In this document: positions 1 through 64,000 of the stretch, one piece after another | How the letters are laid out: each line of letters begins with the position of its first letter | Position numbering within the stretch: position 1 is the first letter of the stretch | Origin: Candidatus Crickella merdequi | Lineage (GTDB): Bacteria; Bacillota; Clostridia; Peptostreptococcales; Anaerovoracaceae | DNA length: 64,000 bases | Direction: 5' to 3' | Assembly: GCA_018064645.1 (NCBI GenBank) | Contig: JAGHUT010000064.1 | Span: forward strand, 3,965-67,964 | Translations under genes and position numbers: made by a program | The notes under the pieces: generated by a model | Seen by the model: only the letters and a program-made list of their open reading frames with translations | What the model was told of the DNA's origin: nothing | Databases searched by the model: none

Positions 1-435
1 AATCTTCTGCAAGAAAAGATATCTATAGAAGGAAAAACCGCAGATGAATTATCAACGGGAAGGCTTTCAATTTGGAAAGAGTTTGCAAGCCATATAAAGC
101 CTTTTGGTGTTGAGGGAGAAACGCACTATTATGTAGGAGAGCGAACAACCGTATATACAACAGCACACAATACAATTCTTGATTATATGGTTACAAAAGG
201 ATTGTTTGCAGGCATATGCATCGCATTATTCTATCTAGTCTCATTTGTTAAAAGTGTACAACTTGCAATACAAAATAGAGGAGATGAATATCATCTTTTT
301 GCAACAGGAATTAATATGGCTTTTTGCGTCACTGCGATGCTAGCATCGCTTAACTCGATGTTTGCGTACCCAATTGCGCTTTTTTACTATCTTGTACAAG
401 GAGAAGTACTGTTTTCAAGAAGGATAAATGAATAG
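1..435 (+). CDS. O-antigen polymerase/ligase-like membrane protein (Wzy_C-type), C-terminal part; 5' end lies outside the window
   Basis: Frame +1 is open from nt 1; the ORF track lists only the part from Met 187. The translation ...GRLSIWKEFASHIKPFGVEG...TAHNTILDYMVTKGLFAG... resembles the Wzy_C loop motif and is followed by hydrophobic helices. It heads a glycan locus. Confidence 0.6.
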   Translation, partial: NLLQEKISIEGKTADELSTGRLSIWKEFASHIKPFGVEGETHYYVGERTTVYTTAHNTILDYMVTKGLFAGICIALFYLVSFVKSVQLAIQNRGDEYHLFATGINMAFCVTAMLASLNSMFAYPIALFYYLVQGEVLFSRRINE

Positions 436-444
436 GGGAACGAT

Positions 445-1359
445 ATGTTATTATCTAAAGAATTATCGAAGATTAATATTGAATGTAAAACCATTTCGGA
501 ACAAGAGTTTAAATCACTTGGACTTGCAGGCTACAATGACGGCGAAGGAGTATGCACCTTCCTTGCGGCAAGCAAGTATGCGGCCGGCCTTTCAAAAGGA
601 ATCACAATGATTCTTACAACGGAGGCAGTATACGATGAGCTTTGCGCAGCAAATGCACTGACAGATGAATATGGAATCTGCATCGTAGACAACCCGAGAA
701 TCGCATACTTCAAGCTTCACAATGCGCTTTGCGAGAGAGACGAGTACAGAAGAGAGCAGTTTGCAACAAAGATTGCCGACTCTGCGAAGATTCATCCAAT
801 GTGCTGCATCGCAGAGAATAATGTAATCATTGGCGAAAACGTTGTTATTGAAGAATTCGTTTCGATCAAGGAGAACACAGTCATAGGCGATAATTCAGTT
901 ATTCGCTCAGGAAGTGTTATAGGCGGAACCGGTTTCGAGATAAAAAACAGCGACGGCGGCCTTTGGACAGTAACTCATATCGGGGGAGTTATTATCGGCA
1001 GGAATGTAGAGATACAGCAGTGCACAACTATAGATAAAGCTATTTATCCATGGGACAATACAATCCTTGGCGATTACGACAAGATTAACAGCCAGGTTCA
1101 GATTGCCCACGGCGTAAAGATAGATACCAATACTGAGGTCGTTGCTAACGCAGGCATTCAGGGAAGAGTTAGAATCGGAAAGAATGTATGGATTGGACCT
1201 AACAGTGCAATCAGAAACGGAATCAGCATAGGTGATAATGCGAGAGTTAATGTGGGTGCGGTGGTAACACTCGACGTAGCAGACGGCTTGGCGGTAAGCG
1301 GAAACTTCGCAAGACCTCATGCTGCGATGATAGAAGAAATGAGAGCATATAAGGATTAA
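445..1359 (+). CDS. LpxD-like hexapeptide-repeat (left-handed beta-helix) sugar N-acyl/acetyltransferase
   Basis: 304 aa. The C-terminal two thirds are imperfect hexapeptide repeats (IGENVVIEEFVSI, IGDNSVIRSGSVIGG, IGRNVEIQQ, IGKNVWIGPNSAI, IGDNARVNVGAVV). It lies next to WbpB/WbpE-type genes. Confidence 0.75.
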   Translation: MLLSKELSKINIECKTISEQEFKSLGLAGYNDGEGVCTFLAASKYAAGLSKGITMILTTEAVYDELCAANALTDEYGICIVDNPRIAYFKLHNALCERDEYRREQFATKIADSAKIHPMCCIAENNVIIGENVVIEEFVSIKENTVIGDNSVIRSGSVIGGTGFEIKNSDGGLWTVTHIGGVIIGRNVEIQQCTTIDKAIYPWDNTILGDYDKINSQVQIAHGVKIDTNTEVVANAGIQGRVRIGKNVWIGPNSAIRNGISIGDNARVNVGAVVTLDVADGLAVSGNFARPHAAMIEEMRAYKD

Positions 1360-1391
1360 ATAACGCAAAAGAAAGAAAAGGAGATTCACAA

Positions 1392-2465
1392 ATGAAATAT
1401 GCACTTATAGGTTGTGGAAGAATTTCAACTAATCACATGAAGGCAGCTGTAAACAACGGTCTTGAGATTGTTGCAGTTTGTGACATTCTTCCTGAGAAGA
1501 TGGAAGCAATCCTTGAGAAGCACGGGCTTGCAGATGATGCTTCAATCAAAAGATATACTTGTTATAAAGAAATGATTGAGACCGAGAAGCCTGAACTGGT
1601 AAGTATTGCTACAGAGAGCGGAAAACATGCAGAGATTGCACTCTATTGCATCGAGAAGGGTGTTCACTGCATTATCGAGAAGCCAATGGCAATGTCAATC
1701 GACGATGCTAACAAGATTATCGACCTTGCAGAGGAGAAGAATGTTAAGGTTTCTGCCTGCCACCAGAACAGATTCAATGTAGCTATTCAGGAGCTTCGTA
1801 AGGCTGTTGAGGCAGATAGATTCGGAAGAATTTCACACGGCTCAATTCACGTAAGATGGAACAGAAACAAGGGCTACTATGATCAGGCTCCTTGGAGAGG
1901 AACTTGGGCAGAGGATGGCGGATGCCTCATGAACCAGTGCATCCACGGAATCGACCTTCTTAGATGGATGATGGGAGATGAGGTTGAAGAGGTTTACGGA
2001 ACAACTCGTCAGCAGTTCCACGACTATCTCGAGGCAGAGGATGTCGGCGTTGCAGTAGTTAAGTTCAAGAACGGAGCTATTGGAACAATCGAGGGAACAA
2101 CAAACGTATATCCAAAGAATCTTGAGGAGACACTTTACATCTTCGGAGAGAACGGAACAGTAAAGATTGGCGGAACATCAACAAACAACATCGATGTATG
2201 GGATTTTGCTGATGAGACAGAGGCTGATCAGGCTAACAAAAATCTGCAGGAGCAGACAAGCAACGTTTACGGAAATGGACACACAAGCCTTTTCGCAGAT
2301 GTTATGGATGCAATCAAAAATGATAGAAAGCCATATGTAGAAACGGTAGCTGGAAGAAATGCTCTAGAGATGATTCTTGCTATCTACAAGAGCCAGAGAG
2401 ACGGCGTGCCAACAAAGCTGCCTCTGACAGAGTTCGCAAGCACCGATATGGCTAACACGTTTTAA
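1392..2465 (+). CDS. Gfo/Idh/MocA-family NAD-dependent oxidoreductase (WbpB-like UDP-sugar 3-dehydrogenase by context)
   Basis: 357 aa with an N-terminal Rossmann segment MKYALIGCGRISTNH and the EKPMA motif. Good RBS (aaaggag) upstream. Sugar-pathway neighbours. Confidence 0.75.
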   Translation: MKYALIGCGRISTNHMKAAVNNGLEIVAVCDILPEKMEAILEKHGLADDASIKRYTCYKEMIETEKPELVSIATESGKHAEIALYCIEKGVHCIIEKPMAMSIDDANKIIDLAEEKNVKVSACHQNRFNVAIQELRKAVEADRFGRISHGSIHVRWNRNKGYYDQAPWRGTWAEDGGCLMNQCIHGIDLLRWMMGDEVEEVYGTTRQQFHDYLEAEDVGVAVVKFKNGAIGTIEGTTNVYPKNLEETLYIFGENGTVKIGGTSTNNIDVWDFADETEADQANKNLQEQTSNVYGNGHTSLFADVMDAIKNDRKPYVETVAGRNALEMILAIYKSQRDGVPTKLPLTEFASTDMANTF

Positions 2466-2501
2466 TATCAAAAGAATAAAAAAGTTGTTTAGGAGAATGA
2501 T

Positions 2502-3464
2502 TTGAGACTAATTAAACGTTTTATAAAAATGATTCTACAGTGGTGTAGTATATGCAAAGTAAACATAAGAAACGCTTATGTCAGGACTGTTTATAGAGGT
2601 GTGACGAATGAGTTGCGTTTAAATAATATAGAACCCTATGATTATAAAGGCGTTTATATCACATTAAAAAATACTCCGCCATACAATTATAAAAAAGTGC
2701 AGAAGAGTTTTTTAAGGGATGAAGACGGAATAAGGCGTTACGTTTATCCTAACAAAAATGGAGAAGAGACACTACAGTATAATTGTGTTTTGATTGCGCA
2801 ACAGGGGCTGTCTGAGTACGGGTATTATTTAAACACAAAAAAGAAAGAACATTTGGAACAAGTATTCCTAACGGCAGACTGGCTTATAAACAGACAAGAA
2901 GATAATGGTGCATGGATTGAACATTTTGATTTCTACCTTCCTAATGTTTCCGAATGGCAGGAAGCGCCTTGGGTGAGCGCGATGGGTCAAGGTCAAGCAA
3001 TTTCGCTTATGTGCAGGTGCTATCTTCTTACAGGAGATGATAAATATTTAAATAGTGCTAAACTTGCTGTTAATCCGTTTGAGATATCTAGCAAAAGTCT
3101 CGGAGTTGTGTCATATTATGGAGATAAACCTATATATGAAGAGTTTCCATCCAAGACACCAAGTTTCGTTCTAAATGGATTCGCATATAGTCTATTCGGA
3201 TTGTATGACTTATTTTGCATAACAAAAGACAAGAGAGTTAAAAGACTATTTGATGAAGGTATTGACACCCTTAAGACAATCTTGCCACTGTACGATGATT
3301 CAGGGTTATCGTATTATGATTTGGGCTATATTACAGCCCCATTCAGAGTACCGACAACAAATCCTAAATATCATTTAATTCACATAAGACTGTTATATGG
3401 ATTACATAGCATTACTGGGGAAGAAATTTTTGAGTTTTATGCAAAAAAATGGGAGCGTCAATGA
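2502..3464 (+). CDS. D-glucuronyl C5-epimerase C-terminal-domain-like protein
   Basis: 320 aa. PWVSAMGQGQAISL and NGFAYSLFGLYDL segments resemble the glucuronyl C5-epimerase family (recalled from memory). TTG start at 2502, with an alternative ATG at 2529. The DNA is clearly more AT-rich than the flanking genes. Confidence 0.55.
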   Translation: MRLIKRFIKMILQWCSICKVNIRNAYVRTVYRGVTNELRLNNIEPYDYKGVYITLKNTPPYNYKKVQKSFLRDEDGIRRYVYPNKNGEETLQYNCVLIAQQGLSEYGYYLNTKKKEHLEQVFLTADWLINRQEDNGAWIEHFDFYLPNVSEWQEAPWVSAMGQGQAISLMCRCYLLTGDDKYLNSAKLAVNPFEISSKSLGVVSYYGDKPIYEEFPSKTPSFVLNGFAYSLFGLYDLFCITKDKRVKRLFDEGIDTLKTILPLYDDSGLSYYDLGYITAPFRVPTTNPKYHLIHIRLLYGLHSITGEEIFEFYAKKWERQ

Positions 3465-4891
3465 TTAGTACAAAAGGAATATTAAAAAGAATAGCAGGAT
3501 TTTCGGTTGCAACGTGGGTAAACTGTGTAATTTCGTTTGTTGCACTTCCAATTGTAACAAAATTCTTTAGCCCTATGGAGCTAGGCAAGGTAAATCTGTT
3601 CGTTTCATATGCAGATATTCTTATTCCTTTTGTATATCTGGGCTTTGATCAAGCATTTGCGAGATATTACAATGAACCTGTAAACAAGAATGACTCAAAT
3701 TCTATGGGAAGAATTTGTATTTCTATCTCCGGAATGGCACTTGTGTGTGTCTCAACAATACTGTTTATATTCTATGGTCAAATTTCTACGAGGATTATTG
3801 GTGAACGAAGGGTATTCATTGTAATCTGCATGATCGGTTACTTATTTGCTACATATGTGATGCGTTATATGGAATTTAACGCAAGAATGGCAAATGATGT
3901 AAAAAAATATGGAATACAAGCAGTGCTTGTAACAGTTGTTGTTAAGTTATCTTTTGTCGGTGTTGTACTTGTTAAACCGGTGGCCGAATATGCAATTGCC
4001 TTTAGATCATTCTGCTATTTACTCGTTGCAATGTTTTTTCTAGTTGATTTTTATAAGAAAAAAACAGAAGTTAAATGTGATTGGTCAAAAGATGGAATAG
4101 TAGAATTAACAAAGTATGCAATACCAATTTTCCCTACAGTTTTATTATTAATGTTTGATTCTGCAGTCTCGCAGCTGATGCTATCTAGATATATGGACTA
4201 TTCAGATATAGGTATATATTCAAATGCATTGAGTATCGCCGCAATAATCATGATTGTTCAAAGTGGAATCAACATCTTTTGGGCACCTTTTGTGTTCGAG
4301 TCATATAAAGATGGACAGGCAAGACTACAAAAGGCACAACAACTTGTTTCCTGTGTTCTAATTGGCTTTGGCTTTGCCATTATATTATGCCAGAATCCTA
4401 TATATTGGATTTTAGTAAACAAACAGTATTGGGGTAGTAAAAAAATATTTGCATTATTGATAATATCCCCAATTTGTAAAACAATATCAGAAACATTAGG
4501 TATTGGAATTGAAATATCGAAGAAAACATACCTGAAATTCCCAGTGTATTTAATAAATATTGTTACAAATGTTTTCTTCTGCATAGTGTTGATACCACGT
4601 TTTGGAACTATTGGAGCGGCGTTCTCTACTGTTATTGCATCACTTGTTATGCTAACAACCAAGGCGGCAATAGGCGAAAGATTTTATAAGTGTTGTGACA
4701 ATTACTACAAACTGTTTGCTGGGCTATCGTTATTGATTGCAGCAGCTGTAATCAATGCCTTTGTTGAAGGTCTATTTAAATTTGCACTTGTTCTGTTCGC
4801 GATGGCTCTTTGTATGGTAGTATATAGACAAGAAATAAAAACAATGATGAATTTCATCTGGGGATTTATAAAAAATAGAAAACGAGGTTAA
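3449..4891 (+). CDS. Wzx-type polysaccharide flippase (MOP superfamily)
   Basis: 480 aa and strongly hydrophobic, with about 12-14 predicted helices. Glycan-locus context. The alternative start ATG 3461 forms an ATGA overlap with the upstream stop and may be the true start. Confidence 0.75.
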   Translation: MGASMISTKGILKRIAGFSVATWVNCVISFVALPIVTKFFSPMELGKVNLFVSYADILIPFVYLGFDQAFARYYNEPVNKNDSNSMGRICISISGMALVCVSTILFIFYGQISTRIIGERRVFIVICMIGYLFATYVMRYMEFNARMANDVKKYGIQAVLVTVVVKLSFVGVVLVKPVAEYAIAFRSFCYLLVAMFFLVDFYKKKTEVKCDWSKDGIVELTKYAIPIFPTVLLLMFDSAVSQLMLSRYMDYSDIGIYSNALSIAAIIMIVQSGINIFWAPFVFESYKDGQARLQKAQQLVSCVLIGFGFAIILCQNPIYWILVNKQYWGSKKIFALLIISPICKTISETLGIGIEISKKTYLKFPVYLINIVTNVFFCIVLIPRFGTIGAAFSTVIASLVMLTTKAAIGERFYKCCDNYYKLFAGLSLLIAAAVINAFVEGLFKFALVLFAMALCMVVYRQEIKTMMNFIWGFIKNRKRG

Positions 4892-4894
4892 CAA

Positions 4895-6037
4895 ATGCAG
4901 TTTAGAGATTTAAAGAAACAGTATCAGGTTCTCAAAAGTGACATCGATGCAGCTATGGTCGAGGTTGCTGGAAGCAGCCAGTACATCGGTGGTCCTTGGG
5001 TAAAAGCTCTTGAGCAGGAGCTCGCAGAGTATGTTGGAGTTAAGCACTGTGTAAGCTGCGCAAACGGAACAGATGCTCTTTCCCTTGCAGTTATGGCATG
5101 GGGAATCGGAGAAGGAGATGCAGTATTCGTTCCTGATTTCACCTTCTTCTCATCAGGCGAAATCGTATCAGCTGTTGGCGCAACACCAGTATTCGTAGAT
5201 GTAGATGAGAACACTTATAACATCTGTGCAGAGTCTCTTGAGAAGGCGATTCTCAAGGTTAAAGAGGAAGGAAAGCTTACACCAAAGGTTGTAGTAGCAG
5301 TAGACCTCTTTGGACTTCCTGCAGATTTCACAAAGGTTTGCGAAGTAGCAAAGAAGTATGGCATTCTCGTTCTTGAGGATGGAGCTCAGGGCTTCGGTGG
5401 AAAAATCGGCGAGCAGGTTGCTTGCAGTTTCGGTGATATTGCTACAACATCATTCTTCCCTGCAAAACCGCTTGGATGCTACGGAGATGGCGGAGCTGTT
5501 TTTACAAATGATGACGAGGTAAAAGCTCTTCTCGAGTCATTCAAGGTTCACGGCAAGGGTGCAATGAAGTATGACAATGTAAGAATCGGAATGAACTCAA
5601 GGCTTGATACAATTCAGGCAGCAATTCTTCAGGTTAAGCTGAAGGCATTCAAAGACTATGAGGTTGCTGATGTTAACAAGGCAGCAGCAATGTATGATAA
5701 GGCGCTTGCAGCGCTTGCTGAGGCAGGAAAGCTTAAGCTTCCGGTAGTTCCTGAAGGATTCCTTTCAAGCTGGGCGCAGTACACAATCCAGGTTGCAGAG
5801 AGAGAGACAAGAGATGCACTCCAGGCAGAGCTTAAAGCAAAGGGAATTCCAAGCATGGTTTACTATCCAAAGCCAATGCACAAGCAGGAGGCTTTCGCAG
5901 GATGCACACAGACAGATGCAGACTTCCCTGTTACAATGAAGCTGTGTGATACAGTGTTATCACTCCCAATGCATCCATACCTCACACAGGAAGAGGTAGA
6001 CGAGGTTGCAGCAGCACTTAAAGCTTTTCTCAAATAA
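4895..6037 (+). CDS. DegT/DnrJ/EryC1/StrS-family PLP-dependent sugar aminotransferase (WbpE-like)
   Basis: 380 aa. Carries the GTDALSLAV and TTSFFPAKPLGCYGDGGAV (PLP-Lys region) motifs typical of the family. Confidence 0.85.
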   Translation: MQFRDLKKQYQVLKSDIDAAMVEVAGSSQYIGGPWVKALEQELAEYVGVKHCVSCANGTDALSLAVMAWGIGEGDAVFVPDFTFFSSGEIVSAVGATPVFVDVDENTYNICAESLEKAILKVKEEGKLTPKVVVAVDLFGLPADFTKVCEVAKKYGILVLEDGAQGFGGKIGEQVACSFGDIATTSFFPAKPLGCYGDGGAVFTNDDEVKALLESFKVHGKGAMKYDNVRIGMNSRLDTIQAAILQVKLKAFKDYEVADVNKAAAMYDKALAALAEAGKLKLPVVPEGFLSSWAQYTIQVAERETRDALQAELKAKGIPSMVYYPKPMHKQEAFAGCTQTDADFPVTMKLCDTVLSLPMHPYLTQEEVDEVAAALKAFLK

Positions 6038-6057
6038 AGATTGGAGTATAGAAGAAA

Positions 6058-7392
6058 ATGATAAAGTTTAATGAGGTTTACAACGGCTTAATCAATGGAA
6101 CTGAGAAGCTTGCGCTTGTTGGTCTTGGATATGTTGGTATGCCAATCGCAGTTGAATTTGCAAAGCACATCAATGTAATTGGTTTTGACCTCAATGCAAA
6201 GAAGATTGAGCAGTACAAGAATGGTTTCGATCCAACTAATGAGGTTGGAGCAGAGGGCATCAAGAACACAAGTGTAGAATTCACATCAGATGAGACTAAG
6301 CTTGCAGAGGCAAAGTTCATTGTTGTCGCAGTTCCTACACCGGTTAAAGAAGACAACAGCCCTGATCTTGGTCCTGTAGAAGGAGCATCCGAAATCATCG
6401 GAAGAAACATCACTCCAGGCACTATTGTCGTATACGAGTCAACAGTATATCCAGGCGTAACTGAGGATATCTGTGTTCCAATCATCGAGAAAGTTTCCGG
6501 CCTCAAGTGCGGAGTTGATTTCAAGATTGGATATTCACCAGAGAGAATCAATCCTGGTGATAGAGTTCATACACTGACTAACATCCAGAAGGTTGTATCT
6601 GGTATGGATGAGGAATCGGCAAGAGAGATCAAGAAGGTATATGATATCGTAATCAAGGCAGGTACTTTCCCTGTATCAACAATCAAGACTGCAGAGGCTG
6701 TTAAGGTTATTGAGAACTCACAGAGAGATATCAATATTGCTTTTATGAACGAAATTGCTATGATCTGCGATAAGATGGGCATCGACACAATCGAGGTTCT
6801 TGAAGGAATGAACACTAAGTGGAACGCACTTGGTTTCAAGCCGGGCCTTGTAGGCGGTCACTGCATCGGTGTTGATCCTTACTATCTGACTAATGCAGCT
6901 GAGAAGCTTGGATATCACAGCCAGATTATTCTTAATGGTCGTAAGGTTAATGACAGCATGGGTGCATATGTTGCAGACGCGGCAATTAAGCAGATGATTG
7001 AGGCCGGAATGGCGCCTAAGAAGGCTAAGGTAGTTATTCTTGGAATAACCTTCAAGGAGAACTGCCCAGACACAAGAAACAGCAAGGTTAACGACATCAT
7101 CGAAAGACTTAAGGAGTTCGATATCGATCCTGTTGTAACTGATTCATGGGCTGAGCCTGCAGTTGCTAAGCATGAGTATGGCGTGGATCTCGTACCGTTT
7201 GAAGAGATTAAGAACGCTGACTGTGTAATAGTTGCTGTTGGTCATGATGAGTACAGATCAATGTCAATGATGAAGCTCAAGGCACTCTTCAAGGCAGACC
7301 TTCCAGATGATGAGAAGGTTCTCCTCGATGTAAAGAGTATCTATAGAATGGATGAACTAAAGGCTTCTGGAATGAGATTCTGGAGATTATAG
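6058..7392 (+). CDS. Nucleotide-sugar 6-dehydrogenase (TviB/WbpA/WbpO-like UDP-N-acetylhexosamine dehydrogenase)
   Basis: 444 aa. Has an N-terminal Rossmann segment LVGLGYVGMPIA and the catalytic-Cys segment GGHCIGVDPYYL of the UDP-glucose/GDP-mannose dehydrogenase family. Confidence 0.85.
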   Translation: MIKFNEVYNGLINGTEKLALVGLGYVGMPIAVEFAKHINVIGFDLNAKKIEQYKNGFDPTNEVGAEGIKNTSVEFTSDETKLAEAKFIVVAVPTPVKEDNSPDLGPVEGASEIIGRNITPGTIVVYESTVYPGVTEDICVPIIEKVSGLKCGVDFKIGYSPERINPGDRVHTLTNIQKVVSGMDEESAREIKKVYDIVIKAGTFPVSTIKTAEAVKVIENSQRDINIAFMNEIAMICDKMGIDTIEVLEGMNTKWNALGFKPGLVGGHCIGVDPYYLTNAAEKLGYHSQIILNGRKVNDSMGAYVADAAIKQMIEAGMAPKKAKVVILGITFKENCPDTRNSKVNDIIERLKEFDIDPVVTDSWAEPAVAKHEYGVDLVPFEEIKNADCVIVAVGHDEYRSMSMMKLKALFKADLPDDEKVLLDVKSIYRMDELKASGMRFWRL

Positions 7393-7414
7393 CGAGAATT
7401 ATTTAAGGGAAGAA

Positions 7415-8530
7415 ATGAGCAACACTAGAAGATTATCAAGAATATTTGCCCCGCTTATGCTGGCAATGCTTATGGTGCTTGCCTTTGCAGCGGTGACATA
7501 TGCGGATGATGAGATAACCATCGGAGAAGAGTCTGTTGATGAAAGCTCCTTTGTAACTGAAGAGGCAAAGAACGGAATTCTTCTTGAGGACGGTAATTAC
7601 TACTATTACCTGGATGGTGAAATCCAGAAGGCAATCAAATTCGAATATGACGGAAAAACTTATTTTGCAAAAGCGGATGGCACGCTTGCAAGAAATGAGA
7701 AGCTGAAGATTGACGGTGAATACTATTTTGCGGAAGAGGATTGTTCTCTTGCAATAAACAAAGTGTTTACAAATGAAAAAGGCACGAAATACTATGCAGA
7801 TGAACAAGGCGTTGTTGTTTACGAAGCTGCTTTGATTGATGACAATGGCGTTAATCGTGTAACGAACGATTATGGTCAAATTAAAGATAAGCAGTTTATT
7901 GTATCAAACGGAAAAACATACTATGTAGATAACGATGGACATTATCTAGAGGGAATATTTACGTATAGTAATGGACACAAGTATTATGCTGATCCAGAAG
8001 GCGTAGTTGCGATAGTTGCACAGTGGATTACATCAAATGGGAAAAATTATTTTGTTCAAAATGGGGGCATAATAGCGACCTCGGCGAGAATTTATTTTGG
8101 GGGTCAATACTCTTGGGTAGACTCGACTGGTGCATTTGAAACAAATACTTTTGTGTATGTAAATCTAGCGGAACAAATACTATACTTCTATAAAAGCGGA
8201 ATCAGAGAATTGTGTACACGCATTATTTCTGGTAAATTATCAACACCGACACCAACGGGAGTATTTAAAGTAACTGGTAAAGCAAGAAATATTAACCTTA
8301 CAGGTTCATCAGGAAGCGACAGATGGAACAACCATGTTGATTATTGGATTGCGTTTGTAGGCAGCTCTATAGGATTTCATGACGCAAGCTGGAGGAGTTC
8401 CTCAGAATTTAACAACTCATCGCGTTATAAATATAATGGATCGCACGGCTGCGTAAACATGAGATATGCAGATGTAAAAAAACTATATGATAATATAACT
8501 GTTGGAACAAGAGTAGTTGTGGCTAAGTAG
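7415..8530 (+). CDS. Secreted L,D-transpeptidase (YkuD domain) with N-terminal CW_binding_1-type (choline/glucan-binding-like) repeats
   Basis: Signal peptide (LMLAMLMVLAFAAVTYA). Repeated aromatic ~20-aa units (GNYYYYLDGE, GKTYFAKADG, GEYYFAEED, GTKYYADEQG, GKTYYVDNDG, GHKYYADPEG). C-terminal YkuD catalytic motif GSHGCVNM. Confidence 0.85.
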   Translation: MSNTRRLSRIFAPLMLAMLMVLAFAAVTYADDEITIGEESVDESSFVTEEAKNGILLEDGNYYYYLDGEIQKAIKFEYDGKTYFAKADGTLARNEKLKIDGEYYFAEEDCSLAINKVFTNEKGTKYYADEQGVVVYEAALIDDNGVNRVTNDYGQIKDKQFIVSNGKTYYVDNDGHYLEGIFTYSNGHKYYADPEGVVAIVAQWITSNGKNYFVQNGGIIATSARIYFGGQYSWVDSTGAFETNTFVYVNLAEQILYFYKSGIRELCTRIISGKLSTPTPTGVFKVTGKARNINLTGSSGSDRWNNHVDYWIAFVGSSIGFHDASWRSSSEFNNSSRYKYNGSHGCVNMRYADVKKLYDNITVGTRVVVAK

Positions 8531-8564
8531 GCACAGAAACACAAGACATAGTAGATAGAAAAAA

Positions 8565-8602
8565 AGAGAGATGTGACACACGAGGTCACATCTCTCTTTT
8601 TG
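8565..8602 (+). terminator. Rho-independent terminator after the L,D-transpeptidase gene
   Basis: Stem agagagatgtgac / gtcacatctctct followed by a T-run. Confidence 0.8.
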
Positions 8603-8699
8603 TGAATATTTGTGATAGAAAATATTGTGTTGTGACGCTTAAAATGTTAGAATGATGTCAATCAATAAGATCAATAATCCGTAGAAGAAAGGTATATCA

Positions 8700-11669
8700 A
8701 TGGGTAGACGCATTTTCAGCATTTATTCGATATTAATAATATGCGCGATATTTGTGACAGCAACTGTGACCGTTTGTGCAGAAGATGTTACACCATCATA
8801 CTACGGTCTGTATAAACCAGAGGGAAACGGTTTTGTTCTAAGTGACGACATCAATGATGGAAGCAGTGGCCTGGTTCAGGGAAGCCTTCCTTCTAGATAT
8901 GATGGAAGAAAGCTTTCATATTCAAGTAGAATCGCTGTAAAAAATCAGGGGTCTACTGGACTCTGCTGGGCATGTGCGATGGCATCGGCTGCAGAGAGAA
9001 GCTGGGCACAGGAACAGGTAAACGCAGGAAGAACACCATCCACCCTAACCTTGTCACCTATGCATTTAGGATATTTTTTCTATAACAGACAAAACGATCC
9101 CCTCGGAAACACAGCAGGAGATGCAAACAAGGTAAATAAATCAGGATACACATGGAAGTCTCTTGGAGGTAACAGTTCATCAAGCGTTATTGCCCTTGCA
9201 GGATGGACAGGCCTTGCAAATAACAGTCTGGTACCTTTTTCGCAGAGTACTACAAGCGTTAATTCAAGCTACTGCTACCAGGACGAGTTGGTTCTTGAGA
9301 ACGCAGAATTCCTTTACACCGATGCTGACACAAAGGCTGCAATCATGAGGTATGGTGCAGTTGCAGCAGACTACTATCATTCAAGCAGTTACCTAGGCGC
9401 AGACAAGAAGAGCTACTATGTAAATACAACAGATTACTATAACAATCATGCCATTACACTTGTTGGCTGGGATGATAATTACAGCGCAAGCAATTTTGCA
9501 GGAGGCAATGGTGGTACACCTGCAGGAAACGGGGCCTGGATTGCGCAGAACAGCTGGGGAGCAAGCTGGGGTGAAAGTGGATATTTTTACATCTCATATT
9601 ATGACAAAACCCTTGCAGACCCAGTGTATGTAGATATGCAGGCTAAAGATGCATACGATTTCAATTATCAGTATGACGGTAACGCAACTGTAAGCTCAAT
9701 GATTCTATATCCGGGGTACAAAGTTGTTAATTTCTTTAAGACAAAGGGTTCTGATGCCGAGAGTCTTGATGCAATCGGTTTTTGCAACAATAACGTTTCT
9801 GGCCAGGAGTACAACTATAATGTAGAGATTTATGTAGATGCATCAACTCCAGAGGACCTTAACGACAGTCATCTTGTAACATCCTTCGAGGTTCAGACAA
9901 GAGGCCAGGGCTATAACACCTTCGAGATCCCAGAAGATGCATCTATCAAGATGGGCAGAGGAACATCCTTTGCTGTTGTTGTATCATTTGTCTCAACAAC
10001 TGGAAGCTATCAGAACGCACGTCTCGCAATTGAAAGACCAAGCAGTTCTTCTGAGCGCAGTCAGACATACTACGTAGTATATGAGTCAGGCTACAATGAA
10101 GGCGTAAGTTATCTGTACAAGTCATCTACAGGCTGGGTGGACATTGCCGAAAGTAAGGGATATACGCCTAGAATCAAAGCTTTTACAAATGCAGCGGCAC
10201 CAGTGGAATGCACGTCCATAGAGCTGGATGCCAAAACAGCGATGACAAGTGTTGGGCAGACAATTAAGCTCACCGCAACAGTAAACCCTGTAAATGCCAG
10301 CGATAGAACGGCACTCTGGTCAAGTAGTGATACAAGCGTGGCTACAGTTGACAGCAATGGAAATGTTACGGCAGTAAACACAGGAACAGCAACAATTACA
10401 GCAACAGCCAAGGGAAATAAAAAGCTGTCGGACAGTGCAACAGTAACTGTTAAAGAAGCAACTCCTAAGCTAGATGAAGGCAGAGGCGCTAATGGCGTTA
10501 ATAATCTCAAGGGAAGAATCTACATATCCAATTACAACAAGGGAACTCTGGATGTGACTGTTGATGGAACTGAAGTCGATGCTGCGAAGGTTACAACTAC
10601 AGGCGGAGAAGGAGGCTATGTAGAAGTCCAGGACGAATGGATGGGCAAGACTGTAGAGCTTCGAAAGGACAATGTAAATTCAGAATATTCGAGCAACAAT
10701 CTTTCAGTAGAGTTACAGCAGATTAAGCTTGAAAAAACGGATATATTCGATGGTGAAAATACTAAGAGGATATTTGGTCCATCAAGGTACGAGACCTCAC
10801 GTAATATCGCAGATACATATAAAAAGATAAATGCTGATTACAAATTAGACTGCGTAGTTGTTGCGAGTGGAGAAAACTATCCTGATGCACTGGCGGGAGG
10901 ATATTTGGCCTATAAAAGAAATGCACCGTTAATTACCGTTAATTCATCAAGTGAAATAGCCGTTGCAGACTACATTAATAAAAAACTATGCAACGGTGGA
11001 ACGGTATATATTCTTGGAGGGACACTGTCAGTCTCATCAAACTTTGAAAATCGAATTAAAGCATTGTCAATAAAGCCATATGTAAAACGACTTGGTGGAA
11101 GAAATAGGTTTGATACAAATCTTCTTATTTTAAAGGAATCAGGAATAACGGATGAAGACTTACTGATCTGCTCTTCTGTAGGCTATGCAGATAGTCTTTC
11201 AGCATCTGCAGCAAAAAGACCGATTTTACTTGTAGGCAACAGTTTGACAGAATCGCAGAAGGAATTTATAAGCTCACTGGATACTACAAAAGTTTATATA
11301 ATAGGAGGCTATTTCTCTGTATCGGATTCGGTCAAACTTGAAATAATAGCAGAACACAAGAAGGGCATACCGTTTAGTGTAAAAAGATTATCAGGTGCAA
11401 ATAGGTATGAAACATCAACAAGTGTAGCAAACGAGTTTTTTAGAGGTAATGTTGAAACCGTTGTATTGGCATATGGAGAGAATTTTCCAGACGGACTTTC
11501 TGGTGGACCGCTTGCGATGGAATTAGATGCACCACTTCTTCTTGCAAAAGATAGTGTAACGAATTATGATAAGAGATACACTGAAGAACATAATGCCAAA
11601 ACAGCAATTGTTCTAGGCGGTGGATCTTTTATCACTGATAAAGCAGTTCGAACAATCTTGAGCAAGTAA
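8700..11669 (+). CDS. Cwp84-like surface cysteine protease: papain-fold (C1) domain + Big_2 Ig-like domain + three CWB2 cell-wall-binding repeats
   Basis: 989 aa with a signal peptide. Catalytic motifs [11 protein letters not shown] (Cys), [11 protein letters not shown] (His) and QNSWG. A Big_2-like segment ([25 protein letters not shown]...ITATAKG) lies at about nt 10217-10460. From about nt 10760 there are three CWB2 units ([24 protein letters not shown]) with YPDALAG/FPDGLSG motifs. Confidence 0.85.
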
Positions 11670-11679
11670 GGAGAGGGTT

Positions 11680-14103
11680 TTGAAAGCATCAATAAAGAAC
11701 ATAATAATAATGACCACACTGATACTGATTATGGAATCAGTATCAGTTGTTGCTTTTGCAGAACGAACGAACCCATCAGAATACGGGTTATTTAAACCGC
11801 AAGGAGATGAATTTATTATTAGTGAACATATGGAGGATTCATCATCAGCCGGCTTTAAAAAAGCGGGTCTTCCTGAAAAATATGATTCAAGAAAACTCAC
11901 ATATGCTAGCTCAATAAAGGTCAAAAATCAAAAGACCACGGGTCTTTGCTGGACTTTTGCTGCAACAACGGCAGCAGAAAGGAGTTGGCAGGAAGAAAGA
12001 AAAAGAGAGGGCTGTGAACCTGTAGTAGTCGAATTATCACCAATGCATCTTGGCTATTTTGTATATCACAAAGAACCAGATGTATTTGGAAATAATTTTG
12101 GTGATGAAAATTTGATTGTTCGAAATAGCTATAATTGGAAATCAATAGGTGGAAATAGCAAAATGGTTTTACAAACCCTTGCACAAGGTGTTGGGTTTGA
12201 AGAAGAGCAAGAAGTCCCTTTTAACGAAAGTACGACGTATCTAGAACCATCATTATGCAATAGTTCAAAATACTCTTTGGAGAATGGAAACTACTTATAC
12301 AGTGAAGAGGATTTAAAACAAGCTATAATGAAATATGGTGCTGTTGCGGCTGATTACTATTCCGAAGACCTGTATCTTGCAAGTGACAAAAGGAGTTATT
12401 ATTGTAATATATCTAAAAATTCAAATCACGCAATTGTTATTGTAGGATGGGATGATAGTTATAATGCAAATAATTTTATTGGAAGTGATAGTGGTATTCC
12501 TGAAAAGGATGGAGCTTGGATTATTCAAAACAGTTGGGGAGCATCTGTAGGGGATTCAGGATATTACTATATATCCTATGAAGATAGTACTCTATGTGAT
12601 CCTTGTTATTTTGATGTGCAGCCAGGGGATACTTACGATTATATTTATCAGTATGATGGCAACTGTACGGATGCAAGCATAGTGATTAAAAAAGGGCAAA
12701 AGCTTGTAAATTTCTATGTATCAGAAGGAAGTCAGAAGGAAATACTGAAAGCGGTTGGATTTATCAACGCAAACAAGTCAGCAGAAACATTCTATTATAC
12801 TGTTGAAATTTACAAAAGTGCATTCTCCACATCCGACATTAATGAAACAAATAAAGTTGCATGCTTTAACATCACAACAACAGGTGAAGGCTATAACACT
12901 TTTGAACTGCCCGAAGAAACGGCAGTAGAACTTAAAAAAGGTACAGGCTTTGCTGTTTCAATTACATACACTGGAAGTGATGGAGGCAGCGGGCAAGCAA
13001 ACATTGGATATGAGAATAATGACAATAGCAATGGATATGTAAACTATAAAGCATCAAATGATGCGGGCAGAAGTTTCTGGTACTACGGCTCTTGGTATGA
13101 TTTAGGTGCAAAGAATAACTCTTGCGCGAGGATTAAAGCTCTAACAATTGCTGCCGATAATGATAACTATGACGATACAAAAGAATCTTTGTTTAAAGGA
13201 GAGAAAGTAAAAAGAACTTACGGCTTATCAAGATATGAAACTTCAAAACTTTTGGCTGATGATATTCTAACCTTGAGAGAGGGGGCGAAGTTTGATTGTG
13301 TTGTGCTTGCAAGTGGAAGGGATTATCCAGATGCTCTTTCCGGAGGATATCTTGCAACAATAAACAATGCGCCTTTAATTCTTGTTGATGAGTCACAGAA
13401 ACAAAGCGTATGCACCTACCTTAGCAATTCACTGAACAAAGGTGGAAAAATATATATTCTTGGAGGTGAATATTCAATTTCCAAATCATTCGAGAATACT
13501 CTTCGTGAAAAAATTACTTCAAACATACAGCGTTGCGAAGGACGAACAAGATATGATACTAACCTAGCTGTTCTAGAGGCGGCAAAGGTAAATGACGAAG
13601 ACTTGCTGATATGCTCAGGATTAGGATTTGCAGATGCACTATCTGCAACAGCAACAAATAAGCCAATTCTTCTTGTTGGAGCTAGTCTTACTGATTCACA
13701 AAAGGTTTTTCTACAAAGCAATGAAAGCAAAAATGGCTATGTAATTGGTGGAACAGCGTCTGTTTCGGAAACAACGAAAGGACAAATCAAATCCATTAGA
13801 GGGGACTTAAATTTGGAAAGAATCTATGGACAGAATCGTTATGAGACATCATTAAGAATTGCAGAATATTTCTTTGGAGATAAAGATATCGATACAGTAG
13901 TAGTTTCTTACGGTAAAAATTTTCCAGACGGACTATCCGGAGGGCCAGTTGCAATTAAACTGGAAGCCCCACTTATACTGGCTGAAACTGCGGTCACTTC
14001 ACATGTAGAGTCTTTCACTAAAAAAAAGAAAATTAAACAGATTCTAGTGATTGGTGGTCCAACATATATTTCCGCTGCAGCTGCTAACAAAATTATTAAC
14101 TAA
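11680..14103 (+). CDS. Second Cwp84/Cwp13-like cysteine protease with three CWB2 repeats (paralog of 8700-11669, lacks the Big_2 module)
   Basis: 807 aa. TTG start 5 nt after the RBS aaggagag. Catalytic motifs QKTTGLCWTFA, NHAIVIVGWDD and QNSWG are intact. CWB2 units: GLSRYETS, GRTRYDTN, GQNRYETS. Confidence 0.85.
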   Translation: MKASIKNIIIMTTLILIMESVSVVAFAERTNPSEYGLFKPQGDEFIISEHMEDSSSAGFKKAGLPEKYDSRKLTYASSIKVKNQKTTGLCWTFAATTAAERSWQEERKREGCEPVVVELSPMHLGYFVYHKEPDVFGNNFGDENLIVRNSYNWKSIGGNSKMVLQTLAQGVGFEEEQEVPFNESTTYLEPSLCNSSKYSLENGNYLYSEEDLKQAIMKYGAVAADYYSEDLYLASDKRSYYCNISKNSNHAIVIVGWDDSYNANNFIGSDSGIPEKDGAWIIQNSWGASVGDSGYYYISYEDSTLCDPCYFDVQPGDTYDYIYQYDGNCTDASIVIKKGQKLVNFYVSEGSQKEILKAVGFINANKSAETFYYTVEIYKSAFSTSDINETNKVACFNITTTGEGYNTFELPEETAVELKKGTGFAVSITYTGSDGGSGQANIGYENNDNSNGYVNYKASNDAGRSFWYYGSWYDLGAKNNSCARIKALTIAADNDNYDDTKESLFKGEKVKRTYGLSRYETSKLLADDILTLREGAKFDCVVLASGRDYPDALSGGYLATINNAPLILVDESQKQSVCTYLSNSLNKGGKIYILGGEYSISKSFENTLREKITSNIQRCEGRTRYDTNLAVLEAAKVNDEDLLICSGLGFADALSATATNKPILLVGASLTDSQKVFLQSNESKNGYVIGGTASVSETTKGQIKSIRGDLNLERIYGQNRYETSLRIAEYFFGDKDIDTVVVSYGKNFPDGLSGGPVAIKLEAPLILAETAVTSHVESFTKKKKIKQILVIGGPTYISAAAANKIIN

Positions 14104-14189
14104 AACACTATATAATGAATGATGTGTGCAATAATTAGGTATATATAGACCAATCTACTTAAAAAGGGTTTTATTATTCCAAATTATAC

Positions 14190-15629
14190 TGACCCCCAAA
14201 AGTTAGACCAACAAATCTAACGATTGGGAGGTCAGTTTTTTAATGGCAAAATATTGTTTTGAGTTTAGGATGAAAGTGGTCAATGACTATCTTCAAGGTG
14301 CTGAGGATATGAATATCTTTCACAGAAGTACAGTATACCATCAAGTACTACGGTTGAAGAATGGGTAAAGATATACAAACAATTTGGAACTGATGGGTTG
14401 CGGCGCACTCGACAAAAGCAGAAGTACTCTTTCGAGTTTAAGTTAAATGCTGTAGAATTGTATCTATCAAGCGAGGTATCATACAAAGAACTAGCTTTTT
14501 CTCTTGGAATTAGTAATTCATCAATAATAACCAGATGGGTTCTTGATTATCGTATTGCTGGCCCCGATGCATTGAGACCTCGCAGGAAAGGTCGAAAGAG
14601 AACATTGAAGATGAGCTGTTGAGACTAAGAATAGAGAATGCGTATTTAAAAGAACTGAGGAGACTGCGTTTAGAAGAGGAAGCTCTTCTGAGAGAAAGGC
14701 GAGAATTGTCCACAGTCTCCGAGGAGAATTCAAATTAAAGGACATTCTCGCTGTAGTTGGATTACCAAAAGCGACATATATGTACTGGCAGAAGCGATTT
14801 GACAGGAAAAATCCAGATTAGGAACTAGAAACCATAATGACGGATATCCGCAAGGACAATCCCAATTTTGGATATCGTTCGATCTGCGCTGAACTTCGCA
14901 ATAGAGGTTATGTTGTAAACCACAAGAAAGTTCAACGCTTAGTTCAGAAACTTGGAATTCAAGTGACATCATTTACAAACAAGAATAGCCGCTACAATTC
15001 CTACAAAGGCAAAGTGGATAAAGTTGCGCCAAACAGAATTAACAAAAGATTTAACACATGTATACCTCATCAGAAGATAACCACGGATACAACTGAATTT
15101 AAGTATTATGAGGTAGATGCGAAAGGCAAACTGACAATTAAGAAACTCTACCTGGATCTTATATGGATATGTATAATTCTGAAATTGTTAGTTACAGTAT
15201 TTCCAAGCAGCCTAATGGGGAATCAGTAATGGCAGCGTTAGAAGAAGCGCTTGCAGCTACAGCAGATTGCAAATACAGAAGGACGTTTCACTCTGATCAA
15301 GGATGGGCGTATCAAATGAAAGCATATTCGCGCCGTTTAAGGAAAGACAAAGTCTTTCAGAGCATGTCACGGAAAGGAAATTGTTACGATGATTCAAAAA
15401 TGGAAAAGTTCTTTTCAATACTTAAGCAAGAAATGTACTATGGCAATACATTTTACAGTTACAATTCATTAGCAGAAGCTATAGCAAAATACATAGAGTA
15501 TTACAACACTAAACGAATTAAACGTGCGTTAGCATGGAAGAGTCCTGTTCAGTACAGAATCGAAAAAGCAGCATAAAAAGGCGAAGTAGAAAAATCTACT
15601 TCGCCATAAAGTCTAGCTTTTGGGGGTCA
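14190..15629 (+). mobile_element. IS3-family (IS150-like) insertion sequence, decayed
   Basis: Terminal inverted repeats TGACCCCCAAAAGTTAGAC (14190-14208) and GTCTAGCTTTTGGGGGTCA (15611-15629), 18/19 complementary, with the TG...CA ends typical of IS3. The interior encodes OrfA (HTH) and OrfB (rve/DDE) remnants. Confidence 0.85.
14243..15576 (+). pseudogene. IS3-family transposase OrfAB, disrupted by several frameshifts and an in-frame stop
   Basis: Homologous reading switches frame 2 to 1 near 14320-14340 and frame 1 to 3 near 14600. The frame 3 to 2 switch near 14738 is the expected programmed -1 site. There is an in-frame TAG at 14819-14821. A frame 2 to 1 shift near 15160-15230 falls inside the DDE core (..KKLYLD / MDMYNSEIVSYSIS..). 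Confidence 0.8.
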
Positions 15630-15736
15630 GCCCAAATAAAACCCTTTTTTATTGTTTTAATGGCCTCAAATTTGCTCTAGTGTTTAAAAAGATGGTATAA
15701 TCAACTAAATATATCACTAAACAGAAAGAGGTTTTT

Positions 15737-17689
15737 ATGCAAAAGAAAATAAAATCATGTTTACTTGTTCTGACTCTTTGCTTTTCTATAATTGCATCTC
15801 CAATTGCAGCAGAACACGTAGAGGCAACAAGTGTAACAGATGCTAGCGTTTATTGGATTACTGGATACGGCAGTGGAGGATATTGTACACTGTCGGCAAA
15901 TATATATATGATAAGAAGAGCCATGATTGCGAGAGGCTCAACTAAATGGTCAAGTGTAACATATAGTTCGGCGGGCCCGGCGTTATGCACATCAGTTCCT
16001 ACAATGAAATGGAATTATACATATAGCTGTGATGGAGTAACAGTAAAGGGAACTCATGTTACTATGACAGGATCGGCATCTCAGAAAGCAGCACAACTTC
16101 GAAAGCTTCTTGATAGTCATCCTGAAGGCGTAGTGGTAAGGGGTAATCGACTTGCAGGCTACTCACATGGAGCGCTTTTGACTGGATACTATGGAACTGG
16201 CAACAATCAGTTCTATGTGGCAGATTCAACACATAATGCTAGTAAGTTTGTAAGCTCACCTAAAGGTATAGAAACATGGGCATCCTCAACACTCAATGAT
16301 ATGTCTAATGTTCAGGATGCGTGGTATTTGACAAGCATATCTGGTGTTGCAACAAGTGCGAGGAATACTTATGTGTTGGTAAGCGGCAAACTATACTATG
16401 TGGATGCTAATGGCAAGTTTGTAACAGGCTGGTACACAGTATCTGGAAATAAGTGTTATTTTGATCCTGCAGATGGACATAAACTTTTCGGATGGCAGAC
16501 AATTGATGGACAAAAATATTATTTAGATCCCAAAACTGGCGCAGCAGTAAGTGATTGTAAGAAAACAATTGATGGAAAAACCTATATCTTTGATAAAACA
16601 GGTGTTGTGGCAAATGGATGGTGCACACTGGGAGAAGAAGAGTATTACGCAACTGAAGAAGGTCTGCTTTATGGTTATTGTATAGTAGATGAACAGCCAG
16701 AGTGTTTTGATCCAGTTACGGGTGTCCATTGTGTTAGTTCGAATGCCATAAACACCATAAACTATGTATTTGGCGCAGATAGATTCGCAACTTCAATAAA
16801 AATTGCTGATGCACTCAAATATCAACTTGGCAAAGATAAGTTTGATGCCGTTATTGTTGCTAGTGGAATGGACTACCCAGATGCACTTTCAGGAGGATTC
16901 CTTGCAGAACAAAAGGAAGCACCGATGCTCCTCGTGGGGCCAAATTCTGAGACATGCATAAAGAAATACATAGAAAACAATCTTAGTTCGGATGGAACAA
17001 TATATATTCTCGGTGGTTATGCCGCTGTTTCCAAATCATTTGAACAGAGCGTGACAAAGGATGGCATTACTGTAAAAAGACTCGAAGGCGCAAATCGATT
17101 TGGCACAAATATGGCAGTGCTAAATGAAGTAGGGGTAACGACAGATGCTGTCATCATTTGCTCAAGTTTTGGATATGCGGACAGTATATCTGCATCAGCA
17201 GCAAAAAAACCTATCCTTTTAGTAGGCGGAAGCCTAACAGAAGAGCAATCAGAGTATATTGGCAAGTATTCAAAAGCGTATATTATAGGTGGTTCAGCAT
17301 CAATTAGTCCAGCGATTGAAGCGAAAATTAGAAGCATTATTGACAAGCCTGTCGAAAATGAGACGCTGGCAGCAAATGATGGAGTAATGCAATCTAACGT
17401 AAAAAGACTATGGGGAGCAACAAGGTTTGATACATCTATTGCCGTAGCCAATGAGTTTATATCAAATAATGCAGATTGCATGATTCTCGCATATGGATTA
17501 AATTTCCCTGATGGACTTTCGGCAGGTCCGTTTGCGGCTGCAATGAATGCTCCAATCGTGCTAGCAACACCAAGTGCAGCATCTGGTGCAACATCATTCG
17601 CTAGAGAGCATGGTATTAACAGTACTTTTGCTATTGGCGGACCGACCTTTTTAACACCGGCTACAACGGCAGGAATTATTTCACAATAA
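15737..17689 (+). CDS. Surface protein: unassigned N-terminal domain (possible Cys/His peptidase or amidase fold) + CW_binding_1 repeats + three CWB2 repeats
   Basis: 650 aa with a signal peptide. N-terminal domain has GSGGYCTLSAN and AGYSHGALLTGY segments. Repeats GKLYYVDANG, GNKCYFDPADG, GQKYYLDPKTG and GKTYIFDKTG follow. CWB2 units: GADRFATS, GANRFGTN, GATRFDTS. Confidence 0.75.
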   Translation: MQKKIKSCLLVLTLCFSIIASPIAAEHVEATSVTDASVYWITGYGSGGYCTLSANIYMIRRAMIARGSTKWSSVTYSSAGPALCTSVPTMKWNYTYSCDGVTVKGTHVTMTGSASQKAAQLRKLLDSHPEGVVVRGNRLAGYSHGALLTGYYGTGNNQFYVADSTHNASKFVSSPKGIETWASSTLNDMSNVQDAWYLTSISGVATSARNTYVLVSGKLYYVDANGKFVTGWYTVSGNKCYFDPADGHKLFGWQTIDGQKYYLDPKTGAAVSDCKKTIDGKTYIFDKTGVVANGWCTLGEEEYYATEEGLLYGYCIVDEQPECFDPVTGVHCVSSNAINTINYVFGADRFATSIKIADALKYQLGKDKFDAVIVASGMDYPDALSGGFLAEQKEAPMLLVGPNSETCIKKYIENNLSSDGTIYILGGYAAVSKSFEQSVTKDGITVKRLEGANRFGTNMAVLNEVGVTTDAVIICSSFGYADSISASAAKKPILLVGGSLTEEQSEYIGKYSKAYIIGGSASISPAIEAKIRSIIDKPVENETLAANDGVMQSNVKRLWGATRFDTSIAVANEFISNNADCMILAYGLNFPDGLSAGPFAAAMNAPIVLATPSAASGATSFAREHGINSTFAIGGPTFLTPATTAGIISQ

Positions 17690-17713
17690 GAAGAGCATGG
17701 AAAAAGAGAAAAA

Positions 17714-19486
17714 ATGAAGCAATCACATTCAATAGTAAAAGCACTAGTTATAACCTTCTTAGCAGCTTTTGTTTTAGGGCTTGGAACGGTTGCGATTTAT
17801 GCAGACGCAGGAAACCTTTCAAGTGAAGAAAGTGGCTATGCTGGAGTATCAATGAAAAATAATACGCCTTTTATGAGGTCAAGCTATCCAGACAAATGGA
17901 CCCTGCAGCCTGATGGAACATGGAAACACTCAAATGGGAATGTTCTTGTAGGTGTAAAAGGTAAAGGCATAGATGTGTCTGAGCACAATGGCAAAATAGA
18001 CTGGGAAAAAGTCAAAGCAGATGGAATAGATTTTGCAATTTTAAGAATTGGTTGGGAATATAAGGAAGATAAAACGTTTAAGTACAATGTATCTGAGTGT
18101 GAAAGGCTTGGGATTCCGTATGGGGTTTATCTGTTTTCGTATACAGAGAGTTCCCAGAACACAATAGATGAGGCAAAAAATGCTATAAACATATTAAAAA
18201 AGTATAATTGCCAACTGTCATATCCAGTTTACTATGATCTTGAGGATGCATGGAAAACGCTTCCAGACGGTACAAAAGTAAAGACAATTCTACATGCGTT
18301 CAATTCAGATCCAAAGAGAATTTCAGCTGAAGCAAAACGATTCTGCGGTATTGTTGAAGAGGCAGGATACACACCAGGAATCTATGCTAACTATGATTGG
18401 TTTACAAATTACTTGACCGAAGACTATCTAGATATTTATGAGAAGTGGGTTGCACAGTACAACATAGAATGTGAATACAAGAAGAATCATGCTGTATGGC
18501 AGTTTAGTGATGCTGGTAACGTTAAAGGTATTACAGGAAGTGTTGATTTGAACTTTGACTTTGCAGAAAGAATAAATGCAGATAAGGTTAGAGTTAGCGG
18601 TGCAACAAGGTTTGACACAGCAATAGCGATTGCTGATGAATACAAACGATATCGCATTGCAATGGAGGGAAAAGAAAAATTCGAGTGCATTGTTGTTGCT
18701 AACGGTTTGAATTTCCCTGATGCACTTACAGGAAGTTATCTAGCGGGTTGTAATGAAGCCCCAATCTTAATGGTAGCACCAAATGTTGAGGCAAAAATTG
18801 AAAAATATATAAAGGAAAACCTCGTAGATGATGGTAAGATATATCTTCTTGGAGGAGAAGGCGTTGTTTCCCCTCGCTTTGAGAAAGCTGTTTCACTTTT
18901 GGGCACTGTAGAAAGGCTTTCTGGACAAAATAGATACGATACAAATTTAGCAATTCTAGATAGTGTTGAGAAGGAATATCCCTCCGACACGCTTCTAGTG
19001 TGTGCTGGTTCAAATTTTGCGGATGCGCTTTCAGCTTCTCCTGTTGGGTATCCGTTGATGATCGTTGGGGATTCGCTAACAGAAAAACAAAAGAATCATC
19101 TATCTCTTGCAAAATATAAACACATATATATTATTGGTGGCACAGCTGTTATATCAAACGGTGTTATGGCTGAACTTGAGAGGTATGCGAGCGAGTCGAT
19201 AGACAGGATATATGGCGCAACTAGATATGACACATCTGTTGCAGTAGCTACGACATTTTTCAATGCTTTTAATACAGCAACGATTACAAGCGGATTAGAT
19301 TTTCCTGATGGAATAGCTGGCGGTCGTCTAGCCATGGCTTATAATTCGCCGTTGCTTCTTGTAAACGAAGGGAATACCGTTAAAGCAAATAATTTCATAA
19401 AAAGTAGGATTGTAGCTCCAAGCAAACTATTTGTCCTTGGTGGCGAGGGAGCAATATCAGAAAATATAAAAAGAAGAATTTTATAA
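17714..19486 (+). CDS. GH25 muramidase (lysozyme/autolysin) with three CWB2 repeats
   Basis: 590 aa with a signal/TM segment. GH25 signature GIDVSEHNGKIDWEKVKADGIDFAILRIG ... VWQFS. CWB2 units: GATRFDTA, GQNRYDTN, GATRYDTS. Confidence 0.85.
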   Translation: MKQSHSIVKALVITFLAAFVLGLGTVAIYADAGNLSSEESGYAGVSMKNNTPFMRSSYPDKWTLQPDGTWKHSNGNVLVGVKGKGIDVSEHNGKIDWEKVKADGIDFAILRIGWEYKEDKTFKYNVSECERLGIPYGVYLFSYTESSQNTIDEAKNAINILKKYNCQLSYPVYYDLEDAWKTLPDGTKVKTILHAFNSDPKRISAEAKRFCGIVEEAGYTPGIYANYDWFTNYLTEDYLDIYEKWVAQYNIECEYKKNHAVWQFSDAGNVKGITGSVDLNFDFAERINADKVRVSGATRFDTAIAIADEYKRYRIAMEGKEKFECIVVANGLNFPDALTGSYLAGCNEAPILMVAPNVEAKIEKYIKENLVDDGKIYLLGGEGVVSPRFEKAVSLLGTVERLSGQNRYDTNLAILDSVEKEYPSDTLLVCAGSNFADALSASPVGYPLMIVGDSLTEKQKNHLSLAKYKHIYIIGGTAVISNGVMAELERYASESIDRIYGATRYDTSVAVATTFFNAFNTATITSGLDFPDGIAGGRLAMAYNSPLLLVNEGNTVKANNFIKSRIVAPSKLFVLGGEGAISENIKRRIL

Positions 19487-19501
19487 AAAAGGGTAAAGAA
19501 A

Positions 19502-20800
19502 ATGAAGACTGTTGCTACAGAAAAAAGAATACTTGCAATTTTGCTTTCAGCAATACTACTTTGCGAACTGTTTTCGATGACTGGTTCTGTTGTAAGTGCT
19601 GCAGACGAAATGTCAATTGAAACGTATGATGTAGAACTTGAGTATTACACATGTACATATGATGGAACGGCCAAGACACCAGGCGTAACAGTAAGAAATC
19701 CAAAAGGGCTGCAGGAGCTTACTCAAGATGTTGACTATTGTGTTGAGTATGGAAGCAATACGGACACTGGCTGGATAAGCGTAACAGTAAAAGGTATTGG
19801 ACAATACACAGGCGCTAAAACTACATTCTTTGAAGTCAGAAAAGATACAGATATACAAGCAGACAGATTGTTCGGTGAAAAAAAGGTAAAGAGAATTTAT
19901 GGAAAAAACAGATATCTGACTTCAATGGATATTGCTTTGGAGCTTAAAGGGGCGCTTGGGATAGATTACTTTGATAACATTATTGTAACCTATGGGGGGA
20001 ATTATCCAGATGCGCTTTCTGGAGGATACCTTGCGAAGGTAAAAAACGCACCAATTCTAACTGTCGACAAGGCCGTTGAGAAGGATGTTCGAAATTTCAT
20101 CGAGAAGTATCTCGCTGAGGGGGGGACAGTATACATTCTCGGCGGGGAAGCGGTTATCCCCAAGTCGTTCCAAGAATCGCTTAAAAAAATCGAAAATAAG
20201 AACGTGTCAGTAGAAAGACTTGATGGGAAAAACCGTTATGAAACAAATTTAAAAATCTTAAATGAGGCAGGCGTTGATAAAGAGCCTCTGTTAATTTGCT
20301 CATCCAACGGATATGCTGACAGTCTTTCGGCATCCGCTGTCGGGCTCCCCGTTATGCTTGTTGGCACAACATTGTTAGAGGATCAAAAGGATTACTTAAA
20401 GGAGTTAAGTAGCGACTTCTGTTATATAATTGGTGGAAATGCGGCAGTTAGTCCAGCTCTTGAAAATAGCATAAAGAGCATTCAGACTAAAGAAGGTGCT
20501 GTTCGCACTACACACAGACTTGCAGGATCAACAAGATATCAGACATCCGTAAAAGTTGCGGAAACTTTCTTCGATAATAGAACGGAAAACGTGGTGTTTG
20601 CATATGCACTAAACTTCCCAGATGGTTTATCGGGAGGAAGATTGGCAGGAGCGATTGGGGCACCGTTGATTCTAGTTGAAAATTCAAATACAGCAGCGGC
20701 AAAAGCCTTTTTAGGTCACACTGATATCAAAAGAGCAGTGGTTCTAGGAGGGCCGACTTTTGTGTCCGATGCTGCTGTAAATAATATTATGAAGTATTAG
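19502..20800 (+). CDS. CWB2-anchored surface protein with an N-terminal Ig-like/adhesin-type repeat
   Basis: 432 aa with a signal peptide. The N-terminal module is YDGTAKTPGVTV...DVDYCVEYGSNTDTGWISVTVKGIGQYTG. CWB2 units: GKNRYLTS, GKNRYETN, GSTRYQTS. Confidence 0.75.
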   Translation: MKTVATEKRILAILLSAILLCELFSMTGSVVSAADEMSIETYDVELEYYTCTYDGTAKTPGVTVRNPKGLQELTQDVDYCVEYGSNTDTGWISVTVKGIGQYTGAKTTFFEVRKDTDIQADRLFGEKKVKRIYGKNRYLTSMDIALELKGALGIDYFDNIIVTYGGNYPDALSGGYLAKVKNAPILTVDKAVEKDVRNFIEKYLAEGGTVYILGGEAVIPKSFQESLKKIENKNVSVERLDGKNRYETNLKILNEAGVDKEPLLICSSNGYADSLSASAVGLPVMLVGTTLLEDQKDYLKELSSDFCYIIGGNAAVSPALENSIKSIQTKEGAVRTTHRLAGSTRYQTSVKVAETFFDNRTENVVFAYALNFPDGLSGGRLAGAIGAPLILVENSNTAAAKAFLGHTDIKRAVVLGGPTFVSDAAVNNIMKY

Positions 20801-20805
20801 CAGGT

Positions 20806-21930
20806 ATGAACATTATTAATTCAAGCAACACTTTAATAACGGTAATCGGAGCTTTCGGGCTGGCTGCTGTAATCGCTTTTGTGATGGCACCGGTCAGCAT
20901 TAAGGTTGCCCATAAGATTGGAGCAATTGATATTCCGAAGGATGAGAGAAGAATGCACAAGAAGCCGATTCCAAGATTTGGAGGACTGGCAATCTTTGCT
21001 GGAACCATGGTTTCAATGGGTCTTTTCGAGGGCGATAACGAGCTCATTCGAGTTGCAATGCTCGGCGGTGTTCTTATGTATCTTCTTGGAGCAGTTGACG
21101 ATGTTAAAAGTCTTTCTGCCCCTGTTAAGTTTGCCGGCCAGATGGCAATTGCTATTCTGATGTATGGTATGGGCATCAGAATCGGCTTCATTGCCAACTA
21201 TTTCGGTCCGGGAACTCTTAACCTGGGACTTGGTATAAGCTTCCTGATTACAATATTCTGGATTGTTGGAGTAACCAATGCAATTAATCTTATGGATGGA
21301 CTCGATGGTCTTGCAGGAGGAATAACAGCGATTATCGCACTTTTCCTGGCTTATGTTGCCTACATCCACGGAGATGAGATGGGAATGATTTCGGTTGGCA
21401 TCAGTCTTATGGCTCTTGCCGGCGGATGTGCGGGCTTCCTTCCATATAACTTCAATCCGGCGAAAACCTTTATGGGAGACAGCGGAGCTCTTTTCCTGGG
21501 ATATATGATCGCAGTAATGTCTGTAATATCACCGCTTAAGAGAGCGACGCTCGTTGCAGCACTTGTTCCTATCATGGCGCTTGCTATTCCGATCTTTGAT
21601 ACGCTTTTTGCAATTGTGAGACGTATCATCAGAAGAGAACATATTATGGCACCTGACAAGGGTCACATTCATCACAGGATAATGAGAACAGGCTTCGGTC
21701 AGAGAAGATCTGTACTTATCATATATGGAGTTGTTGGGATTATGGGTATGTCCGCAGTGCTTATCAGCCGAGAGCTGTACAAGGATGCAATTATTCTTGC
21801 TTTTATTGCGGCAATGTATTTAAGTGTAATTCTAGTTGAACAGAAGCCAAGGGAATATGAAAGCCCTAGCGACTGGATCAGAAAAGCAAAGCCAAAGACT
21901 GGTGAGTCAGAGTGGCAGAAGGAAGAGTAA
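20806..21930 (+). CDS. Polyprenyl-phosphate N-acetylhexosamine-1-phosphate transferase (WecA/TagO/MraY family, GT4)
   Basis: 374 aa polytopic membrane protein with the NAINLMDGLDGLAGG and FMGDSGALFLGY motifs of the MraY/WecA family. Confidence 0.85.
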   Translation: MNIINSSNTLITVIGAFGLAAVIAFVMAPVSIKVAHKIGAIDIPKDERRMHKKPIPRFGGLAIFAGTMVSMGLFEGDNELIRVAMLGGVLMYLLGAVDDVKSLSAPVKFAGQMAIAILMYGMGIRIGFIANYFGPGTLNLGLGISFLITIFWIVGVTNAINLMDGLDGLAGGITAIIALFLAYVAYIHGDEMGMISVGISLMALAGGCAGFLPYNFNPAKTFMGDSGALFLGYMIAVMSVISPLKRATLVAALVPIMALAIPIFDTLFAIVRRIIRREHIMAPDKGHIHHRIMRTGFGQRRSVLIIYGVVGIMGMSAVLISRELYKDAIILAFIAAMYLSVILVEQKPREYESPSDWIRKAKPKTGESEWQKEE

Positions 21931-21931
21931 G

Positions 21932-22702
21932 ATGTTTAAAGATGAATACAAGGCAATGGAAAATGCCGGAGTAGCGAAGGTCGCCCTGCTTGATAATAAT
22001 ATCAGAGCGTATATTGTATCTTCCCTCATGGCAGGTGCTTTTATCGGAATCGGTGTAATGCTCATGAGCACAGTTGGCGCCTATGCAGCAGGAACGCCTT
22101 ATGTGAAGCTTGCAATGGGTGTGGTGTTCAGCGTGGCGCTGTCGCTTGTAGTAATTGCCGGAGCAGAACTTTTCACGGGTAACAACATGGTGGTAATGGC
22201 CAGCGTTCTCAGAGGAAGAGTAACTGTCGGCAAGATGCTCAAACTGTGGATTATCTGCTTCATTGCAAACTGGATCGGTTCAATTATAGCAGCATGCGTG
22301 TTTACAGGTACCGGTCTTGCCAATGCAGATGTTGGATTATTTATTTCAAATGTTACAGCTACCAAGATGGCGGTTCCTGTGGGACAGCTGATCTGCAGAG
22401 GAATCCTTTGCAACTTCCTTGTTTGCCTGGCTGTATGGTGCGGATTCAGATGCAAGTCAGAAGCAGCAAAGCTTATCATGATAATCTGGTGCATCACATC
22501 ATTCGTAAGCTGCGGTTTTGAGCACAGTATTGCCAACATGACAATGCTAACTGTAGGAATGCTCAAAGCAAATAGCCTTGGAGTAGCAGGCGTGACAATT
22601 GGAGGATATTTTTACAATATTCTGACAGTTGCATTTGGCAATATAATCGGAGGAGCTCTTTGTGTAGCAATTCCATACGGAATCGTTTCCAAAGATAAAT
22701 AA
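21932..22702 (+). CDS. Formate/nitrite transporter (FNT) family channel
   Basis: ELFTGNNM and GFEHSIANM signatures. I place the start at ATG 21932, 1 nt after the upstream stop. The ORF-track start at 21836 would overlap the upstream gene by 95 nt. Confidence 0.85.
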   Translation: MFKDEYKAMENAGVAKVALLDNNIRAYIVSSLMAGAFIGIGVMLMSTVGAYAAGTPYVKLAMGVVFSVALSLVVIAGAELFTGNNMVVMASVLRGRVTVGKMLKLWIICFIANWIGSIIAACVFTGTGLANADVGLFISNVTATKMAVPVGQLICRGILCNFLVCLAVWCGFRCKSEAAKLIMIIWCITSFVSCGFEHSIANMTMLTVGMLKANSLGVAGVTIGGYFYNILTVAFGNIIGGALCVAIPYGIVSKDK

Positions 22703-22720
22703 AATAGCAAAAAAGAAAAA

Positions 22721-22757
22721 GAGAGGTGTTCCCAGCCGTCTGGGAAGCCTCTTTTTC
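22721..22757 (+). terminator. Rho-independent terminator after the FNT gene
   Basis: Hairpin gagaggtgttcccag / ctgggaagcctct followed by tttt. Confidence 0.7.
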
Positions 22758-22880
22758 GTTCTTCGAGATGAGTCTCGTATTAATTTCGGGGATTAATACG
22801 GAGGTTATGACACCAAATGTGTCTTGTCTAACGTTAAGATTATTATAGGCGATAAAAAAGTTATTGTCTAAAAAGGTAAT

Positions 22881-23010
22881 TTTTCCTGCGAGGAAAATAG
22901 GCGCGCAAAAATTTCTTTACAGGAAAATATTTTTAGGAAAAACCGTGATTTTTGATATAAAAGTCTTCAATATATGCAATAAGTTACAAATATTTTCTTG
23001 ATAGGAAAAT
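22881..23010. promoter_or_regulatory. Three operator-like palindromes TTTTC(C)T-N2-3-AGGAAAA(T) upstream of the XRE regulator gene
   Basis: ttttcct gcg aggaaaa (22881-22897, perfect 7-3-7). atttcttt ac aggaaaat (about 22911-22928). attttctt ga taggaaaat (about 22992-23010). An extra half-site aggaaaaa lies at about 22935. Confidence 0.45.
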
Positions 23011-23066
23011 TAAGAACAAGTATGTTATACTTCTGGTAGTGGGAATGTAATAAAGGGGATTCTAAT

Positions 23067-23789
23067 ATGGCAGAGATTGTTACTCCGACAGAACATGTTG
23101 GGAAGAGAATAAGACTTTATCGAAAGAAAAGCGGTTATACGCTTCTCGAATTCTCTCAGATGATTCACAGAAGTGTATCTGCAATATCCAAATACGAGAA
23201 TGGAATGGTATCCATCGATATCGACACGCTTTTTGAAATAGCTGAAGCGCTGGAGGTCTCCATCAGCCAGCTGCTGGACTACAACAGCCCAAGGAAAGAG
23301 ACGGCACCGACAACAGGAACTAATAATTTTTTCAGAAGATCGAATATCTTCTATATGTATCAGTACTCTGGTTTCGACAAGAGAACCAACAAATGCATTA
23401 TGGAGATTATTCCCAACCCTGACAGCGCAGAAGATAATGTAATGATGTATTACGGCGTGAAAGACACCAGGGATTACACAAAGTGTGATTTCCTTTACAG
23501 AGGAGAGATCACTTATAGTGACGCTTATGTAAACATCCAGGCCAGCAATCCTTACAGCGATGTGGATAAGATTTCGATATATGCTAAATCATCATTTTCT
23601 CCAAGCAGCACCACGGCAACAGGAATTATTCTTACGCTGGCAGAATCTCTGAGGAATCCTTATGCGGCAAAAGTGATTTTCTCTACTGAGCCGCTAACGG
23701 TAAATGCGGAGCTTCTTGAAGAACTCATGATTAATGACAAGGATTCAGTGGCGGATTTCAAGAAATCCAACGCCATGGTAATATACTAG
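23067..23789 (+). CDS. XRE-family HTH transcriptional regulator with an unassigned ~170-aa C-terminal domain
   Basis: N-terminal HTH_3 segment GKRIRLYRKKSGYTLLEFSQMIHRSVSAISKYENG. RBS aaagggga upstream. Confidence 0.8.
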   Translation: MAEIVTPTEHVGKRIRLYRKKSGYTLLEFSQMIHRSVSAISKYENGMVSIDIDTLFEIAEALEVSISQLLDYNSPRKETAPTTGTNNFFRRSNIFYMYQYSGFDKRTNKCIMEIIPNPDSAEDNVMMYYGVKDTRDYTKCDFLYRGEITYSDAYVNIQASNPYSDVDKISIYAKSSFSPSSTTATGIILTLAESLRNPYAAKVIFSTEPLTVNAELLEELMINDKDSVADFKKSNAMVIY

Positions 23790-23837
23790 AACCGTTGAAA
23801 AAAAGCCTTTTTGCAGGGATTAACTTTGCGAAAAGGC

Positions 23838-23865
23838 TTGATTTATTTGAAATAAAATGTATAAT
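23838..23865 (+). promoter_or_regulatory. Sigma-A-type promoter of rpsF-ssb-rpsR
   Basis: -35 TTGATT (23838-23843), 16-nt spacer, -10 TATAAT (23860-23865) preceded by TG. Confidence 0.6.
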
Positions 23866-23871
23866 GGTTGG

Positions 23872-23940
23872 GCGAGTCTCAGAAAGAGGCTCGATTCCTG
23901 CACCTTGCAATAAGGTAAGGTGCCATTTAGGCCATAGGAG
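23872..23940 (+). promoter_or_regulatory. Structured rpsF 5' leader (candidate S6:S18-binding autoregulatory RNA)
   Basis: Two hairpins, cgagtctc-agaaa-gaggctcg and gcacctt-gcaataaggt-aaggtgc, sit immediately before the RBS aggagg. Confidence 0.35.
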
Positions 23941-23949
23941 GTGAAACAC

Positions 23950-24237
23950 ATGAGAGACTATGAACTGTTATTCGTGCTCGACGCTGACCTCGCTGAGGAT
24001 CAGAAGGCAGCTATGATCGAGACAGTCAAGGGCATCATCAACAAGGGCGGCGAAGCTGGAGAGGCTGATGTTTGGGGAAGCAGAAAGCTTGCTTATCCAA
24101 TCAACAAGAAGAACGAGGGTTACTACGTAGTTCTTCCTTTCAAGGCTGATGCTGATCTCCCTAAGGAGCTCGACAGAAGACTGAAGATTTCCGATAACTG
24201 CGTAAGACACATCATCGTTGCTCAGGACGAGAAATAA
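23950..24237 (+). CDS. rpsF: 30S ribosomal protein S6
   Basis: MRDYELLFVLDADL... is a typical S6. ATG 23950 lies 8 nt after aggagg; the ORF-track GTG at 23941 is less likely. rpsF-ssb-rpsR synteny. Confidence 0.95.
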   Translation: MRDYELLFVLDADLAEDQKAAMIETVKGIINKGGEAGEADVWGSRKLAYPINKKNEGYYVVLPFKADADLPKELDRRLKISDNCVRHIIVAQDEK

Positions 24238-24250
24238 GTCGGGGTAAACT

Positions 24251-24712
24251 ATGAACAGCGTAATCTTAATCGGAAGACTTACAAGAGACCCTGAGTTAAG
24301 TTATACGCCTAACAACCAGACTGCAGTAACAAGATTTACAATCGCTGTTGACAGACCTGTAGCACAGGGAAGAGAGAGACAGGCAGATTTCATCAGAATT
24401 ACTGTATGGGGTAAGCAGGCAGAGACTTGCGACAGATATCTGTCGAAGGGTCGTCAGGTAGCTGTTATGGGAAGAATCCAGACAGGAAGCTACAAGAACA
24501 GAGAAGGTGTAACTGTTTACACAACTGATGTAGTAGCAGACAGAGTTGAATTCCTTGGAAGCGCTAACGGCAACGAGAGCGCAGGAAGAGGCGGATTCGG
24601 CGGCGGATTCAACGAGTCAAGAGACTCACAGACAGCAAATTCAGGATTCAGCGGCTTAATGGATGACTATCCAGACTCGTTCGAGGCAGCTGAAGATGAC
24701 ATTCCATTCTAA
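24251..24712 (+). CDS. ssb: Single-stranded DNA-binding protein
   Basis: OB-fold N-terminus MNSVILIGRLTRDPELSYT, Gly-rich linker and acidic C-terminal tip DDIPF. Confidence 0.95.
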   Translation: MNSVILIGRLTRDPELSYTPNNQTAVTRFTIAVDRPVAQGRERQADFIRITVWGKQAETCDRYLSKGRQVAVMGRIQTGSYKNREGVTVYTTDVVADRVEFLGSANGNESAGRGGFGGGFNESRDSQTANSGFSGLMDDYPDSFEAAEDDIPF

Positions 24713-24730
24713 AGAAAGGGGAAAGCACGA

Positions 24731-24976
24731 ATGTATAACAAGAATCAGAAGCGTCAGGGCGGCATGAGAAGAAAGAAGGTATGCCAGTTCTGTGCTGACA
24801 AGGATAAGAAGATTGATTATAAGGACGTTGAGACTCTTAAGAAGTACACTACTGAGAGAGGTAAGATCCTCCCTAGAAGAGTTACAGGCACATGTGCAAT
24901 GCACCAGAGAGCAGTTGCAGTAGCTATCAAGAGAGCAAGAGTAGTAGCTCTTCTCCCATTCGACGCTGAGCAGTAA
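24731..24976 (+). CDS. rpsR: 30S ribosomal protein S18
   Basis: 81 aa. [43 protein letters not shown] is typical of S18. Confidence 0.95.
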
Positions 24977-24994
24977 ACTGCATAATCGAACTTG

Positions 24995-25021
24995 AAGGAC
25001 CGGACAATCCGGTCCTTTTAT
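24995..25021 (+). terminator. Rho-independent terminator after rpsR
   Basis: Stem aaggaccgga / tccggtcctt with a caa loop and a T-run. Confidence 0.85.
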
Positions 25022-25061
25022 CTTGCTCTCATTCTTTGATAAATAATTAACAAACAATCTC

Positions 25062-25090
25062 TTGCCAAGAGGTTGACTCTGTGCTAACAT
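25062..25090 (+). promoter_or_regulatory. Candidate promoter of the nif-like/hyp/hyd operon
   Basis: -35 TTGCCA (25062-25067), 17-nt spacer, extended -10 TGcTAACAT (25082-25090). Located between the rpsR terminator and the leader. Confidence 0.4.
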
Positions 25091-25125
25091 CAGTTCATCT
25101 GAGATCGAAATATCGCATTGAGGTT

Positions 25126-25210
25126 GAAGATGCCAATAGAGATAAGAGAAACGACAGGGACAACTGTCGGTATTGCGGCATCTTCCAATTGGGAAGATGT
25201 TTTTTATTTT
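25126..25210 (+). promoter_or_regulatory. Riboswitch-like leader: closing helix mutually exclusive with an intrinsic terminator
   Basis: gaagatgcc (25126-25134) pairs with ggcatcttc (25177-25185) and encloses the hairpin gacag-ggacaa-ctgtc. The same 3' strand (catcttcc, 25179-25186) pairs with ggaagatg (25192-25199), followed by ttttttatttt (25200-25210). RBS and ATG follow at 25218-25231. Confidence 0.5.
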
Positions 25211-25228
25211 ACTGAGAAGGAGACAGAT

Positions 25229-25486
25229 ATGGAAGGTTACAGAGTGGCAATTCTCGGGATCATCATCGAAGAGATGGAGTCGGTTGCAGAAGTAAATGCG
25301 GTTCTTCACGAGTTCAACGAGTACATAATCGGAAGAATGGGAATTCCATACAAAACAAGAGGAATCAACGTCATCAGCATAGCAGTAGATGCTCCATGCG
25401 ATGCGATCAATACAATGGCAGGCAAGCTGGGCAAGCTTAGCGGAGTAAGTGCGAAGGCTGTTTATTCGAAGCTTTCACATGAATAG
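25229..25486 (+). CDS. TM1266-type small ACT-like protein (family annotated as putative iron-only hydrogenase system regulator)
   Basis: 85 aa from ATG 25229 (RBS gaaggag). MEGYRVAILGIIIEE..VNAVLHEFNEYIIGRMGIPY..INTMAGKLGKLSGVSAKAVYS matches my recollection of Thermotoga TM1266. The ORF-track start at 25118 would translate through the terminator hairpin. Confidence 0.6.
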   Translation: MEGYRVAILGIIIEEMESVAEVNAVLHEFNEYIIGRMGIPYKTRGINVISIAVDAPCDAINTMAGKLGKLSGVSAKAVYSKLSHE

Positions 25487-25501
25487 GCGAGGTTGGAGAC
25501 T

Positions 25502-26248
25502 ATGAGAAAAATCGCAATTTACGGCAAGGGTGGTATCGGCAAATCGACAATATGTTCTAATGTCGCGGCTGCTCTTGCAGAAAAAGGGCTCAAAGTCATG
25601 CAGATAGGCTGCGATCCGAAGGCGGATTCTACTTATGCTCTCAGACACGGAGAGCCGCTGGCTACAGTCCTTGATACAGTGAGAGTCAAAGGCAGCAGTT
25701 TTGACCTTGATGAGGTGGTACATGAGGGCTATGCCGGAACCATCTGTGTGGAGGCAGGAGGCCCTGTGCCGGGCGTTGGATGTGCAGGCAGGGGAATTAT
25801 CACTGCCCTGGAGAAAATCGACGAGAAGGGCGTATATGACCGATACGAGCCGGATGTGATTATATATGATGTTCTTGGAGATGTAGTCTGCGGAGGCTTT
25901 TCCATGCCGATGAGAGGCGGCTACGCAGAAGAGGTGTACATTGTAACCTCTGGTGAGAACATGGCAATTTATGCAGCTGCAAATATTGCAGTGGCAATCG
26001 ATAATTTCAAGGGCAGAGGCTATGCAAAGCTTGGCGGTCTCATCCTCAACAGAAGAGATGTGAGGAACGAAGATGCCAAAGTGAAGGAGCTTTGCGAAGA
26101 CCTTAATACATCCCTTATTGGTGACATCCATAGGAGCGAAACAGTTCTGGACGCAGAGGAGAAGAAGCAGACTGTACTGGAAGCTTTTCCAGAAAGCAAT
26201 CAGGCAGAGGCGTACAGAACGCTTGCAGAGATAATCTGGAGCAGATAG
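25502..26248 (+). CDS. NifH-like (nitrogenase iron protein family) ATPase, copy 1
   Basis: [15 protein letters not shown] Walker A. Both [4Fe-4S] ligand contexts are present ([12 protein letters not shown] and [12 protein letters not shown]). ATG 25502 follows ggag. The ORF-track start at 25493 is TTG. Confidence 0.9.
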   Translation: MRKIAIYGKGGIGKSTICSNVAAALAEKGLKVMQIGCDPKADSTYALRHGEPLATVLDTVRVKGSSFDLDEVVHEGYAGTICVEAGGPVPGVGCAGRGIITALEKIDEKGVYDRYEPDVIIYDVLGDVVCGGFSMPMRGGYAEEVYIVTSGENMAIYAAANIAVAIDNFKGRGYAKLGGLILNRRDVRNEDAKVKELCEDLNTSLIGDIHRSETVLDAEEKKQTVLEAFPESNQAEAYRTLAEIIWSR

Positions 26249-26250
26249 AA

Positions 26251-28809
26251 GTGACAGAAAGAAATATTAGAACAAGTGAATATGTGACCTTAAGAGATGG
26301 AAGTTTTCCGCTTCCTTTCGCACAGCAGCTTGAATTCAGCTCGCCGGCAAGAGGAACCTTGAATATTGTTCATACAGGCAATCTTATACCGGAAAGCCAT
26401 GAGATTTTTGTCTGTGCCAAGGGTTGCCTGCGAGGAGTAGTCCTGACAGCGGCAGAGGCCGGCACCATGGGCAGATACTCAGCACTGGAGATCAAGGAGG
26501 AGAATATTCTCAACGGTGACATGGAGACAATGATGATTGAAGGTGTTTCGGACATCATCGCCAAGCTCCCTTACAGACCGAGAGCAATTCTCTTGTATAT
26601 AAGCTGTCAGCATTTCTTTATGGCATATGACAGGGAGATGGTTTTTGAGGTGCTGAAAGACAGGTTCAGGGATATTGAGTTCGCAGACTGTTACATGATT
26701 CCGACCCTTCGCAAAAGCGGCATAACCCCGGATCAGAAGATGCGGATTCAGATGTACAGCATGCTTAAGCCAGCTGTTACAGATGAGTCGCAGATTAATC
26801 TTATGGGAAGCAATCATGCCATTGTGGACAGCTGTGAAATATATACGCTTCTTGAAAAAAGAGGCATGAGTCTCACATCAATTAATGACTGTGAATCCTT
26901 CGATGAATATCTTGATCTAGCCAGGGGCCGGCTTAACATTATATATGAGCCAATAGCTCTTATGGCGGCTGAGGATATGGAGAAGCGTCTTGGAATACCG
27001 TATGTGTATCTGCCAAATGTCTACAGAGCAGATGATATTGCAGACAATTACAGGCTTCTTGGAGAGGTTCTCGGCGAGGTGCTTGATGAAGAAGAACTGG
27101 CAAGGTCCTGCGAAAAAGCGAAGCTTGCAGTCAGGGAAACACTCGCGATGGTCGGAGATTCTCCGATTGCAGTAGACTATACTTTTGGCCCTAGGCTTCT
27201 CAATCTGGCAAGATTCCTGGCAGAAGAAGGCTTTAATGTAACGGACCTCTTCGCAGACGGATTTTTCCCCGAAGAAGAGAAGGACTGGTGCTGGCTCAAG
27301 GAGAATAGACCGGATATTATACTTCATCCTACCAGCAGAGCAGCAATGCGTTACGAGAAAGATATCAATCCAGGAGCGCTGGCACTTGGACAGAAAGCGG
27401 CCTGCTTCATGGGAACAGATAATTTCGTTAATGTCGCAGAGTGCGGAGGCTTCTTCGGCTATGACGGAATAGTGCAGATAATGAAGCTTCTGCAGGAGGC
27501 CTGCAGAGTCAGTAAGGATAGAGAGGTAATTGTTCAGAAGAAGGGAACTAAAGTCAGATCTCTTCTTGATGAGGCAGACAGTCTCTGCTGCCGTGAACAG
27601 CCAGAGAAGAAACTCGAGTCGACAGGCAATAATTATACAGCTGGACTTGTACCAACTTATTCATCCGATGAATTCGGAATCTGTTCGGCCCTGTATGAAC
27701 TTGGCGGAATGGTGGTAATGCACGATGCATCTGGATGCAACTCAACATATACAACACATGATGAGCCACGATGGTACAACCAGGAGAGCATGATATACAT
27801 CTCAGCAATCTCCGAAATGGAAGCAATTATGGGAGATGATGAGAAGCTCATCAAAGACATCTGCGATGCGGCAGAAGCATTGAAGCCTGAGTTCATAGCA
27901 ATTGTAGGAGCCCCTATTCCATACATGATAGGAACAGATTTTGATGCAATTGCCAATATCCTGGAGGAAAAGCTGGGAATTCCATGCGTAGGTTTCGATG
28001 CCAACGGAATGCAGAACTACACAAAAGGCGTTGCCATGGCAACAAGAATGCTTGTGGAGAGATTCACCGAAACGCCTGTGGAAAAAACTGTGGAAAAAAC
28101 TGTGGAAATGTCACAGACGTTCACAATTAACCTCCTTGGAGCAACTCCTCTTGATTTCGCTCTCAATGGAACTGTTGCTTCAATAAAGGAGTGGGCGAAG
28201 GAACATCAAATGGCTGTAAAGTGCAGTTTTTCAATGGATTCAAGCCTTGAAGAGATTAAAGAAGCAGCTTCAGCCGATGCAAATCTTGTTCTTACGTACG
28301 GTGGTCTGGCGGCAGCTAAACTGATGAAAAGCAAATTCGGCATACCATATACCTGTGGAGTACCATGTGGAAAACTTGGTGATAATCTTGCAAAAGAACT
28401 TCGCGGCAGCCTCTTGTCGGCGAACACCGACGAAGCAAAAGGCGCTGAAAGAATCAAAGTAGCTGTAATCGGTGAAGAGATAACAAGCCTGTCACTGGCA
28501 AGAGCTCTCGAAATTGAATACAACTTCGATGCACGAGTTCTGAGCGCAGCAGATACAGATAAGGTAATACTAAGAGAGAAGGACTATGCAGCTGAATCAG
28601 AGGATGCAATTATAAGAATCCTTGCAGAGCTGCAGCCGGCACTGGTCATTGCAGATCCGTTCTACCAGGCCATAGTGCCAAAGGAAATGGATTTCTACCC
28701 AAGACCGCACGAGGCCTTCTCGGGAAGAATATATGACGGACAGAATCAGAATCTGATCAACTGCAGTCTGAGAGAGAAGCTGTCCGGTTTGGAGAAATAC
28801 GATGCTTAA
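26251..28809 (+). CDS. Fused nitrogenase-component-1-like protein: NifD-like N-half and NifK-like C-half in one 852-aa polypeptide
   Basis: The N-half (about aa 1-430) is paralogous to 29572-30858; the shared segment is ..[14 protein letters not shown].. versus ..AAEDIAKRLEIPSI... The C-half (about aa 465-852) is paralogous to 30855-31922; the shared segment is [19 protein letters not shown] versus CDAGGCTGNVCGFDEPRWF. GTG start 2 nt after the upstream stop. Confidence 0.8.
28076..28109 (+). repeat. In-frame 12-bp tandem repeat (ctgtggaaaaaa, about 2.8 copies) encoding [10 protein letters not shown]
   Basis: Read directly: cctgtggaaaaaactgtggaaaaaactgtggaaatg. Confidence 0.9.
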
Positions 28810-29554
28810 GATAGCAGTTTACGGTAAAGGCGGAATAGGTAAATCAACAACAACAGCAAATCTCGCAGCAGCTTTTGCCAGTCTTGGCAAGAAAGTAATT
28901 CAGATTGGCTGTGATCCAAAGGCAGATTCAACAATGAACCTCCTTCACGGAAGCCCTGTTCAGTCAGTAATGGACTACATGAGAATTAATGATGATGAGC
29001 CGACAGAACTCAGTGAAATCGTCGAGGAAGGTTATGGCGGAGTGGTATGCATCGAGACAGGTGGACCTACACCGGGACTGGGATGCGCCGGCCGAGGAAT
29101 TATAACAACTTTTTCGCTTCTCGAGGACCTGGAGCTCTTCGAAACATATGAACCAGATGTTGTTCTTTACGACGTCCTTGGAGATGTAGTTTGCGGAGGC
29201 TTCGCAGCTCCTATCAGAGAGGGCTATGCAGAGAAGATTCTCATTGTTACATCAGGTGAAAAAATGGCGCTCTACGCAGCCAACAATATCTGCTCTGCGG
29301 TAAAGAATTTTGAAGACCGGGGATACGCAACGGTTCGAGGCGTAGTTCTCAACAGAAGAGCAGTAGAAAGAGAAGAAGAGAAGGTACAGGCTTTTGCAGA
29401 AGAACACGGCCTTGAGATTCTCGCAGATATTCCAAGAAGCAATGACATCATTCACTATGAGGACCAGGGAAAAACAGTTATAGAGGGAGACATTAATCTT
29501 CCTGTAAGTCAGAAGTATATTGACCTGGCAAAGAGGCTTCTTGAAGAACAATAA
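28802..29554 (+). CDS. NifH-like ATPase, copy 2
   Basis: [28 protein letters not shown] and [19 protein letters not shown] motifs. The ATG overlaps the end of the upstream gene by 8 nt. Confidence 0.9.
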
Positions 29555-29571
29555 ATCGTAAAGGTAATTAA

Positions 29572-30858
29572 ATGGACAACAAACAAGCTTATTACATCAG
29601 TGCAAAGGATCTTGCGGCGCGCGGCCTGGACAATATTCCTGACCAGCTGCAGTCCTCAAAGCACCTAATATACAGTTCGCCGGCGACTTTGTCCTTCAAC
29701 TCTCCCGGAGCGCAGGGTTTTGGTGTCAAAAGAGCAGGACTTGCTGTTCCAGGATCTGTAATGCTTCTTGTAGCTCCCGGCTGCTGCGGGCGTAATACCA
29801 CTATGCTGGCAGAGCTTGGAGACTATGCAGACAGATTCTACTATCTGCTCCAGGATGATACAGATATCATTACAGGTCGCCATCTGAACAGAATCCCGGA
29901 GGCGGTCAGGGAAGTTGTAGAGTTTCATAACCCTAAGCCAAGCTGCGTAATGATATGCATAACCTGCGTAGATGCACTTCTTGGAACAGATATGGACAGA
30001 GTCTGCCGCAAAGCATCAGCCGTTGCGGGCGTTCCGGTTCTTCCCTGCTACATGTATGCACTTACAAGGGAAGGCAGAGTGCCACCAATGACAGCTGTAA
30101 GAAAAACAGTCTATGCACTTCTTGAGAAGCGGAAGAAGAAGTCAACAACAGTTAATATTCTTGGACAGTTTGCTCCATACATGGATAACTGCGAGCTGTA
30201 TGACATTCTTCACAATCTGGGAGTAAAGAAGATTAACGAAATATCAAGATGTGCCGATTTTGAGGAATACATGGGAATGGCAGAAGCGAATTTTAACCTC
30301 GTGCTTAACCCTGAGACAAGACTTGCTGCAGAGGATATAGCGAAGCGCCTGGAGATTCCGTCAATAGAGTTAACAAGGCAGTACAGACTCGACAAGATTC
30401 ATAAGCAGTACCAGCTTCTCGGCGGAGCCCTCGGTGTAAATATTGACGACAGCAGGTGGATGAAAGAGACGGAAGAGTATATTGACGGCTTCAGGGAGAG
30501 ACACCCAGACCTGGAATTTGCCATTGGAGAGTGTCTCAATGCAGACTCTTTTGAGCTCGCCCTTGCACTTATAGGCTACGGATACAAGGTCAACGAAATT
30601 TACGGAACAGTGTCCGGTGAGAATTTCCCTTACATCCGGCAGCTTGCAAAGGTCAGCCCTGAGACAAGAATATACACTAATCTGGAGCCTACAATGCTGT
30701 ACTACGACTGCAGCGAGTGTAAGGCGGATATAACAATTGGAAAGGATGCAGAGTACTATCATCCTGATGCGCCTAATGTGCCATGGAACAGAGAAGTTCA
30801 GCCATTTGGCTACGCAGGTCTCAGAACTCTGCTTGAGGAAATAGAGGAAGCTATATGA
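29572..30858 (+). CDS. NifD/NifE-like nitrogenase-component-1-type protein (stand-alone)
   Basis: 428 aa. Cys motifs LVAPGCCGR, ICITCVDALLGTDMD and VLPCYMY. By-eye similarity to A. vinelandii NifD around NLV....(K/R)(Y/L)(G/E)IP. Confidence 0.75.
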   Translation: MDNKQAYYISAKDLAARGLDNIPDQLQSSKHLIYSSPATLSFNSPGAQGFGVKRAGLAVPGSVMLLVAPGCCGRNTTMLAELGDYADRFYYLLQDDTDIITGRHLNRIPEAVREVVEFHNPKPSCVMICITCVDALLGTDMDRVCRKASAVAGVPVLPCYMYALTREGRVPPMTAVRKTVYALLEKRKKKSTTVNILGQFAPYMDNCELYDILHNLGVKKINEISRCADFEEYMGMAEANFNLVLNPETRLAAEDIAKRLEIPSIELTRQYRLDKIHKQYQLLGGALGVNIDDSRWMKETEEYIDGFRERHPDLEFAIGECLNADSFELALALIGYGYKVNEIYGTVSGENFPYIRQLAKVSPETRIYTNLEPTMLYYDCSECKADITIGKDAEYYHPDAPNVPWNREVQPFGYAGLRTLLEEIEEAI

Positions 30859-31922
30859 AAGGTTTACTCAAAGTACTGTCGCCATTCGCACCGGACCAGT
30901 CAGGCGCAGCGGCAGTATTCTACGACATGGGATGCATAACAGTAATATGCGATGCAGGAGGATGTACAGGTAATGTGTGCGGCTTCGATGAGCCAAGATG
31001 GTTCAGGAATGCCAAGCCGATTTTCAGTGCAGGTCTTCGTGACATGGATGCCATTCTCGGACGAGATGACAGACTTGTAGACAAGCTGAGACTGGTTGCA
31101 GAGAAGACAGATGCAGATTTCGCTGCGATTATCGGAACCCCGGTTCCAGCAGTAATCGCGACGGATTTTCGCGCACTGAAGAGACTGGCTGAGAAGCGCT
31201 GCGGAATGCCGGTCGTAACCTGCGAATGTACAGGAACAAGACTGTATGATATTGGAGAAGAAGAGGCATATATGCAGCTGGTAAAAACTTTTGCAGATAC
31301 TTCTGCAGAGGCTTCCGGCAAATCGGGAATACTGGGTGTTCTTGGTGTTACTCCCCTCAATATATCCAGCATTGATGGAGATGAACTGATCCGTCAGCAT
31401 TATAAGAGTCAGGGCTATGATGAGGTTTACTGCTACGGCATGGGTGCCGGCCTTGATGAACTGAAGCTGGCCGGCTGTGCAGAGAAGAACATTGTAATTG
31501 CTCCTTCGGGTCTTAAGGCTGCACGATATCTTGAGAAGAAATTCGGAACGCCATATGAGCTGCACTACCCGCTTATGCCTGTCAATGTTGCAGAAGCAAT
31601 CAAAGGCATTGAGAATGCCAGAGTGTGCATCATTCACCAGCAGATAGCTGCAGAGGCTGTAAGGCAGCAGCTAGAGCAGAAAGGTTGTGATGTGACAGTT
31701 GCATCTTTCTTCGAAATGAAGAAGGACCTTAGAAGAGCGCAGGATGTTGCTCTCGAAACAGAAGAAGATTATCAGAAGCTCATCGAAGAAGGCGGCTTCG
31801 ATTATGTAATTGCAGACCAGCTCTTCAGAAGAGCCGTAGCTGCAGACTGCTATAAAGAGTGGATACCTATGACACATTTCGCGGTATCCGGCAAGCTTGA
31901 GGAGGCTCAATGCGCACTGTAA
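30855..31922 (+). CDS. NifK/NifN-like nitrogenase-component-1-type protein (stand-alone)
   Basis: 355 aa with an ATGA overlap to the upstream gene. VICDAGGCTGNVCGFDEPRWF and IIGTPVPAVIATDF segments are paralogous to the C-half of 26251-28809. Confidence 0.7.
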   Translation: MKGLLKVLSPFAPDQSGAAAVFYDMGCITVICDAGGCTGNVCGFDEPRWFRNAKPIFSAGLRDMDAILGRDDRLVDKLRLVAEKTDADFAAIIGTPVPAVIATDFRALKRLAEKRCGMPVVTCECTGTRLYDIGEEEAYMQLVKTFADTSAEASGKSGILGVLGVTPLNISSIDGDELIRQHYKSQGYDEVYCYGMGAGLDELKLAGCAEKNIVIAPSGLKAARYLEKKFGTPYELHYPLMPVNVAEAIKGIENARVCIIHQQIAAEAVRQQLEQKGCDVTVASFFEMKKDLRRAQDVALETEEDYQKLIEEGGFDYVIADQLFRRAVAADCYKEWIPMTHFAVSGKLEEAQCAL

Positions 31923-34240
31923 GAATCTGTGTTTATGGAATAGTGCAGGGAGTAGGCTTCAGACCTTTTGTCAGCAGACTGGCAGACAGAATCGGCATTA
32001 AAGGAAGTGTGGCAAACAGAGGATCGTATGTGGAGATTTTTGCTGCCGGCGAAGAAGAACAGCTTGATTTATTCAAGTCGCTTCTCCGGCAGGAAGCACC
32101 TGAACGTTCGGCAATACTCAAGGTTACAGAGAGAACTGTTGAGCCTGGCGGATACGAAGACTTCCAGATAATAGAAAGTGAGCACGAAGAGGGAGATATC
32201 TTTGTTTCGCCTGATATTGCCACATGCCCAAAATGCAGAAGAGAGCTTTACGACCCTAACAACCGTCGATACATGCATCCTTTTATCAACTGTACGGCAT
32301 GCGGCCCAAGGCTTACCATTCTCGATGCAATGCCGTACGACCGTCAGAGAACAAGTATGAAGGCTTTTCCGATGTGTCCCGAATGTGAGTACGAATACAC
32401 GCATGCAGAGACGCGCAGGTATGATGCTCAGCCGGTATGCTGCAATGACTGCGGCCCGGAGGTGTATATTATCGGAAGTGAAATCAGCGGCAGAGCTGCC
32501 ATCACTTATGCGAGACAGGCGATCATTGATGGTAAGATTATTGCCATCAAGGGAATTGGCGGATTCCATCTCTGCTGCGATGCGACTAACGAAGAAGCAG
32601 TTGCAAGACTGAGAACTCTCAAGCGCAGACCGGCGAAGCCTTTTGCAGTAATGGCAAGAGACCTTGAGACTGTAGAGCGAGAATGCCAGCTTCCGGGGCA
32701 GAACATCAGGGATATTCTCGATGGACATCAGAAGCCGATAATTCTTCTTAAGCGTAAAAACGACAGCAGGCTGGCTCCATCAGTAGCTCCCGACAATCCA
32801 AAGATTGGAATGATGCTGCCTTACGCACCGGTACAGATGCTGCTTTTTGACTACAACGACGGCCTTGAGATGACAACAGACTGTTTCGTTATGACAAGCG
32901 GCAATGTCAGCGGAGCGCCAATCTGCAGAACAGACGAGGACGCAATTAAGGAGCTGTCTGGCTTCTGCGATATAATGCTTTCGCATAACAGAACCATAAG
33001 GCTTCGCGCTGATGATTCCGTAATGGATATCTACCGCGGTGAGCCATACATGATAAGGCGTTCAAGAGGCTATGCGCCACTGCCTGTGATGACAGAGCAG
33101 AATGTCAGAGGAAGCGTGCTTGCTGTAGGAGGAGAGCTTAAGAACACCTTCTGCATCGGCAAGGATCAGCTTCTCTACGAGTCGCCATATGTTGGTGATA
33201 TGGAGGATCTGCGCACAGTGCAGGCTCTTGAGGAATCGATAAAAAGAATGGCGGAGCTGCTCGAGACGTCACCGACAATTGTGGCGTGCGATCTTCATCC
33301 GAAGTACAATACTGGTTTTGTGGCTGAGAGACAGGGGCTTCCTGTTATGAAACTTCAGCATCATTATGCTCATATTCTGTCATGTATGGCGGAGAACGAT
33401 TACAGTGATAGAGTAATAGGACTTTCTCTTGATGGAACTGGCTACGGAACAGACGGAACTATCTGGGGCGGAGAACTGCTCTCCTGCGACCTTGATGGCT
33501 TCGAAAGAATTGGCTGTATAGAAGCTTTCGACCAGGTCGGCGGTGATGCTTCAGCAAAAGAAGGCTGGAGAATAGCGGCTTCAATGATCAACTCCATATA
33601 CGGAGAGGAAGCTTCGGAGGTAGTGACGAAGCTCGGCCTTTGCGATGAGAACGCCAGAGCTCTTATTGCAAGAATGGCTGAAAGAGGTATAAACACCGTA
33701 AAGTCCACAAGCGCGGGAAGACTCTTTGACGCTGTCAGCGCAATTCTGGGTGTTCGAAAGAGCTCAAGCTTCGAAGGCGAAGCTGCAACAACTCTTATGT
33801 TCAGAGCCCAGGCCTTCGCAGAGACAGCTGAAGCACTGCCGGAGGTACCTTCGTTCTGCGGAATAGCCCTTGAGGATTTCTGCAATATAAGAACGACGGA
33901 GCTGGTTCGATACCTTATCGAAGAGAAACTCAAAATTCAGGATGAAGAGGGCAATCTGAGCATAGAAGAACAGGGAAGACTAGCCTATGTTTTTCATGAA
34001 GCCTTTGCCGAGATGTGCGCAGAAGCAGCAATCTGGGCATGCAGCAGAGAAGAAATAGCGACTGCAGCGCTCTCCGGAGGAGTTTTCCAGAACACACTTC
34101 TCCTGGAAGGAGTTGAATCGCGACTTGAGAATAATGGAATCAAAGTATTGAGGCATCATATGATTCCGCCTAATGATGGAGGCATTGCCCTCGGTCAGGC
34201 GGCAGCAGCGATGCATAAGATAAACAGGGAGGACAAGTGA
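31910..34240 (+). CDS. hypF: Carbamoyltransferase HypF
   Basis: 776 aa. Acylphosphatase domain (VYGIVQGVGFRPFV). Two Zn-finger pairs (CPKCRRELYDPNNRRYMHPFINCTACGPR; CPECEYEYTHAETRRYDAQPVCCNDCGP). YrdC-like and Kae1-like C-terminal domains. RBS gaggagg. Confidence 0.92.
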   Translation: MRTVRICVYGIVQGVGFRPFVSRLADRIGIKGSVANRGSYVEIFAAGEEEQLDLFKSLLRQEAPERSAILKVTERTVEPGGYEDFQIIESEHEEGDIFVSPDIATCPKCRRELYDPNNRRYMHPFINCTACGPRLTILDAMPYDRQRTSMKAFPMCPECEYEYTHAETRRYDAQPVCCNDCGPEVYIIGSEISGRAAITYARQAIIDGKIIAIKGIGGFHLCCDATNEEAVARLRTLKRRPAKPFAVMARDLETVERECQLPGQNIRDILDGHQKPIILLKRKNDSRLAPSVAPDNPKIGMMLPYAPVQMLLFDYNDGLEMTTDCFVMTSGNVSGAPICRTDEDAIKELSGFCDIMLSHNRTIRLRADDSVMDIYRGEPYMIRRSRGYAPLPVMTEQNVRGSVLAVGGELKNTFCIGKDQLLYESPYVGDMEDLRTVQALEESIKRMAELLETSPTIVACDLHPKYNTGFVAERQGLPVMKLQHHYAHILSCMAENDYSDRVIGLSLDGTGYGTDGTIWGGELLSCDLDGFERIGCIEAFDQVGGDASAKEGWRIAASMINSIYGEEASEVVTKLGLCDENARALIARMAERGINTVKSTSAGRLFDAVSAILGVRKSSSFEGEAATTLMFRAQAFAETAEALPEVPSFCGIALEDFCNIRTTELVRYLIEEKLKIQDEEGNLSIEEQGRLAYVFHEAFAEMCAEAAIWACSREEIATAALSGGVFQNTLLLEGVESRLENNGIKVLRHHMIPPNDGGIALGQAAAAMHKINREDK

Positions 34241-34241
34241 T

Positions 34242-34448
34242 ATGTGCGTAGGATTAGCGGCTAAAGTAGTAGGAATCAAGGATGGCGTTGCTGTTGTTGA
34301 TGCATCAGGCGCAAAGAGAGAGGTGGCTGCAGAGCTCATCGAGGAGCTTGAGCCAGGCGATTTCGTAATGGTTCATGCAGGCATTGCCATCGCAAAGATT
34401 ACTGCAGATGATACAGAAGAGACAGATGAACTGATGGAGATGCTTTAA
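34242..34448 (+). CDS. hypC: HypC/HybG/HupF-family hydrogenase maturation chaperone
   Basis: 68 aa with the N-terminal MCVG motif (essential Cys2) and the typical DFVMVHAGIAI segment. Confidence 0.85.
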   Translation: MCVGLAAKVVGIKDGVAVVDASGAKREVAAELIEELEPGDFVMVHAGIAIAKITADDTEETDELMEML

Positions 34449-35491
34449 TGGAAGAGAAGAAACTTACAGCACGTGAGATCATCGAGAGCTACGATGGTCC
34501 GAAGCTTAGAATAATGGAGGTGTGCGGAACGCATACGCATGAGATTTTTCGCCTTGGAATCAGAAGTCTGCTCCCAGAGAATGTTGAGCTGATTTCCGGA
34601 CCGGGCTGCCCTGTTTGCGTAACGCCTGTAGGCTTCATTGATATGGCCCTTCAGCTGGCCCTCGAGAAGGAGTGCGTAATCTGTACTTTTGGAGACCTTA
34701 TCAGAGTTCCGGGTTCAGAGATGAGTCTTGCTGACGCGAGAGCTAAGGGTGCAGTTGTAAAAATCGTATATACTGCTACAGACGCTCTCGACTATGCGAA
34801 GGAGAATCCTGATAAGCAGGTGGTTTTCCTGTCTGTCGGTTTCGAGACAACAACTCCTGGAAGCTGTCTGGCAGTTAAGAAGGCTAAGGAAGAAGGGGTT
34901 CAGAACTTCTCGATTCTTACTGCCAACAAGACAATGCCTAATGCATATCAGGCACTTAAGGGAAGCGCAGATGCGTTCCTCTATCCAGGACATGTTAACG
35001 CAATCACAGGAGAGGATGACTGCCGCAAGCTGGCCGAAGAAGGAGTATCAGGCGTAATCGCCGGTTTTACCGCCAAGGAACTTCTGACAGCCCTTGCAGT
35101 GACAATAAGAAAATGCCAGCAGGGCGAGCCTTTCTTCGTTAACTGCTATCCAAGGGTAGTTACTGAAAAGGGAAACATCCCTTCAAAGAAAATTATCGAA
35201 GAGATTATGGAGCCATGCGATTCAATCTGGAGAGGCCTTGGAAACATTTCGATGTCAGGTCTGAAGCTTAGAGAAGAGTACGCCGCGTTCGATGCACAGC
35301 GGAAGTTCGACATTCCTGAGACAGAGGGAACACCTAATCCTGGATGCCGCTGCGGTGAGGTTCTTCAGGGCAAGTGCAAGCCTGCAGATTGCCCTCTGTT
35401 CGGCAAGGTATGCACACCGCTTCATCCGGTAGGTGCATGTATGGTATCAAATGAAGGTTCCTGCTCTGCGTACTATCAGTACCAGATGTAG
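34448..35491 (+). CDS. hypD: Hydrogenase maturation Fe-S protein HypD
   Basis: CGTHTHEI, GPGCPVCVTP, GFETT and PGHVNAITG motifs, plus the C-terminal Cys cluster CRCGEVLQGKCKPADCPLFGKVCTPLHPVGACMVSNEGSC. Confidence 0.92.
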   Translation: MEEKKLTAREIIESYDGPKLRIMEVCGTHTHEIFRLGIRSLLPENVELISGPGCPVCVTPVGFIDMALQLALEKECVICTFGDLIRVPGSEMSLADARAKGAVVKIVYTATDALDYAKENPDKQVVFLSVGFETTTPGSCLAVKKAKEEGVQNFSILTANKTMPNAYQALKGSADAFLYPGHVNAITGEDDCRKLAEEGVSGVIAGFTAKELLTALAVTIRKCQQGEPFFVNCYPRVVTEKGNIPSKKIIEEIMEPCDSIWRGLGNISMSGLKLREEYAAFDAQRKFDIPETEGTPNPGCRCGEVLQGKCKPADCPLFGKVCTPLHPVGACMVSNEGSCSAYYQYQM

Positions 35492-35511
35492 ACGATATAG
35501 GAGAGAGTATT

Positions 35512-36516
35512 ATGAGTGAATATGTTAAGCTGGCCCACGGTGCCGGCGGCAAGCAGACATCAGAGCTGATTGAAAAAGTCTTCAAGGCGCATTTTGCTAA
35601 TCCTGAGTTTACTGCTGACGATGCAGCAGTACTGAATGTTGGAGATGGAAGAATCGCTATGTCGACAGATGGTTTTATCGTGTCGCCATTCGAGTTCCCG
35701 GGCGGCAACATCGGCAAACTTTCTATTTGCGGAACGGTAAATGACCTGGCATGCATGGGAGCACAGCCTCTTTATATGACCTGTGCTTTCGTAATAGAGG
35801 AAGGTTTTCCTCTTGAGAAGCTGGAGATGATTGCAGCTTCAATGGAGAAGACCGCTGCAGAGGTTGGTGTTAAGATTGTTGCCGGCGATACTAAGGTTGC
35901 AGGCAAGGGACAGGTAGACAATGTCTTCATAACAACAACAGGCGTAGGCAGGCTGACTGAGGGCTTTGCTACTTCAGGAGCTTTTGCCAAGCCTGGTGAC
36001 AAAATCATCGTTACAGGTGATGTAGGCCGTCATGGCTGCACAATCCTTCTTGAGAGAGAAGATCTGGGAATTGAGGCAGATATCAAGAGTGACTGTGCGC
36101 CTCTCTGGAACACAGTTAAAGCGATGATGGATGCAACTTCAGACATCCACGTAATAAGAGATGCTACAAGAGGCGGTGTTGGTACTGTCCTTTATGAAAT
36201 TGCGGCTGAGAGCAATGTTGGTGTAAGGCTTGAAGCTACACAGGTTCCAGTTGATCCAGCTGTTGCAGGTGTATGTGGAATGCTGGGCCTTGACCCGCTC
36301 TATCTTGCCAACGAGGGAACAATGGTTGTTATTGCTCCAGCAGAGTCTGCAGACAAGGTGCTCGAGGCACTTCGCGGCGACAAGTATGGACAGAAGGCGG
36401 CTGTTATTGGCGAGATTACAGATGTAATGCCGGGAAGCGTAGTAGTAAGAACAGAGATTGGAACAGAGACACTTCTTCCACAGCCAGGAGGAGAGCTCCT
36501 TCCAAGAATCTGCTAA
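35512..36516 (+). CDS. hypE: Carbamoyl dehydratase HypE
   Basis: 334 aa with a PurM-like fold, an N-terminal LAHGAGGK segment and the invariant C-terminal PRIC motif. Confidence 0.92.
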   Translation: MSEYVKLAHGAGGKQTSELIEKVFKAHFANPEFTADDAAVLNVGDGRIAMSTDGFIVSPFEFPGGNIGKLSICGTVNDLACMGAQPLYMTCAFVIEEGFPLEKLEMIAASMEKTAAEVGVKIVAGDTKVAGKGQVDNVFITTTGVGRLTEGFATSGAFAKPGDKIIVTGDVGRHGCTILLEREDLGIEADIKSDCAPLWNTVKAMMDATSDIHVIRDATRGGVGTVLYEIAAESNVGVRLEATQVPVDPAVAGVCGMLGLDPLYLANEGTMVVIAPAESADKVLEALRGDKYGQKAAVIGEITDVMPGSVVVRTEIGTETLLPQPGGELLPRIC

Positions 36517-36526
36517 GGTAGACATA

Positions 36527-37582
36527 ATGACTGATTTATATAAGCTTGTTGACAAGCTGGAAGAGGAGAAAGAACTTTCCCTTGAGGAATGGACAAGGCT
36601 CATCGAAGGGCAGTCCTCTGAGATAAGTGAATATGTTTTTTCCAAGGCACGCAAGGCACGCGAACCCTTTTACGGCCACGAAGTGTATGTGCGAGGTCTT
36701 ATCGAGATAAGTAACATCTGCAGAAATGACTGCATCTACTGCGGTATTCGCTGCAGCAATGTCAAAGTGAATCGATACAGACTGACGAAGGAGGAGATCC
36801 TTTCCTGCTGCAGATCCGGCTGGGAAATGGGCTTCAGGACTTTTGTCATGCAGGGCGGCGAGGATCCATATTACACCGACGAGGTGCTTTGCGATATTAT
36901 CGCTGCGATTCGCGAGGAGTTCCCGGAGTGTGCAATAACCCTTTCTGTTGGAGAGCGCTCTAAAGAGAGCTATCGCAAACTTAAGGAGGCGGGTGCAGAG
37001 CGTTACCTTCTGAGGCACGAGACGGCAAATGAAGAGCACTATAGAATGCTGCATCCAGAGAACCTGAGTCTTGCTGTCCGCAAAGAGTGCCTTTTCAATC
37101 TGCGCGAGCTGGGCTACCAGGTGGGAGCAGGGTTCATGGTTGGTGCACCATATCAGACGGCGAGGCATCTTGCGGAGGATATGATTTTCCTTAAAGAGCT
37201 TAATCCTGCTATGGTTGGAATCGGACCATTCATTCCGCATCATGATACGCCTTTTGCAGATATGAAGGCAGGCACCCTTGAGCAGACAATATACCTGCTC
37301 GGGCTCATAAGACTGATGCTTCCAAAAGTTCTTCTTCCAGCGACAACAGCTCTTGGAACAAGTGATCCTCTGGGCCGCGAGAAGGGAATGGAGGCAGGTG
37401 CCAATGTAGTAATGCCGAATCTTTCACCGACAGAAGTCCGCAAGGACTACCTGCTGTACGACAACAAAATCTGCGTGAACGAAGAGGCCGCCGAGAACCT
37501 CAGGAGTCTGAAGGCTCGTATGGAGGCTATCGGATACATGGTTGTATGCGACCGCGGCGATTCAAAGAATATGGAGAACTAA
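36527..37582 (+). CDS. hydE: [FeFe]-hydrogenase H-cluster radical-SAM maturase HydE
   Basis: Radical-SAM CRNDCIYCGIR motif in a BioB-like fold, with the HydE-typical segments MQGGEDPYY and AMVGIGPFIPHHDTPF. ATG 36527 avoids overlap with hypE; the ORF-track start is 36458. Confidence 0.85.
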   Translation: MTDLYKLVDKLEEEKELSLEEWTRLIEGQSSEISEYVFSKARKAREPFYGHEVYVRGLIEISNICRNDCIYCGIRCSNVKVNRYRLTKEEILSCCRSGWEMGFRTFVMQGGEDPYYTDEVLCDIIAAIREEFPECAITLSVGERSKESYRKLKEAGAERYLLRHETANEEHYRMLHPENLSLAVRKECLFNLRELGYQVGAGFMVGAPYQTARHLAEDMIFLKELNPAMVGIGPFIPHHDTPFADMKAGTLEQTIYLLGLIRLMLPKVLLPATTALGTSDPLGREKGMEAGANVVMPNLSPTEVRKDYLLYDNKICVNEEAAENLRSLKARMEAIGYMVVCDRGDSKNMEN

Positions 37583-38785
37583 ATGAGTATGAACAACACG
37601 CCAAGTGGCGAAAGAATACATATCGGATTATTCGGCAAGCGCAACGCCGGCAAATCGAGCCTCGTCAATGCTCTGACAGGACAGAGCCTTGCCATCGTTT
37701 CGGATGTGCTGGGAACAACAACGGATCCTGTGCTCAAGGCAATGGAGCTTCTGCCGCTCGGTCCGGTTGTAATGATAGATACACCGGGCCTCGATGACGA
37801 AGGTGAGCTGGGGGAGCTGCGTATTCGTAAGGCGTATCAGATGCTGAACAAGTCGGATATCGCGCTTCTCGTAGTTGATGCTGCCTGCGGAATGACTGCT
37901 GAGGATAATGCAATTCTTGAGAGAATCCTCGGCAAAAATCTTCCTTATGTCGTAGTATTCAACAAGTGCGATGCTATCGATGAAGAAAGACGCTTCGCAT
38001 TGTCGGAAGAGCTGGGTGAGAAGAAACATATTTTTGTAAGCGCAGCCGACAGAGAGGGAATATATGAACTTAAAGAACTCATAGGTCACCTGATCCCTTC
38101 CGAATCGGAGAGGGTTCTGATTAGAGATATAATTGACCCATCCGACATAATCGTTCTTGTTGTACCTATTGATAAGGCGGCGCCTAAGGGAAGGCTTATC
38201 CTGCCGCAGCAGATGGTTATCAGAGATATTCTTGATGCAGATGCTGTTGCAGTAGTTGCCAAGGAGGATGAGCTGTCATCTGTACTTGCCAGAATCGGCG
38301 AAAAACCGAAACTGGTAGTAACAGATAGTCAGGTTTTCGGCAGAGTGTCGAAGGATACTCCAGCGGATATCTATCTTACGTCTTTTTCCATCCTGATGGC
38401 TCGTTATAAAGGCGACCTGGAGCTGGTTGTTGAGGGAGCACATCAGCTTGACCAGCTTGACGATGGGGACACAATTCTCATCGCAGAGGGATGCACTCAT
38501 CACAGACAGTGCGGCGACATCGGAACAGAGAAACTGCCGGCATGGATTCTTAAGCATAGCGGCAAGAATGTAAAGTTCGAGTTCGTAAGCGGAACGGAAT
38601 TCCCTGACGATCTTAGTAAATACAGACTGATCGTTCACTGCGGCGCATGCACCCTCAACGAGAAGGAGATGCAGTATCGCCAGAAGTGCGCCGTTGACGC
38701 AGGAATTCCAATTACAAATTATGGAACAGCAATCGCACATATGAATGGAATTCTCAAGAGAAGTCTGGAGATTTTCTGCAAATAG
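37583..38785 (+). CDS. hydF: [FeFe]-hydrogenase maturation GTPase/scaffold HydF
   Basis: GTPase P-loop GKRNAGKSSLVNALTG and DTPG. C-terminal cluster motif EGCTHH...VHCGACTLN (CxHx(n)HCxxC). Confidence 0.9.
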   Translation: MSMNNTPSGERIHIGLFGKRNAGKSSLVNALTGQSLAIVSDVLGTTTDPVLKAMELLPLGPVVMIDTPGLDDEGELGELRIRKAYQMLNKSDIALLVVDAACGMTAEDNAILERILGKNLPYVVVFNKCDAIDEERRFALSEELGEKKHIFVSAADREGIYELKELIGHLIPSESERVLIRDIIDPSDIIVLVVPIDKAAPKGRLILPQQMVIRDILDADAVAVVAKEDELSSVLARIGEKPKLVVTDSQVFGRVSKDTPADIYLTSFSILMARYKGDLELVVEGAHQLDQLDDGDTILIAEGCTHHRQCGDIGTEKLPAWILKHSGKNVKFEFVSGTEFPDDLSKYRLIVHCGACTLNEKEMQYRQKCAVDAGIPITNYGTAIAHMNGILKRSLEIFCK

Positions 38786-38794
38786 AGACAAGCA

Positions 38795-38824
38795 AAAAGC
38801 AGTCTTGTTTGAAGACTGCTTTTG
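38795..38824. terminator. Bidirectional rho-independent terminator between hydF and tenA
   Basis: aaaagcagtctt-gtttg-aagactgctttt, with A/T runs on both sides and convergent genes. Confidence 0.85.
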
Positions 38825-38851
38825 TTATGTCGATATATTGTCGCAGTGGAA

Positions 38852-39526
38852 TTAGAGAATCTCTTCCTCCATCTTGCATGTCCAGCCCATATCCCAGAAC
38901 ATGTACTCGTACTGAGTGCATGCGTACACGATGTGCTTGAGGTGCTGATACTGCTCCTCGCTGCAGCCCTCGCTGTAACGGTCGAACATGTCAATCATGA
39001 GGTCGTTAGCTGAACGGTACTCATCTCCCATATACTGGTTAATCCAGAGGCCGTAGAACTCCTGCTCCTTAGCGCCAGGGAATGTCTCAAGATAATCTCC
39101 GATGAGTTTGTATGTCCATGAGCAGGCAAGTACAGCAGCCATAATTGCATCCATACCCTCTTTCTGAGCGATGGAAATCATATAGTTGGTATATGACTCT
39201 GTTACGATGCTAGGCTCTGCAGCAGCAAGCTCCTCGTTGGTGAGACCAAGTCTCTTGAGGTACGTCTTGTGAATTGCATTCTCAACATCAAGAGTTGCAG
39301 TGATAAGACCTGCAAAAAGTCTCTGGTCAACTTCGCTCTGTGCTTTGATAACACCCATTGCGAACACCTTTGAGTACTGCATAAGATAGAGGTGATCCTG
39401 TGTGATGTAGAACTTGAAGTTCTCCTTAGGAAGAGTTCCATCAGCCATTCCCTGTACGAACGGATGAGTGTTATTCTTCTCCCAGTAAGCAATCATGTCA
39501 TTGTAAAGACGCTCGGAGTTTTTCAT
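38852..39526 (-). CDS. tenA: Aminopyrimidine aminohydrolase / thiaminase II
   Basis: 224 aa. ..HPFVQGMADGTLPKENFKFYITQDHLYL.. is typical TenA. Last gene of the THI-box-controlled yko operon. Confidence 0.85.
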   Translation of the reverse strand: MKNSERLYNDMIAYWEKNNTHPFVQGMADGTLPKENFKFYITQDHLYLMQYSKVFAMGVIKAQSEVDQRLFAGLITATLDVENAIHKTYLKRLGLTNEELAAAEPSIVTESYTNYMISIAQKEGMDAIMAAVLACSWTYKLIGDYLETFPGAKEQEFYGLWINQYMGDEYRSANDLMIDMFDRYSEGCSEEQYQHLKHIVYACTQYEYMFWDMGWTCKMEEEIL

Positions 39527-39546
39527 GATACAAATCCTTTCTTAAT

Positions 39547-40257
39547 TTATTTAAAAATAATTATAAACGCTGTCATAAGCACCAGTGATGCTACTGCTAA
39601 TACTATATCAGAAGTTCGGACTGGTGTCTCTATAGAATAAGTTCTTGGTCCGTCGCCATCAAAGCCTTTAGACTCCATAGCCATGGCAACATTCTCCGAC
39701 CATCGGATTCCGTTAACAAGAGTGTTGAAGAGTGGTCCGAAAGGAATTACTCCTGTGCGCTTGCCCCTTACCGCATAAGCCAGATTAACCTCATCCCATT
39801 CCCTCGAAAGGGTCGGAACGAGATGTAGAGCGGCAAGTATTCCATAAGCGAACTTAGGCTTAAGATGGAACTGATGCATTGTTGACATGACAAAAATCTT
39901 GTTCTTTGTTGTCAGACCGAATAGTATTCCCATGCTTGCATAACTGAGAATTCTTGTTCCCAGAAGAAGCGCTGTATCGAAGGAGGCGATTTCATAGGCT
40001 GTCTTGCTTGCCGCATCGAGATCTGCAGAAGCAAGATTCGAAATGAAAATCAGTCCGCCAAGGAACAGCAATGGCATATAAAGGCCGATCATCACTTTAA
40101 TACTGCATCTTGACAGCAGAGTGAGGCAGAGCAGGCAGCTTACGATAACAGCACAGTTGATCTGCCATGTTCCGCCAATGGCCATCATTATACAGCAGAT
40201 AATAATAGTAACAGCCTTGACTGCCGGATTGAAATTGTCATAAAGAGGACGTCTCAT
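39547..40257 (-). CDS. ykoC: ECF-type transporter transmembrane (T) component, YkoC-like
   Basis: 236-aa membrane protein of the CbiQ/EcfT type. Its start overlaps the stop of the upstream ATPase gene. Confidence 0.65.
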   Translation of the reverse strand: MRRPLYDNFNPAVKAVTIIICCIMMAIGGTWQINCAVIVSCLLCLTLLSRCSIKVMIGLYMPLLFLGGLIFISNLASADLDAASKTAYEIASFDTALLLGTRILSYASMGILFGLTTKNKIFVMSTMHQFHLKPKFAYGILAALHLVPTLSREWDEVNLAYAVRGKRTGVIPFGPLFNTLVNGIRWSENVAMAMESKGFDGDGPRTYSIETPVRTSDIVLAVASLVLMTAFIIIFK

Positions 40258-41786
40258 CAGCGCACCTCCTTTGTAAACTTCTTATCCTTAACATGAAGGA
40301 TAACATCTGCGTAGGCACCTGCAAGACCGGCATCATGAGTGCTCATAATCACTGTAAGACCTTCGTTCTTAACGAGCCCGGCAATAAGATCCATAAGCGC
40401 TCTTGCGGACTTGTAATCCTGTCCGTAAGTAGGTTCATCAAGAAGAAGCAGCTTCTGTCCTGCCGCAATTACTGCAAGGACTGCAAGTCGTCTCTGCTGG
40501 CCCTGACTGAGCATGTAAGGCGAATACTTGTGGTATTTGCGAAGACCGCATGTATCAAGAAGAGCAAGCCCTTTTTCCTTTAGAACTTCCTCCGGTTCGG
40601 AAGGATATCTGCGCTTCAGACCGTCGAGAACCTCAGATAGGACATTCTGTGTCACGAACTGATTGGATGGGTTCTGGAAAGCTATTCCAACTTCTTTGAA
40701 ACAGTCCTTCGCCTTAATGTCGCGAAGCTCACGAATCTCATCTTCTCGAATTTCGATATTGCCGAAATAATCTCTCTGCTTGAGAAGTGTCATCATGAGA
40801 GATGTCTTGCCACAGCCGCTTGGTCCCATGATGGCAGTTATCTTGCCGTCGGGAATGTGAGCATCTGCTTCATAGTATAGAGAGGCGTCATATTCCGGCT
40901 TAACAGAAGTCGCTTTGCCGAACAGTTTTTTCTTTGCAGGAACCTGTGGAATAGTCAGCTGGCAGAAGTGAAGACCCTCTGTCGAACTTTCCGTCGCAAG
41001 AGTTTTCTTCTCCCAGATGCCCGGGTATGCGATTCCCTCTTCTGTAAAAATCGGCTTAGCCGCTTCCAGTTCTTCCTGGGTTTCGGCCTCGCAGAGAATT
41101 GTTCCTCCTTCGCCGATAAGAACATACCTGTCTGCAATGCCCTTCCAGTGGTCTGACATATGGTCGATGGCAAGGATAGTCTTGCCGTCCTTATGGCACA
41201 GATCTGAAAGCACAGGGAGAAGTTCTGATACTGAAGCAGGATCCAGGTTGGCAAAAGATTCATCAAGAACAATGCACTTTGAATTTAAGAGCGCAATACA
41301 GGTCAGGACAGCTCTCTGCTTCTCTCCTCCTGACAGGGTGTGAAGAGGTCTGTCCAGAAGATGAGTCGTTCCAAGCTGTGAAGCGGCTCTTTCTGCTTCA
41401 TAATCCATCTCGTCCGGTGATATGGAGATATTCTCTGCACAGAAGATAAGCTCCTCTCTCAGTGTTGGCATACAGAACTGAAGATCAGGATTCTGGAACA
41501 TCATAGAAATGCTCCTGGCCCTCTCTGAGACAGGAATCTCCTTAACAGATCTGCCGTAGAGAAGGATATCTCCGCTCTTAAGAATTCCACCATTGTCAGG
41601 AAGCAATCCACAAAGAACTGCCGCAAGAGTGCTCTTACCGCAGCCGCTACTTCCCATAAGCACAGTAATCCTGCCCTGGGGAATCTCCAGGGCAGTGTTT
41701 TTGAGAACATCTTTACCTTCCTCGAAATAAGAGAAGGTTACATTGTTGCAACTTATTGCAGGTACTGTCATATTACTCCTCGTCAA
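40257..41786 (-). CDS. ykoD: Duplicated ABC ATPase (A-A' fusion) of an ECF-type transporter, YkoD-like
   Basis: 509 aa with two Walker A motifs (GSSGCGKST, GPSGCGKTS) and two LSGG-type signatures (LSGGEKQR, LSQGQQRR). Confidence 0.75.
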   Translation of the reverse strand: MTRSNMTVPAISCNNVTFSYFEEGKDVLKNTALEIPQGRITVLMGSSGCGKSTLAAVLCGLLPDNGGILKSGDILLYGRSVKEIPVSERARSISMMFQNPDLQFCMPTLREELIFCAENISISPDEMDYEAERAASQLGTTHLLDRPLHTLSGGEKQRAVLTCIALLNSKCIVLDESFANLDPASVSELLPVLSDLCHKDGKTILAIDHMSDHWKGIADRYVLIGEGGTILCEAETQEELEAAKPIFTEEGIAYPGIWEKKTLATESSTEGLHFCQLTIPQVPAKKKLFGKATSVKPEYDASLYYEADAHIPDGKITAIMGPSGCGKTSLMMTLLKQRDYFGNIEIREDEIRELRDIKAKDCFKEVGIAFQNPSNQFVTQNVLSEVLDGLKRRYPSEPEEVLKEKGLALLDTCGLRKYHKYSPYMLSQGQQRRLAVLAVIAAGQKLLLLDEPTYGQDYKSARALMDLIAGLVKNEGLTVIMSTHDAGLAGAYADVILHVKDKKFTKEVR

Positions 41787-42363
41787 TACCAGCTGCCTTC
41801 ATGCCAAGAGCATAACCGCGAAGCACACCAGCCTTGGCAAGACCGTCAGCGATAATCTTTGCTACAAATGCAGTGAAGATAATTGAGCTGATTACACGGC
41901 AGATAATCATGATAACGTTCATCTGGAAGCTGTATGCTGAGTAACCATAGAAGAAGTACTCGCTTACATAGCTTACAAGAGCACAGGTTACTGAGCTGAG
42001 AATCATTGTTGCTGAGTTGAACTTCTTGTATCCTGTTGCGATGAAGCCAAGCTCTGCGCCGAAGCCCTGAATGAATCCGTTAACAAGTGTCATAGGTCCG
42101 AACATTCCGCCCATCATCATTTCGATTGAAGCAGCAAGCATCTCGGCAACTGTGCCGACACCCTTCTTCTGGATGATGTAAGCCGCAAAGGTTGCAGCCA
42201 TGAACCAGAGACCATAGATAAGCTGATATCCGAGAGGCGCATAGCCGAACGGTGTAAGAGCCGCTGTAAGAGCAACTCCAATATAGTTAGCTGCCATGAA
42301 TACAAATGCGAAAAGCACACCGCAAATTGCAATCATAAGAATGTCTTTAAGTTTCCATTTCAT
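41773..42363 (-). CDS. ykoE: HMP/thiamine-precursor substrate-capture membrane component, YkoE-like
   Basis: 196-aa membrane protein. MKWKLKDILMIAI...GLWFMAATFAAYIIQKKG resembles B. subtilis YkoE (from memory). Lies directly downstream of a TPP riboswitch. Confidence 0.65.
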   Translation of the reverse strand: MKWKLKDILMIAICGVLFAFVFMAANYIGVALTAALTPFGYAPLGYQLIYGLWFMAATFAAYIIQKKGVGTVAEMLAASIEMMMGGMFGPMTLVNGFIQGFGAELGFIATGYKKFNSATMILSSVTCALVSYVSEYFFYGYSAYSFQMNVIMIICRVISSIIFTAFVAKIIADGLAKAGVLRGYALGMKAAGIDEE

Positions 42364-42413
42364 AATCTTAAACCTCCTTGTTCTTTGGGAAAAAACTTCC
42401 TGATTGGAATAAG

Positions 42414-42545
42414 AAAAAAGACGCTGCGGATAAATGCAGCGTCTGGTGAAAAAATCATCATTATCCTACGTTGGCATTATCCAAATCAGGTTATGGGTCA
42501 AAGCGTACACGCTTCCTCTCAGCCGACTTAAGTCAGCTCCCCTTT
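42414..42545 (-). promoter_or_regulatory. TPP (THI-box) riboswitch with terminator expression platform
   Basis: Minus-strand reading: GGGGAGCUGACUUAAGUCGGCUGAGAGGAAGCGUGUACGCUUUGACCCAUAACCUGAUUUGGAUAAUGCCAACGUAGGAUA. This contains the CUGAGA and ACCUGAU..GGAUAAUGCC..CG core. It is followed by the terminator cagacgctgca-ttta-tccgcagcgtc-tttttt (42414-42446). Confidence 0.9.
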
Positions 42546-42554
42546 GTCTTACTG

Positions 42555-42583
42555 ATTCTATGCCTTGAGAGAAGAAGAGTCAA
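42555..42583 (-). promoter_or_regulatory. Promoter of the yko-tenA operon
   Basis: On the minus strand: TTGACT (42583-42578), 17 nt, TAGAAT (42560-42555). Confidence 0.6.
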
Positions 42584-42662
42584 TAATAATTGACGGAATT
42601 GTTGATTAATTCTGCGCAAATATGTACACTTTATATATAAGAATCAGGTGATAGGAGTATTC

Positions 42663-43832
42663 ATGAACCCAAGCATCAACTTAACCGAAATAATAATAGC
42701 AAATGCCATGGGAATTATGCTTGCAGCGACAATGCTGATGAGCAATACGCAAACCTTCCATGCTAATTCTATTGGTCATAAATATATAAGAGAAATGATG
42801 GTAATTGCTCTTGTAAGCTGTATTCTGGATCCACTTGTTTTTCTTAGCGATGGAAGAGAGGGCCTTTTCTTCTATCTGGTTATATATATAGGCAATCTGT
42901 TGCTCTTCGTTGCGAATCTTCTCATCGGTCCGCTGTGGGTCAACTATACGGCCGGATATATGAGAGGCGGCCTGTCATTCCGCCACAGGAGGACAATGGC
43001 GACAGTCTGTGTAGTCGGCGTGGTGATGCTGGTGGTGAATCTGTTTAAACCGTTTGTTTTTGCAGTCGATGGCAATAATGAGTATCACAGATTGTGGGGC
43101 TATTATCTGTTTATTGTTCTTGAGCTTGGCTTCATAATTGATGGTATTGTCGCTTATGTCCAGTCAAAGAGGAAACTTGGTGTATTAAGATTTTTCCCTG
43201 TGTGGGTGTTCCTTGTACCGCTTGCCATTGGAATTACAGTTCAGTCGGTTATATACGGAGTATCCTTAATCTGGCCTTGCGTAGTTATCTCAATCACTGT
43301 AATCCTTAACGGAATCAATACAGAGCTTTCGTATCGCGACAAGCTCACCGGTCTGTATAACAAATATTACCTTGATCTGATTAAGGATATGGCCACACGT
43401 TCGCTCAAGAACGAAAGCGGCCGTATTACAGCAATCATGGCAGACATGAACAGCCTTAAGAGCATCAACGACAGATACGGACATCAGGAAGGTGATTTTG
43501 CATTAAGAAAGCTGGCGAGAATAATCAACAGAACTGTTGCAGATGCAGGCAGTGTTGTGAGAATTGCCGGAGATGAGTTCGTAATTGTTCTTAATACACA
43601 GGATGAGAAGGAAGTTGCCGAAATGATCAGTGCGATCAGACAGGCTCTTGCCGACTGGAATACGAATCACGATAAGGAATATACTCTGTCTGTTTCCCTT
43701 GGCTATGGATTTTTCAATTTGAGGGAAGTCACCGTAGAAGAAATCATGCAGCAGATCGATTCAAAAATGTACGAGGAGAAGCGCAGGTTCTATAAGGAGA
43801 ATCCTGCCCTGGATAGAAGAACGCTATATTAA
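42663..43832 (+). CDS. Membrane-anchored diguanylate cyclase-family protein (GGDEF domain with AGDEF variant)
   Basis: About 6 N-terminal TM helices precede a GGDEF domain (..KSINDRYGHQEGDFALRKLA..VVRIAGDEFVIVL..). ATG 42663 follows aggag; the ORF-track GTG is at 42648. Confidence 0.8.
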   Translation: MNPSINLTEIIIANAMGIMLAATMLMSNTQTFHANSIGHKYIREMMVIALVSCILDPLVFLSDGREGLFFYLVIYIGNLLLFVANLLIGPLWVNYTAGYMRGGLSFRHRRTMATVCVVGVVMLVVNLFKPFVFAVDGNNEYHRLWGYYLFIVLELGFIIDGIVAYVQSKRKLGVLRFFPVWVFLVPLAIGITVQSVIYGVSLIWPCVVISITVILNGINTELSYRDKLTGLYNKYYLDLIKDMATRSLKNESGRITAIMADMNSLKSINDRYGHQEGDFALRKLARIINRTVADAGSVVRIAGDEFVIVLNTQDEKEVAEMISAIRQALADWNTNHDKEYTLSVSLGYGFFNLREVTVEEIMQQIDSKMYEEKRRFYKENPALDRRTLY

Positions 43833-43834
43833 AG

Positions 43835-43868
43835 AAAAAAGCCCGATTCAAATAGAATCGGGCTTTTG
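43835..43868. terminator. Bidirectional terminator between the GGDEF gene and the flavoprotein gene
   Basis: aaaaaagcccgattc-aaata-gaatcgggcttttg. Confidence 0.85.
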
Positions 43869-43880
43869 ATATGCAAGGGT

Positions 43881-44396
43881 TTACAGTGATTTCGCAAACG
43901 CTCTAATTTTCTCGTAATTCTCTTCGCACTGCTTGTCGTCGCCCCAGAATGTGAGGATTCCGGCATCTTCTGCATTTATGTAGCGAAGAATTGATTTGTA
44001 CTGAGATACGATTCCGTCATATACGCCAGGTGAACCTGAGCTGAGAATCATAGCATACTTAGTTGCGTTTGCCGGCTTGCCCGTGTTATAGAAACGTGTG
44101 ATTACCGACTGCATCTGACCGGTGAAGCCCCAGTAATATACAGGGCTGGCGATAACAACCATATCAGCCTCGTTAAGATGAGCATATATCTGATCCATAT
44201 CATCGTGCTGGATGCACTTGCTCTGACCCTGACCGTGACAGAATTCGCAGCCGAGACAGCCGTTAATCTTCATACCGCCGACTGGAGCTACAGTAACTTC
44301 GTGACCGGAAGCTTCAGCAGCTTCCTTAAAAACTTTTGTAAAAGCGGATGTGCTTCCATTTACTCTTGGGCTTCCGTTAAGAACCATAATCTTCAT
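43881..44396 (-). CDS. Iron-sulfur flavoprotein (Isf)-like NADPH-dependent FMN reductase family protein
   Basis: 171 aa. Flavodoxin-like N-terminus MKIMVLNGSPR and the compact Cys motif CLGCEFCHGQGQSKC (CX2CX2CX7C). Confidence 0.7.
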   Translation of the reverse strand: MKIMVLNGSPRVNGSTSAFTKVFKEAAEASGHEVTVAPVGGMKINGCLGCEFCHGQGQSKCIQHDDMDQIYAHLNEADMVVIASPVYYWGFTGQMQSVITRFYNTGKPANATKYAMILSSGSPGVYDGIVSQYKSILRYINAEDAGILTFWGDDKQCEENYEKIRAFAKSL

Positions 44397-44486
44397 TTCT
44401 TTTCCCTCCCGATTACTATTGTTATCTGTATTATAACATCAGGCAGGTGGTATAATTACAGCAAATATACAGATTCGAGGTGAATT

Positions 44487-44996
44487 ATGATTAAGCAGAT
44501 TCCGGAGATGAAGAACAGAATGATTAAAGGCTGCGTTGTCGACTGCGGCGGCGCTTGTGGTGACTGCACCCGTACAGGAGAGCCGCTTGACCTGAAGGGA
44601 ACACTCTACTTCGCTACGGGCGAGATAGATGCATCCGAAATCGAAGCGGCAGACAGAATCTACGTTATCGTTTCCGATGGAATAGATGAGGATACAGAAG
44701 AGGCATTTGCTGCAATAAGGGAGAAATTCGGCGACAAGGCATACTGCTTCGCCGCAGGCGAATACCCTCTTGACAAAAGCCGTCTTTTCTCAAGAATGGC
44801 AGAACTCAAGGACGAGGAAAACATTTTTGTCAGACCAATTGCCTGTGCCGGCTTCGAGGGGCTGCGCCACGTGGTGAATAGCGGAACTTGTCCGGCACCA
44901 GACGATAATTCAGCAATATACGTCTGGGCCTTGAATGGAGAAGAACCGTCATCGGAAGAGTTCCTTACGTATTATGAGATGGGAAAACGCAGCTAG
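44487..44996 (+). CDS. Hypothetical Cys-rich acidic protein
   Basis: 169 aa with N-terminal GCVVDCGGACGDC. I recognise no family. The 3' end overlaps the convergent hydrogenase gene by 32 nt. Confidence 0.5.
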   Translation: MIKQIPEMKNRMIKGCVVDCGGACGDCTRTGEPLDLKGTLYFATGEIDASEIEAADRIYVIVSDGIDEDTEEAFAAIREKFGDKAYCFAAGEYPLDKSRLFSRMAELKDEENIFVRPIACAGFEGLRHVVNSGTCPAPDDNSAIYVWALNGEEPSSEEFLTYYEMGKRS

Positions 44997-46407
44997 CCAC
45001 ATTCTCTTTAATTGAGGTATGGGATGCTTCTGCAGCATGTTCATCTGTTCTGTTTGCGTTTTTGTCGATTTTGCGCAGACAGCCGGCTCCGCGAATGCAG
45101 CCGCCGTCACATGCCATGCCTTCAATGTAATTCTCGTTTAGAACACCCTTGCTCGCCTTGAGCAGGGTTGTTTTTATTTGTGAAAGACCTGTTGTTGATA
45201 TTGCGTTAACTTCAAAATCACTTTCTCTTTCCTCGAGAGATCTCTGAAGAGCGCCGATAACACCGCCGGCATGGGCAAAGCGTCGGCCATATCCTGTAGC
45301 TTCGTCAAGAGGTGTCTCCTCAAGGTTCTGAACAACAATGTCTCTGCTGTCAAAAAGAGCAGCAAGTTCTTCAAAGGTCAGCACTGAATCAACGAAAGGC
45401 GCTGCCTTGTCCAGTTTGATCTCAGCCTTCTTGGCAGTACAAGGTCCAATGAAGACAACCTTCGCATCGGGATTATTCTGCTTAATAAGCTTTCCGGTGA
45501 CAACCATCGGTGAAGGCATCTCGGACATTTTGTCTGCAAGATTTGGATGCTTCTGCTCAACATAGGTGACAAAAGCAGGGCAGCAGGAGCTGAGAAGTTC
45601 ACCTTTTTCCTCAATCTCGATTGATTCTTCGTATGCTACGATGTCGGCTCCGTAAGCAGCCTCGTGAACCTCTGCGAAACCCAGCTGATGAAGTGCAGTG
45701 ATTGTCTGTCCGTAACTTGCTGGAGGACACTGGGATGCAATGGCCGGAGCAAGAACGGCAACGACCGGATATTTACTGTTGTTCTCGCTGTCAAGAATCA
45801 TTCTGATAACATCAGAAATAAAAGACTTATCTACAGCCGCGCCGAAAGGACATCTTGAAACGCATGCACCGCAGTGAGTGCATTTTTCCTCTGTGATAAC
45901 AGCCTCACCAGTCTTTGCCATGTGAATAGCGCCTGGAACACAGGCAGTCTCGCATGGTCTCTTGAAATTATGAATAGCAGTGTAAGGGCAGGCCTTAGCA
46001 CACTGGCCGCACTCTACACATTTGCTCTTATCAATCTTCGCACGATTCTCAGGCGTGTATGTAATGGCGCCGAGCCTGCAAGCACCTTCACAGGCGTGAG
46101 CCAGGCAGCCACGGCACAGATCTGTAACAACATGACCAGCTTCAGGACACTCATCGCAGATGAGCGAAATAACTTCAATTACATTGTTGTTGGCACGATT
46201 GCCGCCAAGAGCCAGCTTAATTCTTTCAGCCAGCTTAGCCCTGTCCTTATAGATGCAGCAGCTTCTCAGAGGGGCATCCTCTTTGATAATTACTGAAGCA
46301 ATCTCATCGAATACAGTAAAAACCTGAGTGCCTTCCCACAGACATTTTGCAACCTCACGAAGAACCTCATTCTTTACGACCTGTACATTAGAATCGAAAC
46401 GTCTCAT
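44965..46407 (-). CDS. [FeFe] hydrogenase-family protein, monomeric group-B-like (two ferredoxin-type 4Fe-4S motifs + H-domain)
   Basis: 480 aa. CVECGQCAKACP and CTHCGACVSRCP motifs. H-cluster motifs SSCCPAF (L1), IGPCTAKKAE (L2) and EGMACDGGCIRGAG (L3, lacking the group-A GGGQP tail). Confidence 0.8.
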   Translation of the reverse strand: MRRFDSNVQVVKNEVLREVAKCLWEGTQVFTVFDEIASVIIKEDAPLRSCCIYKDRAKLAERIKLALGGNRANNNVIEVISLICDECPEAGHVVTDLCRGCLAHACEGACRLGAITYTPENRAKIDKSKCVECGQCAKACPYTAIHNFKRPCETACVPGAIHMAKTGEAVITEEKCTHCGACVSRCPFGAAVDKSFISDVIRMILDSENNSKYPVVAVLAPAIASQCPPASYGQTITALHQLGFAEVHEAAYGADIVAYEESIEIEEKGELLSSCCPAFVTYVEQKHPNLADKMSEMPSPMVVTGKLIKQNNPDAKVVFIGPCTAKKAEIKLDKAAPFVDSVLTFEELAALFDSRDIVVQNLEETPLDEATGYGRRFAHAGGVIGALQRSLEERESDFEVNAISTTGLSQIKTTLLKASKGVLNENYIEGMACDGGCIRGAGCLRKIDKNANRTDEHAAEASHTSIKENVASCVFPSHNT

Positions 46408-46585
46408 ATATTCCCCTTTACAACTATCTCAAAATATTAGAAAAGATATCAAAAACAACAAAAAGAAATGCCAGCGGCATCTCTTTCCATTACACCATAT
46501 ACATTCTACATTCATTCTACAAGATGGACGTCCAAAGGTTACAACTCCTATGGTTTCCAACGTCGCAATATTACCATATATCCGA

Positions 46586-46897
46586 CTAATATTCAAGCCC
46601 ATATGGCCAGCCTGCAAGACCTCCAACATCATAAATGCTCTCGTAGCCCCAGTCCTCAAGAAGTCTTGCCGCTTTCATGCTGCGTCTTCCGGAACGGCAG
46701 TATACAATGACAGGAGTTGATTTTGAAGGAATCAGCTCGGCTGCGCGCTCTACGCAGATCTCAGACATTGGCAGAAGTTCAGCACCGACTGCGTGGCCTG
46801 TGATATATTCGCTCTCCTCTCGAACATCAATCATAACAATGTTATCAAGAGAGTCGAGAAGTTGCTTTGCTTCCTCAAAAGAAATATTAAGAATCAT
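46586..46897 (-). CDS. Single-domain rhodanese-like sulfurtransferase
   Basis: Active-site loop YCRSGRRS. ATG 46897 follows aaaggag; the ORF-track start at 46912 lacks an RBS. Confidence 0.8.
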   Translation of the reverse strand: MILNISFEEAKQLLDSLDNIVMIDVREESEYITGHAVGAELLPMSEICVERAAELIPSKSTPVIVYCRSGRRSMKAARLLEDWGYESIYDVGGLAGWPYGLEY

Positions 46898-46944
46898 AAG
46901 ATCTCCTTTCATAGAAAACGGGTCCCCCGGCAGGGAACCCGCTA

Positions 46945-47020
46945 TGGTGTCCCGAAGAGGATTCGAACCTCCGACACCCGCTTTAGGAGAGCGGTGCTCT
47001 GTCCCCTGAGCTACCGAGAC
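46945..47020 (-). tRNA. tRNA-Arg (anticodon CCU), CCA encoded
   Basis: Manual cloverleaf of 76 nt on the minus strand. Acceptor gtctcgg/tcgggac, D-arm gctc-aggggaca-gagc, anticodon arm ccgct-cuCCUaa-agcgg, T-arm ggagg-ttcgaat-cctct, then a-cca. Confidence 0.85.
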
Positions 47021-47194
47021 ACATTGACTGTAAAGATTAAACTTTAATACAGCACAGAAATAATATCATAAGAGAGGCAATGTTTCAACACGACCCTTGA
47101 AAGCCACTCTTTTCATGGATTATAATAGAATATCTGAGGAAAACTCAGATGTTTTGTTGACGACAAATTTCAACGAGGCAGGAAGGAAAAAGAA

Positions 47195-48565
47195 ATGTAT
47201 AACATTAATCAAGTTCAAAGCGAATACATGACCAAGCTCATTTCTGCAGACTATGCAGCAAATCTGGTCAAGAGCAATTATCGAATCAATTTCGGTGTTG
47301 GAACAGGTACTTCTGTTTATATGGACAGAGCTCTAGCTAACCGTCTTAAGAACGATACTTTACTACGCGGACTTGAGATTCAGACAGAGATTGCAATCAG
47401 AAGAGACCTTCTTGAGACATACAAGGCAACAACATCAGTAGACCAGTGCAGATTCTATGCATCACACTTTGGTGTGCATGACAGAACTATGCAGCAGGAG
47501 GGCAACTGCTGGTTCGTTCCTATTCTCTTTAATGAAGAACCTCTTTACTGGTCGCAGGAAGGAAACGGCTTCGACATCTGCTGCTTCCAGGTAGCGCCTA
47601 TGGACAAATACGGCAACTTCAACTTCGGACCTGTTAATGCCGACCTTTGGGGAATCATCAAGAATTCAAAGACAGTAATCGTAGAGGTTAATGAGAGCAT
47701 GCCGATTGCTCTTGGCTACGACTCACACATTAATATTTCTGAAATCAGTTATATCATCGAGGGAGAGAATCCACCTCTGCCGGAGATGCTTCCTAAGCCG
47801 GCTACTGAAGAGGATAGAAGAATTGCCGAGTTCATTGTAGACAAGGTAAGCAACTTCAGCACACTGCAGCTTGGAGTAGGAGCTGTTCCTAACAGTGTAG
47901 GAACAATGCTTGCAGACTCAGATATAAGAGATCTGTCAGCTCACAGCGAAATGTTCGTAGACGGATATGTAGATCTCTATAATGCAGGTAAGCTTACAAA
48001 TAGAAAATCAAGAGACAAGGGCCTTTCGGTATATACTTTTGCCGGTGGAAGCAAGAGGGTATACGACTTCGTAGATGACAACCCTATCTGCCGCAGCGCC
48101 CCTGTTGAGTATGTAAATAATGTACATACAATATCAGAGTTTGATAACTTCGTTTCTATCAATGGATGTATCGGTATCGACCTGTATGGACAGGTTTGTG
48201 CCGAGAGTGCAGGCTTCCGCCATGTAAGCGGAACTGGCGGACAGCTGGATTTCGTACTTGGAGCATTCCTTTCGAAGAGAGGTAACAGCTTCATCTGCAC
48301 ACATTCAACAAGAGTAGACAAGAAGGGTCAGAAGCACTCACTTCTTCACCCAACCCTGCCTGCAGGTTCAATTGTTACTACACCAAGAGCTGCTGTAAAC
48401 TATGTAGTTACTGAGTTTGGTGGAGTTAACCTCAAGGGTAAGTCAACCTGGCAGAGAGCAGAGATGCTCATAAGCATTGCTCATCCTGAATTCAGAGAGG
48501 ACCTCATCAAGGAAGCAGAGAAGATGGGTATCTGGAGAAGAACAAGTAAGGGAGAATATCTCTAA
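47195..48565 (+). CDS. Acetyl-CoA hydrolase/transferase family protein; butyryl-CoA:acetate CoA-transferase-like
   Basis: 456 aa. The C-terminal ..WQRAEMLISIAHPEFREDLIKEAEKMGIWRR.. and central ..SGTGGQLDFVLGA.. segments closely resemble the Roseburia-type butyryl-CoA:acetate CoA-transferase as I recall it. Confidence 0.75.
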   Translation: MYNINQVQSEYMTKLISADYAANLVKSNYRINFGVGTGTSVYMDRALANRLKNDTLLRGLEIQTEIAIRRDLLETYKATTSVDQCRFYASHFGVHDRTMQQEGNCWFVPILFNEEPLYWSQEGNGFDICCFQVAPMDKYGNFNFGPVNADLWGIIKNSKTVIVEVNESMPIALGYDSHINISEISYIIEGENPPLPEMLPKPATEEDRRIAEFIVDKVSNFSTLQLGVGAVPNSVGTMLADSDIRDLSAHSEMFVDGYVDLYNAGKLTNRKSRDKGLSVYTFAGGSKRVYDFVDDNPICRSAPVEYVNNVHTISEFDNFVSINGCIGIDLYGQVCAESAGFRHVSGTGGQLDFVLGAFLSKRGNSFICTHSTRVDKKGQKHSLLHPTLPAGSIVTTPRAAVNYVVTEFGGVNLKGKSTWQRAEMLISIAHPEFREDLIKEAEKMGIWRRTSKGEYL

Positions 48566-49737
48566 TGTATAAAGAGTTATATAGACAGGCCTGGGTGGAG
48601 ATTGACCTTTCGGCCTTTGACCACAATATCAGAACAATAAGAGAACATCTCGGTGACGAAATTGAGATGATTGGCGTAATCAAGGCCGACGCCTATGGAC
48701 ACGGTGTGGTTGAGTGCGCACAGGTTCTTGCTGCAGAGGGAATTACAAGATTTGCAGTTGCCACAATCGATGAGGCTCTTGAGCTTAGAGAAGAGGGAAG
48801 TGATGAGGACATCATTATCCTTGGCCTTATTCCAGACAGCTGTGCAGATGTGATAGTAGAGAACGATCTGACTGCCGTGGTTGGAAGTATCGATACTGCA
48901 AAAGCTCTTGCAGAGGCTGCAGGAGAAGGCAGAGCCAAGATGCTTTTTGCAATAGACACAGGCATGGGCAGAATCGGATACAGAACTATGTGCGAAGAAG
49001 AGCTTGATGCCGCTGCAGATGCTTATGAGGCAATCCTTGCGATGGATAATATCAGCATCGAAGGAATCATTACACACTTCTCAACTGCTGATGAAGAGCA
49101 GCGCGAGTATACAGAGGCACAGATAGAGAGATATAACAGTTTCTGCAGCAAGCTTGCTGACAGAGGAATTACAGATATCTGCAGGATTGCGGCTAACAGT
49201 GCAGCAATTATGGTTCATCCTGATGCGCATTTTGAGGCGGCAAGACCTGGAATTATACTGTACGGATGTTATCCTTCGCCTTATCTCATCGGTAAGGCGA
49301 TTGAACTTGAGCCGGTAATGTCTGTCAAGGCGGAGATTGTCAATATAAAGACTGTTCCTGCCGGCACATCTGTAAGCTACGGCCGCAAATTCACAAGCGA
49401 GAAGGAGACAATAATCGCAACTCTTCCACTTGGTTACGCTGACGGCTATAAGAGAAGCCTTTCCGGCAAGGTTGAGGTTCTCATCGATGGAAAAAGAGTT
49501 CCTGTAATCGGCAACATCTGCATGGATCAGTGCATGATCGATGTTACTGACATTGCCGATGCAAAGGTGGGAACAGAGGTTACTATAATGGGCAGATCAG
49601 GCGATGATGCAGTTACAGCAGACGAGCTGGCAGGCCTTATTGGAACTATCAACTACGAGATTACATGCGGTTTCGGACAGAGACTGCCTAAGCTGTTTGT
49701 TAACTGTCCCGAGGCTGTAATGGAGCTGGCGGAGTAA
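48565..49737 (+). CDS. alr: Alanine racemase
   Basis: 390 aa with the PLP-Lys motif VIKADAYGHG and a C-terminal beta-domain. TAATG overlap with the upstream gene. Confidence 0.9.
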   Translation: MYKELYRQAWVEIDLSAFDHNIRTIREHLGDEIEMIGVIKADAYGHGVVECAQVLAAEGITRFAVATIDEALELREEGSDEDIIILGLIPDSCADVIVENDLTAVVGSIDTAKALAEAAGEGRAKMLFAIDTGMGRIGYRTMCEEELDAAADAYEAILAMDNISIEGIITHFSTADEEQREYTEAQIERYNSFCSKLADRGITDICRIAANSAAIMVHPDAHFEAARPGIILYGCYPSPYLIGKAIELEPVMSVKAEIVNIKTVPAGTSVSYGRKFTSEKETIIATLPLGYADGYKRSLSGKVEVLIDGKRVPVIGNICMDQCMIDVTDIADAKVGTEVTIMGRSGDDAVTADELAGLIGTINYEITCGFGQRLPKLFVNCPEAVMELAE

Positions 49738-49740
49738 AAT

Positions 49741-50313
49741 ATGGATTTTTGGGCACAATGGACCCAGGCAGACGGGCAGCTGCTGATCGGGCTTCAGCGG
49801 ATTTTTGTTCACGATGGGCTTACGCCAGTAATGAAGGCCATATCATTGCTGGGTGATGCGGGAGCATTCTGGATTCTTCTTTGTCTTGCTCTGATTGCGT
49901 TCCGGAAGACGAGAAAAATCGGAATTCTCGCCGGCGTGAGTCTGGTGCTCTGCTTCATCTGCTGCAATCTATGTATTAAGCCGGTCGTTGATAGAACGAG
50001 ACCGTGGATTCTCTTCGACCAGGTTATGAGGCTTATTCCTGATCCTGGCGATTCGTCGTTTCCATCAGGTCATTCCGCTGCTTCTATGGCTCCTGCAATG
50101 GCGATTCTGCTTAATGGAGCAAACAAAAAATATGGAGCGGCAGCTGTTACGCTGGCGATTCTTATAGGTTTCTCAAGGTTGTACCTTGGCGTGCATTTCC
50201 CTTCGGATGTATGTGGAGGACTGATCCTTGGAGTAATATGTGCATGTATTGTTTATTACGCCAACAAGTGGCGTGAAAGGAGTTTGAATCATGAAGTATC
50301 AAATCAAAGATGA
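49741..50313 (+). CDS. PAP2-family phosphatase (BcrC-like undecaprenyl-diphosphatase candidate)
   Basis: Membrane protein with the acid-phosphatase motifs KPVVDRTRP, PSGHS and SRLYLGVHFPSDV. Confidence 0.8.
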   Translation: MDFWAQWTQADGQLLIGLQRIFVHDGLTPVMKAISLLGDAGAFWILLCLALIAFRKTRKIGILAGVSLVLCFICCNLCIKPVVDRTRPWILFDQVMRLIPDPGDSSFPSGHSAASMAPAMAILLNGANKKYGAAAVTLAILIGFSRLYLGVHFPSDVCGGLILGVICACIVYYANKWRERSLNHEVSNQR

Positions 50314-50962
50314 GCCGTTTACAATTCTCGTATGTAAGATGAATGCCGGAGAGAGTCTTAAGTGTCAGTCTGGCGCAATGGCATGGATGACACCTGGAAT
50401 CTCAATGGAGACAAAGGCCGGTGGTCTTGGTGGTGCATTTAAGAAGGCTCTTATTGGAGAGTCCCTTTTCCTCAGCACATATACAGCAAATTCAGATGGA
50501 GAAATTGCTTTTGCCAAGAGGCTTCCAGGAGAGATTCTTGCATTTAACATAGGAGAGACTCCGCTTATTGCACAGAAGGGATCATTCCTTGCATCAACAC
50601 CTAATGTGCAAATGGACATCTACCTTCAGAAGAAGATTGGCGCAGGCCTTGTTGGTGGAGAAGGATTCATTATGCAGAAGTTCAGCGGAACTGGTTATGT
50701 ATTCCTCGAGATTGATGGAGCAACCGAAATAAAGGAGCTCGCTCCGGGAGAGAAGCTCGTTATAGACAGCGGATATATTGCAGCTATGGATGCAACATGT
50801 TCAATGGATATCCAGATGATCAAAGGTTTTGCTAATGTAATTGGAGGCGGTGAGGGTCTTTTCAACACAGTAGTAACCGGACCTGGAAGAGTATGGCTGC
50901 AGACAATGCCGGTATCAACACTTGCAAATGCAATCGCAAGATACCTGCCACCTAGCAACTAA
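50291..50962 (+). CDS. AIM24/TIGR00266 (DUF124) family protein
   Basis: 223 aa. MKYQIKDEPFTILVCKMNAGESLKCQSGAMAWM and the GGGEGLF segment are typical of the family. Confidence 0.7.
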   Translation: MKYQIKDEPFTILVCKMNAGESLKCQSGAMAWMTPGISMETKAGGLGGAFKKALIGESLFLSTYTANSDGEIAFAKRLPGEILAFNIGETPLIAQKGSFLASTPNVQMDIYLQKKIGAGLVGGEGFIMQKFSGTGYVFLEIDGATEIKELAPGEKLVIDSGYIAAMDATCSMDIQMIKGFANVIGGGEGLFNTVVTGPGRVWLQTMPVSTLANAIARYLPPSN

Positions 50963-50992
50963 TTCAAATAGTATAGACTGGAGATATGAAGA

Positions 50993-51364
50993 ATGAAGAC
51001 AACTAAAAGAATTCTTGCACTTGTACTTGCTCTTGTTATGGTATTTGCTCTTACAGGATGCTCAGATGAAATAAAGATGGTAGGCCGCTGGAATATTACA
51101 AAGGTAACAGCGGGCGACTTTGTTATGGACCAGGATGAGCTTAACGATCTCGGTCTCAGCTCAGCAGGCTATTTAAAGCTGAACAAGAGCGGAAGCTGTG
51201 TTGTTAATCTGCTGGGTGATGAATATGAGGGAACCTGGGAGCTTAACGACAATGGAGAGGCAGTTGTTACTTACGGCAAGGACCTGAAAGGCACAGCCAC
51301 ACGAGATGATAAGGTTATCACTTTCATAGATTCAGCTGGTAATGAATACGAGATGGAGAAGTAA
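50993..51364 (+). CDS. Small lipoprotein (lipocalin-like)
   Basis: Signal peptide ending in the lipobox LTGCS. Confidence 0.65.
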
Positions 51365-52083
51365 TGATCCGAATCGGAAATGACTGGGATGAAGTTCTGA
51401 AGAATGAATTTGAGAAGGAATACTTTCTTGAACTGAGAGAATTCCTTAAGGAGGAATACAGCATCGCTACAGTGTATCCGCCTGCAGAGGATATATTCAG
51501 AGCTTTCGCACTTACATCTTATAACGACACTAAAGTTGTAATACTGGGACAGGATCCCTATCACGAGCCGGGCCAGGCACAGGGCCTGGCTTTTTCCGTG
51601 CCCGAGGGCACACCATATCCGCCTTCTCTTCGGAACATATTCAAAGAACTGTCAGAGGATGCGGGCCTTACCGGCAGATTCAAGGGTAAAGCAGCACCGG
51701 AAGCAGAACCGGGAGATGGCATCCTCGTTCCATGGGCGAAGCAGGGCGTGCTTCTTCTCAATACTGCGCTGACAGTAAGAGCTCACGAAGCAGCGTCACA
51801 CAAGGGCAAAGGCTGGGAGATTTTTACCGATGAGGTAATAAGACTTCTCGCGGAGAGGAACAAGCCTCTCGTGTTTATTCTCTGGGGCGCTCCTGCGGGA
51901 AAGAAAAAAGACCTTATTCTCGCTGCCCAGGCTAAGGCGGGAACAAAGCATCTGATTATAACGGCACCGCATCCAAGTCCTCTTTCCGCTCACAGAGGTT
52001 TCTTCGGGGGAAGATATTACAGCAGATGCAATTATTTCCTTTGTGACAATGGACAGGAACCAATTTGCTGGGATATTGGGTAA
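51364..52083 (+). CDS. ung: Uracil-DNA glycosylase
   Basis: GQDPYH, GVLLLNT and [13 protein letters not shown] motifs. Confidence 0.92.
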
Positions 52084-52188
52084 TTTCATTAAATAACCAC
52101 ACAAAAGACAAGATTGATAATAACAAAAATGTTATTATGTGCTAGTGCTTGGGGCACAGTTATATATTGAAGGAGAAGAATTAATATT

Positions 52189-52644
52189 ATGAATGACAAG
52201 AAGTTCAGAAAATCACCGATCGCCATTGCCTGCTATGTAATCGCAGCGCTTCTTATGGTATACACGCTTTTTACACTTAAGAGCACTGTTGCATACATTG
52301 TTGGTTATCTTGGCTCATACGGCATGACAATTATGGATAACTTTGGTGACTCAGTATCATATATCCTTACAGCAGTAGTGCAGCCACTTGTGCTTACAAT
52401 TGTTGTATTCATGGCAGGATACATTCTTGAGGAGGTTCGCTCCCTTAACCCTGATTATTACTACACAGATGAGGAGTGGGCAGCAAAGAAGGAAGCTAAG
52501 GCTGCTGCAAAGGCGGCTAAGGCTGCTGCAAAGGAAGCAGCAAAAACAGCTAAGAAGGCTGTAGAGGAGACGGCGACAGAGGCGGCAGTTGAAGCTGAAG
52601 AGGCTGTAGAAGAAGCAATCGAAGAAGCAGCAGAAGAGAACTAA
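52189..52644 (+). CDS. Membrane protein with an Ala/Lys/Glu-rich low-complexity tail
   Basis: Two TM helices followed by AKKEAKAAAKAAKAAAKEAAKTAKKAVEE... Confidence 0.55.
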   Translation: MNDKKFRKSPIAIACYVIAALLMVYTLFTLKSTVAYIVGYLGSYGMTIMDNFGDSVSYILTAVVQPLVLTIVVFMAGYILEEVRSLNPDYYYTDEEWAAKKEAKAAAKAAKAAAKEAAKTAKKAVEETATEAAVEAEEAVEEAIEEAAEEN

Positions 52645-52647
52645 TTT

Positions 52648-53046
52648 ATGCTTGAGGTACGACACAATCGAATATTACCGGCTGATTATATGAAGCTTCG
52701 CAGCAGATGCGGTATTGAGCCCTGCAAGGAGATCAGTGCAGTCGGTGCAATTAAGCAGAGCATTTATACGGTGGGGTTCTATCACGGCGACCAGATAATT
52801 GCTTTTGGCAGAGTCTGCGGCGACGGCTGTCTTAGCGCGCTTGTCTGTGATCTTATGATTGATCCAAAGTACGCAGGAAGTAAGCTGATGCCGGCACTTG
52901 TCAAAGATATAGAAGATTATCTGAGAGAAACCGTCAATAATGACACTGAAGTGCTTGTTAAGGTCGATGCGCCTATGGATAAGTTGTTCGCCAGATTCGG
53001 ATACAAGTACTTCGATACAGATTATGAGCTTGTAATGAAGCGATAA
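52648..53046 (+). CDS. GNAT-family N-acetyltransferase (small)
   Basis: 132 aa with a GNAT-like core (..IIAFGRVCGDG..ALVCDLMIDPKYAG..). Confidence 0.6.
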   Translation: MLEVRHNRILPADYMKLRSRCGIEPCKEISAVGAIKQSIYTVGFYHGDQIIAFGRVCGDGCLSALVCDLMIDPKYAGSKLMPALVKDIEDYLRETVNNDTEVLVKVDAPMDKLFARFGYKYFDTDYELVMKR

Positions 53047-53062
53047 TAATTTAAGATTGTGT

Positions 53063-53091
53063 TTGTGTAAATTGCTGTACAGTGGTATAAT
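53063..53091 (+). promoter_or_regulatory. Promoter of the thiW-thiM-thiE-thiD operon
   Basis: -35 TTGTGT (53063-53068), 17-nt spacer, extended -10 TGgTATAAT (53083-53091). Confidence 0.6.
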
Positions 53092-53112
53092 CGTTGTGCA
53101 GTTTAATAAAAA

Positions 53113-53246
53113 GAGGGGAGCTTGCGATTGCAGGCTGAGAGTAAGTTCAGACTTAGACCCTTTAACCTGATTTGGATAATGCCAACGTAGGGACAATAGT
53201 AAGCGTAGAACAAGCGGATGTCCCTGGAGGGATGTCCGCTTTTTAC
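53113..53246 (+). promoter_or_regulatory. TPP (THI-box) riboswitch with terminator
   Basis: GGGGAGCUUGCGAUUGCAGGCUGAGAGUAAGUUCAGACUUAGACCCUUUAACCUGAUUUGGAUAAUGCCAACGUAGGGA, then the terminator gcggatgtccc-tgga-gggatgtccgc-ttttt (53213-53245). Confidence 0.9.
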
Positions 53247-53350
53247 ATGAATCAGGCCGGCAGACCGGGGGCACCACTTTCTGCTTGAATTACCGCTGAG
53301 GCGGAGGCGCTATAATCGTTATTTCTGTTTTTTGCGACAGGAGGTATATT

Positions 53351-53860
53351 ATGGCGCAGAACAAAACAAAAAAGATTGCTATTGCAGCGCTTCTCGTTGC
53401 TCTAGCCGTTGCAGGAAGTGTACTTAGCGTACCGGTATTTGGAAGCAGATGTGCTCCGGTTCAGCATATGGTTAATATAATCTCTGCTGTAACACTGGGA
53501 CCACTCTGGGGTGTGGGAATCGCATTCCTTGCGAGCTTGCTCAGGAATATTTTCGGCCTTGGAAGCCTTATGGCTTTCCCGGGCAGCATGATTGGGGCAC
53601 TGTGCTGCGGAATCATGTATAAGCTTACAAAGAAGATTGGACCAACATGCGTTGCAGAGGCCCTTGGAACAGGAATCCTCGGAGGTCTTGCAGCATATCC
53701 TGTTGCTAAGCTTCTTATGGGTCTTGAGCCGGGATCAATGACAGTGTATATGATTCCGTTCCTGATCTCCACAGTTGCCGGTTCAATTCTGGCATATATT
53801 CTGCTTAAGGCGCTCAACAGAAACGGCGCACTTGATTCAATGAAATCTCAGGTTAAGTAA
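53351..53860 (+). CDS. thiW: ECF-type thiazole-precursor S component ThiW
   Basis: 169-aa membrane protein. ..GSRCAPVQHMVNIISAVTLGP.. and ..MAFPGSMIGA.. are typical ThiW. First gene after the TPP riboswitch. Confidence 0.8.
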   Translation: MAQNKTKKIAIAALLVALAVAGSVLSVPVFGSRCAPVQHMVNIISAVTLGPLWGVGIAFLASLLRNIFGLGSLMAFPGSMIGALCCGIMYKLTKKIGPTCVAEALGTGILGGLAAYPVAKLLMGLEPGSMTVYMIPFLISTVAGSILAYILLKALNRNGALDSMKSQVK

Positions 53861-53878
53861 TTAAGGAGGTCTGTAATA

Positions 53879-54700
53879 ATGCTCGGAACAATGCTAAACA
53901 ACGTAAGACAGAGTTGTCCTCTCGTTCACAATATTACAAATTATGTAACAGTTAATGATGTTGCCAATGTACTGCTTGCATGCGGCGGAAGCCCAATCAT
54001 GTCAGCTGAGCCGGAGGATGTATATGACATCACAACAATCTGCGGCGGTCTAAATATCAACATCGGAACTCTTACTAAAGAAAGCATCAAAGGCATGCAT
54101 ATTGCAGGTGCAAGAGCAAAGGAGCTTGGACATGCGATTCTGCTTGACCCAGTTGGTGCAGGTGCAAGTGCCCTGAGAACTGACACAGCAGTCAGCATTA
54201 TGGATGAAGTTAAGCCAACTGTTGTAAGAGGTAACATCTCAGAGATCAAGACTCTTGCTCTCGGAAGCGGAACAACAAAAGGCGTAGATGCAGACGTAGC
54301 AGATGCAGTAACTGATGAGAATCTTGAAGAGATGGTAGCATTTACAAAAGCTTTTGCTGCAAAAGCAGGCTGCGTAGTCGCAATTACAGGTGCTATCGAT
54401 CTTGTAAGTGATGGCGAGAAGTGCTATGTAATCAGAAACGGCAGACCGGAAATGGGAAAGATTACAGGAACAGGCTGTCAGCTTTCCGGAATGATGACAG
54501 CTTTCATTACAGCAAATCCTGACAACACACTGGAGGCAGCAGCTGCTGCTGTATGCACAATGGGTCTTGCCGGAGAGATCGGCTGGAGCAGAATGCAGGA
54601 CGGCGATGGCAATTCAACATACAGAAACAGAATCATTGACGCCATCTACAATATGGACGGCGACACACTTAATGGAGGCGCAAAGTATGAAGTTAAATAA
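53879..54700 (+). CDS. thiM: Hydroxyethylthiazole kinase
   Basis: VHNITNYVTVNDVANVLLACGGSPIMS and TGTGCQLSG motifs. Confidence 0.9.
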   Translation: MLGTMLNNVRQSCPLVHNITNYVTVNDVANVLLACGGSPIMSAEPEDVYDITTICGGLNINIGTLTKESIKGMHIAGARAKELGHAILLDPVGAGASALRTDTAVSIMDEVKPTVVRGNISEIKTLALGSGTTKGVDADVADAVTDENLEEMVAFTKAFAAKAGCVVAITGAIDLVSDGEKCYVIRNGRPEMGKITGTGCQLSGMMTAFITANPDNTLEAAAAAVCTMGLAGEIGWSRMQDGDGNSTYRNRIIDAIYNMDGDTLNGGAKYEVK

Positions 54701-55328
54701 GGACACACTTCTCTTATATGCAGTAACTGACAGACACTGGCTTGGAGAGGAGACTCTGTATCAGCAGGTTGAGAAATCTCTCGAGGGAGGCGTTACTTTT
54801 GTGCAGCTGAGAGAGAAGGACCTTGACAGTGAGACTTTTCTTGAAGAGGCCAAAGAACTCAAGGAGCTCTGCAGTAAGTATAATGTGCCTTTTGTAATCA
54901 ACGACAATGTAGACATCGCAGTTGCTATGGATGCAGACGGAGTTCATGTCGGTCAGAGCGATATGGAGGCAGGAGACGTAAGAGCTAAGCTTGGCCCGGA
55001 CAAAATCATCGGCGTATCCGCCGGCACTGTTGAGCAGGCTCTTCTGGCTCAAGAGCGTGGTGCGGATTACCTTGGCGTTGGAGCCGTATTCCCTACGGGC
55101 TCAAAGGCTGACGCGGCAGAGCTTAGCCACGAAACAGTCAAAGCAATCTGTGAAGCGGTTGATATCCCTGTTATTGCAATCGGAGGAATCACAATTGATA
55201 ATGTGAAAGAGCTGGCAGGAACTGGAATCTGCGGAATTGCAGTAATCAGTGCAATATATGCACAGAAGGATATCACTGCAGCGGCAAAGCAGCTCAAAGA
55301 GGCAACAGAAGCGATGGTAAACGTTTAA
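54687..55328 (+). CDS. thiE: Thiamine-phosphate synthase
   Basis: MKLNKDTLLLYAVTD.., VQLREKD and the IGGI segment. ATG 54687 overlaps the end of thiM by 14 nt; the ORF-track start at 54567 is an in-frame upstream extension inside thiM. Confidence 0.9.
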   Translation: MKLNKDTLLLYAVTDRHWLGEETLYQQVEKSLEGGVTFVQLREKDLDSETFLEEAKELKELCSKYNVPFVINDNVDIAVAMDADGVHVGQSDMEAGDVRAKLGPDKIIGVSAGTVEQALLAQERGADYLGVGAVFPTGSKADAAELSHETVKAICEAVDIPVIAIGGITIDNVKELAGTGICGIAVISAIYAQKDITAAAKQLKEATEAMVNV

Positions 55329-55355
55329 TTTTATAAGATAGAAGGGACAGAAGAC

Positions 55356-56159
55356 ATGACAATGAGAACAGCATTAACAATCGCAGGAAGCGATTCCAGC
55401 GGTGGCGCAGGTATCCAGGCGGATATCAAGACAATGACATGCAACGGAGTATTTGCTACAAGTGCAATTACAGCACTGACAGCACAGAACACTACTGGAG
55501 TAACAGATATTATGGATGTAACAGGTGAGTTTCTTGGAGCTCAGCTGGATGCAGTATTCAGTGATATCTATCCGGATGCAGTTAAGATTGGAATGGTATC
55601 AGCAACAGCTCTCATTGAGAAGATTGCTGAGAAGCTTAAGGCGTATGATGCAAAAAACATCGTTGTCGATCCGGTAATGGTTGCAACAAGCGGAGCTAAG
55701 CTTATCAGCGACGATGCCATTGATACACTCAAGGCTTGTCTTCTTCCTCTGGCAACAGTACTCACGCCAAACATCCCTGAGGCAGAGGTTCTTGCTGATA
55801 TGACAATCACCAATGAGGATGAGATGATTGCGGCGGCAGGAAAGATCAGCGAGCAGTACGGATGTGCAGTTCTCTGCAAGGGCGGTCATTCAATTAATGA
55901 CGCCAACGATCTTCTCTATAGAGATGGCGAGTACAAGTGGTTCAAGGGCAAGAGAATTGATAATCCTAATACCCACGGAACAGGCTGCACCCTTTCAAGT
56001 GCAATTGCATCAAACCTGGCGAAGGGGTATGACCTTGACACTTCAGTGGAGCGTGCCAAGGAGTATATCAGCGGCGCTCTTGCAGCAATGCTGGATCTCG
56101 GCAAGGGCCGTGGACCTATGAATCACGCCTTCGATCTTAGCGGAAAATTCGCAGAATAG
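55356..56159 (+). CDS. thiD: Hydroxymethylpyrimidine/phosphomethylpyrimidine kinase
   Basis: ALTIAGSDSSGGAGIQADIKT and GTGCTLSSAIA motifs. Confidence 0.92.
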   Translation: MTMRTALTIAGSDSSGGAGIQADIKTMTCNGVFATSAITALTAQNTTGVTDIMDVTGEFLGAQLDAVFSDIYPDAVKIGMVSATALIEKIAEKLKAYDAKNIVVDPVMVATSGAKLISDDAIDTLKACLLPLATVLTPNIPEAEVLADMTITNEDEMIAAAGKISEQYGCAVLCKGGHSINDANDLLYRDGEYKWFKGKRIDNPNTHGTGCTLSSAIASNLAKGYDLDTSVERAKEYISGALAAMLDLGKGRGPMNHAFDLSGKFAE

Positions 56160-56160
56160 A

Positions 56161-56198
56161 AAAAAACCCTCGCGCCATCGCGCGAGGGATATTTTTTT
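56161..56198. terminator. Bidirectional terminator between thiD and thrH
   Basis: aaaaaaccctcgcgc-catc-gcgcgagggatattttttt. Confidence 0.85.
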
Positions 56199-56796
56199 AA
56201 AGAGCAGCCTTGATAGCAGCGAGAAGATCATCGAACTCCTCAAATGCAGGAAGGTCTGGGTTGTCAGCCTTGATAGCATCTGTTGACTTGAAGAGGAAAC
56301 CGGCCTTACTTGCGCGGATCATTCCAAGATCATTGAAGCTGTCTCCAGCTGCGATTGTCTCATAACCGATTGAGTGAAGTCCCTTAACAGTTGTCAGCTT
56401 TGACTTAACACATCTCATTCTGAAGTCTGTAACCTTGCCAGCCTCATCAACGATGAGCTCGTTGCAGAAGATTGTTGGGTATCCAAGCTTCTTCATGAGA
56501 GGGCCAGCGAACTGTGAGAATGTATCACTGAGGATGATAACCTGAGTTGTTGCACGAAGCTCGTCGAGGAACTCCTTAGCACCCTCAAGTGGGTCAATCT
56601 GCTCGATTACATCCTGAATCTCCTTGAGGCCGAGGCCGTGCTTCTCGAGCAGGTCGATTCTGTACTTCATGAGCTTGTTGTAATCAGGCTCGTCTCTTGT
56701 TGTTCTCTTGAACTCAGGAATGCCTGTAACTTCTGCAAAAGCAATCCAGATCTCAGGTACGAGAACGCCTTCCATATCTAAACATACGATATTCAT
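56197..56796 (-). CDS. thrH: HAD-family phosphoserine phosphatase / homoserine phosphotransferase ThrH-like
   Basis: MNIVCLDMEGVLVPEIWIAFAEVTGIPEFKRTTRDEPDYNKLM is near-collinear with Pseudomonas ThrH as I recall it (MEIACLDLEGVLVPEIWIAFAEKTGI..). Confidence 0.7.
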   Translation of the reverse strand: MNIVCLDMEGVLVPEIWIAFAEVTGIPEFKRTTRDEPDYNKLMKYRIDLLEKHGLGLKEIQDVIEQIDPLEGAKEFLDELRATTQVIILSDTFSQFAGPLMKKLGYPTIFCNELIVDEAGKVTDFRMRCVKSKLTTVKGLHSIGYETIAAGDSFNDLGMIRASKAGFLFKSTDAIKADNPDLPAFEEFDDLLAAIKAAL

Positions 56797-56864
56797 AGTT
56801 CTGTTTCCTTTCGTATTATAATTGTTTAACTTGTAACCCGTTAAGTATATCCTATTGAGTCTTA

Positions 56865-57710
56865 CTAATCAAATGTAAAACCGAAATACCCTGTGCTGAA
56901 TTTCCAGCCGGTATCCCTTGCAATCATCGCCTGAACATACTCTTTGCCAAGGGCGCCGCTCTGAAGATATTCGTTGCCAGGCATGCGGTAGCTGCAGATA
57001 TTCTTGCCGAGCGCCCCTGCAAGCTTTGCAACAGCGGCCTCAATCTCTGCCGGCTCCAGGTCCGAAGCAGCGATAACCTCAGGAAATCTTGAGGAATCTG
57101 CTTCAGTAGCAACAATTACCTTACCATCGAGAAGCGCATAGAGACCATCGCTCTGCATTTCGACGAAGTGAATTGCTGTATCGCTAAGGCTGATGTGTAC
57201 CGTGTCTGCCAGCAGTTCCTCTCGCAAGCTGTTATAAGTAGCATCAGAAAGCTGATCAATCTCGTCAGGATAATCCTCCAGCGCATCACACACAAGGGTA
57301 CGCTCCATGGCATAGAAGCGAGGCTCATAACCGATAGGCTGGTAGAATCTGACCAGCGAAGCCTCTGCCGGTGAAAGCATTGACACTCCGTCTCTTTCAA
57401 TGGCAACATCACGGGCGAATTCAGTAATCTGTGAACCGAAGCCTCTGCCACGCGCCGCAGTATCGGTGCAGATTGCGTAGCTGATATATGCAGGTTTGGA
57501 CACGCCTTCCTCTGGAATAACCAGATCGCCCATTCTGAACATAGTCAGCGCTGACACGATGCGGCCCTCATCCTCAAGAACATATCCTTCAATATCATCG
57601 CCCCAGCATGCATAGAAGTCATCAACGAACTCCGCCTTATCGCCAAAAGTCTGTACCCAGAGCGAGCGAAGCTCCGTATATTCATCAGTAACTTTGCGAA
57701 TCGTTGCCAT
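56865..57710 (-). CDS. GNAT-family acetyltransferase with a C-terminal extension
   Basis: 281 aa. GNAT core ..ICTDTAARGRGFGSQITEFA... Its start lies 1 nt after the stop of the upstream DUF2156 gene. Confidence 0.6.
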   Translation of the reverse strand: MATIRKVTDEYTELRSLWVQTFGDKAEFVDDFYACWGDDIEGYVLEDEGRIVSALTMFRMGDLVIPEEGVSKPAYISYAICTDTAARGRGFGSQITEFARDVAIERDGVSMLSPAEASLVRFYQPIGYEPRFYAMERTLVCDALEDYPDEIDQLSDATYNSLREELLADTVHISLSDTAIHFVEMQSDGLYALLDGKVIVATEADSSRFPEVIAASDLEPAEIEAAVAKLAGALGKNICSYRMPGNEYLQSGALGKEYVQAMIARDTGWKFSTGYFGFTFD

Positions 57711-57711
57711 T

Positions 57712-58653
57712 CTATTTCTCCTTTGCGAGATACTTCATCATCAGAATATCCGGCTTGTAGCTCAGCTTCGCCTTGCGAAGTCCCTCGAGGCCCATATCCT
57801 CTTCGCGATTGAACATTTCGACCTCCGGCAGAAGCTGACACACCATGGTGACGAACTCTCTGTTGATCATAGTGTAGGCACCCTCAACGCCAGGAAGCGC
57901 TTTCTCGAAATGCACATCCATGGCAGGATCCCCAAGTCTCGTTGCAGCAGTAAAAGCTACCGGTTCTTCATTCTGATACAGCAGCCCTCCGACGAATCCC
58001 AGCTCCTCGAAGTGTGTGAACATCTCGTTGATTGCTATTGCTTCTGATTCCAGGTCAGGGTCACCCTTCTCCTGGTAAAAAACATCTACGAATTTGCGTG
58101 CAGCTTCCAGTGTGTCGCAGGCAATTACCTTTCCATCCGAGTCTGTCAGCGACTCAAGCGCATTTGCACGATCATTCCAGCCAAGCCGCCTAATCTCCCA
58201 CTGGCCGTTTCTCTCGAAGTGCTTAATGTGGTTCCTCTTGGATGCTAACTTACGACCGGCGAGATAACGGAGTTTTTCTGCAGAATACACATAATCTGCG
58301 TTATCTCTGTCCTCGATGATCTCGAAACGGTCACCGTATATCGGAAGGAACTCCTCGAGAGTTCTGTCCGTGAGACCTCTGATAAGAAGCTTCTCGCCTC
58401 TCTCGTGAACGAAATCAAGGAGCTTATCCGTGGACTCTCGCACATCTCCGCCGCCCTTAGGATATGAGTAAACTCCATAGCTTGGTGTTGCTACGATCAG
58501 CCTGTTGCCTGCAATTGCAATCTGCGGCTTATACACATCTCTCCAGATGTAGAGATTAGCGAAACTGTAGTCTGCACCGAAGCAGCCGCTGGCGCAGATT
58601 AAAGAATCAATTGTACTTTTGTCAGAAAGTCTGACTTCTCGAAAATCTATCAT
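57712..58653 (-). CDS. DUF2156-domain protein (stand-alone homolog of the MprF/LysPG-synthase C-terminal aminoacyl-transferase domain)
   Basis: 313 aa with no TM segments. The N-terminal ..YSFANLYIWRDVY.. and overall layout are typical of DUF2156 (from memory). Confidence 0.6.
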   Translation of the reverse strand: MIDFREVRLSDKSTIDSLICASGCFGADYSFANLYIWRDVYKPQIAIAGNRLIVATPSYGVYSYPKGGGDVRESTDKLLDFVHERGEKLLIRGLTDRTLEEFLPIYGDRFEIIEDRDNADYVYSAEKLRYLAGRKLASKRNHIKHFERNGQWEIRRLGWNDRANALESLTDSDGKVIACDTLEAARKFVDVFYQEKGDPDLESEAIAINEMFTHFEELGFVGGLLYQNEEPVAFTAATRLGDPAMDVHFEKALPGVEGAYTMINREFVTMVCQLLPEVEMFNREEDMGLEGLRKAKLSYKPDILMMKYLAKEK

Positions 58654-58782
58654 TTGTATGAATCCTTCCTTATACCCCTTAGTCCAATTATAACATAGAC
58701 AAGCGTATTTGAAGTCTTGATTTGCCAGAGCAAAAGTGATAGTGTATCTTTAGAAAAAAGAGTACGGAAAGGAGTGATACCC

Positions 58783-58983
58783 ATGGCAATAACAAAGGAT
58801 ATGATTATTGGTGAGGTTATCAACGAGCATCCACAGCTGGTACGCACATTCTTCGCTAACGGAATGATGTGCATCGGTTGCCCTGCATCACAGGGAGAGT
58901 CAATCGAGCAGGCTTCAGTTGTTCACGGTCTTGATGCAGACCAGCTTGTTGCAGCACTTAACGAGGCACTTGCAGCAGAATAA
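58783..58983 (+). CDS. DUF1858 / hybrid-cluster-protein-associated redox disulfide domain protein
   Basis: 66 aa. ..ITKDMIIGEVINEHPQLVRTFFANGMMCIGCPASQGESIEQA... ATG 58783 follows ggaaaggag. Confidence 0.7.
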   Translation: MAITKDMIIGEVINEHPQLVRTFFANGMMCIGCPASQGESIEQASVVHGLDADQLVAALNEALAAE

Positions 58984-59139
58984 CCTGAGTATTATTACAC
59001 CGAAATACGGTGACACTAACTGATAATATTGAATAAAAAGTTCCCAGAGTTGTTTACCATGGGAACTTTTTGGTATCTACGCTTTACACAACAACAATAA
59101 AAGATACCGCAAAAAAGGGTATAGACCAGGAGGTAAGTA

Positions 59140-59841
59140 ATGTATTTTGAAGTTTCTAAAGAAGTGTTCGACAAGCTGCCTAACGCAGTTTTTGGTGCAG
59201 TAGCAGTTAAGGGTGTTGACAACACAAAGATGATTCCTGAGCTTGCTGAGATGACAGCTGACGGTGTTGCTGATTGCGCTGCTTACATTGGAGATGTTAA
59301 GCCAAAGAATCTTGAGTGCGTAACTCCTTACAGAGATGCGTTCAAGGCTCTCGGAATCAACCCTAACAGATATTCATGCTCCATCGAGGCTCTCATGGAC
59401 AGAATCGCAAAGGGCAGAGATTTCCCTGCAATCAACGCTGTAGTTGATCTTGGTAACGCAATCTCAGTTAAGTACAAGCTTCCTATCGGAGCTCATGACA
59501 TCGATACCTTTGATGGCGGTCTTGAGGTTAGACCTGCAGGTGCTGAGGATATCTTCATTACATTCGATGGCCAGGAGGACAATCCTGAGGCTGGCGAAGT
59601 TGTGTACGTAACAGGACACGAGGTTAGAACAAGAAGATGGACATGGAGACAGGGTGCTAACGGAATGATCACAGAAGGAACAACTAATGTGCTCTTCCCA
59701 ATCGATGGCTTCAAGGATTTCAATATGGCAGAGGTAGAAGCTGCAATTGAGGACTTCAAGGCTATGATTGCACAGTACTTCGGAGATGTTGAGGTAACAT
59801 CAACAATCATCGATGCAGACAACAGAAGATTCGAGTTCTAG
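59140..59841 (+). CDS. B3/B4 (PheRS-beta-related tRNA-binding) domain protein
   Basis: 233 aa. N-terminal MYFEVSKEVFDKLPNAVFGAVAVKGVDN and central ..INAVVDLGNAISVKYKLPIGAHD.. segments are typical of stand-alone B3/4 proteins. Confidence 0.6.
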   Translation: MYFEVSKEVFDKLPNAVFGAVAVKGVDNTKMIPELAEMTADGVADCAAYIGDVKPKNLECVTPYRDAFKALGINPNRYSCSIEALMDRIAKGRDFPAINAVVDLGNAISVKYKLPIGAHDIDTFDGGLEVRPAGAEDIFITFDGQEDNPEAGEVVYVTGHEVRTRRWTWRQGANGMITEGTTNVLFPIDGFKDFNMAEVEAAIEDFKAMIAQYFGDVEVTSTIIDADNRRFEF

Positions 59842-59861
59842 GAAATCTACTAAAGAATTAA

Positions 59862-61235
59862 GTGAGAACGAAACATACTGAAGAACAGAATAACACGCTG
59901 CTCGTAGTTGTGCTGACATCGTATATGTCAACCTTCAACGCGAGCGCACTGAACCTGTCAATTCCGAATATTGGAGAAGAGTTTACGGCCAGCGCACAGC
60001 TGGTGGGATGGATTGTAACACTGTTTACTCTCCTTAATGTGGCACTCTCTCTTCCCTTCGGGAAGCTTTCGGATATTACAGACAAAGTAAAAATATTTCG
60101 CGCTGGAGTACTCATCTTTAGCGCGGGTATTTTTGTTTGCGCTTTTTCCCAGGGAATCTGGATGATGCTGGCAAGCAGAGCAGTTCAGGGCGTGGGAGCT
60201 GCAATGATTTTTGCAACTAACATGGCGATCCTCATCGATGCATTCTCTCCACAGGAGAGAGGTCGCGTGCTGGGAATATCCGTAAGTTTTACATATGTAG
60301 GACTTTCGACAGGTCCTGTTCTCGGCGGAATCATCAACAACTATTTCGGCTGGAGATATATCATGCTTCTGGCAGGCCTTATGTCTCTTGTCGTAATTTA
60401 TATCATGTACAGGAAGCTTAAACCGGCATCTGCTGTAAAAGCCGACTTCAGGGCCTTCGACAGCAAAGGTTCTGTTCTATATACGCTGGCTATGGTGCTG
60501 GTGCTGTACGGAATGGCAATTGTGGGAACTGGTATTAAATGCTGGGCAGTAATTGCAGCAGGTCTTGTGCTGACCCTGCTTTTCGTCAGATGTGAACTCA
60601 GGGCTGAAGATCCGATGCTTAAGGTCGTAATCTTCAAGAACAAAGGCTTCACCTACTCGGCGCTGGCCGCCTTCATGAATTATGCGGCAACAATGTCAGT
60701 CTCATACTTCATGTCAATCTATCTGCAGGTTGTCAAAGGATATCCGTCGCAGTTTGCCGGCCTGGTGCTGGTAACAGCACCGCTGATTCAGGCCATATTC
60801 TCGCCGGTGGCAGGAAGGCTTTCAGACAGACACTCGCCATACAAGCTGTCATCTGCAGGAATGGGCGCGTGTGCAGTCTCGCTGCTTCTTCTCTGTACAA
60901 TGAACGAGAATACGCCGATATATATGATAATACCGATGCTGGCGGTTATGGGAGTTGGTTTTGCACTGTTCTCGACACCTAACACAAATGCAATGATGAG
61001 CGCAGTAGCTGCAGAGGATCGCGGAATCGCATCTTCCATCGTTGCGACAATGCGTAACGCAGGAGGCTCGACAGCAATGGCGATTCTTACTGTAGTGGTA
61101 GGAATGAAGATGGGTTCTCTCGGAATGTACGAAGCACCAATAGACCTGATTGTTCAGACTATGCATCTCAGCTTCATGATATTCAGCGGAGTCTGCTTCG
61201 TTGGAATATTTCTCTCGCTCAAGAGGGGTAAATAA
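59862..61235 (+). CDS. MFS transporter (DHA2/EmrB-like, ~14 TMS)
   Basis: 457 aa, polytopic, with the MFS motif ..GKLSDITDK... GTG start; the exact start is uncertain. Confidence 0.75.
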   Translation: MRTKHTEEQNNTLLVVVLTSYMSTFNASALNLSIPNIGEEFTASAQLVGWIVTLFTLLNVALSLPFGKLSDITDKVKIFRAGVLIFSAGIFVCAFSQGIWMMLASRAVQGVGAAMIFATNMAILIDAFSPQERGRVLGISVSFTYVGLSTGPVLGGIINNYFGWRYIMLLAGLMSLVVIYIMYRKLKPASAVKADFRAFDSKGSVLYTLAMVLVLYGMAIVGTGIKCWAVIAAGLVLTLLFVRCELRAEDPMLKVVIFKNKGFTYSALAAFMNYAATMSVSYFMSIYLQVVKGYPSQFAGLVLVTAPLIQAIFSPVAGRLSDRHSPYKLSSAGMGACAVSLLLLCTMNENTPIYMIIPMLAVMGVGFALFSTPNTNAMMSAVAAEDRGIASSIVATMRNAGGSTAMAILTVVVGMKMGSLGMYEAPIDLIVQTMHLSFMIFSGVCFVGIFLSLKRGK

Positions 61236-61247
61236 CGACAAAACAAA

Positions 61248-61279
61248 ACGGTGGCTTACTAAGCCACCGTAATTTTTTC
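61248..61279. terminator. Terminator between the MFS gene and the DUF554 gene
   Basis: acggtggctt-acta-agccaccgt followed by aatttttt. Confidence 0.8.
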
Positions 61280-61283
61280 TCTT

Positions 61284-61964
61284 CTAGAATGCCAGAACTA
61301 CGAAAGGTGCTATGAGAAGCGCCGGGATATAGTTGGCGATTTTGAAATTAGAAATGCCTGACATGTTGAGGCCTACGCCGATTGTCAGAAGCCCTCCTGT
61401 GCATCCGATGATATCGAACATGGCATCTGTGAGAAGCGGCGAAAGAACACCCGCCAGAAGAATAAGGGCTGTCTGGTATACGAACATCGGAAGAGCCGAA
61501 AGGCCCAGGCCGATTCCCATGGAAGTTGCCCAGACAAGACCAACGAACAGGTCGATAACAACCTTGGTCCAAAGCATACCAGGGTCTCCATTAGCTGCGT
61601 TGAAGCAGGCGAGAATAGGGTATGCGCCTGAACAGGAAGCGATAAAATAAGTTATCGCAGGTCCGGCGAGATCTGTGCTGCCGTCTTTGGTAAGTTTCTT
61701 TTGAACAGCGTTTGCGGCACGATTCATTGCGCCATCCCAGTCCATAGCGGTACCGATAACAGCACCGACTGCGACTGCAATGAGAAGCGCAATTGCGTTG
61801 GTATCCTTGGATAGATTGGTAATACCGAGGTAAATGATGTAGAGGCCAAGGGCCTTAAGAATACCATCGGTGACTTCATCTCGTATTGCTTTGTTGAGTT
61901 TTGAACCAATAAAAGCAACAATAAGAACAACCGCTATGTTTCCAATATTTGCAATCATAAGCAA
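61284..61964 (-). CDS. DUF554-family membrane protein
   Basis: 226 aa with about 6 TM helices. The N-terminus (..GNIAVVLIVAFIGSKL..ILKALGLYIIYLGI..) is typical of DUF554. Confidence 0.6.
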   Translation of the reverse strand: MLMIANIGNIAVVLIVAFIGSKLNKAIRDEVTDGILKALGLYIIYLGITNLSKDTNAIALLIAVAVGAVIGTAMDWDGAMNRAANAVQKKLTKDGSTDLAGPAITYFIASCSGAYPILACFNAANGDPGMLWTKVVIDLFVGLVWATSMGIGLGLSALPMFVYQTALILLAGVLSPLLTDAMFDIIGCTGGLLTIGVGLNMSGISNFKIANYIPALLIAPFVVLAF

Positions 61965-62046
61965 ACCTCCAGCTCCTTAATCCCCCCTTATGCGATAATA
62001 ATACTCCATTGCACTAATAAAGCAAACAGCAAAAGCTTACGAAATG

Positions 62047-62055
62047 TGATATAAT
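62047..62055 (+). promoter_or_regulatory. Extended -10 element (TGaTATAAT) upstream of the COG0523 gene
   Basis: Read directly. There is no convincing -35. Confidence 0.4.
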
Positions 62056-62087
62056 AGATGAGATTTTTGTAGGAGGTACCAGACGAA

Positions 62088-63233
62088 ATGACTAAGGTAG
62101 ATATTTTCTCAGGTTTTCTGGGAGCAGGCAAAACAACACTTATCAAGAAGCTCGTCGCTGAAGCGTATGGCGATGAGAAGATTGTACTTATAGAGAACGA
62201 ATTTGGAGAGATTGGCGTTGATAGCGGTTTTCTCAAGAACACCGGCATCGAGATTAACGAGATGAATGCAGGCTGCATCTGCTGCACTCTTGTTGGAGAC
62301 TTTGCGAAGGCTCTCGATGAGGTTATCGAGAAGTACAGCCCGGACAGAATTCTTATCGAGCCATCTGGCGTTGGCAAGCTTTCAGATGTAATCATCGCTG
62401 TTCAGGATCTGAACAACGAGAATATTGAGCTTAACAGCTTCACTACAGTTGTAGATGCTAAGAGATGCAAGGCTATGATGAGAAGCTTCGGCGAGTTCTA
62501 TGAGAACCAGGTTGAGCATGCAAGCTCAATTATTCTCAGCCATCAGGCAGGTCTCAGCGAGGAGAAGCTCGCAGAGGTTATCAATATGATCAAGGAGCTG
62601 AATCCAACAGCTTCAATCGTAACAACTGACTGGCCTGATCTTCACGGATCAAAGATTCTTAAGGTTATGGAAGATAACAAGACTCTTTCAGCAGAGCTTG
62701 AGCATCTCCGCGAAGAAGCTCATCACGAGCTTGAGGAGCACGAGCATCATCACCACGAGGATGGCGAGGAGTGCTGCTGCGGACATCACCACGACCATGA
62801 CCATGAAGAGCATGAGCATCATCACCATCATCACCATGAGGATGGCGAGGAGTGCTGCTGCGGACATCACCACGACCACGAAGAGCACGAGCATCACCAC
62901 CACCATCACCACCACGAGCACGGCGAGGGCTGCAGCTGCGGCTGTGGACATGATCACCACCATGCCGATGAAGTCTTCGAGGAGATGGCACAGCACACCG
63001 CGAACAAGTACTCAGAGGAAGAGCTTGAGGAGATTCTCGACACACTGGATGAGTGCGGAGAAGTGCTTAGAGCAAAGGGTATCGTAGAGAACAAGAACGG
63101 CGGATGGCTTGAGTTTGACTACGTACCTGGAGAGGGCGAAGTGAGAACAGGTGAGGCCGAGGCTACAGGAACTGTAATCGTAATCGGAACTAACCTGAAG
63201 AAGGACAAGCTGAAGGCACTTTTCGCGCTGTAG
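62088..63233 (+). CDS. COG0523-family G3E GTPase metallochaperone with a His/Cys-rich insert
   Basis: Walker A GFLGAGKTTLI and the CXCC motif GCICCTL. Insert HHELEEHEHHHHEDGEECCCGHHHDHDHEEHEHHHHHHHEDGEECCCGHHHDHEEHEHHHHHHHHEHGEGCSCGCGHDHHH. CobW_C-like tail. Confidence 0.85.
   Translation: MTKVDIFSGFLGAGKTTLIKKLVAEAYGDEKIVLIENEFGEIGVDSGFLKNTGIEINEMNAGCICCTLVGDFAKALDEVIEKYSPDRILIEPSGVGKLSDVIIAVQDLNNENIELNSFTTVVDAKRCKAMMRSFGEFYENQVEHASSIILSHQAGLSEEKLAEVINMIKELNPTASIVTTDWPDLHGSKILKVMEDNKTLSAELEHLREEAHHELEEHEHHHHEDGEECCCGHHHDHDHEEHEHHHHHHHEDGEECCCGHHHDHEEHEHHHHHHHHEHGEGCSCGCGHDHHHADEVFEEMAQHTANKYSEEELEEILDTLDECGEVLRAKGIVENKNGGWLEFDYVPGEGEVRTGEAEATGTVIVIGTNLKKDKLKALFAL
62757..62878 (+). repeat. 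81-bp-period tandem duplication inside the His/Cys-rich insert
   Basis: gaggatggcgaggagtgctgctgcggacatcaccacgacca occurs at 62757-62797 and again at 62838-62878. A degenerate third unit lies at about 62915-62962. Confidence 0.85.
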
Positions 63234-63301
63234 GCGAATCCTGACAAGTTGCAGAGAACCTGCGTCAAAGACAAAGAACTTTTATCTAAAGGAGATAAGA
63301 A

Positions 63302-64000
63302 ATGATTAGTGAAAAGCCGGTCTTTATTTTTACCGGATTCTTCGGTAGCGGCAAGACAGAATTCATTCAGGACACTCTCGAGAACCCTGAGTTCGGCAAC
63401 GACGGAAGAACACTTCTGATTGTCTGCGAGGAGGGCGAGCTTGAGTACCAGCCTGAGAAATTCGCAGGCCCTGGCGTTACTGTCAAATACATCAGAACAG
63501 AAGACGAGCTCCGCGAAGGCATCCTTCGCAAAATCGTTGTAGGCTGCCTCTACGACCGCGTTGTAATCGAGTATAACGGAATGTGGGCCATGGAGACACT
63601 TTTCGCGAGCATGCCACGCAACTGGGTCATCGCTCAGGAGATGTGTTTCTTCGATGCCACAACATTCGAGATCTACAACAAGAACATGCGTCAGCAGTGC
63701 TTCGACAAGATGAAGACTGCGGAGATGGTGGTATTCAACCGCATGGATAAGAACGCTGACAAAATGCCTTTCCACAAGGAAGTCCGCATTGCCAACCGCC
63801 GCTCCCTCATCATCTATGAGTACGGCCCTAACGACATGGAGCCTGACACAATCGAGGATCCTCTGCCATACGACATGAGCAAGAAGAACATAACAATCGA
63901 GGATGACTGGTACGCAGAATGGTACAGAGACATCAATGAGAATGAGGACGCATATGACGGCAAAGTTCTGACGCTGAAAGGACGTGTAGCCATCAACAAG
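63302..64000 (+). CDS. Second G3E/CobW-like P-loop protein lacking the CXCC motif; 3' end lies outside the window
   Basis: Not in the ORF track because no stop falls within the window. My own translation from ATG 63302 is open to nt 64000: MISEKPVFIFTGFFGSGKTEFIQDTLENPEFGNDGRTLLIVCEEGELEY.... Confidence 0.65.
   Translation, partial: MISEKPVFIFTGFFGSGKTEFIQDTLENPEFGNDGRTLLIVCEEGELEYQPEKFAGPGVTVKYIRTEDELREGILRKIVVGCLYDRVVIEYNGMWAMETLFASMPRNWVIAQEMCFFDATTFEIYNKNMRQQCFDKMKTAEMVVFNRMDKNADKMPFHKEVRIANRRSLIIYEYGPNDMEPDTIEDPLPYDMSKKNITIEDDWYAEWYRDINENEDAYDGKVLTLKGRVAINK

Follow-up and report, generated by a model that had tools for sequence, protein, structure and literature searches.

A nitrogenase-like, Hyp and Hyd operon in Candidatus Crickella merdequi, probably an undescribed way to build a hydrogenase-type metal cofactor

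Organisation of the operon

In the gut bacterium Candidatus Crickella merdequi, one operon combines nitrogenase-like (Nfl) proteins with the HypFCDE maturases of [NiFe] hydrogenases and the HydE and HydF maturases of [FeFe] hydrogenases; what do these three machineries do together? The operon consists of 12 tightly packed genes on the + strand at 25229-38785 of the window, that is, of the whole 64,000-nucleotide stretch of DNA that was analysed. All 12 open reading frames of the original prediction were found when their coordinates and junctions were rechecked, with one correction: the listed HydE frame has a TTG start at 36458 and a 59-nt overlap with HypE, and the real start is likely the ATG at 36527, 10 nt past HypE. 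Neighbouring genes meet in an 8-nt overlap (NflD1K1/NflH2), ATGA (NflD2/NflK2), a 13-nt overlap (NflK2/HypF), TAATG (HypC/HypD) or an abutting stop and start (HydE/HydF). In order, the genes are:

25229-25486, + strand: TM1266-like small ACT-fold protein (PF21699, 107 bits; TIGR03959, 111 bits, cut-off 61)
25493-26248, + strand: NflH1, NifH-like ATPase / [4Fe-4S] reductase, module A (Fer4_NifH, 298 bits)
26251-28809, + strand: fused NflD1-NflK1, NifEN-like component 1, module A (two Oxidored_nitro stretches)
28802-29554, + strand: NflH2, second NifH-like ATPase, module B (Fer4_NifH, 312 bits)
29572-30858, + strand: NflD2, NifE-like subunit, module B (Oxidored_nitro; ICITCVDALLGTDMDRVC aligned to the NifE cluster-ligand segment)
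30855-31922, + strand: NflK2, NifN/K-like subunit, module B (Oxidored_nitro, 72 bits)
31910-34240, + strand: HypF carbamoyltransferase (TIGR00143, 738 bits, cut-off 466)
34242-34448, + strand: HypC chaperone (PF01455; TIGR00074, 61 bits, cut-off 48)
34448-35491, + strand: HypD scaffold (TIGR00075, 410 bits, cut-off 193)
35512-36516, + strand: HypE (TIGR02124, 426 bits, cut-off 252)
36527-37582, + strand: HydE radical-SAM maturase (TIGR03956, 574 bits, cut-off 255)
37583-38785, + strand: HydF GTPase scaffold (TIGR03918, 567 bits, cut-off 326)

Family profiles thus find two Fer4_NifH proteins and three Oxidored_nitro proteins, one of them with two domains. As predicted, no HydG, NifB, HypA, HypB, maturation endopeptidase or [NiFe] subunit was found within the window.

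Each diagnostic motif said to be intact was verified in the sequence. HypF has all five domains, including two CxxC..CxxC zinc fingers; HypC starts with Met-Cys (Cys2); HypD has CGTHTH, GPGCPVC, GFETT and the C-terminal Cys cluster; and HypE ends in PRIC. HydE contains CRNDCIYC, and HydF a P-loop and CTH...HCGAC. All four Hyp proteins pass their equivalog or subfamily cut-offs and HydE and HydF their equivalog cut-offs. HydE is 59% identical to HydE from a canonical HydG-containing operon, and canonical copies fall among or next to the Nfl-linked ones, within their diversity in the case of HydF.

A further gene, overlooked in the original prediction, lies outside the operon and 6 kb downstream of it:

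44965-46407, - strand: monomeric group B [FeFe] hydrogenase (TIGR04105, 490 bits, cut-off 450)

It has the H-cluster motifs SSCCP, GPCTAKK and EGMACDGGC, and is likely a conventional client of HydE and HydF.

The nitrogenase-like proteins

NflH1 and NflH2, which are 52% identical, both have the Walker A motif GKGGIGKS and the cluster cysteines (Cys97/Cys133 and Cys95/Cys131, respectively). NflH2 is the most conserved component (median 73% identity across loci) and is always found directly upstream of NflD2 in related loci. NflD2 and NflK2 are paralogues of D1 and K1 (hhalign E = 5e-82 and 2e-77). The NflD1-K1 fusion is 852 aa long, and its AF2 model (pLDDT 83, pTM 0.82) finds its best fold match in the fused GmNifEN (PDB 9i0g, E = 5e-23). 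This fusion is a minority form, a point absent from the original prediction; 71 of 77 loci encode D1 and K1 separately. Conserved residues comprise C55, C59, C119, H121, C478, H491, C496 and H503 in NflD1K1, C71, C72, C129, C132 and C145 in NflD2, and C32, C37 and C42 in NflK2, which shares with K1 the signature DAGGC...DEPRW.

The expectation that these proteins lie outside characterised clades was borne out: by curated cut-offs or PDB scores they belong to none of Nif/Vnf/Anf, NifEN, CfbCD, DPOR/COR and Mar. NflH1 falls under the nifH cut-off (330 against 394) and the CfbC cut-off (324 against 402), and scores about 248 bits against NifH in the PDB; the D/K proteins reach only 22-61 bits against MarD/K structures. 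A cryptic nitrogenase for N2 fixation is extremely improbable: the NifH-like proteins do score ~250 bits against NifH structures, but the nifD and nifE models, whose cut-offs are 505-654, give the D/K proteins 23-103 bits; these proteins are 13-20% identical to MoFe proteins with FeMo-co ligand positions unconserved, and no NifB is present in the window.

The best structural match of the Nif-like proteins is NifEN, which NflD1K1 and NflD2 also match best in sequence profile and fold. Nfl cysteines occur at the positions of NifE Cys124 and the NifN 'HGxxGC' motif, both systems provide every D/K pair with a NifH-like ATPase of its own, and D-K fusion occurs in both, GmNifEN being naturally fused. 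The systems differ in that identity is 13-20%, with Nfl scores of 42-103 bits against a nifE cut-off of 505; the Nfl operon lacks NifB, NifDK and NifX, has Hyp/Hyd rather than NifB as partner machinery, and encodes extra conserved interface cysteines (CC, CxxC, Cx4C). Neither D protein has an equivalent residue at the NifE Cys250 / NifD Cys275 cofactor-ligand position, in alignments read by eye.

CfbCD, DPOR/COR, MarHDK, IsrHDK and Group VI Nfl have in common with this system an ATP-dependent NifH-like reductase and a D(K)-like component (reviewed in PMC13474568). They likewise lack FeMo-co ligands, and some of them, DPOR with COR for example, work as two paralogous systems in one pathway. However, the nitrogenase-like proteins of this operon score under every curated cut-off and their gene context is unique, Group VI Nfl being linked to B12-rSAM/HemN-type genes instead.

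Distribution and modular structure of related loci

Relatives are encoded by at least 584 of the 599 pattern-matched stretches listed and are present in at least about 580 species-level genomes, from anaerobes. For neighbourhood comparison, 80 related loci were fetched. We found that gene order is shuffled between taxa while the gene set is retained across Lachnospiraceae, Oscillospiraceae, Anaerovoracaceae, Clostridium, Negativicutes and Coriobacteriaceae; thus, the linkage of the three machineries is not due to chance and they form a functional unit. This neighbourhood conservation refutes the idea that three unrelated gene sets came to lie together by chance in one genome, the case in which the original claim was to be abandoned. 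Each family does have a well-known separate role, but the same set is kept in dozens of genera, in rearranged order and between unrelated flanks, with a shared leader and a single terminator, which leaves coincidence very improbable.

NflH2-D2-K2-HypFCDE is present in 53 of the 80 loci, strictly contiguous in all 53 and across several phyla; in 16 others a FecCD/Peripla_BP_2 importer takes its place, and none of the 80 has both. HydE occurs in 33 and HydF in 27, whereas HydG, HypA/B and [NiFe] subunits occur in none; HypA, HypB, the endopeptidase and the [NiFe] large and small subunits were found neither in the window nor in 1.5 Mb of related loci, which sets these genes apart from the [NiFe] HypCDEF branch, as does the position of the Nfl-type Hyp genes, always in an operon behind NflH2-D2-K2. 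Among loci of at least 20 kb (n = 40), 34 have full NflH2/D2/K2 and HypFCDE, 30 have TM1266 and 23 have HydE or HydF, with neither of these two within ±10 kb in the other 17. An [FeFe] hydrogenase adjoins the cluster in only 2 of the 80 loci. An aspA-like Lyase_1 gene, a documented hallmark of hyd operons (PMC11736057), follows HydE/HydF in five, and no conserved metabolic or substrate-related genes were found in the cluster neighbourhood.

Module A is the constant core, and module B with the Hyp genes is exchangeable for an importer. Importer-type D1 sequences form one clade nested within Hyp-type diversity, and constitute a derived lineage in which a chelate-type ABC importer replaces module B and Hyp. 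These loci have the order HydE-NflH1-D1-K1-SBP-HydF, have no Hyp genes within 10 kb, and fuse the TM1266-like domain to an ABC ATPase. The replacement suggests that the intermediate of the pathway proposed below, or its iron, can instead be taken up from outside.

The pairing of module A with a chelate transporter also fits a different and quite unlikely reading (similar ABC-linked Nif-like genes were noted by Dos Santos 2012, PMC3464626). In this reading the Nfl proteins are conventional Fe-S nitrogenase-like reductases of a small molecule or metal chelate, such as an imported one, and Hyp and Hyd are adjacent only through co-regulation as metal/H2-metabolism genes, serving a [NiFe] hydrogenase and, with HydG, [FeFe] hydrogenases elsewhere. 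Characterised NFL enzymes are all reductases save NifEN (PMC13474568), and Clostridium acetogens among the relatives have a [NiFe] hydrogenase, the only HypF of C. carboxidivorans sitting in its second Hyp set (PMC9431212). Yet a separate HypCDE and HypAB set adjoins the [NiFe] hydrogenase of that species (PMC9431212), so that the second set probably has a different purpose of its own. The contiguity of NflH2-D2-K2-HypF-C-D-E in 53 loci without HypA/B, endopeptidase or [NiFe] subunits, the mutual exclusivity of Hyp-type and importer-type loci, and the insertion of Nfl genes between HydE and HydF likewise speak against co-regulation only.

Leader RNA and the position of HydG

The upstream promoter/attenuator that had been proposed is real, and is a conserved leader. 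The transcription signals are:

25062-25090, + strand: sigma-70-like promoter, TTGCCA-17-TAACAT with extended TG (consensus match only)
25096-25134, + strand: conserved leader motif with two direct repeats (CATCTGAGATCGAAAT ... ATTGAGGTTGAAGATGCC; 18 instances)
25177-25211, + strand: leader intrinsic terminator (GGCATCTTCC-loop-GGAAGATG and T-run), mutually exclusive with the antiterminator
38797-38824, + strand: operon terminator, hairpin and U-tract (-24.5 kcal/mol, z = -4.2, 0/200 shuffles as stable)

The predicted promoter puts the transcript start at the leader motif, and in many other loci a -10 box likewise lies 7-10 nt ahead of it. All 18 motif instances lie on the coding strand 88-375 nt 5' of a TM1266-like gene, and the 3' end of the motif forms the antiterminator strand. 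The antiterminator helix is 98% paired (40-70% in slid controls) and the terminator helix 96% paired over the 18 leaders, with compensatory changes at 4 pairs (0/500 shuffles attain the observed value); the leader has no match in Rfam. No terminator-like site was found on the + strand inside the operon, and the downstream terminator, also predicted, is bidirectional and serves the convergent tenA gene too. The TM1266-like protein is probably a ligand sensor or regulator.

The same leader and TM1266 gene also head two canonical TM1266-HydE-HydG(-HydF) operons, L150 and L205 (HydG N-terminus in L150: 207 bits, E = 3e-61). The frame of the operon, with its terminator/antiterminator leader, TM1266-like protein and ordinary, orthologous HydE and HydF, is thus normal for hyd operons; an aspA-like gene after HydF in some Nfl loci (PMC11736057) and an [FeFe] hydrogenase in the host are further points in common. 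HydG, by contrast, was found neither in the 80 loci nor in the window (phmmer search with HydE, and a probe with an actual HydG sequence), and its place is taken by two H-D-K sets and HypFCDE, or by one set and an ABC importer. Here nine genes fill it; elsewhere, Nfl genes lie between HydE and HydF, and in 21 of 31 cases HydE is followed directly by NflH1 or D1. With Nfl genes in the HydG slot behind the same leader, the proposed HydG-independent route gains real support.

A proposed role in cofactor assembly

We tentatively favour, at slightly less than even odds, a variant H-cluster maturation operon in which two paralogous NifEN-like, ATP-driven scaffolds and HypFCDE supply an iron-CO/CN unit. 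In established family chemistry, HypF and HypE turn carbamoyl phosphate into cyanide, and an Fe(CN)2(CO)-type unit is built on HypC and HypD. We infer that such a unit would pass to the NifEN-like scaffold NflD2K2, whose subunit interface is rich in Cys and which NflH2 would drive as ATPase/reductase, and that the product would go on to the paralogous NflD1K1/NflH1 pair. From this, HydE and HydF would form the [2Fe] subcluster with its dithiomethylamine bridge and hand it over to [FeFe] hydrogenases, of which the group B enzyme encoded 6 kb away is an example. The analysis establishes the gene content, linkage, module structure, paralogy, NifEN-like fold, leader switch and the frame in common with a HydG-containing operon, whereas each chemical step on the Nfl proteins, the order of transfer and the eventual client are proposals.

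This reading is supported by the conserved linkage, the Hyp/importer exclusivity, the shared leader and TM1266 frame, the occupation of the HydG slot with no HydG found in the 80 loci and window, the ordinary HydE and HydF with an aspA-like gene in five loci, the best D/K matches to a maturation scaffold, the lack of conserved metabolic neighbours, the H-cluster-competent hydrogenase of the host, and the lack of [NiFe] subunits or HypB in 1.5 Mb of loci. Several points count against it. The HypCD product is Fe(CN)2(CO) and the HydG synthon Fe(CO)2(CN), so that the CN:CO ratios do not match; the CN/CO source is unexplained in importer-type loci, with no Hyp within 10 kb; HydE/HydF are missing within ±10 kb from 17 of 40 large loci; a linked [FeFe] hydrogenase is rare (2/80); and the slot argument is based on two canonical operons and general knowledge. 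To our knowledge, HydG is nearly universal among organisms with [FeFe] hydrogenases, so the Nfl/Hyp route may exist alongside HydG instead of replacing it, or have nothing to do with HydA. The [NiFe] hydrogenase of Clostridium acetogens could also use these Hyp proteins (PMC9431212).

It is also conceivable, if unlikely, that the pathway ends in NflD1K1/NflH1 itself. This pair would then be a new nitrogenase-like enzyme driven by ATP, with a CO/CN-ligated iron cluster as active-site cofactor, made by HypFCDE on the NifEN-like NflD2K2/NflH2 and finished by HydE/HydF, much as NifEN feeds NifDK. Two paralogous H-D-K systems recall NifHDK/NifEN and BchLNB/BchXYZ, and a constant module A beside a swappable module B and Hyp has the logic of an enzyme with its cofactor supply or salvage; moreover, of the two D proteins D2 resembles NifE more closely, a separate Cys/His set is conserved in D1 and K1, and the [FeFe] hydrogenase gene is unlinked to the cluster. 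However, no substrate-related genes (transport, metabolism) are conserved nearby, the regulatory frame matches hyd maturation operons, both D proteins lack a residue at the NifE Cys250 / NifD Cys275 position, and we know of no client of HydF besides HydA.

The observation behind the original prediction is confirmed and its interpretation is partly supported: the functional unit, the place outside characterised clades and the idea of a HydG-independent route hold up, and CO/CN-iron chemistry on the Nfl scaffolds is a hypothesis. Its statement that no such system had been described is not quite right, as Dos Santos et al. noted the association in 2012, in one sentence and a supplementary figure (PMC3464626), for what is almost certainly the same system. 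That account gives no module structure, HydG-slot observation, leader, distribution or experiments, and a 2026 review of NFL enzymes makes no mention of Hyp or Hyd (PMC13474568). An association noted in 2012 and never characterised since is probably an undescribed way to build a hydrogenase-type metal cofactor.

Gene content and organization of the operon

The twelve plus-strand open reading frames at 25229-38785 meet at junctions that overlap by as much as 13 nt or leave a gap of up to 20 nt. The surrounding signals agree with the single transcription unit of the original prediction: the hairpin at 38797-38824 can credibly be taken as the terminator, and the interior of the operon holds no plus-strand terminator-like site. 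All of the predicted family assignments were borne out by profile searches, and every motif that had been named was found on inspection of the twelve proteins. The HydE start, which had been placed at TTG 36458, is revised, as ATG 36527 is the most likely start.

NCBIfam cut-offs are passed by the TM1266-like protein (111 bits against a cut-off of 61; TIGR03959 / PF21699), HypF, HypC, HypD, HypE, HydE (574 against 255) and HydF (567 against 326). The CX3CX2C motif of HydE and the GTPase and CxH...HCxxC motifs of HydF are intact, and HypFCDE, by their equivalog or subfamily scores and their catalytic motifs, are predicted to be proteins of Fe(CN)2CO synthesis. The two NifH-like and three Oxidored_nitro proteins are recognized by Pfam but fall below all NCBIfam cut-offs (nifH, CfbC, BchL/X, nifD/K/E/N, BchB, CfbD). 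In the public record, NflH2 (28802-29554, NCBI MBQ0005312.1) is labelled merely 'AAA family ATPase' and the D/K proteins 'nitrogenase component 1', so that the system is hidden by automated annotation.

HydG, NifB, HypA/B and [NiFe] subunit genes are absent from the window, as predicted; our searches found within it no [NiFe]-hydrogenase large or small subunit, HypA, HypB or endopeptidase. Nor was any [NiFe] large-subunit-like or HypB-like ORF found in 85 sources (1.5 Mb of loci). The window also contains the following features.

Other features of the window
8700-14103 and 15737-20800 (+): series of CWB2 cell-wall-anchored proteins of a kind typical of Peptostreptococcales surface layers; two are papain-family proteases and one is a GH25 lysozyme
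14837-15576 (+): IS3-type transposase, probably a remnant or frameshifted, in two ORFs that overlap and carry HTH_21 and rve integrase-core domains
21836-22702 (+): formate/nitrite transporter family gene, 2.5 kb upstream of the operon, with an HTH regulator gene and rpsF-ssb-rpsR in between
53104-53210 (+): TPP riboswitch (67 bits) 5' of the thiamine salvage genes ThiW, HK-family thiazole kinase and Phos_pyr_kin
62088-63233 (+): 381-aa GTPase of the CobW/HypB/UreG family (COG0523-type), a putative metallochaperone, by motif not HypB

According to the original prediction, no such system was known to have been described. It had in fact been noticed once before (Dos Santos et al. 2012; PMC3464626) and was never characterised; beyond that report, we found no later characterisation or experimental work on the cluster in the literature. 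A July 2026 review of nitrogenase-like systems mentions neither Hyp nor Hyd (PMC13474568). A 2022 survey of Clostridium acetogens, which possess a group 1a [NiFe] hydrogenase, recorded HypCDEF in the absence of HypAB, with the HypCDE set duplicated in C. carboxidivorans, and drew no connection from the Hyp sets to Nif-like genes (PMC9431212).

Conservation and modular structure

The profile of the fused D-K protein (NflD1K1, hereafter DK1) found relatives in at least 584 of 599 pattern-matched stretches from a one-genome-per-species collection. Cultured carriers include Clostridium muellerianum P21, Ruminococcus sp. YE71, Lachnospiraceae NE2001 and G41, and Sarcina sp. DSM 11001; beyond Clostridia, carriers occur among Coriobacteriaceae, Veillonellaceae and Selenomonas. 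Comparison of the twelve window proteins with 80 fetched loci by tblastn showed a common gene set in varying order, and the neighbourhood of the original prediction is thus conserved in reordered form. This conservation effectively excludes chance juxtaposition of the gene sets; the feature is real, conserved and widespread.

Module B, NflH2-NflD2-NflK2-HypF-C-D-E, is contiguous and collinear without exception. Module A comprises the TM1266-like gene, NflH1, NflD1 and NflK1, often joined by HydE and/or HydF. NflH1 and NflH2 (H1 and H2) are 52% identical, the closest relative of NflD1 (D1) is NflD2 (D2; hhalign E = 5e-82) and that of NflK1 (K1) is NflK2 (K2; E = 2e-77). Two paralogous H-D-K systems are thus present in the cluster.

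In importer-type loci, a FecCD permease, a Peripla_BP_2 binding protein and an ABC ATPase take the place of module B and Hyp. We found 53 Hyp-type and 16 importer-type loci, and none that combines both; the D1 sequences of the importer type form a single clade nested inside the Hyp-type diversity. An ABC-transporter ATPase with a C-terminal TM1266-like domain (PF21699, 68 bits) is encoded in L005, L062, L064, L067, L069, L071, L072, L074-L077 and L081, a fusion which implies that TM1266 is a small-ligand-sensing domain.

Example of the fused ATPase
L005, 7750-9075: ABC ATPase with TM1266-like domain

The D1-K1 fusion of the window is a minority form, D1 and K1 being fused in five loci and split in 71.

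Junction of D1 and K1
about 27570-27640: window equivalent of the D1/K1 junction

Across L002-L081, about 30 loci show a D1/K1 overlap of 4-19 nt, and in 36 of the 42 cases without overlap the two genes lie in one reading frame. TAA, TAG and TGA all serve as the intervening stop, none preferentially, which argues against selenocysteine or programmed read-through linking D1 to K1 and suggests one ORF that has been repeatedly split or fused.

Affinities of the nitrogenase-like proteins

Scores of the Nfl proteins against curated models are as follows.

Bit scores, with the cut-off of each model
nifD: DK1 57, D2 23; cut-off 654
nitrogenase alpha subfamily: DK1 67, D2 33; cut-off 486
nifE: DK1 103, D2 69, K2 42; cut-off 505
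nifN: 21; cut-off 327
CfbC: 324 and 304; cut-off 402
CfbD (TIGR03282): 34; cut-off 268
BchL: 195 and 213; cut-off 345
BchX: 160 and 201; cut-off 331
BchB: 56; cut-off 490

As the curated cut-offs are all missed, membership of Cfb, DPOR/COR, Mar, NifEN or Nif is rejected. MarD (9d9u/9fmg) scored 61 bits with the DK1 profile and 22 with D2, and MarK 35 bits with K2; no MarB/NifB or sulfur genes were found near the cluster. The Group VI Elusimicrobia Nfl is set apart by gene context, its B12-binding/HemN-type radical SAM genes differing from the neighbourhood found here. Nitrogen fixation is effectively excluded as a function. No NifB-like radical SAM protein was found in the window or the fetched loci, and at the position equivalent to Cys250/275 our reading of the sequence alignments gives Y/E for D1 and N for D2.

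Searches with the NflH proteins give about 248 bits for NifH and MarH structures equally, and 144-175 for BchL. For the D/K proteins, NifEN is the best fold and profile match, although the nifE and nifN equivalog cut-offs are missed: the best matches of the DK1 profile and the D2 sequence are, weakly, NifE/NifEN, and the AlphaFold model of DK1 (pLDDT 83, pTM 0.82) has a predicted fold whose top match is the naturally fused GmNifEN (E = 5e-23), followed by NifEN, MoFe proteins and DPOR at 13-20% identity. The NifE-like segment of D2, TCVDALLGTDMDRVC, places C132 at the ligand position of NifE Cys124 / NifD Cys154, and K1 and K2 have in common a DA(S/G)GC...DEPRW signature at the NifN/NifK HGxxGC ligand position. 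Further invariant cysteines stand beside the ligand positions (C71/C72 and C129/C132 in D2, C37/C42 in K2, C55/C59 in D1), and this pattern suggests an interface site that may be richer than a plain [4Fe-4S] cluster.

That the Nfl systems are ordinary Fe-S reductases, co-regulated with the maturases and nothing more, we consider quite improbable. We also think it unlikely, if less so, that NflD1K1 and NflH1 represent a metalloenzyme of a new class, nitrogenase-type and driven by ATP, whose iron cofactor would carry CO/CN ligands and be made by joint Hyp, Hyd and NifEN-like machinery.

A conserved leader RNA precedes the TM1266 gene

The region 5' of the TM1266 gene contains a leader that is conserved between genera.

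Leader of the operon
25096-25211: leader with two GAGAUNGAA-type direct repeats at the 5' end of the transcript

It consists of a -10 box, two direct repeats (consensus ATCTGAGATyGAAAT-N4-8-ATTGAGATnGAAGATGCG) and a terminator with a 5' arm (CGCATCTT) that complements the last part of the second repeat. The same leader is present in L038, L040, L041, L043, L045, L046, L048, L049, L055, L059, L062, L064, L072, L073, L075, L077, L081, L150, L187 and L205. A metagenome scan for the core of the motif gave mostly chance matches and two genuine new leaders. L072 has a further copy of the motif immediately 5' of the permease gene.

By its complementarity, the end of the second repeat is predicted to pair with the 5' arm of the intrinsic terminator, forming an antiterminator/terminator switch. 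Across an alignment of 18 sequences, the antiterminator helix is 98% paired, compared with 40-70% in slid controls, and the terminator helix is 96% paired with compensatory changes at four pairs. No Rfam family matched the leader at gathering score or at E <= 1, and a known riboswitch is thus rejected. The leader always lies ahead of a TM1266-like gene, in Nfl-type and in canonical HydE-HydG-HydF operons. Leader and TM1266 protein are a candidate new RNA/protein regulatory pair for hydrogenase maturation; the leader could be a riboswitch or, by analogy with HutP/TRAP, a candidate TM1266 binding site.

The cluster as a proposed variant of the hyd maturation operon

The TM1266-like gene adjoins HydE, HydF or HydG in many loci. 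A canonical hyd operon has HydG with HydE and HydF, whereas the Nfl operon is without HydG at its locus: no HydG was found in the window or the 80 Nfl loci, either by the HydE phmmer search or with a genuine HydG probe. Gaps between duplicated TM1266 genes, where a HydG might have been hidden, contain the FecCD permease and the ABC ATPase with the TM1266-like domain. In 21 of 31 cases among the Nfl loci, HydE is followed directly by NflH1 or D1, and the importer-type order is HydE-NflH1-D1-K1-SBP-HydF. This indicates that the Nfl genes hold the place of HydG.

Two leader-bearing loci contain HydG itself. L150, a metagenome locus, has the order leader-TM1266-HydE-HydG, and L205, a 257-kb contig, has the complete canonical operon TM1266-HydE-HydG-HydF, preceded by a GC-shifted version of the Nfl leader in which the self-complementarity is kept. 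L205 came from a search for HydG homologues whose matches were otherwise mainly contig-end fragments. Its HydG (10001-11311, GCA_964261755.1) is called in three pieces of 150, 159 and 146 aa, probably by assembly frameshifts and not as a pseudogene. Canonical HydE and HydF nest among or beside the Nfl-linked copies, which are thus ordinary orthologues; a specialised paralogue family is contradicted by this nesting.

Five loci carry an aspartate-ammonia-lyase/fumarase-family (Lyase_1) gene immediately after HydE or HydF.

Lyase_1 genes
L031, 15144-16508
L066, 15071-16435
L071, 9236-10576
L075, 12596-13972
L081, 12977-14311

This placement agrees with the published association of an aspartase-family gene with hyd genes (aspA-hydF), which is typical of hyd operons and tied to dithiomethylamine synthesis (PMC11736057).

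The window also encodes a monomeric group B [FeFe] hydrogenase, overlooked in the original prediction, 6 kb from HydE/HydF.

Hydrogenase and adjoining gene
44965-46407 (-): group B [FeFe] hydrogenase; its H-cluster motifs are complete, though in variant form (SSCCP, GPCTAKK, EGMACDGGC)
46948-47020 (-): tRNA gene adjoining the hydrogenase gene

Such a gene adjoins the cluster in only two of the 80 other loci, and tight linkage is rejected.

The best-supported reading, which we hold tentatively, is that the Nfl cluster is a variant of the hyd maturation operon. Two NifEN-like, ATP-driven scaffolds together with HypFCDE would supply an iron-CO/CN building block, instead of HydG or beside it; in one lineage the importer would stand in for module B and Hyp; and HydE and HydF would complete, then deliver, the [2Fe] subcluster. 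The central proposal of the original prediction, assembly of CN/CO-ligated iron on the Nif-like complexes by a HydG-independent route, is strengthened by these results and stays short of proof. There is a substantial chance that the cluster hides new cofactor chemistry.

Implications

To our knowledge, every biological Fe-CO/CN cofactor so far described comes from one of three unrelated routes: Hyp ([NiFe] hydrogenases), HydEFG ([FeFe]) and Hcg ([Fe]). If the scaffolds replace HydG, theirs would be a fourth, hybrid route. The compact 12-gene operon makes long-standing questions testable, among them where in metabolism the CO of anaerobic Hyp-type maturation comes from and whether H-cluster synthesis can do without tyrosine cleavage. 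Genome annotations often take such nifH-like genes as markers of diazotrophy and hyp genes as evidence of a [NiFe] hydrogenase; for this cluster both inferences would be wrong. Should NflD1K1 and NflH1 prove to be a new enzyme, it would combine the chemistry of nitrogenase with that of hydrogenase and would be widespread among anaerobes of gut and rumen. The maturation reading, if true, would link the assembly of nitrogenase and hydrogenase cofactors in evolution, and would give a first function to a large uncharacterised nitrogenase-like group found in at least about 580 species of gut, rumen and acetogenic anaerobes.

Follow-up and report, generated by a model that had tools for sequence, protein, structure and literature searches.

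In the standard teaching, one universal trio, HydE, HydF and HydG, matures [FeFe]-hydrogenases: HydG is a radical-SAM tyrosine lyase that makes an Fe(CO)2(CN)(Cys) synthon, and HydE and HydF act in the formation of the 2Fe subcluster. HypF, HypC, HypD and HypE produce an Fe-CN/CO unit, and where the CO ligand comes from during anaerobic [NiFe]-hydrogenase maturation is, to our knowledge, not settled. Among relatives of nitrogenase, DPOR (BchLNB), COR (BchXYZ) and CfbCD have a single interface [4Fe-4S] cluster, and the non-Nif nitrogenase-like enzymes characterised so far all act, as far as we know, on organic substrates.

The closest described genes are the 'NifHEN-like' Firmicutes sequences of Dos Santos et al. 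[quoted passage not shown] These conserve two Cys in their D/E-like and one in their K/N-like subunit, include fused nifH-nifE variants, and were given a role in hydrogenase maturation in a one-line suggestion. We regard them as the same thing as the genes described below, i.e. two closely linked NifH/E/N-like copies near hydrogenase maturation genes; the features of that clade (two linked copies, Cys at alpha88 and alpha154 plus one beta position, maturation neighbours) are all found here. The earlier paper devotes one descriptive and one speculative sentence to them, without selection or structural analysis, and the split into Hyp-linked and Hyd-linked sets, the HydG slot and the ABC-importer variant are absent from it. 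How maturation proceeds in organisms without a full HydE/HydF/HydG set is an open question (PMC11216029, PMC9431212). Several Clostridium acetogens are reported to pose a puzzle in that canonical HydG is missing; a motif-complete HydG is reported for C. scatologenes and C. drakei (PMC9431212).

Organization of the operon

The window, i.e. the whole stretch of DNA analysed, comprises 64,000 nt of Candidatus Crickella merdequi (GTDB: Bacteria; Bacillota; Clostridia; Peptostreptococcales; Anaerovoracaceae), and corresponds to nt 3,965–67,964, forward strand, of JAGHUT010000064.1 (GCA_018064645.1). It carries a translationally coupled operon of 12 genes in the order TM1266-H1-D1K1-H2-D2-K2-HypF-HypC-HypD-HypE-HydE-HydF (Table 1). 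A first-pass annotation had described two complete H-D-K sets in tandem, and the ORFs and their Pfam domains (PF00142, PF00148) bear this out. All six units are present, although D and K of set 1 are here fused in one protein (nt 26251–28809, 852 aa, with two PF00148 stretches), the end of which overlaps the start of H2 by 8 nt. The H-D-K span considered in that annotation (25502–31922) is only half of its operon.

Table 1. Features of the operon and the neighbouring hydrogenase gene (nt positions within the window).
Feature	Position	Strand	Evidence or remark
Promoter-like site and ~135-nt leader	25062–25228	+	sequence scan; directly 5' of TM1266-like gene
TM1266-like small ACT/NikR-like protein, putative [FeFe]-hydrogenase system regulator	25229–25486	+	PF21699, E 1.5e-30
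H1, NifH-like ATPase/[4Fe-4S] protein, set 1	25502–26248	+	PF00142, E 1e-88; mechanical ORF from TTG 25493
D1 domain of D1-K1 fusion (residues ~1–445)	26251–27585	+	PF00148
K1 domain of D1-K1 fusion (residues ~456–852)	27616–28809	+	PF00148
H2, NifH-like ATPase/[4Fe-4S] protein, set 2	28802–29554	+	PF00142, E 7e-93
D2, NifD/E-like subunit, set 2	29572–30858	+	PF00148, E 2.5e-28
K2, NifK/N-like subunit, set 2	30855–31922	+	PF00148, E 7e-20
HypF carbamoyltransferase	31910–34240	+	TIGR00143, 738 bits (cut-off 466)
HypC chaperone, N-terminal Cys2	34242–34448	+	TIGR00074, 61 bits (cut-off 48)
HypD	34448–35491	+	TIGR00075, 410 bits (cut-off 193)
HypE, C-terminal PRIC	35512–36516	+	TIGR02124, 426 bits (cut-off 252)
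HydE, radical-SAM H-cluster maturase	36527–37582	+	TIGR03956, 574 bits (cut-off 255)
HydF, GTPase scaffold of H-cluster maturation	37583–38785	+	TIGR03918, 567 bits (cut-off 326)
[FeFe]-hydrogenase catalytic subunit, outside operon	44965–46407	-	PF02906, 200 bits, and ferredoxin-type domains

The leader contains a terminator-like hairpin (nt 25177–25201 plus a T-run; RNA fold z = -2.8) and is kept, together with the hairpin, in two relatives (L087 and L088); no Rfam family reaches its gathering score against it. The TM1266-like protein scores 110 bits against TIGR03959 (cut-off 61). Its mechanical ORF begins at 25118, but a ribosome binding site and the homologues (82–93 aa) favour the ATG at 25229. 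For HydE, the mechanical ORF begins at 36458 and the start-codon check gave the ATG at 36527.

HypF, C, D and E of the operon are predicted to be canonical Fe(CN)2CO-synthesis proteins, with catalytic residues that are 96–100% conserved (Cys2 of HypC, the C-terminal Cys of HypE, CGxHxH and CPVC of HypD). The CxxxCxxC residues of HydE and the Cx[H]...HCxxC residues of HydF are 100% conserved. Identity of HydE and HydF between operons of the Nif type and of the HydG type is about the same as within either type, and the nearest neighbour of the window HydF belongs to a HydG-type operon; to judge by these comparisons, the two proteins of Nif-type operons are ordinary orthologues of those in HydG-type operons. 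The [FeFe]-hydrogenase gene, 6 kb downstream of the operon, encodes the H-cluster motifs SSCCP, GPCTAKK and MACDGGCIRG, and its product is a likely client of the maturation genes. Such a gene is also found near the cluster in two fetched loci (L003, L084). No hypA, hypB or [NiFe] large subunit gene occurs in any locus examined.

Relationship between the two sets

H1 and H2 are 52% identical (E 5e-93, pairwise BLASTP). D2 matches the fusion in its N-terminal half (25% over 310 aa, E 6e-31) and K2 in its C-terminal half (29% over 370 aa, E 2e-49), while the cross pairs are weak (D2 with the K half, E 0.005; K2 with the D half, E 0.001). By these alignments D1/D2 and K1/K2 are clear paralogues, as had been read from shared motifs, all of which are present (AAED..KRL.IP; HDASGC......HDEPRWY and CDAGGC......FDEPRWF; G.P.P..I.TDF).

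Across 80 species-level loci, sets 1 and 2 fall into two clades that exclude each other, for H, D and K alike. For all six genes, dN/dS relative to an 80%-identical relative is 0.02–0.10, and the cluster cysteines are 94–100% conserved in both sets. The duplication is accordingly judged to be old, with both sets kept under strong purifying selection, which agrees with the first-pass annotation; neither set appears to be decaying. Evolution is faster in set 1 than in set 2 (median identities across a shared panel of 29 genomes: H, 0.61 vs 0.76; D, 0.44 vs 0.59), and H2 is the most conserved of the six genes. Gene fusions in the 80 loci are confined to members of one set (H1~D1, D1~K1, D2~K2). 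The invariant signature of K1 retrieved at least 598 species genomes, and the K1 family comprises 483 representative clusters at E <= 1e-30.

Cluster ligands and similarity to known families

The [4Fe-4S] cysteines of NifH are Cys97 and Cys132 (A. vinelandii numbering). H1 has the P-loop GKGGIGKS and 100% conserved Cys97 and Cys133, and in H2 the cluster residues Cys95 and Cys131 are likewise 100% conserved. With P-loop, switch regions and both cysteines, H1 and H2 are predicted to be NifH-type Fe proteins at the superfamily level, and score ~250 bits against solved NifH structures; the nifH equivalog cut-off (394) is unreached, the scores being 330 (H1) and 311.

Ligands of the D and K proteins were mapped with hhalign, in which the family alignments were compared with the verified NifD and NifK of A. 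vinelandii. Either set has only three of the six P-cluster Cys equivalents (alpha88, alpha154 and beta70): alpha-Cys62 is absent from D1 and D2, and beta-Cys95 and beta-Cys153 from both K proteins. Invariant residues of D1 are Cys55, Cys59, Cys119, His41, His50 and His121, and K1 Cys496 aligns to NifK Cys70/NifN Cys44. D2 has conserved Cys71, Cys72, Cys129, Cys132 and Cys145, and K2 has Cys37 and Cys42 (100%) as well as Cys32 (80%). Neither D protein has the cofactor ligands, the position of Cys275 being a gap in D1 and Asn in D2, and that of His442 being Val393 in D1 and Val in D2. On this ligand pattern, neither set seems suited to hold an M- or L-cluster. An identity as nitrogenase NifDK (Mo/V/Fe) was rejected (nifD, 57 and 23 bits, cut-off 654; nifK, 15, cut-off 427). 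PF00148 in D and K is shared with Mo-nitrogenase NifHDK, as are the NifH hallmarks of H1 and H2, but no nifB, nifE or nifN genes are present.

In an AF2 model of D1K1 (pLDDT 84) the predicted fold is closest to NifEN, the top structural match being 9i0g, a natural NifE-N fusion (E 2.5e-28). Like NifEN, an ATP- and NifH-dependent maturase/scaffold of the nitrogenase cofactor that serves maturation rather than catalysis, the proteins form a predicted D/K-type heteromer that has an Fe-S site at the interface and is partnered by a NifH-like protein. Of the [4Fe-4S] ligands of NifEN, NifE Cys62 and Cys124 and NifN Cys44 have equivalents here, adjoined by lineage-specific extra Cys. The proteins differ from NifEN in their low identity (13–19%) and in lacking an equivalent of NifE Cys37 (= NifD Cys62) and any Cys, in D1 or D2, at the aligned position of the L-cluster residue (NifE Cys250 = NifD Cys275). 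NifB is also lacking: radical-SAM ORFs in 86 loci are HydE and one HemN-like protein only. The nifE equivalog score is 103 (cut-off 505). The first-pass annotation had likened the arrangement to NifHDK plus NifEN, i.e. one catalytic complex and one assembly scaffold. This is only partly supported: there are two paralogous sets, but the proposed split is not supported, as FeMo-cofactor and L-cluster ligands are missing in both D proteins.

With DPOR, COR and CfbCD the sets share an ATPase dimer, a D/K-type core, a reduced ligand set and the absence of an M-cluster, and the three Cys plus one Cys of D1K1 recall the three Cys plus one Asp of DPOR. However, no tetrapyrrole genes are found nearby, CfbD is homomeric, and all scores are far below cut-off, so that identity as BchL (195–213, cut-off 345), BchX (160–201, cut-off 331), CfbC (304–324, cut-off 402), BchB (34–56, cut-off 490) or CfbD (17–34, cut-off 268) was rejected; the NCBIfam scores of BchN and BchY are likewise far under their cut-offs. 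Methylthio-alkane reductase MarBHDK (PDB 9d9u/9fmg), a superfamily member that is not a nitrogenase and whose D and K are separate subunits, is the top solved-sequence match for K2 (E 1e-7) and for H1, but the relationship is distant and sulfur-salvage genes are not found nearby.

Gene order in related loci and the HydG slot

Within the 80 species-level loci, K2 is followed by HypF in 46, HydE by H1 in 22 and K1 by HydF in 15. Where at least 8 kb was available on both sides, set 2 and Hyp genes adjoin in 32/37 loci, and TM1266 (27/37) and HydE or HydF (22/37) are frequent. Set 2 is almost always a fixed partner directly 5' of HypFCDE, and set 1 travels with TM1266, HydE, HydF and AspA. An AspA-like lyase, known from canonical hyd operons (PMC11736057), lies 3' of HydF in five Nif-type loci.

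The two sets do not always co-occur. One locus (L089) has module B alone, and in 18 loci set 1 accompanies a FecBCD-type ABC importer (Peripla_BP_2/FecCD, the ATPase of which bears a TM1266 domain), set 2 and Hyp genes being absent from the neighbourhood; the Hyp link is then either dispensable, or these genomes carry module B at another site. A dedicated ATPase for each set, as had been proposed, holds for the window but is not general, since the H2-type gene stands alone, without H1, in at least 13 loci that have the DK genes of both sets.

As controls, 80 loci anchored on HydG were compared. Their gene orders are TM1266-HydE-HydG-HydF(-AspA) or TM1266-AspA-HydF-HydE-HydG, and in those flanked on each side by 8 kb or more HydG is accompanied by HydF in 23/32, TM1266 in 22/32 and HydE in 17/32 (53–72%). 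Nif-like or Hyp genes occur in none of the 80. Conversely, HydG is found in none of the 92 Nif-like loci nor in the 64-kb window (1.70 Mb in total, neighbourhoods only). Both HydG gene orders recur in Nif-like loci with H1-D1-K1 in the HydG position. Set 1 (H1-D1K1) thus occupies the HydG slot of the canonical TM1266-HydE-HydG-HydF(-AspA) operon, between or beside HydE and HydF and behind TM1266, and the two are mutually exclusive in the loci compared (80 vs 92). There is zero homology to HydG: the resemblance is positional, and from it we infer the functional part. The presence of set 1 in the slot of an essential maturase suggests an as yet undescribed route to the hydrogenase active site. 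Coexistence of the sets with HydG is nevertheless possible, since C. scatologenes is reported to have HydG (PMC9431212) and carries both sets (L091), which there do not adjoin HydE or HydF. Relatives of the Clostridium acetogens discussed in PMC9431212 carry the Nif-like cluster; the HypFCDE genes of those acetogens are not orphans, as [NiFe]-hydrogenase is also present there.

A possible role in hydrogenase maturation

The H-D-K sets may be ATP-driven, nitrogenase-like metallocluster modules for hydrogenase-cofactor biosynthesis and not for nitrogen fixation, with set 1 displacing HydG; we rate this reading, drawn from sequence and gene order, a little short of an even chance. Each H dimer would deliver low-potential electrons, at the expense of ATP, to an Fe-S cluster lying between the D and K units of its own set; in D1K1 this would be a 4-Cys site (Cys55, Cys59, Cys119 and Cys496) with invariant His, Asp and Glu around it, and in D2K2 a richer site of 7–8 Cys. 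Cyanide would be derived from carbamoyl phosphate via HypEF, HypCD and D2K2 would build or reduce an Fe-CN/CO species, and HydE would receive from D1K1 an Fe(CO)x(CN) synthon matching what HydG makes. Completion of the 2Fe subcluster, destined for the [FeFe]-hydrogenase encoded nearby, would then fall to HydE and HydF, the whole forming a route to the H-cluster independent of tyrosine and HydG. The Hyp product is Fe(CN)2(CO) and the HydE substrate Fe(CO)2(CN), so the CO:CN ratio is wrong for HydE and an additional step of ligand remodelling or CO generation would be needed. That anaerobes of gut and rumen widely possess such a complete pathway, with the two complexes making or remodelling Fe-CO/CN (CO possibly from CO2), is doubtful, but it would merge [NiFe] and [FeFe] maturation through nitrogenase-family proteins and could expose the source of the CO ligand under anaerobic conditions, which has long been sought.

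It is rather unlikely that HydG is encoded elsewhere and the sets only assist maturation (by low-potential electrons, Fe/S or CO from CO2), set 1 serving HydE/HydF and set 2 the HypCD scaffold. Each set is indeed bound to a different maturation machinery, the modules are found separately, paralogous enzymes as a rule share their chemistry and differ in the clients they serve, and the anaerobic Hyp pathway has no known CO source; the coexistence in C. scatologenes also fits. HydG, however, is normally linked to HydE, HydF and TM1266, yet is missing from all 92 Nif-like loci, in which HydE, HydF and TM1266 do occur; the Nif triad sits exactly in its slot in both gene orders. The catalyst-and-scaffold model of the first-pass annotation, taken together with Hyp and Hyd proteins that would make a novel Fe-CO/CN cofactor for a nitrogenase-like protein and not for hydrogenase, is improbable. 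It could draw on the two paralogous sets (cf. NifDK/NifEN), the NifEN-like fold, the richer Cys site of D2K2 and the lack of hypA, hypB and [NiFe] large subunit genes, but Cys275 and His442 equivalents are missing in both D proteins, the sets do not always lie together, the HydE and HydF proteins are plain orthologues of those that serve HydA, and an [FeFe]-hydrogenase gene lies close by in the window and in two fetched loci.

We consider it very unlikely that the sets are reductases of an imported metal chelate or tetrapyrrole-like substrate (cf. DPOR, COR, CfbCD), co-located with hyp and hyd genes through shared metal-dependent regulation. The 18 importer loci would suit this, as would the Nif-like genes beside ABC transporters noted by Dos Santos et al. 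(PMC3464626) and the organic substrates of the other characterised enzymes; against it are the low BchL/N/B, BchX/Y and CfbC/D scores, the HydG slot equivalence, and an adjacency to HydE/HydF/AspA and HypFCDE too regular across phyla for mere co-regulation. That one set is a decaying duplicate without a function of its own is hardly credible: the faster evolution of set 1 and the loci without H1 might suggest it, but it is contradicted by the low dN/dS of all six genes, by cluster Cys and a ~15-residue invariant motif kept across at least 598 species, and by retention of both clades in 80 species.

The operon thus sets nitrogenase-like ATPase/scaffold pairs where both maturation pathways meet, one of them in the HydG slot, and does so in hundreds of species. 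If the maturation role is correct, the sets would represent a new functional class in the nitrogenase superfamily, a new route to organometallic Fe-CO/CN cofactors, and a compact gene set for heterologous hydrogenase production. Carriers of the set 1/set 2 cluster include major H2 producers of the gut and rumen (Blautia obeum, Ruminococcus albus, Lachnospiraceae) as well as industrial acetogens.

Operon structure and surrounding genes

The two H-D-K sets lie within a 12-gene operon of 13.7 kb, of which they make up only half of the span. The gene order is TM1266-like, H1, D1K1, H2, D2, K2, HypF, HypC, HypD, HypE, HydE, HydF, with intergenic gaps of 0–20 nt or overlaps. All of the Hyp and Hyd proteins score above the NCBI curated equivalog cut-offs and retain their catalytic residues. 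No hypA, hypB, hydG or [NiFe] large-subunit gene is present in the operon, and searches across the related loci also found no [NiFe] large-subunit motifs. An [FeFe]-hydrogenase catalytic subunit with H-cluster motifs (SSCCP, GPCTAKK and MACDGGCIRG) is encoded on the opposite strand, 6 kb downstream of the operon. The only gene of the HypB superfamily in the window, a PF02492 GTPase, is 23 kb from the operon and is not adjacent to hyp genes. The mechanical ORF starts of TM1266 (TTG 25118) and HydE (TTG 36458) are probably too early, as homologues and ribosome-binding sites indicate ATG 25229 and ATG 36527, respectively. H1 probably starts at ATG 25502, in agreement with the first-pass annotation.

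Coordinates of features in the window
Feature	Position (nt)	Strand	Basis or remarks
CWB2 (cell-wall-binding repeat) run of large secreted proteins	8700-20800	+	
Promoter-like site and ~135-nt leader (25095-25228)	25062-25228	+	conserved
H1, NifH-like	25493/25502-26248		Pfam
D1-K1 fusion, 852 aa	26251-28809		Pfam; two PF00148 stretches
H2, NifH-like	28802-29554		Pfam
D2, nitrogenase component-1 gene	29572-30858		Pfam
K2, nitrogenase component-1 gene	30855-31922		Pfam
TenA gene and ECF-type transporter	38852-42363	-	directly after HydF
[FeFe]-hydrogenase catalytic subunit, 480 aa	44965-46407	-	PF02906, 200 bits; ferredoxin-type domains
TPP riboswitch	53104-53210	+	67 bits
Thiamine salvage/biosynthesis cluster (hydroxyethylthiazole kinase, phosphomethylpyrimidine kinase)	53351-56159	+	downstream of TPP riboswitch
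CobW/HypB/UreG-family metallochaperone GTPase	62088-63233	+	PF02492

An old duplication maintained by selection

The first-pass annotation described two paralogous H-D-K sets at 25.5–31.9 kb, and ORF, Pfam and pairwise comparisons bear this out; all of the motifs it quoted are found in the sequences. H1 and H2 share 52% identity (E 5e-93), D2 matches the N-terminal half of D1-K1 (25% over 310 aa, E 6e-31) and K2 the C-terminal half (29% over 370 aa, E 2e-49), while matches of D2 and K2 to the opposite halves of the fusion are weaker by about 26–46 orders of magnitude.

The invariant K1 signature (HD[AP]SGCNST / Y.THDEPRW) matched at least 598 species genomes, and was used to fetch 80 species-level genome loci. 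Trees of H, D and K across these loci place sets 1 and 2 in two cleanly separate clades, the neighbour-joining bipartition splitting them exactly, and the nearest neighbour of every protein belongs to its own set. Compared with the closely related locus L087 (80% identical), all six genes show dN/dS values of 0.02–0.10, with dS near saturation. The cluster cysteines are 94–100% conserved in both sets alike. The proposal of an old duplication kept under selection is thus upheld by the separate clades, the low dN/dS and the retained cysteines, and a decaying duplicate is ruled out. Across a common panel of 29 genomes, conservation is higher in set 2 than in set 1 (median identities 0.76 vs 0.61 for H, 0.59 vs 0.44 for D, 0.50 vs 0.46 for K), and set 2 is roughly on a level with HypD, HypE and HypF. 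The duplication is real, old and maintained, and is more interesting than originally stated.

Two modules in related genomes

When the window proteins were mapped onto six-frame ORFs of the loci, two modules were apparent. Module B consists of H2-D2-K2-HypF-HypC-HypD-HypE, with K2 followed directly by HypF 46 times, and module A of TM1266-(HydE)-H1-D1-K1-(HydF)(-AspA-like lyase), with HydE preceding H1 22 times and K1 preceding HydF 15 times. In the 37 loci whose two flanks each extend 8 kb or more, module B is adjacent in 32, TM1266 is present in 27, and HydE or HydF in 22. The modules are found in both orders (module B then A in Blautia obeum and C. scatologenes) and also divergently. Whether the two sets always co-occur was a question raised by the first-pass annotation. 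They are found together in 53 of the 80 species loci, where set 1 accompanies set 2 and HypFCDE, but one Clostridium genome (L089) has module B alone, and in 18 loci set 1 is instead associated with a Peripla_BP_2/FecCD importer. These two architectures are never mixed, and the importer binding protein and permease do not co-occur with module B in any of the 80 loci. In the importer variant, the Peripla_BP_2 protein, the FecCD permease and an ABC-transporter ATPase adjoin HydE-H1-D1-K1-HydF. The C-terminal end of this ATPase carries a fused TM1266-like (ACT/NikR-like) domain (loci L009, L063, L065, L066, L068, L070, L072 at 1310–2404, L073, L075, L077 and L081).

Gene fusions (H1~D1, D1~K1 and D2~K2) occur solely within a set, which is natural evidence for cognate complexes. 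The earlier view that each set has its own ATPase is correct for the window, but at least 13 loci with both D/K sets carry a single NifH-like gene, always of the H2 type (L003, L015, L021, L024, L026, L028, L029, L031, L033, L051, L058, L071 and L083), so a dedicated ATPase is not obligatory. From this pattern, H2 would seem able to serve both D/K complexes.

Fold and cluster ligands

H1 and H2 display every NifH hallmark. Against solved Fe proteins they reach about 250 bits, but their scores do not attain the nifH equivalog cut-off. No solved structure is close to the D and K proteins (best sequence E about 1e-9, to NifE). In structural comparison, the best match of the AlphaFold2 model of D1K1 (pLDDT 84, pTM 0.84) is 9i0g, a naturally fused NifE-N from Geobacter metallireducens (E 2.5e-28), followed by other NifEN, VnfK/NifK, NifD and BchNB, which points to a NifEN-like predicted fold.

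Ligand positions were mapped by aligning the D and K families with NifD and NifK of A. vinelandii, in sequences 100% identical to PDB chains. Global-mode hhalign against these single sequences gave meaningless or shifted alignments, and the mapping was taken from local mode with low mact, anchored on motifs. A single-sequence template keeps the hhalign probabilities low, and the residue mapping depends on the HG.xGC and (S/T)xC...GDD anchors. On this mapping, D1 retains Cys55 (alpha88) and Cys119 (alpha154) and has an additional Cys59, while D2 retains Cys72 (alpha88) and Cys132 (alpha154) with additional Cys71, Cys129 and Cys145; alpha62, alpha275 and alpha442 are missing from both. K1 retains Cys496 (beta70) with no extra cysteine, and K2 retains Cys37 (beta70) with additional Cys32 and Cys42; both are missing beta95 and beta153. 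Aligning K1 by HMMER with the NifN portion of 9i0g backs the Cys496 assignment. The single K/N cysteine therefore corresponds here to beta-Cys70 (NifN-Cys44), whereas Dos Santos et al. (2012; PMC3464626) gave beta-Cys95. D1K1 would have four cysteines for a predicted interface cluster, next to which lie invariant His, Asp and Glu residues (HDASGC...THDE); D2K2 would have seven to eight. Judged from these residues, NifD/NifE-type binding of an M- or L-cluster is not predicted for either complex, and no defining feature tested assigns the D/K proteins to nitrogenase, NifEN, DPOR, COR or CfbCD.

Set 1 occupies the position of HydG

HydG is the radical-SAM maturase that makes the Fe(CO)2(CN)(Cys) synthon in the canonical HydE/HydF/HydG system. 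Neither the window nor any of 92 related loci, together 1.70 Mb, contained a HydG-like ORF when searched with a HydG query validated by TIGR03955 (691 bits); the query matched only HydE genes, weakly, and a CxxxCxxC scan for HydG-like ORFs gave nothing further. As a control, 80 HydG-anchored metagenome loci were examined. These have the orders TM1266-HydE-HydG-HydF(-AspA) or TM1266-AspA-HydF-HydE-HydG, and among the 32 that pass the 8-kb flank criterion used above, HydF is adjacent 23 times, TM1266 22 times and HydE 17 times; none of the 80 contains Nif-like or Hyp genes. Both orders recur in the Nif-type loci with H1-D1-K1 substituting for HydG, a positional, non-orthologous displacement. HydE and HydF are ordinary orthologues across the operon types, identities between types being similar to those within types, and the nearest neighbour of the window HydF comes from a HydG-type operon. 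The link of AspA to hydF has been described (PMC11736057). The displacement provides strong circumstantial evidence, from locus neighbourhoods, for set 1 performing the function of HydG, or at least supplying HydE.

Possible roles of the two sets

The reading tentatively favoured here, at somewhat under even probability, is that both sets are ATP-driven maturation modules for the Fe-CO/CN cofactors of hydrogenases, set 2 working with HypFCDE and set 1 taking the place of HydG ahead of HydE and HydF. Gene content, synteny, the position shared with HydG, the orthology of HydE and HydF, conservation and the predicted fold are established by the data. As to mechanism, the H protein would pass electrons to the D/K interface cluster, CN would be supplied by HypEF, there would be a CO-forming or ligand-remodelling step, and the synthon would be handed over to HydE. 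The main competing explanation, possible though rather unlikely, is that the sets are accessories and a HydG gene lies elsewhere in the genome. A 2022 genome mining study of Clostridium acetogens (PMC9431212) bears on this. It reported HydE and HydF in all species studied, canonical HydG unidentified in 5/8, HypCDEF without HypAB in five species, and a [NiFe]-hydrogenase in every species; Nif-like genes go unmentioned. Relatives of these species carry the Nif-like cluster. C. scatologenes, for which HydG is listed, carries both sets, so the sets can coexist with HydG, and a strict replacement of HydG everywhere is ruled out. The presence of [NiFe]-hydrogenases likewise rules out orphan Hyp genes in those acetogens.

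The proposal of the first-pass annotation, a catalytic complex plus an assembly scaffold, stands as regards two paralogous sets, but neither has M- or L-cluster ligands; it fits the data less well than the maturation-module reading and is improbable. An unrelated role as a chelate reductase also fits less well, and is more doubtful still.

The family has been noticed earlier but never characterised. Its core facts were already recorded by Dos Santos et al., and full-text literature searches turned up no follow-up to that remark and no other study of the Nif-like/Hyp/Hyd system. The equivalence to the HydG position and the division of the two sets between Hyp and Hyd appear to be unreported, and make a long-standing question open to experimental test.

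Leader sequence and other loci

Upstream of the operon, the leader combines a promoter-like site (TTGCCA-17-TAACAT) with the conserved block TCATCTGAGATCGAAATAT.GCATTGAGGTTGAAGATG; a hairpin resembling a terminator (25177–25201) and its T-run come directly 5' of the ribosome-binding site. The heptamer GAAGATG occurs twice, so alternative antiterminator/terminator pairing is possible. The leader matched no Rfam family and, across all loci searched, its motif recurred in just two, the closest relatives L087 and L088. From its sequence features it is a candidate attenuator or riboswitch.

CWB2 wall proteins, along with homologues in Anaerovoracaceae and Lachnospiraceae, indicate that the organism belongs to the Clostridia. 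The CWB2 run includes two papain-like cysteine proteases and one GH25 lysozyme, and is preceded by a polysaccharide biosynthesis cluster (445–8530); together these represent a typical surface-layer locus of Clostridia.

Follow-up and report, generated by a model that had tools for sequence, protein, structure and literature searches.

The window analyzed here, that is, the whole 64-kb stretch of DNA, carries on its forward strand (25229–38785) a tightly packed operon of 12 genes in which intergenic gaps are 20 bp or less and four gene pairs overlap. The operon is composed of two nitrogenase-like gene sets, the genes for HypF, HypC, HypD, and HypE, and the genes for HydE and HydF, which are two of the trio of [FeFe]-hydrogenase maturases. 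As the initial annotation had it, the operon starts with a TM1266-family gene and ends with hydE-hydF, and the 11.0 kb between the TM1266-family gene and hydE (25493–36516) are taken up by the Nif-like and HypFCDE genes. The 12 genes follow one another in the order given below, preceded by the putative control elements and followed by a nearby hydrogenase gene:

25062..25090 (+), promoter-like site TTGCCA-17-TAACAT, a consensus match only, just upstream of the leader
25095..25136 (+), structured leader RNA, three-segment hairpin of ~41 nt (model R2, 31.9 bits)
25177..25210 (+), intrinsic-terminator-like hairpin with T-run, a putative attenuator, between leader and TM1266
25229..25486 (+), TM1266-family small ACT/NikR_C-like protein, 85 aa (TIGR03959, 111.2 bits, cut-off 60.8; PF21699)
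25493..26248 (+), NifH-like ATPase/reductase 1, module A (PF00142, 297.6 bits)
26251..28809 (+), fused NifD'-NifK'-like protein, 852 aa, module A (PF00148, two stretches)
28802..29554 (+), NifH-like ATPase/reductase 2, module B (52% identity to NifH-like 1)
29572..30858 (+), NifD/NifE-like subunit, 428 aa, module B (PF00148)
30855..31922 (+), NifK/NifN-like subunit, 355 aa, module B (PF00148)
31910..34240 (+), HypF carbamoyltransferase (TIGR00143, 738 bits, cut-off 466; all domains present in Pfam: acylphosphatase, zf-HYPF, YrdC, Kae1-like)
34242..34448 (+), HypC, beginning Met-Cys (TIGR00074, 61.3 bits, cut-off 48)
34448..35491 (+), HypD (TIGR00075, 409.7 bits, cut-off 192.8; CGTHTHE, GPGCPVCV, and GFETT motifs)
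35512..36516 (+), HypE with C-terminal PRIC (TIGR02124, 425.5 bits, cut-off 251.6)
36527..37582 (+), HydE radical-SAM maturase (TIGR03956, 573.6 bits, cut-off 254.6; CRNDCIYC motif)
37583..38785 (+), HydF GTPase scaffold (TIGR03918, 567.4 bits, cut-off 325.55)
44965..46407 (-), group B [FeFe] hydrogenase (TIGR04105, 489.6 bits, cut-off 450)

Family membership was decided by curated cut-offs, and the TM1266-type protein, HydE, and HydF, all named in the initial annotation, each score above theirs. The TM1266-family protein also matches PDB 2NZC (E = 5.6e-11), and its true start is probably the ATG at 25229, giving 85 aa, rather than 25118. The longest open reading frame for HydE begins at a TTG at 36458, and the ATG at 36527 lies 10 nt past the HypE stop; the optional C-terminal CX7CX2C motif was looked for in HydE and is absent. 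HydF contains the motif CxHx45HCxxC (family form CxHx(44–53)HCxxC) together with the Pfam domains HydF_dimer and HydF_tetramer. The hydrogenase at 44965–46407 is of group B, as first assigned, and is a possible client of the operon; no hydrogenase structural gene recurs as a cluster neighbor across the related loci. The protein-family scan covered the ORFs at 23–63 kb, and none of these encodes HypA, HypB, an endopeptidase, or either NiFe subunit, large or small; a CobW-like GTPase at 62088 matches the HypB model with 25.8 bits, under the cut-off of 121. HypA, HypB, and NiFe genes are likewise not found as recurrent neighbors in 78 related loci. The locus is not a complete [NiFe]-hydrogenase maturation locus.

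Both NifH-like proteins are members of the NifH/BchL/CfbC superfamily, with the P-loop GKGGIGKS and both [4Fe-4S] cysteines present (in A. vinelandii numbering, Cys97 and Cys132). The P-loop and Cys97/Cys133 of NifH-like 1 are kept in 98% of 60 sequences, and Cys95/Cys131 of NifH-like 2 in 99% of 71 sequences. NifH-like 1 and 2 score 330.1 and 311.4 bits with the nifH model TIGR01287, under its equivalog cut-off of 394.35, and 324.3 and 304.2 bits with the CfbC model NF033200, under its cut-off of 402. No D/K-like protein scores above any family cut-off when compared with models for NifD/NifK/NifE/NifN, BchB, and CfbD: the best scores are all to NifE (102.8, 69.1, and 41.9 bits vs a cut-off of 505), with the remaining models lower. 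The highest of these belongs to the fused NifD'K'-like protein, for which NifE is the best NCBIfam match and whose best PDB matches are the NifEN fusion and NifD (E ~1e-9); it is fused in the window and encoded by two separate genes in most relatives. The 428-aa NifD/E-like subunit matches NifE and NifD as a profile against the PDB (E ~4e-13) and has invariant C71, C72, C129, C132, and C145. The cofactor cysteine (NifE-Cys250/NifD-Cys275) was sought in this subunit only and is lacking there: NifE C-S-K aligns with N-P-E of the query consensus, and the surrounding region is without a conserved cysteine. The NifK/N-like subunit keeps a C32/C37/C42 motif. On motif inspection, the catalytic motifs of the cluster proteins are all intact.

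The initial annotation was also right that hydG is absent from the window. A ThiH-like protein of ~470 aa with a C-terminal CX2CX22C motif was sought in the 64 kb without success, the HydG model TIGR03955 finds only a cross-match to HydE (82.7 bits, under 312), HydE is the only CX3CX2C ORF of suitable size, and tblastn with six HydG proteins against the window returns HydE only, at 25% identity. The family of the first gene is indeed known beside hydE/F/G, as the initial annotation stated: C. tetanomorphum encodes TM1266-hydE-hydG-hydF, as do many gut metagenome contigs, and this canonical form is seen in loci L085 and L096–L161 of our set.

Relatives of the Nif-like/Hyp core cluster occur in 542 species genomes; its carriers, hundreds of species, are gut Lachnospiraceae and industrial syngas acetogens. 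We compared the best 80 loci among these relatives, and 78 loci entered the clustering of flanking genes. By this comparison the core is built of two modules, both orders of which are present among the 80 best loci. Module A comprises TM1266 (HydF in other species), NifH-like 1, and the NifD'K'-like pair, and module B comprises NifH-like 2, the NifEN-like D/K pair, and HypF-HypC-HypD-HypE in translational coupling. The NifK-like gene is followed by HypFCDE in every locus reaching that far (69 of the 78), and its stop overlaps the HypF start in the window. TM1266 belongs with the NifH1-NifD'K' module and not with hydEF; in type II loci, it lies mid-cluster, after HypE. One locus (L165) has module A and a FecCD-type ABC transporter without module B and Hyp genes nearby. 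The block is an autonomous two-module cluster and not an insert in a hyd operon; it often occurs without an adjoining hyd gene, C. ljungdahlii and C. carboxidivorans being examples, although many such loci end less than 1.2 kb beyond the cluster. The reading that the block occupies the expected place of HydG and so substitutes for it is not supported, given the autonomy of the block and the affiliation of TM1266 with module A.

All-against-all clustering of flanking ORFs identified HydF (21 of 78 loci) and HydE as the only recurrent non-core flanking genes; every other flanking family occurs in at most nine of the 78 loci. Where at least 2.5 kb of sequence is available on both sides, 9 of 19 clusters abut HydE or HydF, six of them within 75 bp. 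At least seven architectures connect HydE and HydF with the core; their junctions include cluster-HydE-HydF, cluster-HydF, cluster-HydE, HydF-NifH1..., HydE-HydF-cluster, ...NifD'K'-NifH-HydF, and TM1266-ABC-HydE-NifH1-D'-K'-BP-HydF. Nif-linked HydFs are interspersed in the HydF tree with HydFs of canonical TM1266-hydE-hydG-hydF operons; this scatter points to repeated recruitment of an ordinary ortholog, and the tree rules out a separate cluster-linked HydF paralog. The similarity of the window HydE is 60–70% to HydEs of canonical E-G-F operons and 58–70% to cluster-linked HydEs, and this equal nearness argues for the usual HydE substrate. As HydF and HydE are the only recurrent extra genes, are joined in at least seven architectures, and include ordinary HydF orthologs recruited repeatedly, the comparison gives good support to a functional tie of the Nif-like/Hyp genes to HydE, HydF, and TM1266, that is, to H-cluster maturation.

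The leader ahead of TM1266 follows the hairpin pattern UCU-GA-N4-AA(U/G)-loop-(A/C)UU-GA-N4'-GAAGA. Across 1.43 Mb, model R2 matches 53 times, once in each locus; every match is on the same strand as the cluster and stands at its head, regardless of the identity of the first gene, and there is none elsewhere. The middle helix, which is outside the model, still covaries; the window leader folds with z = -3.67; and a -10 box lies 7–9 nt ahead of the motif in related loci. A search for an Rfam family or known riboswitch upstream of the cluster gave no match. A terminator-like hairpin follows 46 of the 53 leaders. In the window, the leader 3' end can pair over 9 nt with the 5' arm of the terminator; as a general antiterminator, such pairing was rejected, the 46 leaders doing no better than shuffled controls (5.74 vs 5.48). 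Canonical TM1266-hydEGF operons are preceded by similar leaders. The structural covariance model R3, built from Nif leaders only, matched a single leader of a canonical hydEGF operon, with a weak score (L161, 16.8 bits), and a regulon shared by the two kinds of operon is therefore only tentative; the sequence-only model of type I leaders (R1) gave no significant match to canonical hydEGF leaders. In its own right, the leader RNA is a candidate new class of cis-regulatory RNA.

The reading that we favor, with a probability of roughly 0.45, is that the operon encodes a conserved accessory system for metallocofactor assembly that feeds into H-cluster maturation of [FeFe] hydrogenases, rather than being a degraded hydEFG operon. 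It is favored by the conserved core with HypFCDE fixed behind the NifK-like gene in the absence of HypA, HypB, and a NiFe large subunit, by HydF and HydE as sole recurrent neighbors with varied junctions and repeated recruitment of ordinary HydF, and by intact motifs and a covarying leader that heads the cluster in 53 of 53 cases and has likenesses at canonical operons. A further point in its favor is that the NiFe hydrogenase of C. carboxidivorans is accompanied by its own HypCDE+HypAB set (PMC9431212), which makes the Nif-linked Hyp genes look like a distinct second set. In the scheme that we infer, HypF and HypE would make cyanide from carbamoyl phosphate, and HypC/HypD would bind the iron to which CN and CO are added. 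Very low-potential electrons would pass from the NifH-like ATPases to the NifEN-like scaffolds, which would reduce or assemble the Fe-CN/CO unit, for example by forming CO from CO2 or by iron reduction. The product would then move to HydE, HydF, and the hydrogenase, supplementing the route through HydG, whose own gene most likely lies elsewhere in the genome; expression would be governed by the structured 5' leader and the terminator behind it. Several observations weaken this reading. The known HypCD product, Fe(CN)2(CO), is not the same as the substrate of HydE, Fe(Cys)(CO)2(CN), many clusters lack an adjoining hyd gene, no hydrogenase is a conserved neighbor, and the shared leader regulon is tentative. 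In addition, the Nif-linked HypCDEF of the C. ljungdahlii group is the sole Hyp set there and could serve the group 1a NiFe hydrogenase.

The initial annotation had read functional substitution or cooperation from the gene order. The functional link is well supported by the recurrent HydF/HydE linkage, whereas substitution for HydG is not, and its strict form, in which the genome lacks HydG and HypFCDE with the Nif-like proteins supply all Fe-CO/CN units for HydE/HydF, seems doubtful to us. HydG is absent within 10 kb of the cluster in the 80 best loci, as it is from the window, even though its usual operon partners TM1266, HydE, and HydF are present; it lies beside HydF in none of 23 Nif-linked loci vs 22 of the 61 loci with sufficient upstream sequence among metagenome contigs carrying the closest HydF relatives found, but the 23 represent only ~7 independent events. 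The NifH1-D'-K' genes of L165 stand between HydE and HydF, the canonical place of HydG. However, eight loci have a hydE-hydF pair with neither hydG nor a Nif-like gene within 10 kb, HydE shows no divergence suggestive of a new substrate, and hyd maturase genes are commonly scattered. When a fragment of T. italicus HydG (taken from a PDB alignment via E. coli ThiH) served as query, the best 120 matches included no protein of a genome with the cluster. A canonical HydG with CX2CX22C is reported for C. drakei, whose genome has the cluster (L065), and a canonical HydG is also reported for C. scatologenes (PMC9431212, table S7); the C. drakei report and the hydE-hydF pairs without Nif-like genes weaken the substitution reading. 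What keeps it alive is that the same survey detected no canonical HydG in five other acetogens with Nif-linked Hyp genes (C. ljungdahlii, C. ragsdalei, C. coskatii, C. sp. AWRP, and C. carboxidivorans), although it relied on motif matching of annotated proteins and lists "atypical HydG" candidates. A thiH-type gene is also reported to be absent from C. autoethanogenum and C. ljungdahlii (PMC6505512).

A nitrogenase-like enzyme with a cofactor of its own is a less probable reading than assembly for the H-cluster but deserves attention: module A would be an enzyme with a CN/CO-ligated active-site cluster, module B and HypFCDE (with HydE/HydF in the loci that have them) would serve as its assembly line, as NifEN does for NifDK, and the product would remain with the Nif-like enzyme instead of reaching a hydrogenase. 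The two paralogous Nif-like sets per operon recall this scaffold-plus-enzyme logic, the D-like subunit of module B is nearest to NifE, hydrogenase genes are not conserved neighbors, and L165 pairs an isolated module A with a transporter. Against this, the linked HydFs are ordinary orthologs of a protein whose only role, to our knowledge, is delivery of the 2Fe unit to HydA, the NifD/NifE cofactor ligands seem to be kept in neither D-like protein (for the 428-aa subunit by profile alignment), and both TM1266 and the leader have similar counterparts in canonical hyd maturation operons. We find it quite improbable that the operon is unlinked to [FeFe] maturation, with HypFCDE serving a NiFe hydrogenase elsewhere, the Nif-like proteins reducing an unrelated substrate, and hydE/hydF nearby through shared iron/redox regulation or by chance. 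The Clostridium acetogens do have a group 1a NiFe hydrogenase, the Nif-linked HypCDEF is the sole such set in the C. ljungdahlii group, and tetrapyrroles and organosulfur compounds are substrates of other nitrogenase-like enzymes. Such a reading is at odds with the invariable place of HypFCDE behind the NifK-like gene, with HypA, HypB, and NiFe genes never adjoining the cluster, with HydF/HydE adjacency as the sole recurrent association, and with the single leader over the whole block including hydE and hydF.

A bolder form of the H-cluster assembly reading is improbable in our view: a HydG-independent route in which cyanide from HypF/HypE and CO made with nitrogenase-like aid would form an Fe-CO/CN unit on the NifEN-like scaffolds for the 2Fe subcluster built by HydE/HydF, so that the [NiFe] and [FeFe] pathways would merge via nitrogenase relatives, with the leader RNA as pathway regulator. 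Nif, Hyp, and Hyd are the three great maturation systems of gas-processing metalloenzymes, and here they share one conserved operon. If the link is true, the operon would add a new step or route for Fe-CO/CN cofactor synthesis, with bearing on the CO source in anaerobic Hyp chemistry, on the reported lack of canonical HydG in C. ljungdahlii-type acetogens, and on heterologous hydrogenase production. Because several carriers are genetically tractable, the function of the cluster is directly testable.

In the literature searched for later characterization of a Nif-like/Hyp/Hyd system or for natural HydG-less organisms, only a 2012 remark (PMC3464626) and the 2022 acetogen survey (PMC9431212) were found, and the cluster is uncharacterized there. 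The remark, one sentence that proposes a role in assembly of an active-site metallocluster, almost certainly concerned the same cluster; it is without the module structure, the HydE/HydF/TM1266 link, the HydG question, and the leader. Compared with the canonical TM1266-hydE-hydG-hydF operon, the operon has full-scoring HydE, HydF, and TM1266, echoes the order TM1266...hydE-hydF, and like it is headed by a leader and terminator; unlike it, HydG is missing, 11 kb of Nif-like/Hyp genes separate TM1266 from hydE, and TM1266 in relatives travels with NifH1 and not with hydE/F. The Hyp part agrees with the HypCDEF systems that synthesize Fe(CN)2(CO) for [NiFe] hydrogenases in that all four proteins score above their cut-offs and HypC Cys2, HypD CGxHxH and GPGCPVC, and HypE PRIC are kept, but here the genes are translationally coupled to a NifK-like gene. 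NifH with NifEN is matched by a heteromeric D/K-type pair with an ATPase that has the P-loop and both cluster cysteines, and for the D-like subunits NifE gives both the highest family score and the best match among solved structures. Unlike that system, the NifE scores are 69–103 bits vs 505, the cysteine at NifE-Cys250/NifD-Cys275 and an adjoining NifB are absent, the cysteine patterns are C71/C72, C129/C132, and, in the K-like subunit, C32/C37/C42, and the operon carries two sets, one fused in the window. The CfbD and BchB models score 34–55 bits, far under their cut-offs, and the Hyp/Hyd gene context matches none of the CfbCD/BchLNB systems; nevertheless, CfbC is the second-best model for both NifH-like proteins, and the operon resembles CfbCD of F430 synthesis, DPOR BchLNB, and methylthio-alkane reductase in combining an ATP-dependent NifH-like reductase with a NifD/K-like component without FeMoco ligands.

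The window operon (25229-38785, forward strand) is a run of twelve genes located immediately downstream of rpsF-ssb-rpsR (23941-24976), with intergenic gaps of at most 20 bp and four overlapping pairs. Pfam and NCBIfam models identified the genes, in order, as follows:

Gene 1, + strand, TM1266-family protein (111 bits, cut-off 60.8)
Gene 2, + strand, NifH-like protein 1
Gene 3, + strand, fused NifD'K'-like protein (852 aa)
Gene 4, + strand, NifH-like protein 2
Gene 5, + strand, NifD/E-like protein (428 aa)
Gene 6, + strand, NifK/N-like protein (355 aa)
Gene 7, + strand, HypF (738 bits, cut-off 466)
Gene 8, + strand, HypC (61 bits, cut-off 48)
Gene 9, + strand, HypD (410 bits, cut-off 193)
Gene 10, + strand, HypE (426 bits, cut-off 252)
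Gene 11, + strand, HydE (574 bits, cut-off 255)
Gene 12, + strand, HydF (567 bits, cut-off 326)

The catalytic motifs of the Hyp proteins, HydE, and HydF are all intact, and the last two genes coincide exactly with the hydE-hydF pair placed at 36527-38785 by the initial annotation. Its observation that TM1266 and hydE-hydF are present and hydG is absent from the 64-kb window was borne out by family models, motif search, and tblastn: no ORF other than HydE is a plausible CX3CX2C candidate, and HydE was the sole tblastn match, at about 25% identity, to six genuine HydG proteins. The window HydE (36527-37582) is without the optional C-terminal CX7CX2C auxiliary-cluster motif found in acetogen HydEs. 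A group B [FeFe] hydrogenase is encoded 6 kb downstream of the operon on the opposite strand, and none of the window ORFs scanned against protein families, those at 23-63 kb, encodes HypA, HypB, or a NiFe subunit. Thiamine salvage genes, noted on both sides of the operon and unrelated to the hyd/Nif finding, include:

38852-42363, - strand, TenA and an ECF-type transporter (CbiQ, double ABC ATPase, S component)
53104-56159, + strand, TPP riboswitch (53104-53210, 66.7 bits) followed by thiW-thiM-thiE-thiD

None of the Nif-like proteins of the window scores above any curated family cut-off. The two NifH-like proteins, which both retain the P-loop and the two cluster cysteines, reach 330 and 311 with the NifH model (cut-off 394), the CfbC model gives 324 (cut-off 402), and the NifE model no more than 103 (cut-off 505); solved NifE and NifD structures are distant relatives only (E about 1e-13). 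The D- and K-like subunits have invariant cysteine patterns of their own. The ligand corresponding to NifD-Cys275/NifE-Cys250 is missing from the 428-aa subunit.

When one genome per species was scanned with a NifD/E-like profile, relatives turned up in 542 genomes, chiefly of Lachnospiraceae, Oscillospiraceae, and Clostridiaceae, including Clostridium ljungdahlii, C. ragsdalei, C. carboxidivorans, C. drakei, Anaerostipes, and Dorea. The best 80 loci contain two modules that recur in either order: module A, consisting of (TM1266), NifH1, NifD', and NifK', and module B, consisting of NifH2, NifD-like, and NifK-like genes followed by HypF-C-D-E. NifD' and NifK', joined into one protein in the window, are mostly separate genes in the relatives. 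The Nif-like/Hyp stretch is therefore an autonomous widespread cluster, of which TM1266 is a member through module A, and not, as first proposed, an insert at the place of HydG in a hyd operon. Two loci from assemblies labelled Barnesiella intestinihominis (Bacteroidota; L077) and Flexilinea sp. (Chloroflexota; L070) have a gene order and a leader sequence nearly matching those of the Clostridia loci L062 and L064; mis-binning probably accounts for both contigs, rather than a genuine presence of the cluster outside Bacillota. In C. ljungdahlii ERI-2 (locus L051), the cluster is preceded, at a distance of approximately 3 kb, by a 24-repeat CRISPR array (Rfam CRISPR-DR2; 4520-6095).

When all ORFs of 78 cluster loci were clustered against one another, HydF (21 loci) and HydE were the only recurrent non-core genes, every other family being found in nine loci or fewer. 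In 19 loci the cluster has 2.5 kb or more of sequence on either side; in 9 of these it abuts HydE or HydF, within 75 bp in six of the nine; many type II loci end too soon to judge this adjacency. The junctions are lineage-dependent:

cluster-HydE-HydF: window, L060
cluster-HydF: L003, L056, L064, L069, L077
cluster-HydE: L014, L029, L039, L046
HydF-NifH1...: L016-L031, L048, L072
HydE-HydF-cluster: L058

As a control, metagenome contigs were scanned for the closest HydF relatives, and the upstream side could be judged in 61 loci. HydG is beside HydF in 22 of these, many of them full TM1266-hydE-hydG-hydF operons; HydF stands alone in 26, hydE-hydF occurs without hydG and without a Nif-like gene within 10 kb in eight, and five have a Nif-linked HydF in two further architectures:

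L165, 1434-11227 (contig Ga0163159_1000086): TM1266, FecCD permease, ABC ATPase, HydE, NifH1, NifD', NifK', Peripla_BP_2 binding protein, HydF
L137, L147, L151, L140 (metagenome contigs): NifD-NifK-HypFCDE-NifD'-NifK'-NifH-HydF

In the former, an iron-chelate-type ABC importer accompanies module A, which stands alone in that neither Hyp genes nor module B are found within the locus; in the latter, a NifH-like gene follows the D'K' genes of module A immediately before HydF. In the HydF tree, Nif-linked HydFs are interspersed with those of canonical operons, and the window HydF falls in a clade whose sister group comes from TM1266-E-G-F operons. The ordinary HydF has thus been brought beside the Nif-like cluster many times independently, and such repeated relocation is strong evidence for a functional link between the cluster and HydF/HydE. 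Separately, in Thermoanaerobacterium thermosaccharolyticum (CP002171; L084, 8597-8953) a lone hydG is followed by a 118-aa Nitro_FeMo-Co (NifX/NifB-C-terminal-like) protein, another small Nif-family protein adjoining a hyd maturase.

The initial annotation suggested from gene order that the block substitutes for, or cooperates with, HydG; the link to HydE and HydF favors this in part, but strict replacement fares poorly. In its favor, hydE and hydF touch in the window with no hydG between them, where C. tetanomorphum has the canonical TM1266-hydE-hydG-hydF order, and in L165 hydE and hydF are separated by module A. HydG was found in none of 23 Nif-linked HydF loci, which represent only about seven independent events, versus 22 of 61 informative controls; it was not found within 10 kb of the cluster in any of 80 related loci. 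For five acetogens with the cluster, C. ljungdahlii, C. ragsdalei, C. coskatii, C. sp. AWRP, and C. carboxidivorans, a 2022 survey found only "atypical" HydG candidates and none that was canonical (PMC9431212), and no thiH-type gene is reported for C. autoethanogenum or C. ljungdahlii in a 2019 study (PMC6505512); Nif-linked HypCDEF is present in all of these acetogens (relatives of L051, L057, and L065). However, that survey was based on motif matching over annotated proteins, and it reports a canonical HydG in C. scatologenes and in C. drakei (CX2CX22C at residues 386-412), which carries the cluster (L065). The window HydE is equally close to canonical-operon and cluster-linked HydEs, and hydG-less hydE-hydF pairs exist with no Nif-like gene nearby. 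Moreover, hyd maturase genes are often scattered. We thus consider strict substitution improbable. Among the best 120 hits of HydG protein searches, none was traceable to a cluster-bearing genome.

The best-supported reading, with a probability of roughly 0.45, is that the cluster feeds or assists the HydE/HydF path, with HydG supplied from elsewhere in the genome. The cluster may instead make, for a Nif-like enzyme of its own, a cofactor that bears CN/CO, as scaffold-plus-enzyme logic would suggest by analogy; a hydrogenase is not among its conserved neighbors. Alternatively, the Hyp genes may just serve a NiFe hydrogenase, conceivably so in the C. ljungdahlii group, which has no Hyp set other than the Nif-linked one. 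This reading is difficult to reconcile with the wider pattern: these genes are invariably joined in gene order to the NifK-like gene, HypA and HypB are never adjacent to the cluster, and C. carboxidivorans has a second HypCDE plus HypAB set beside its NiFe hydrogenase (PMC9431212).

The cluster is also preceded by a structured 5' leader undescribed so far. In the window, the region upstream of TM1266 contains the following elements:

upstream of TM1266, rpsR terminator
25062-25090, + strand, promoter-like site upstream of TM1266
25095-25136, + strand, conserved leader motif (covariance model R2)
25177-25210, + strand, strong terminator hairpin with T-run

The longest TM1266 ORF (25118-25486; 122 aa), the annotated one, was rejected as too long: it overlaps the leader and terminator, and the family domain begins at residue 42. 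Translation probably begins at ATG 25229, which has a good ribosome-binding site and follows GAGAAGGAGA, yielding 85 aa. R2 recognizes 53 sites within the 1.43 Mb of cluster-locus sequence (the window and 52 related loci), one per locus and none elsewhere, all on the cluster strand upstream of the first cluster gene, be that TM1266, NifH2, or HydF (e.g., L063 9093-9133 and L020 3711-3751), and 46 of the 53 have a terminator-like hairpin downstream. The leader folds into a hairpin of three segments whose internal loops contain GA, UCU-GA-N4-AAGG-loop-CCU-GA-N4'-GAAGA; the middle helix N4:N4' covaries clearly though it lies outside the R2 model (score 0.40, compared with 0.17 in shuffled and 0.05-0.20 in slid controls; one pair is CG in 34, GU in nine, GC in five, AU in two, and unpaired in one). 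It matches no Rfam family and is a candidate riboswitch or protein-binding (TM1266?) attenuator. Canonical TM1266-hydEGF operons have a similar leader, also with a terminator, in which the same YUGA-N3-5-RAAR units are about ten-fold enriched, with complementary N4 segments in A5. A covariance model trained on Nif-cluster leaders alone picked up a single canonical leader, weakly, which leaves a common regulon plausible but not established.

Such a cluster, almost certainly the same one, was mentioned in a single sentence in 2012 by Dos Santos et al. (PMC3464626), who proposed that it helps to assemble an active-site metallocluster, and we found no later characterization in the literature searched. 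The system is widespread, connects three maturation systems, and is testable in tractable acetogens. Its component families are known and their combination is not a described system; we rate it as a nitrogenase-like system (assembly or reductase) whose functional context is new.
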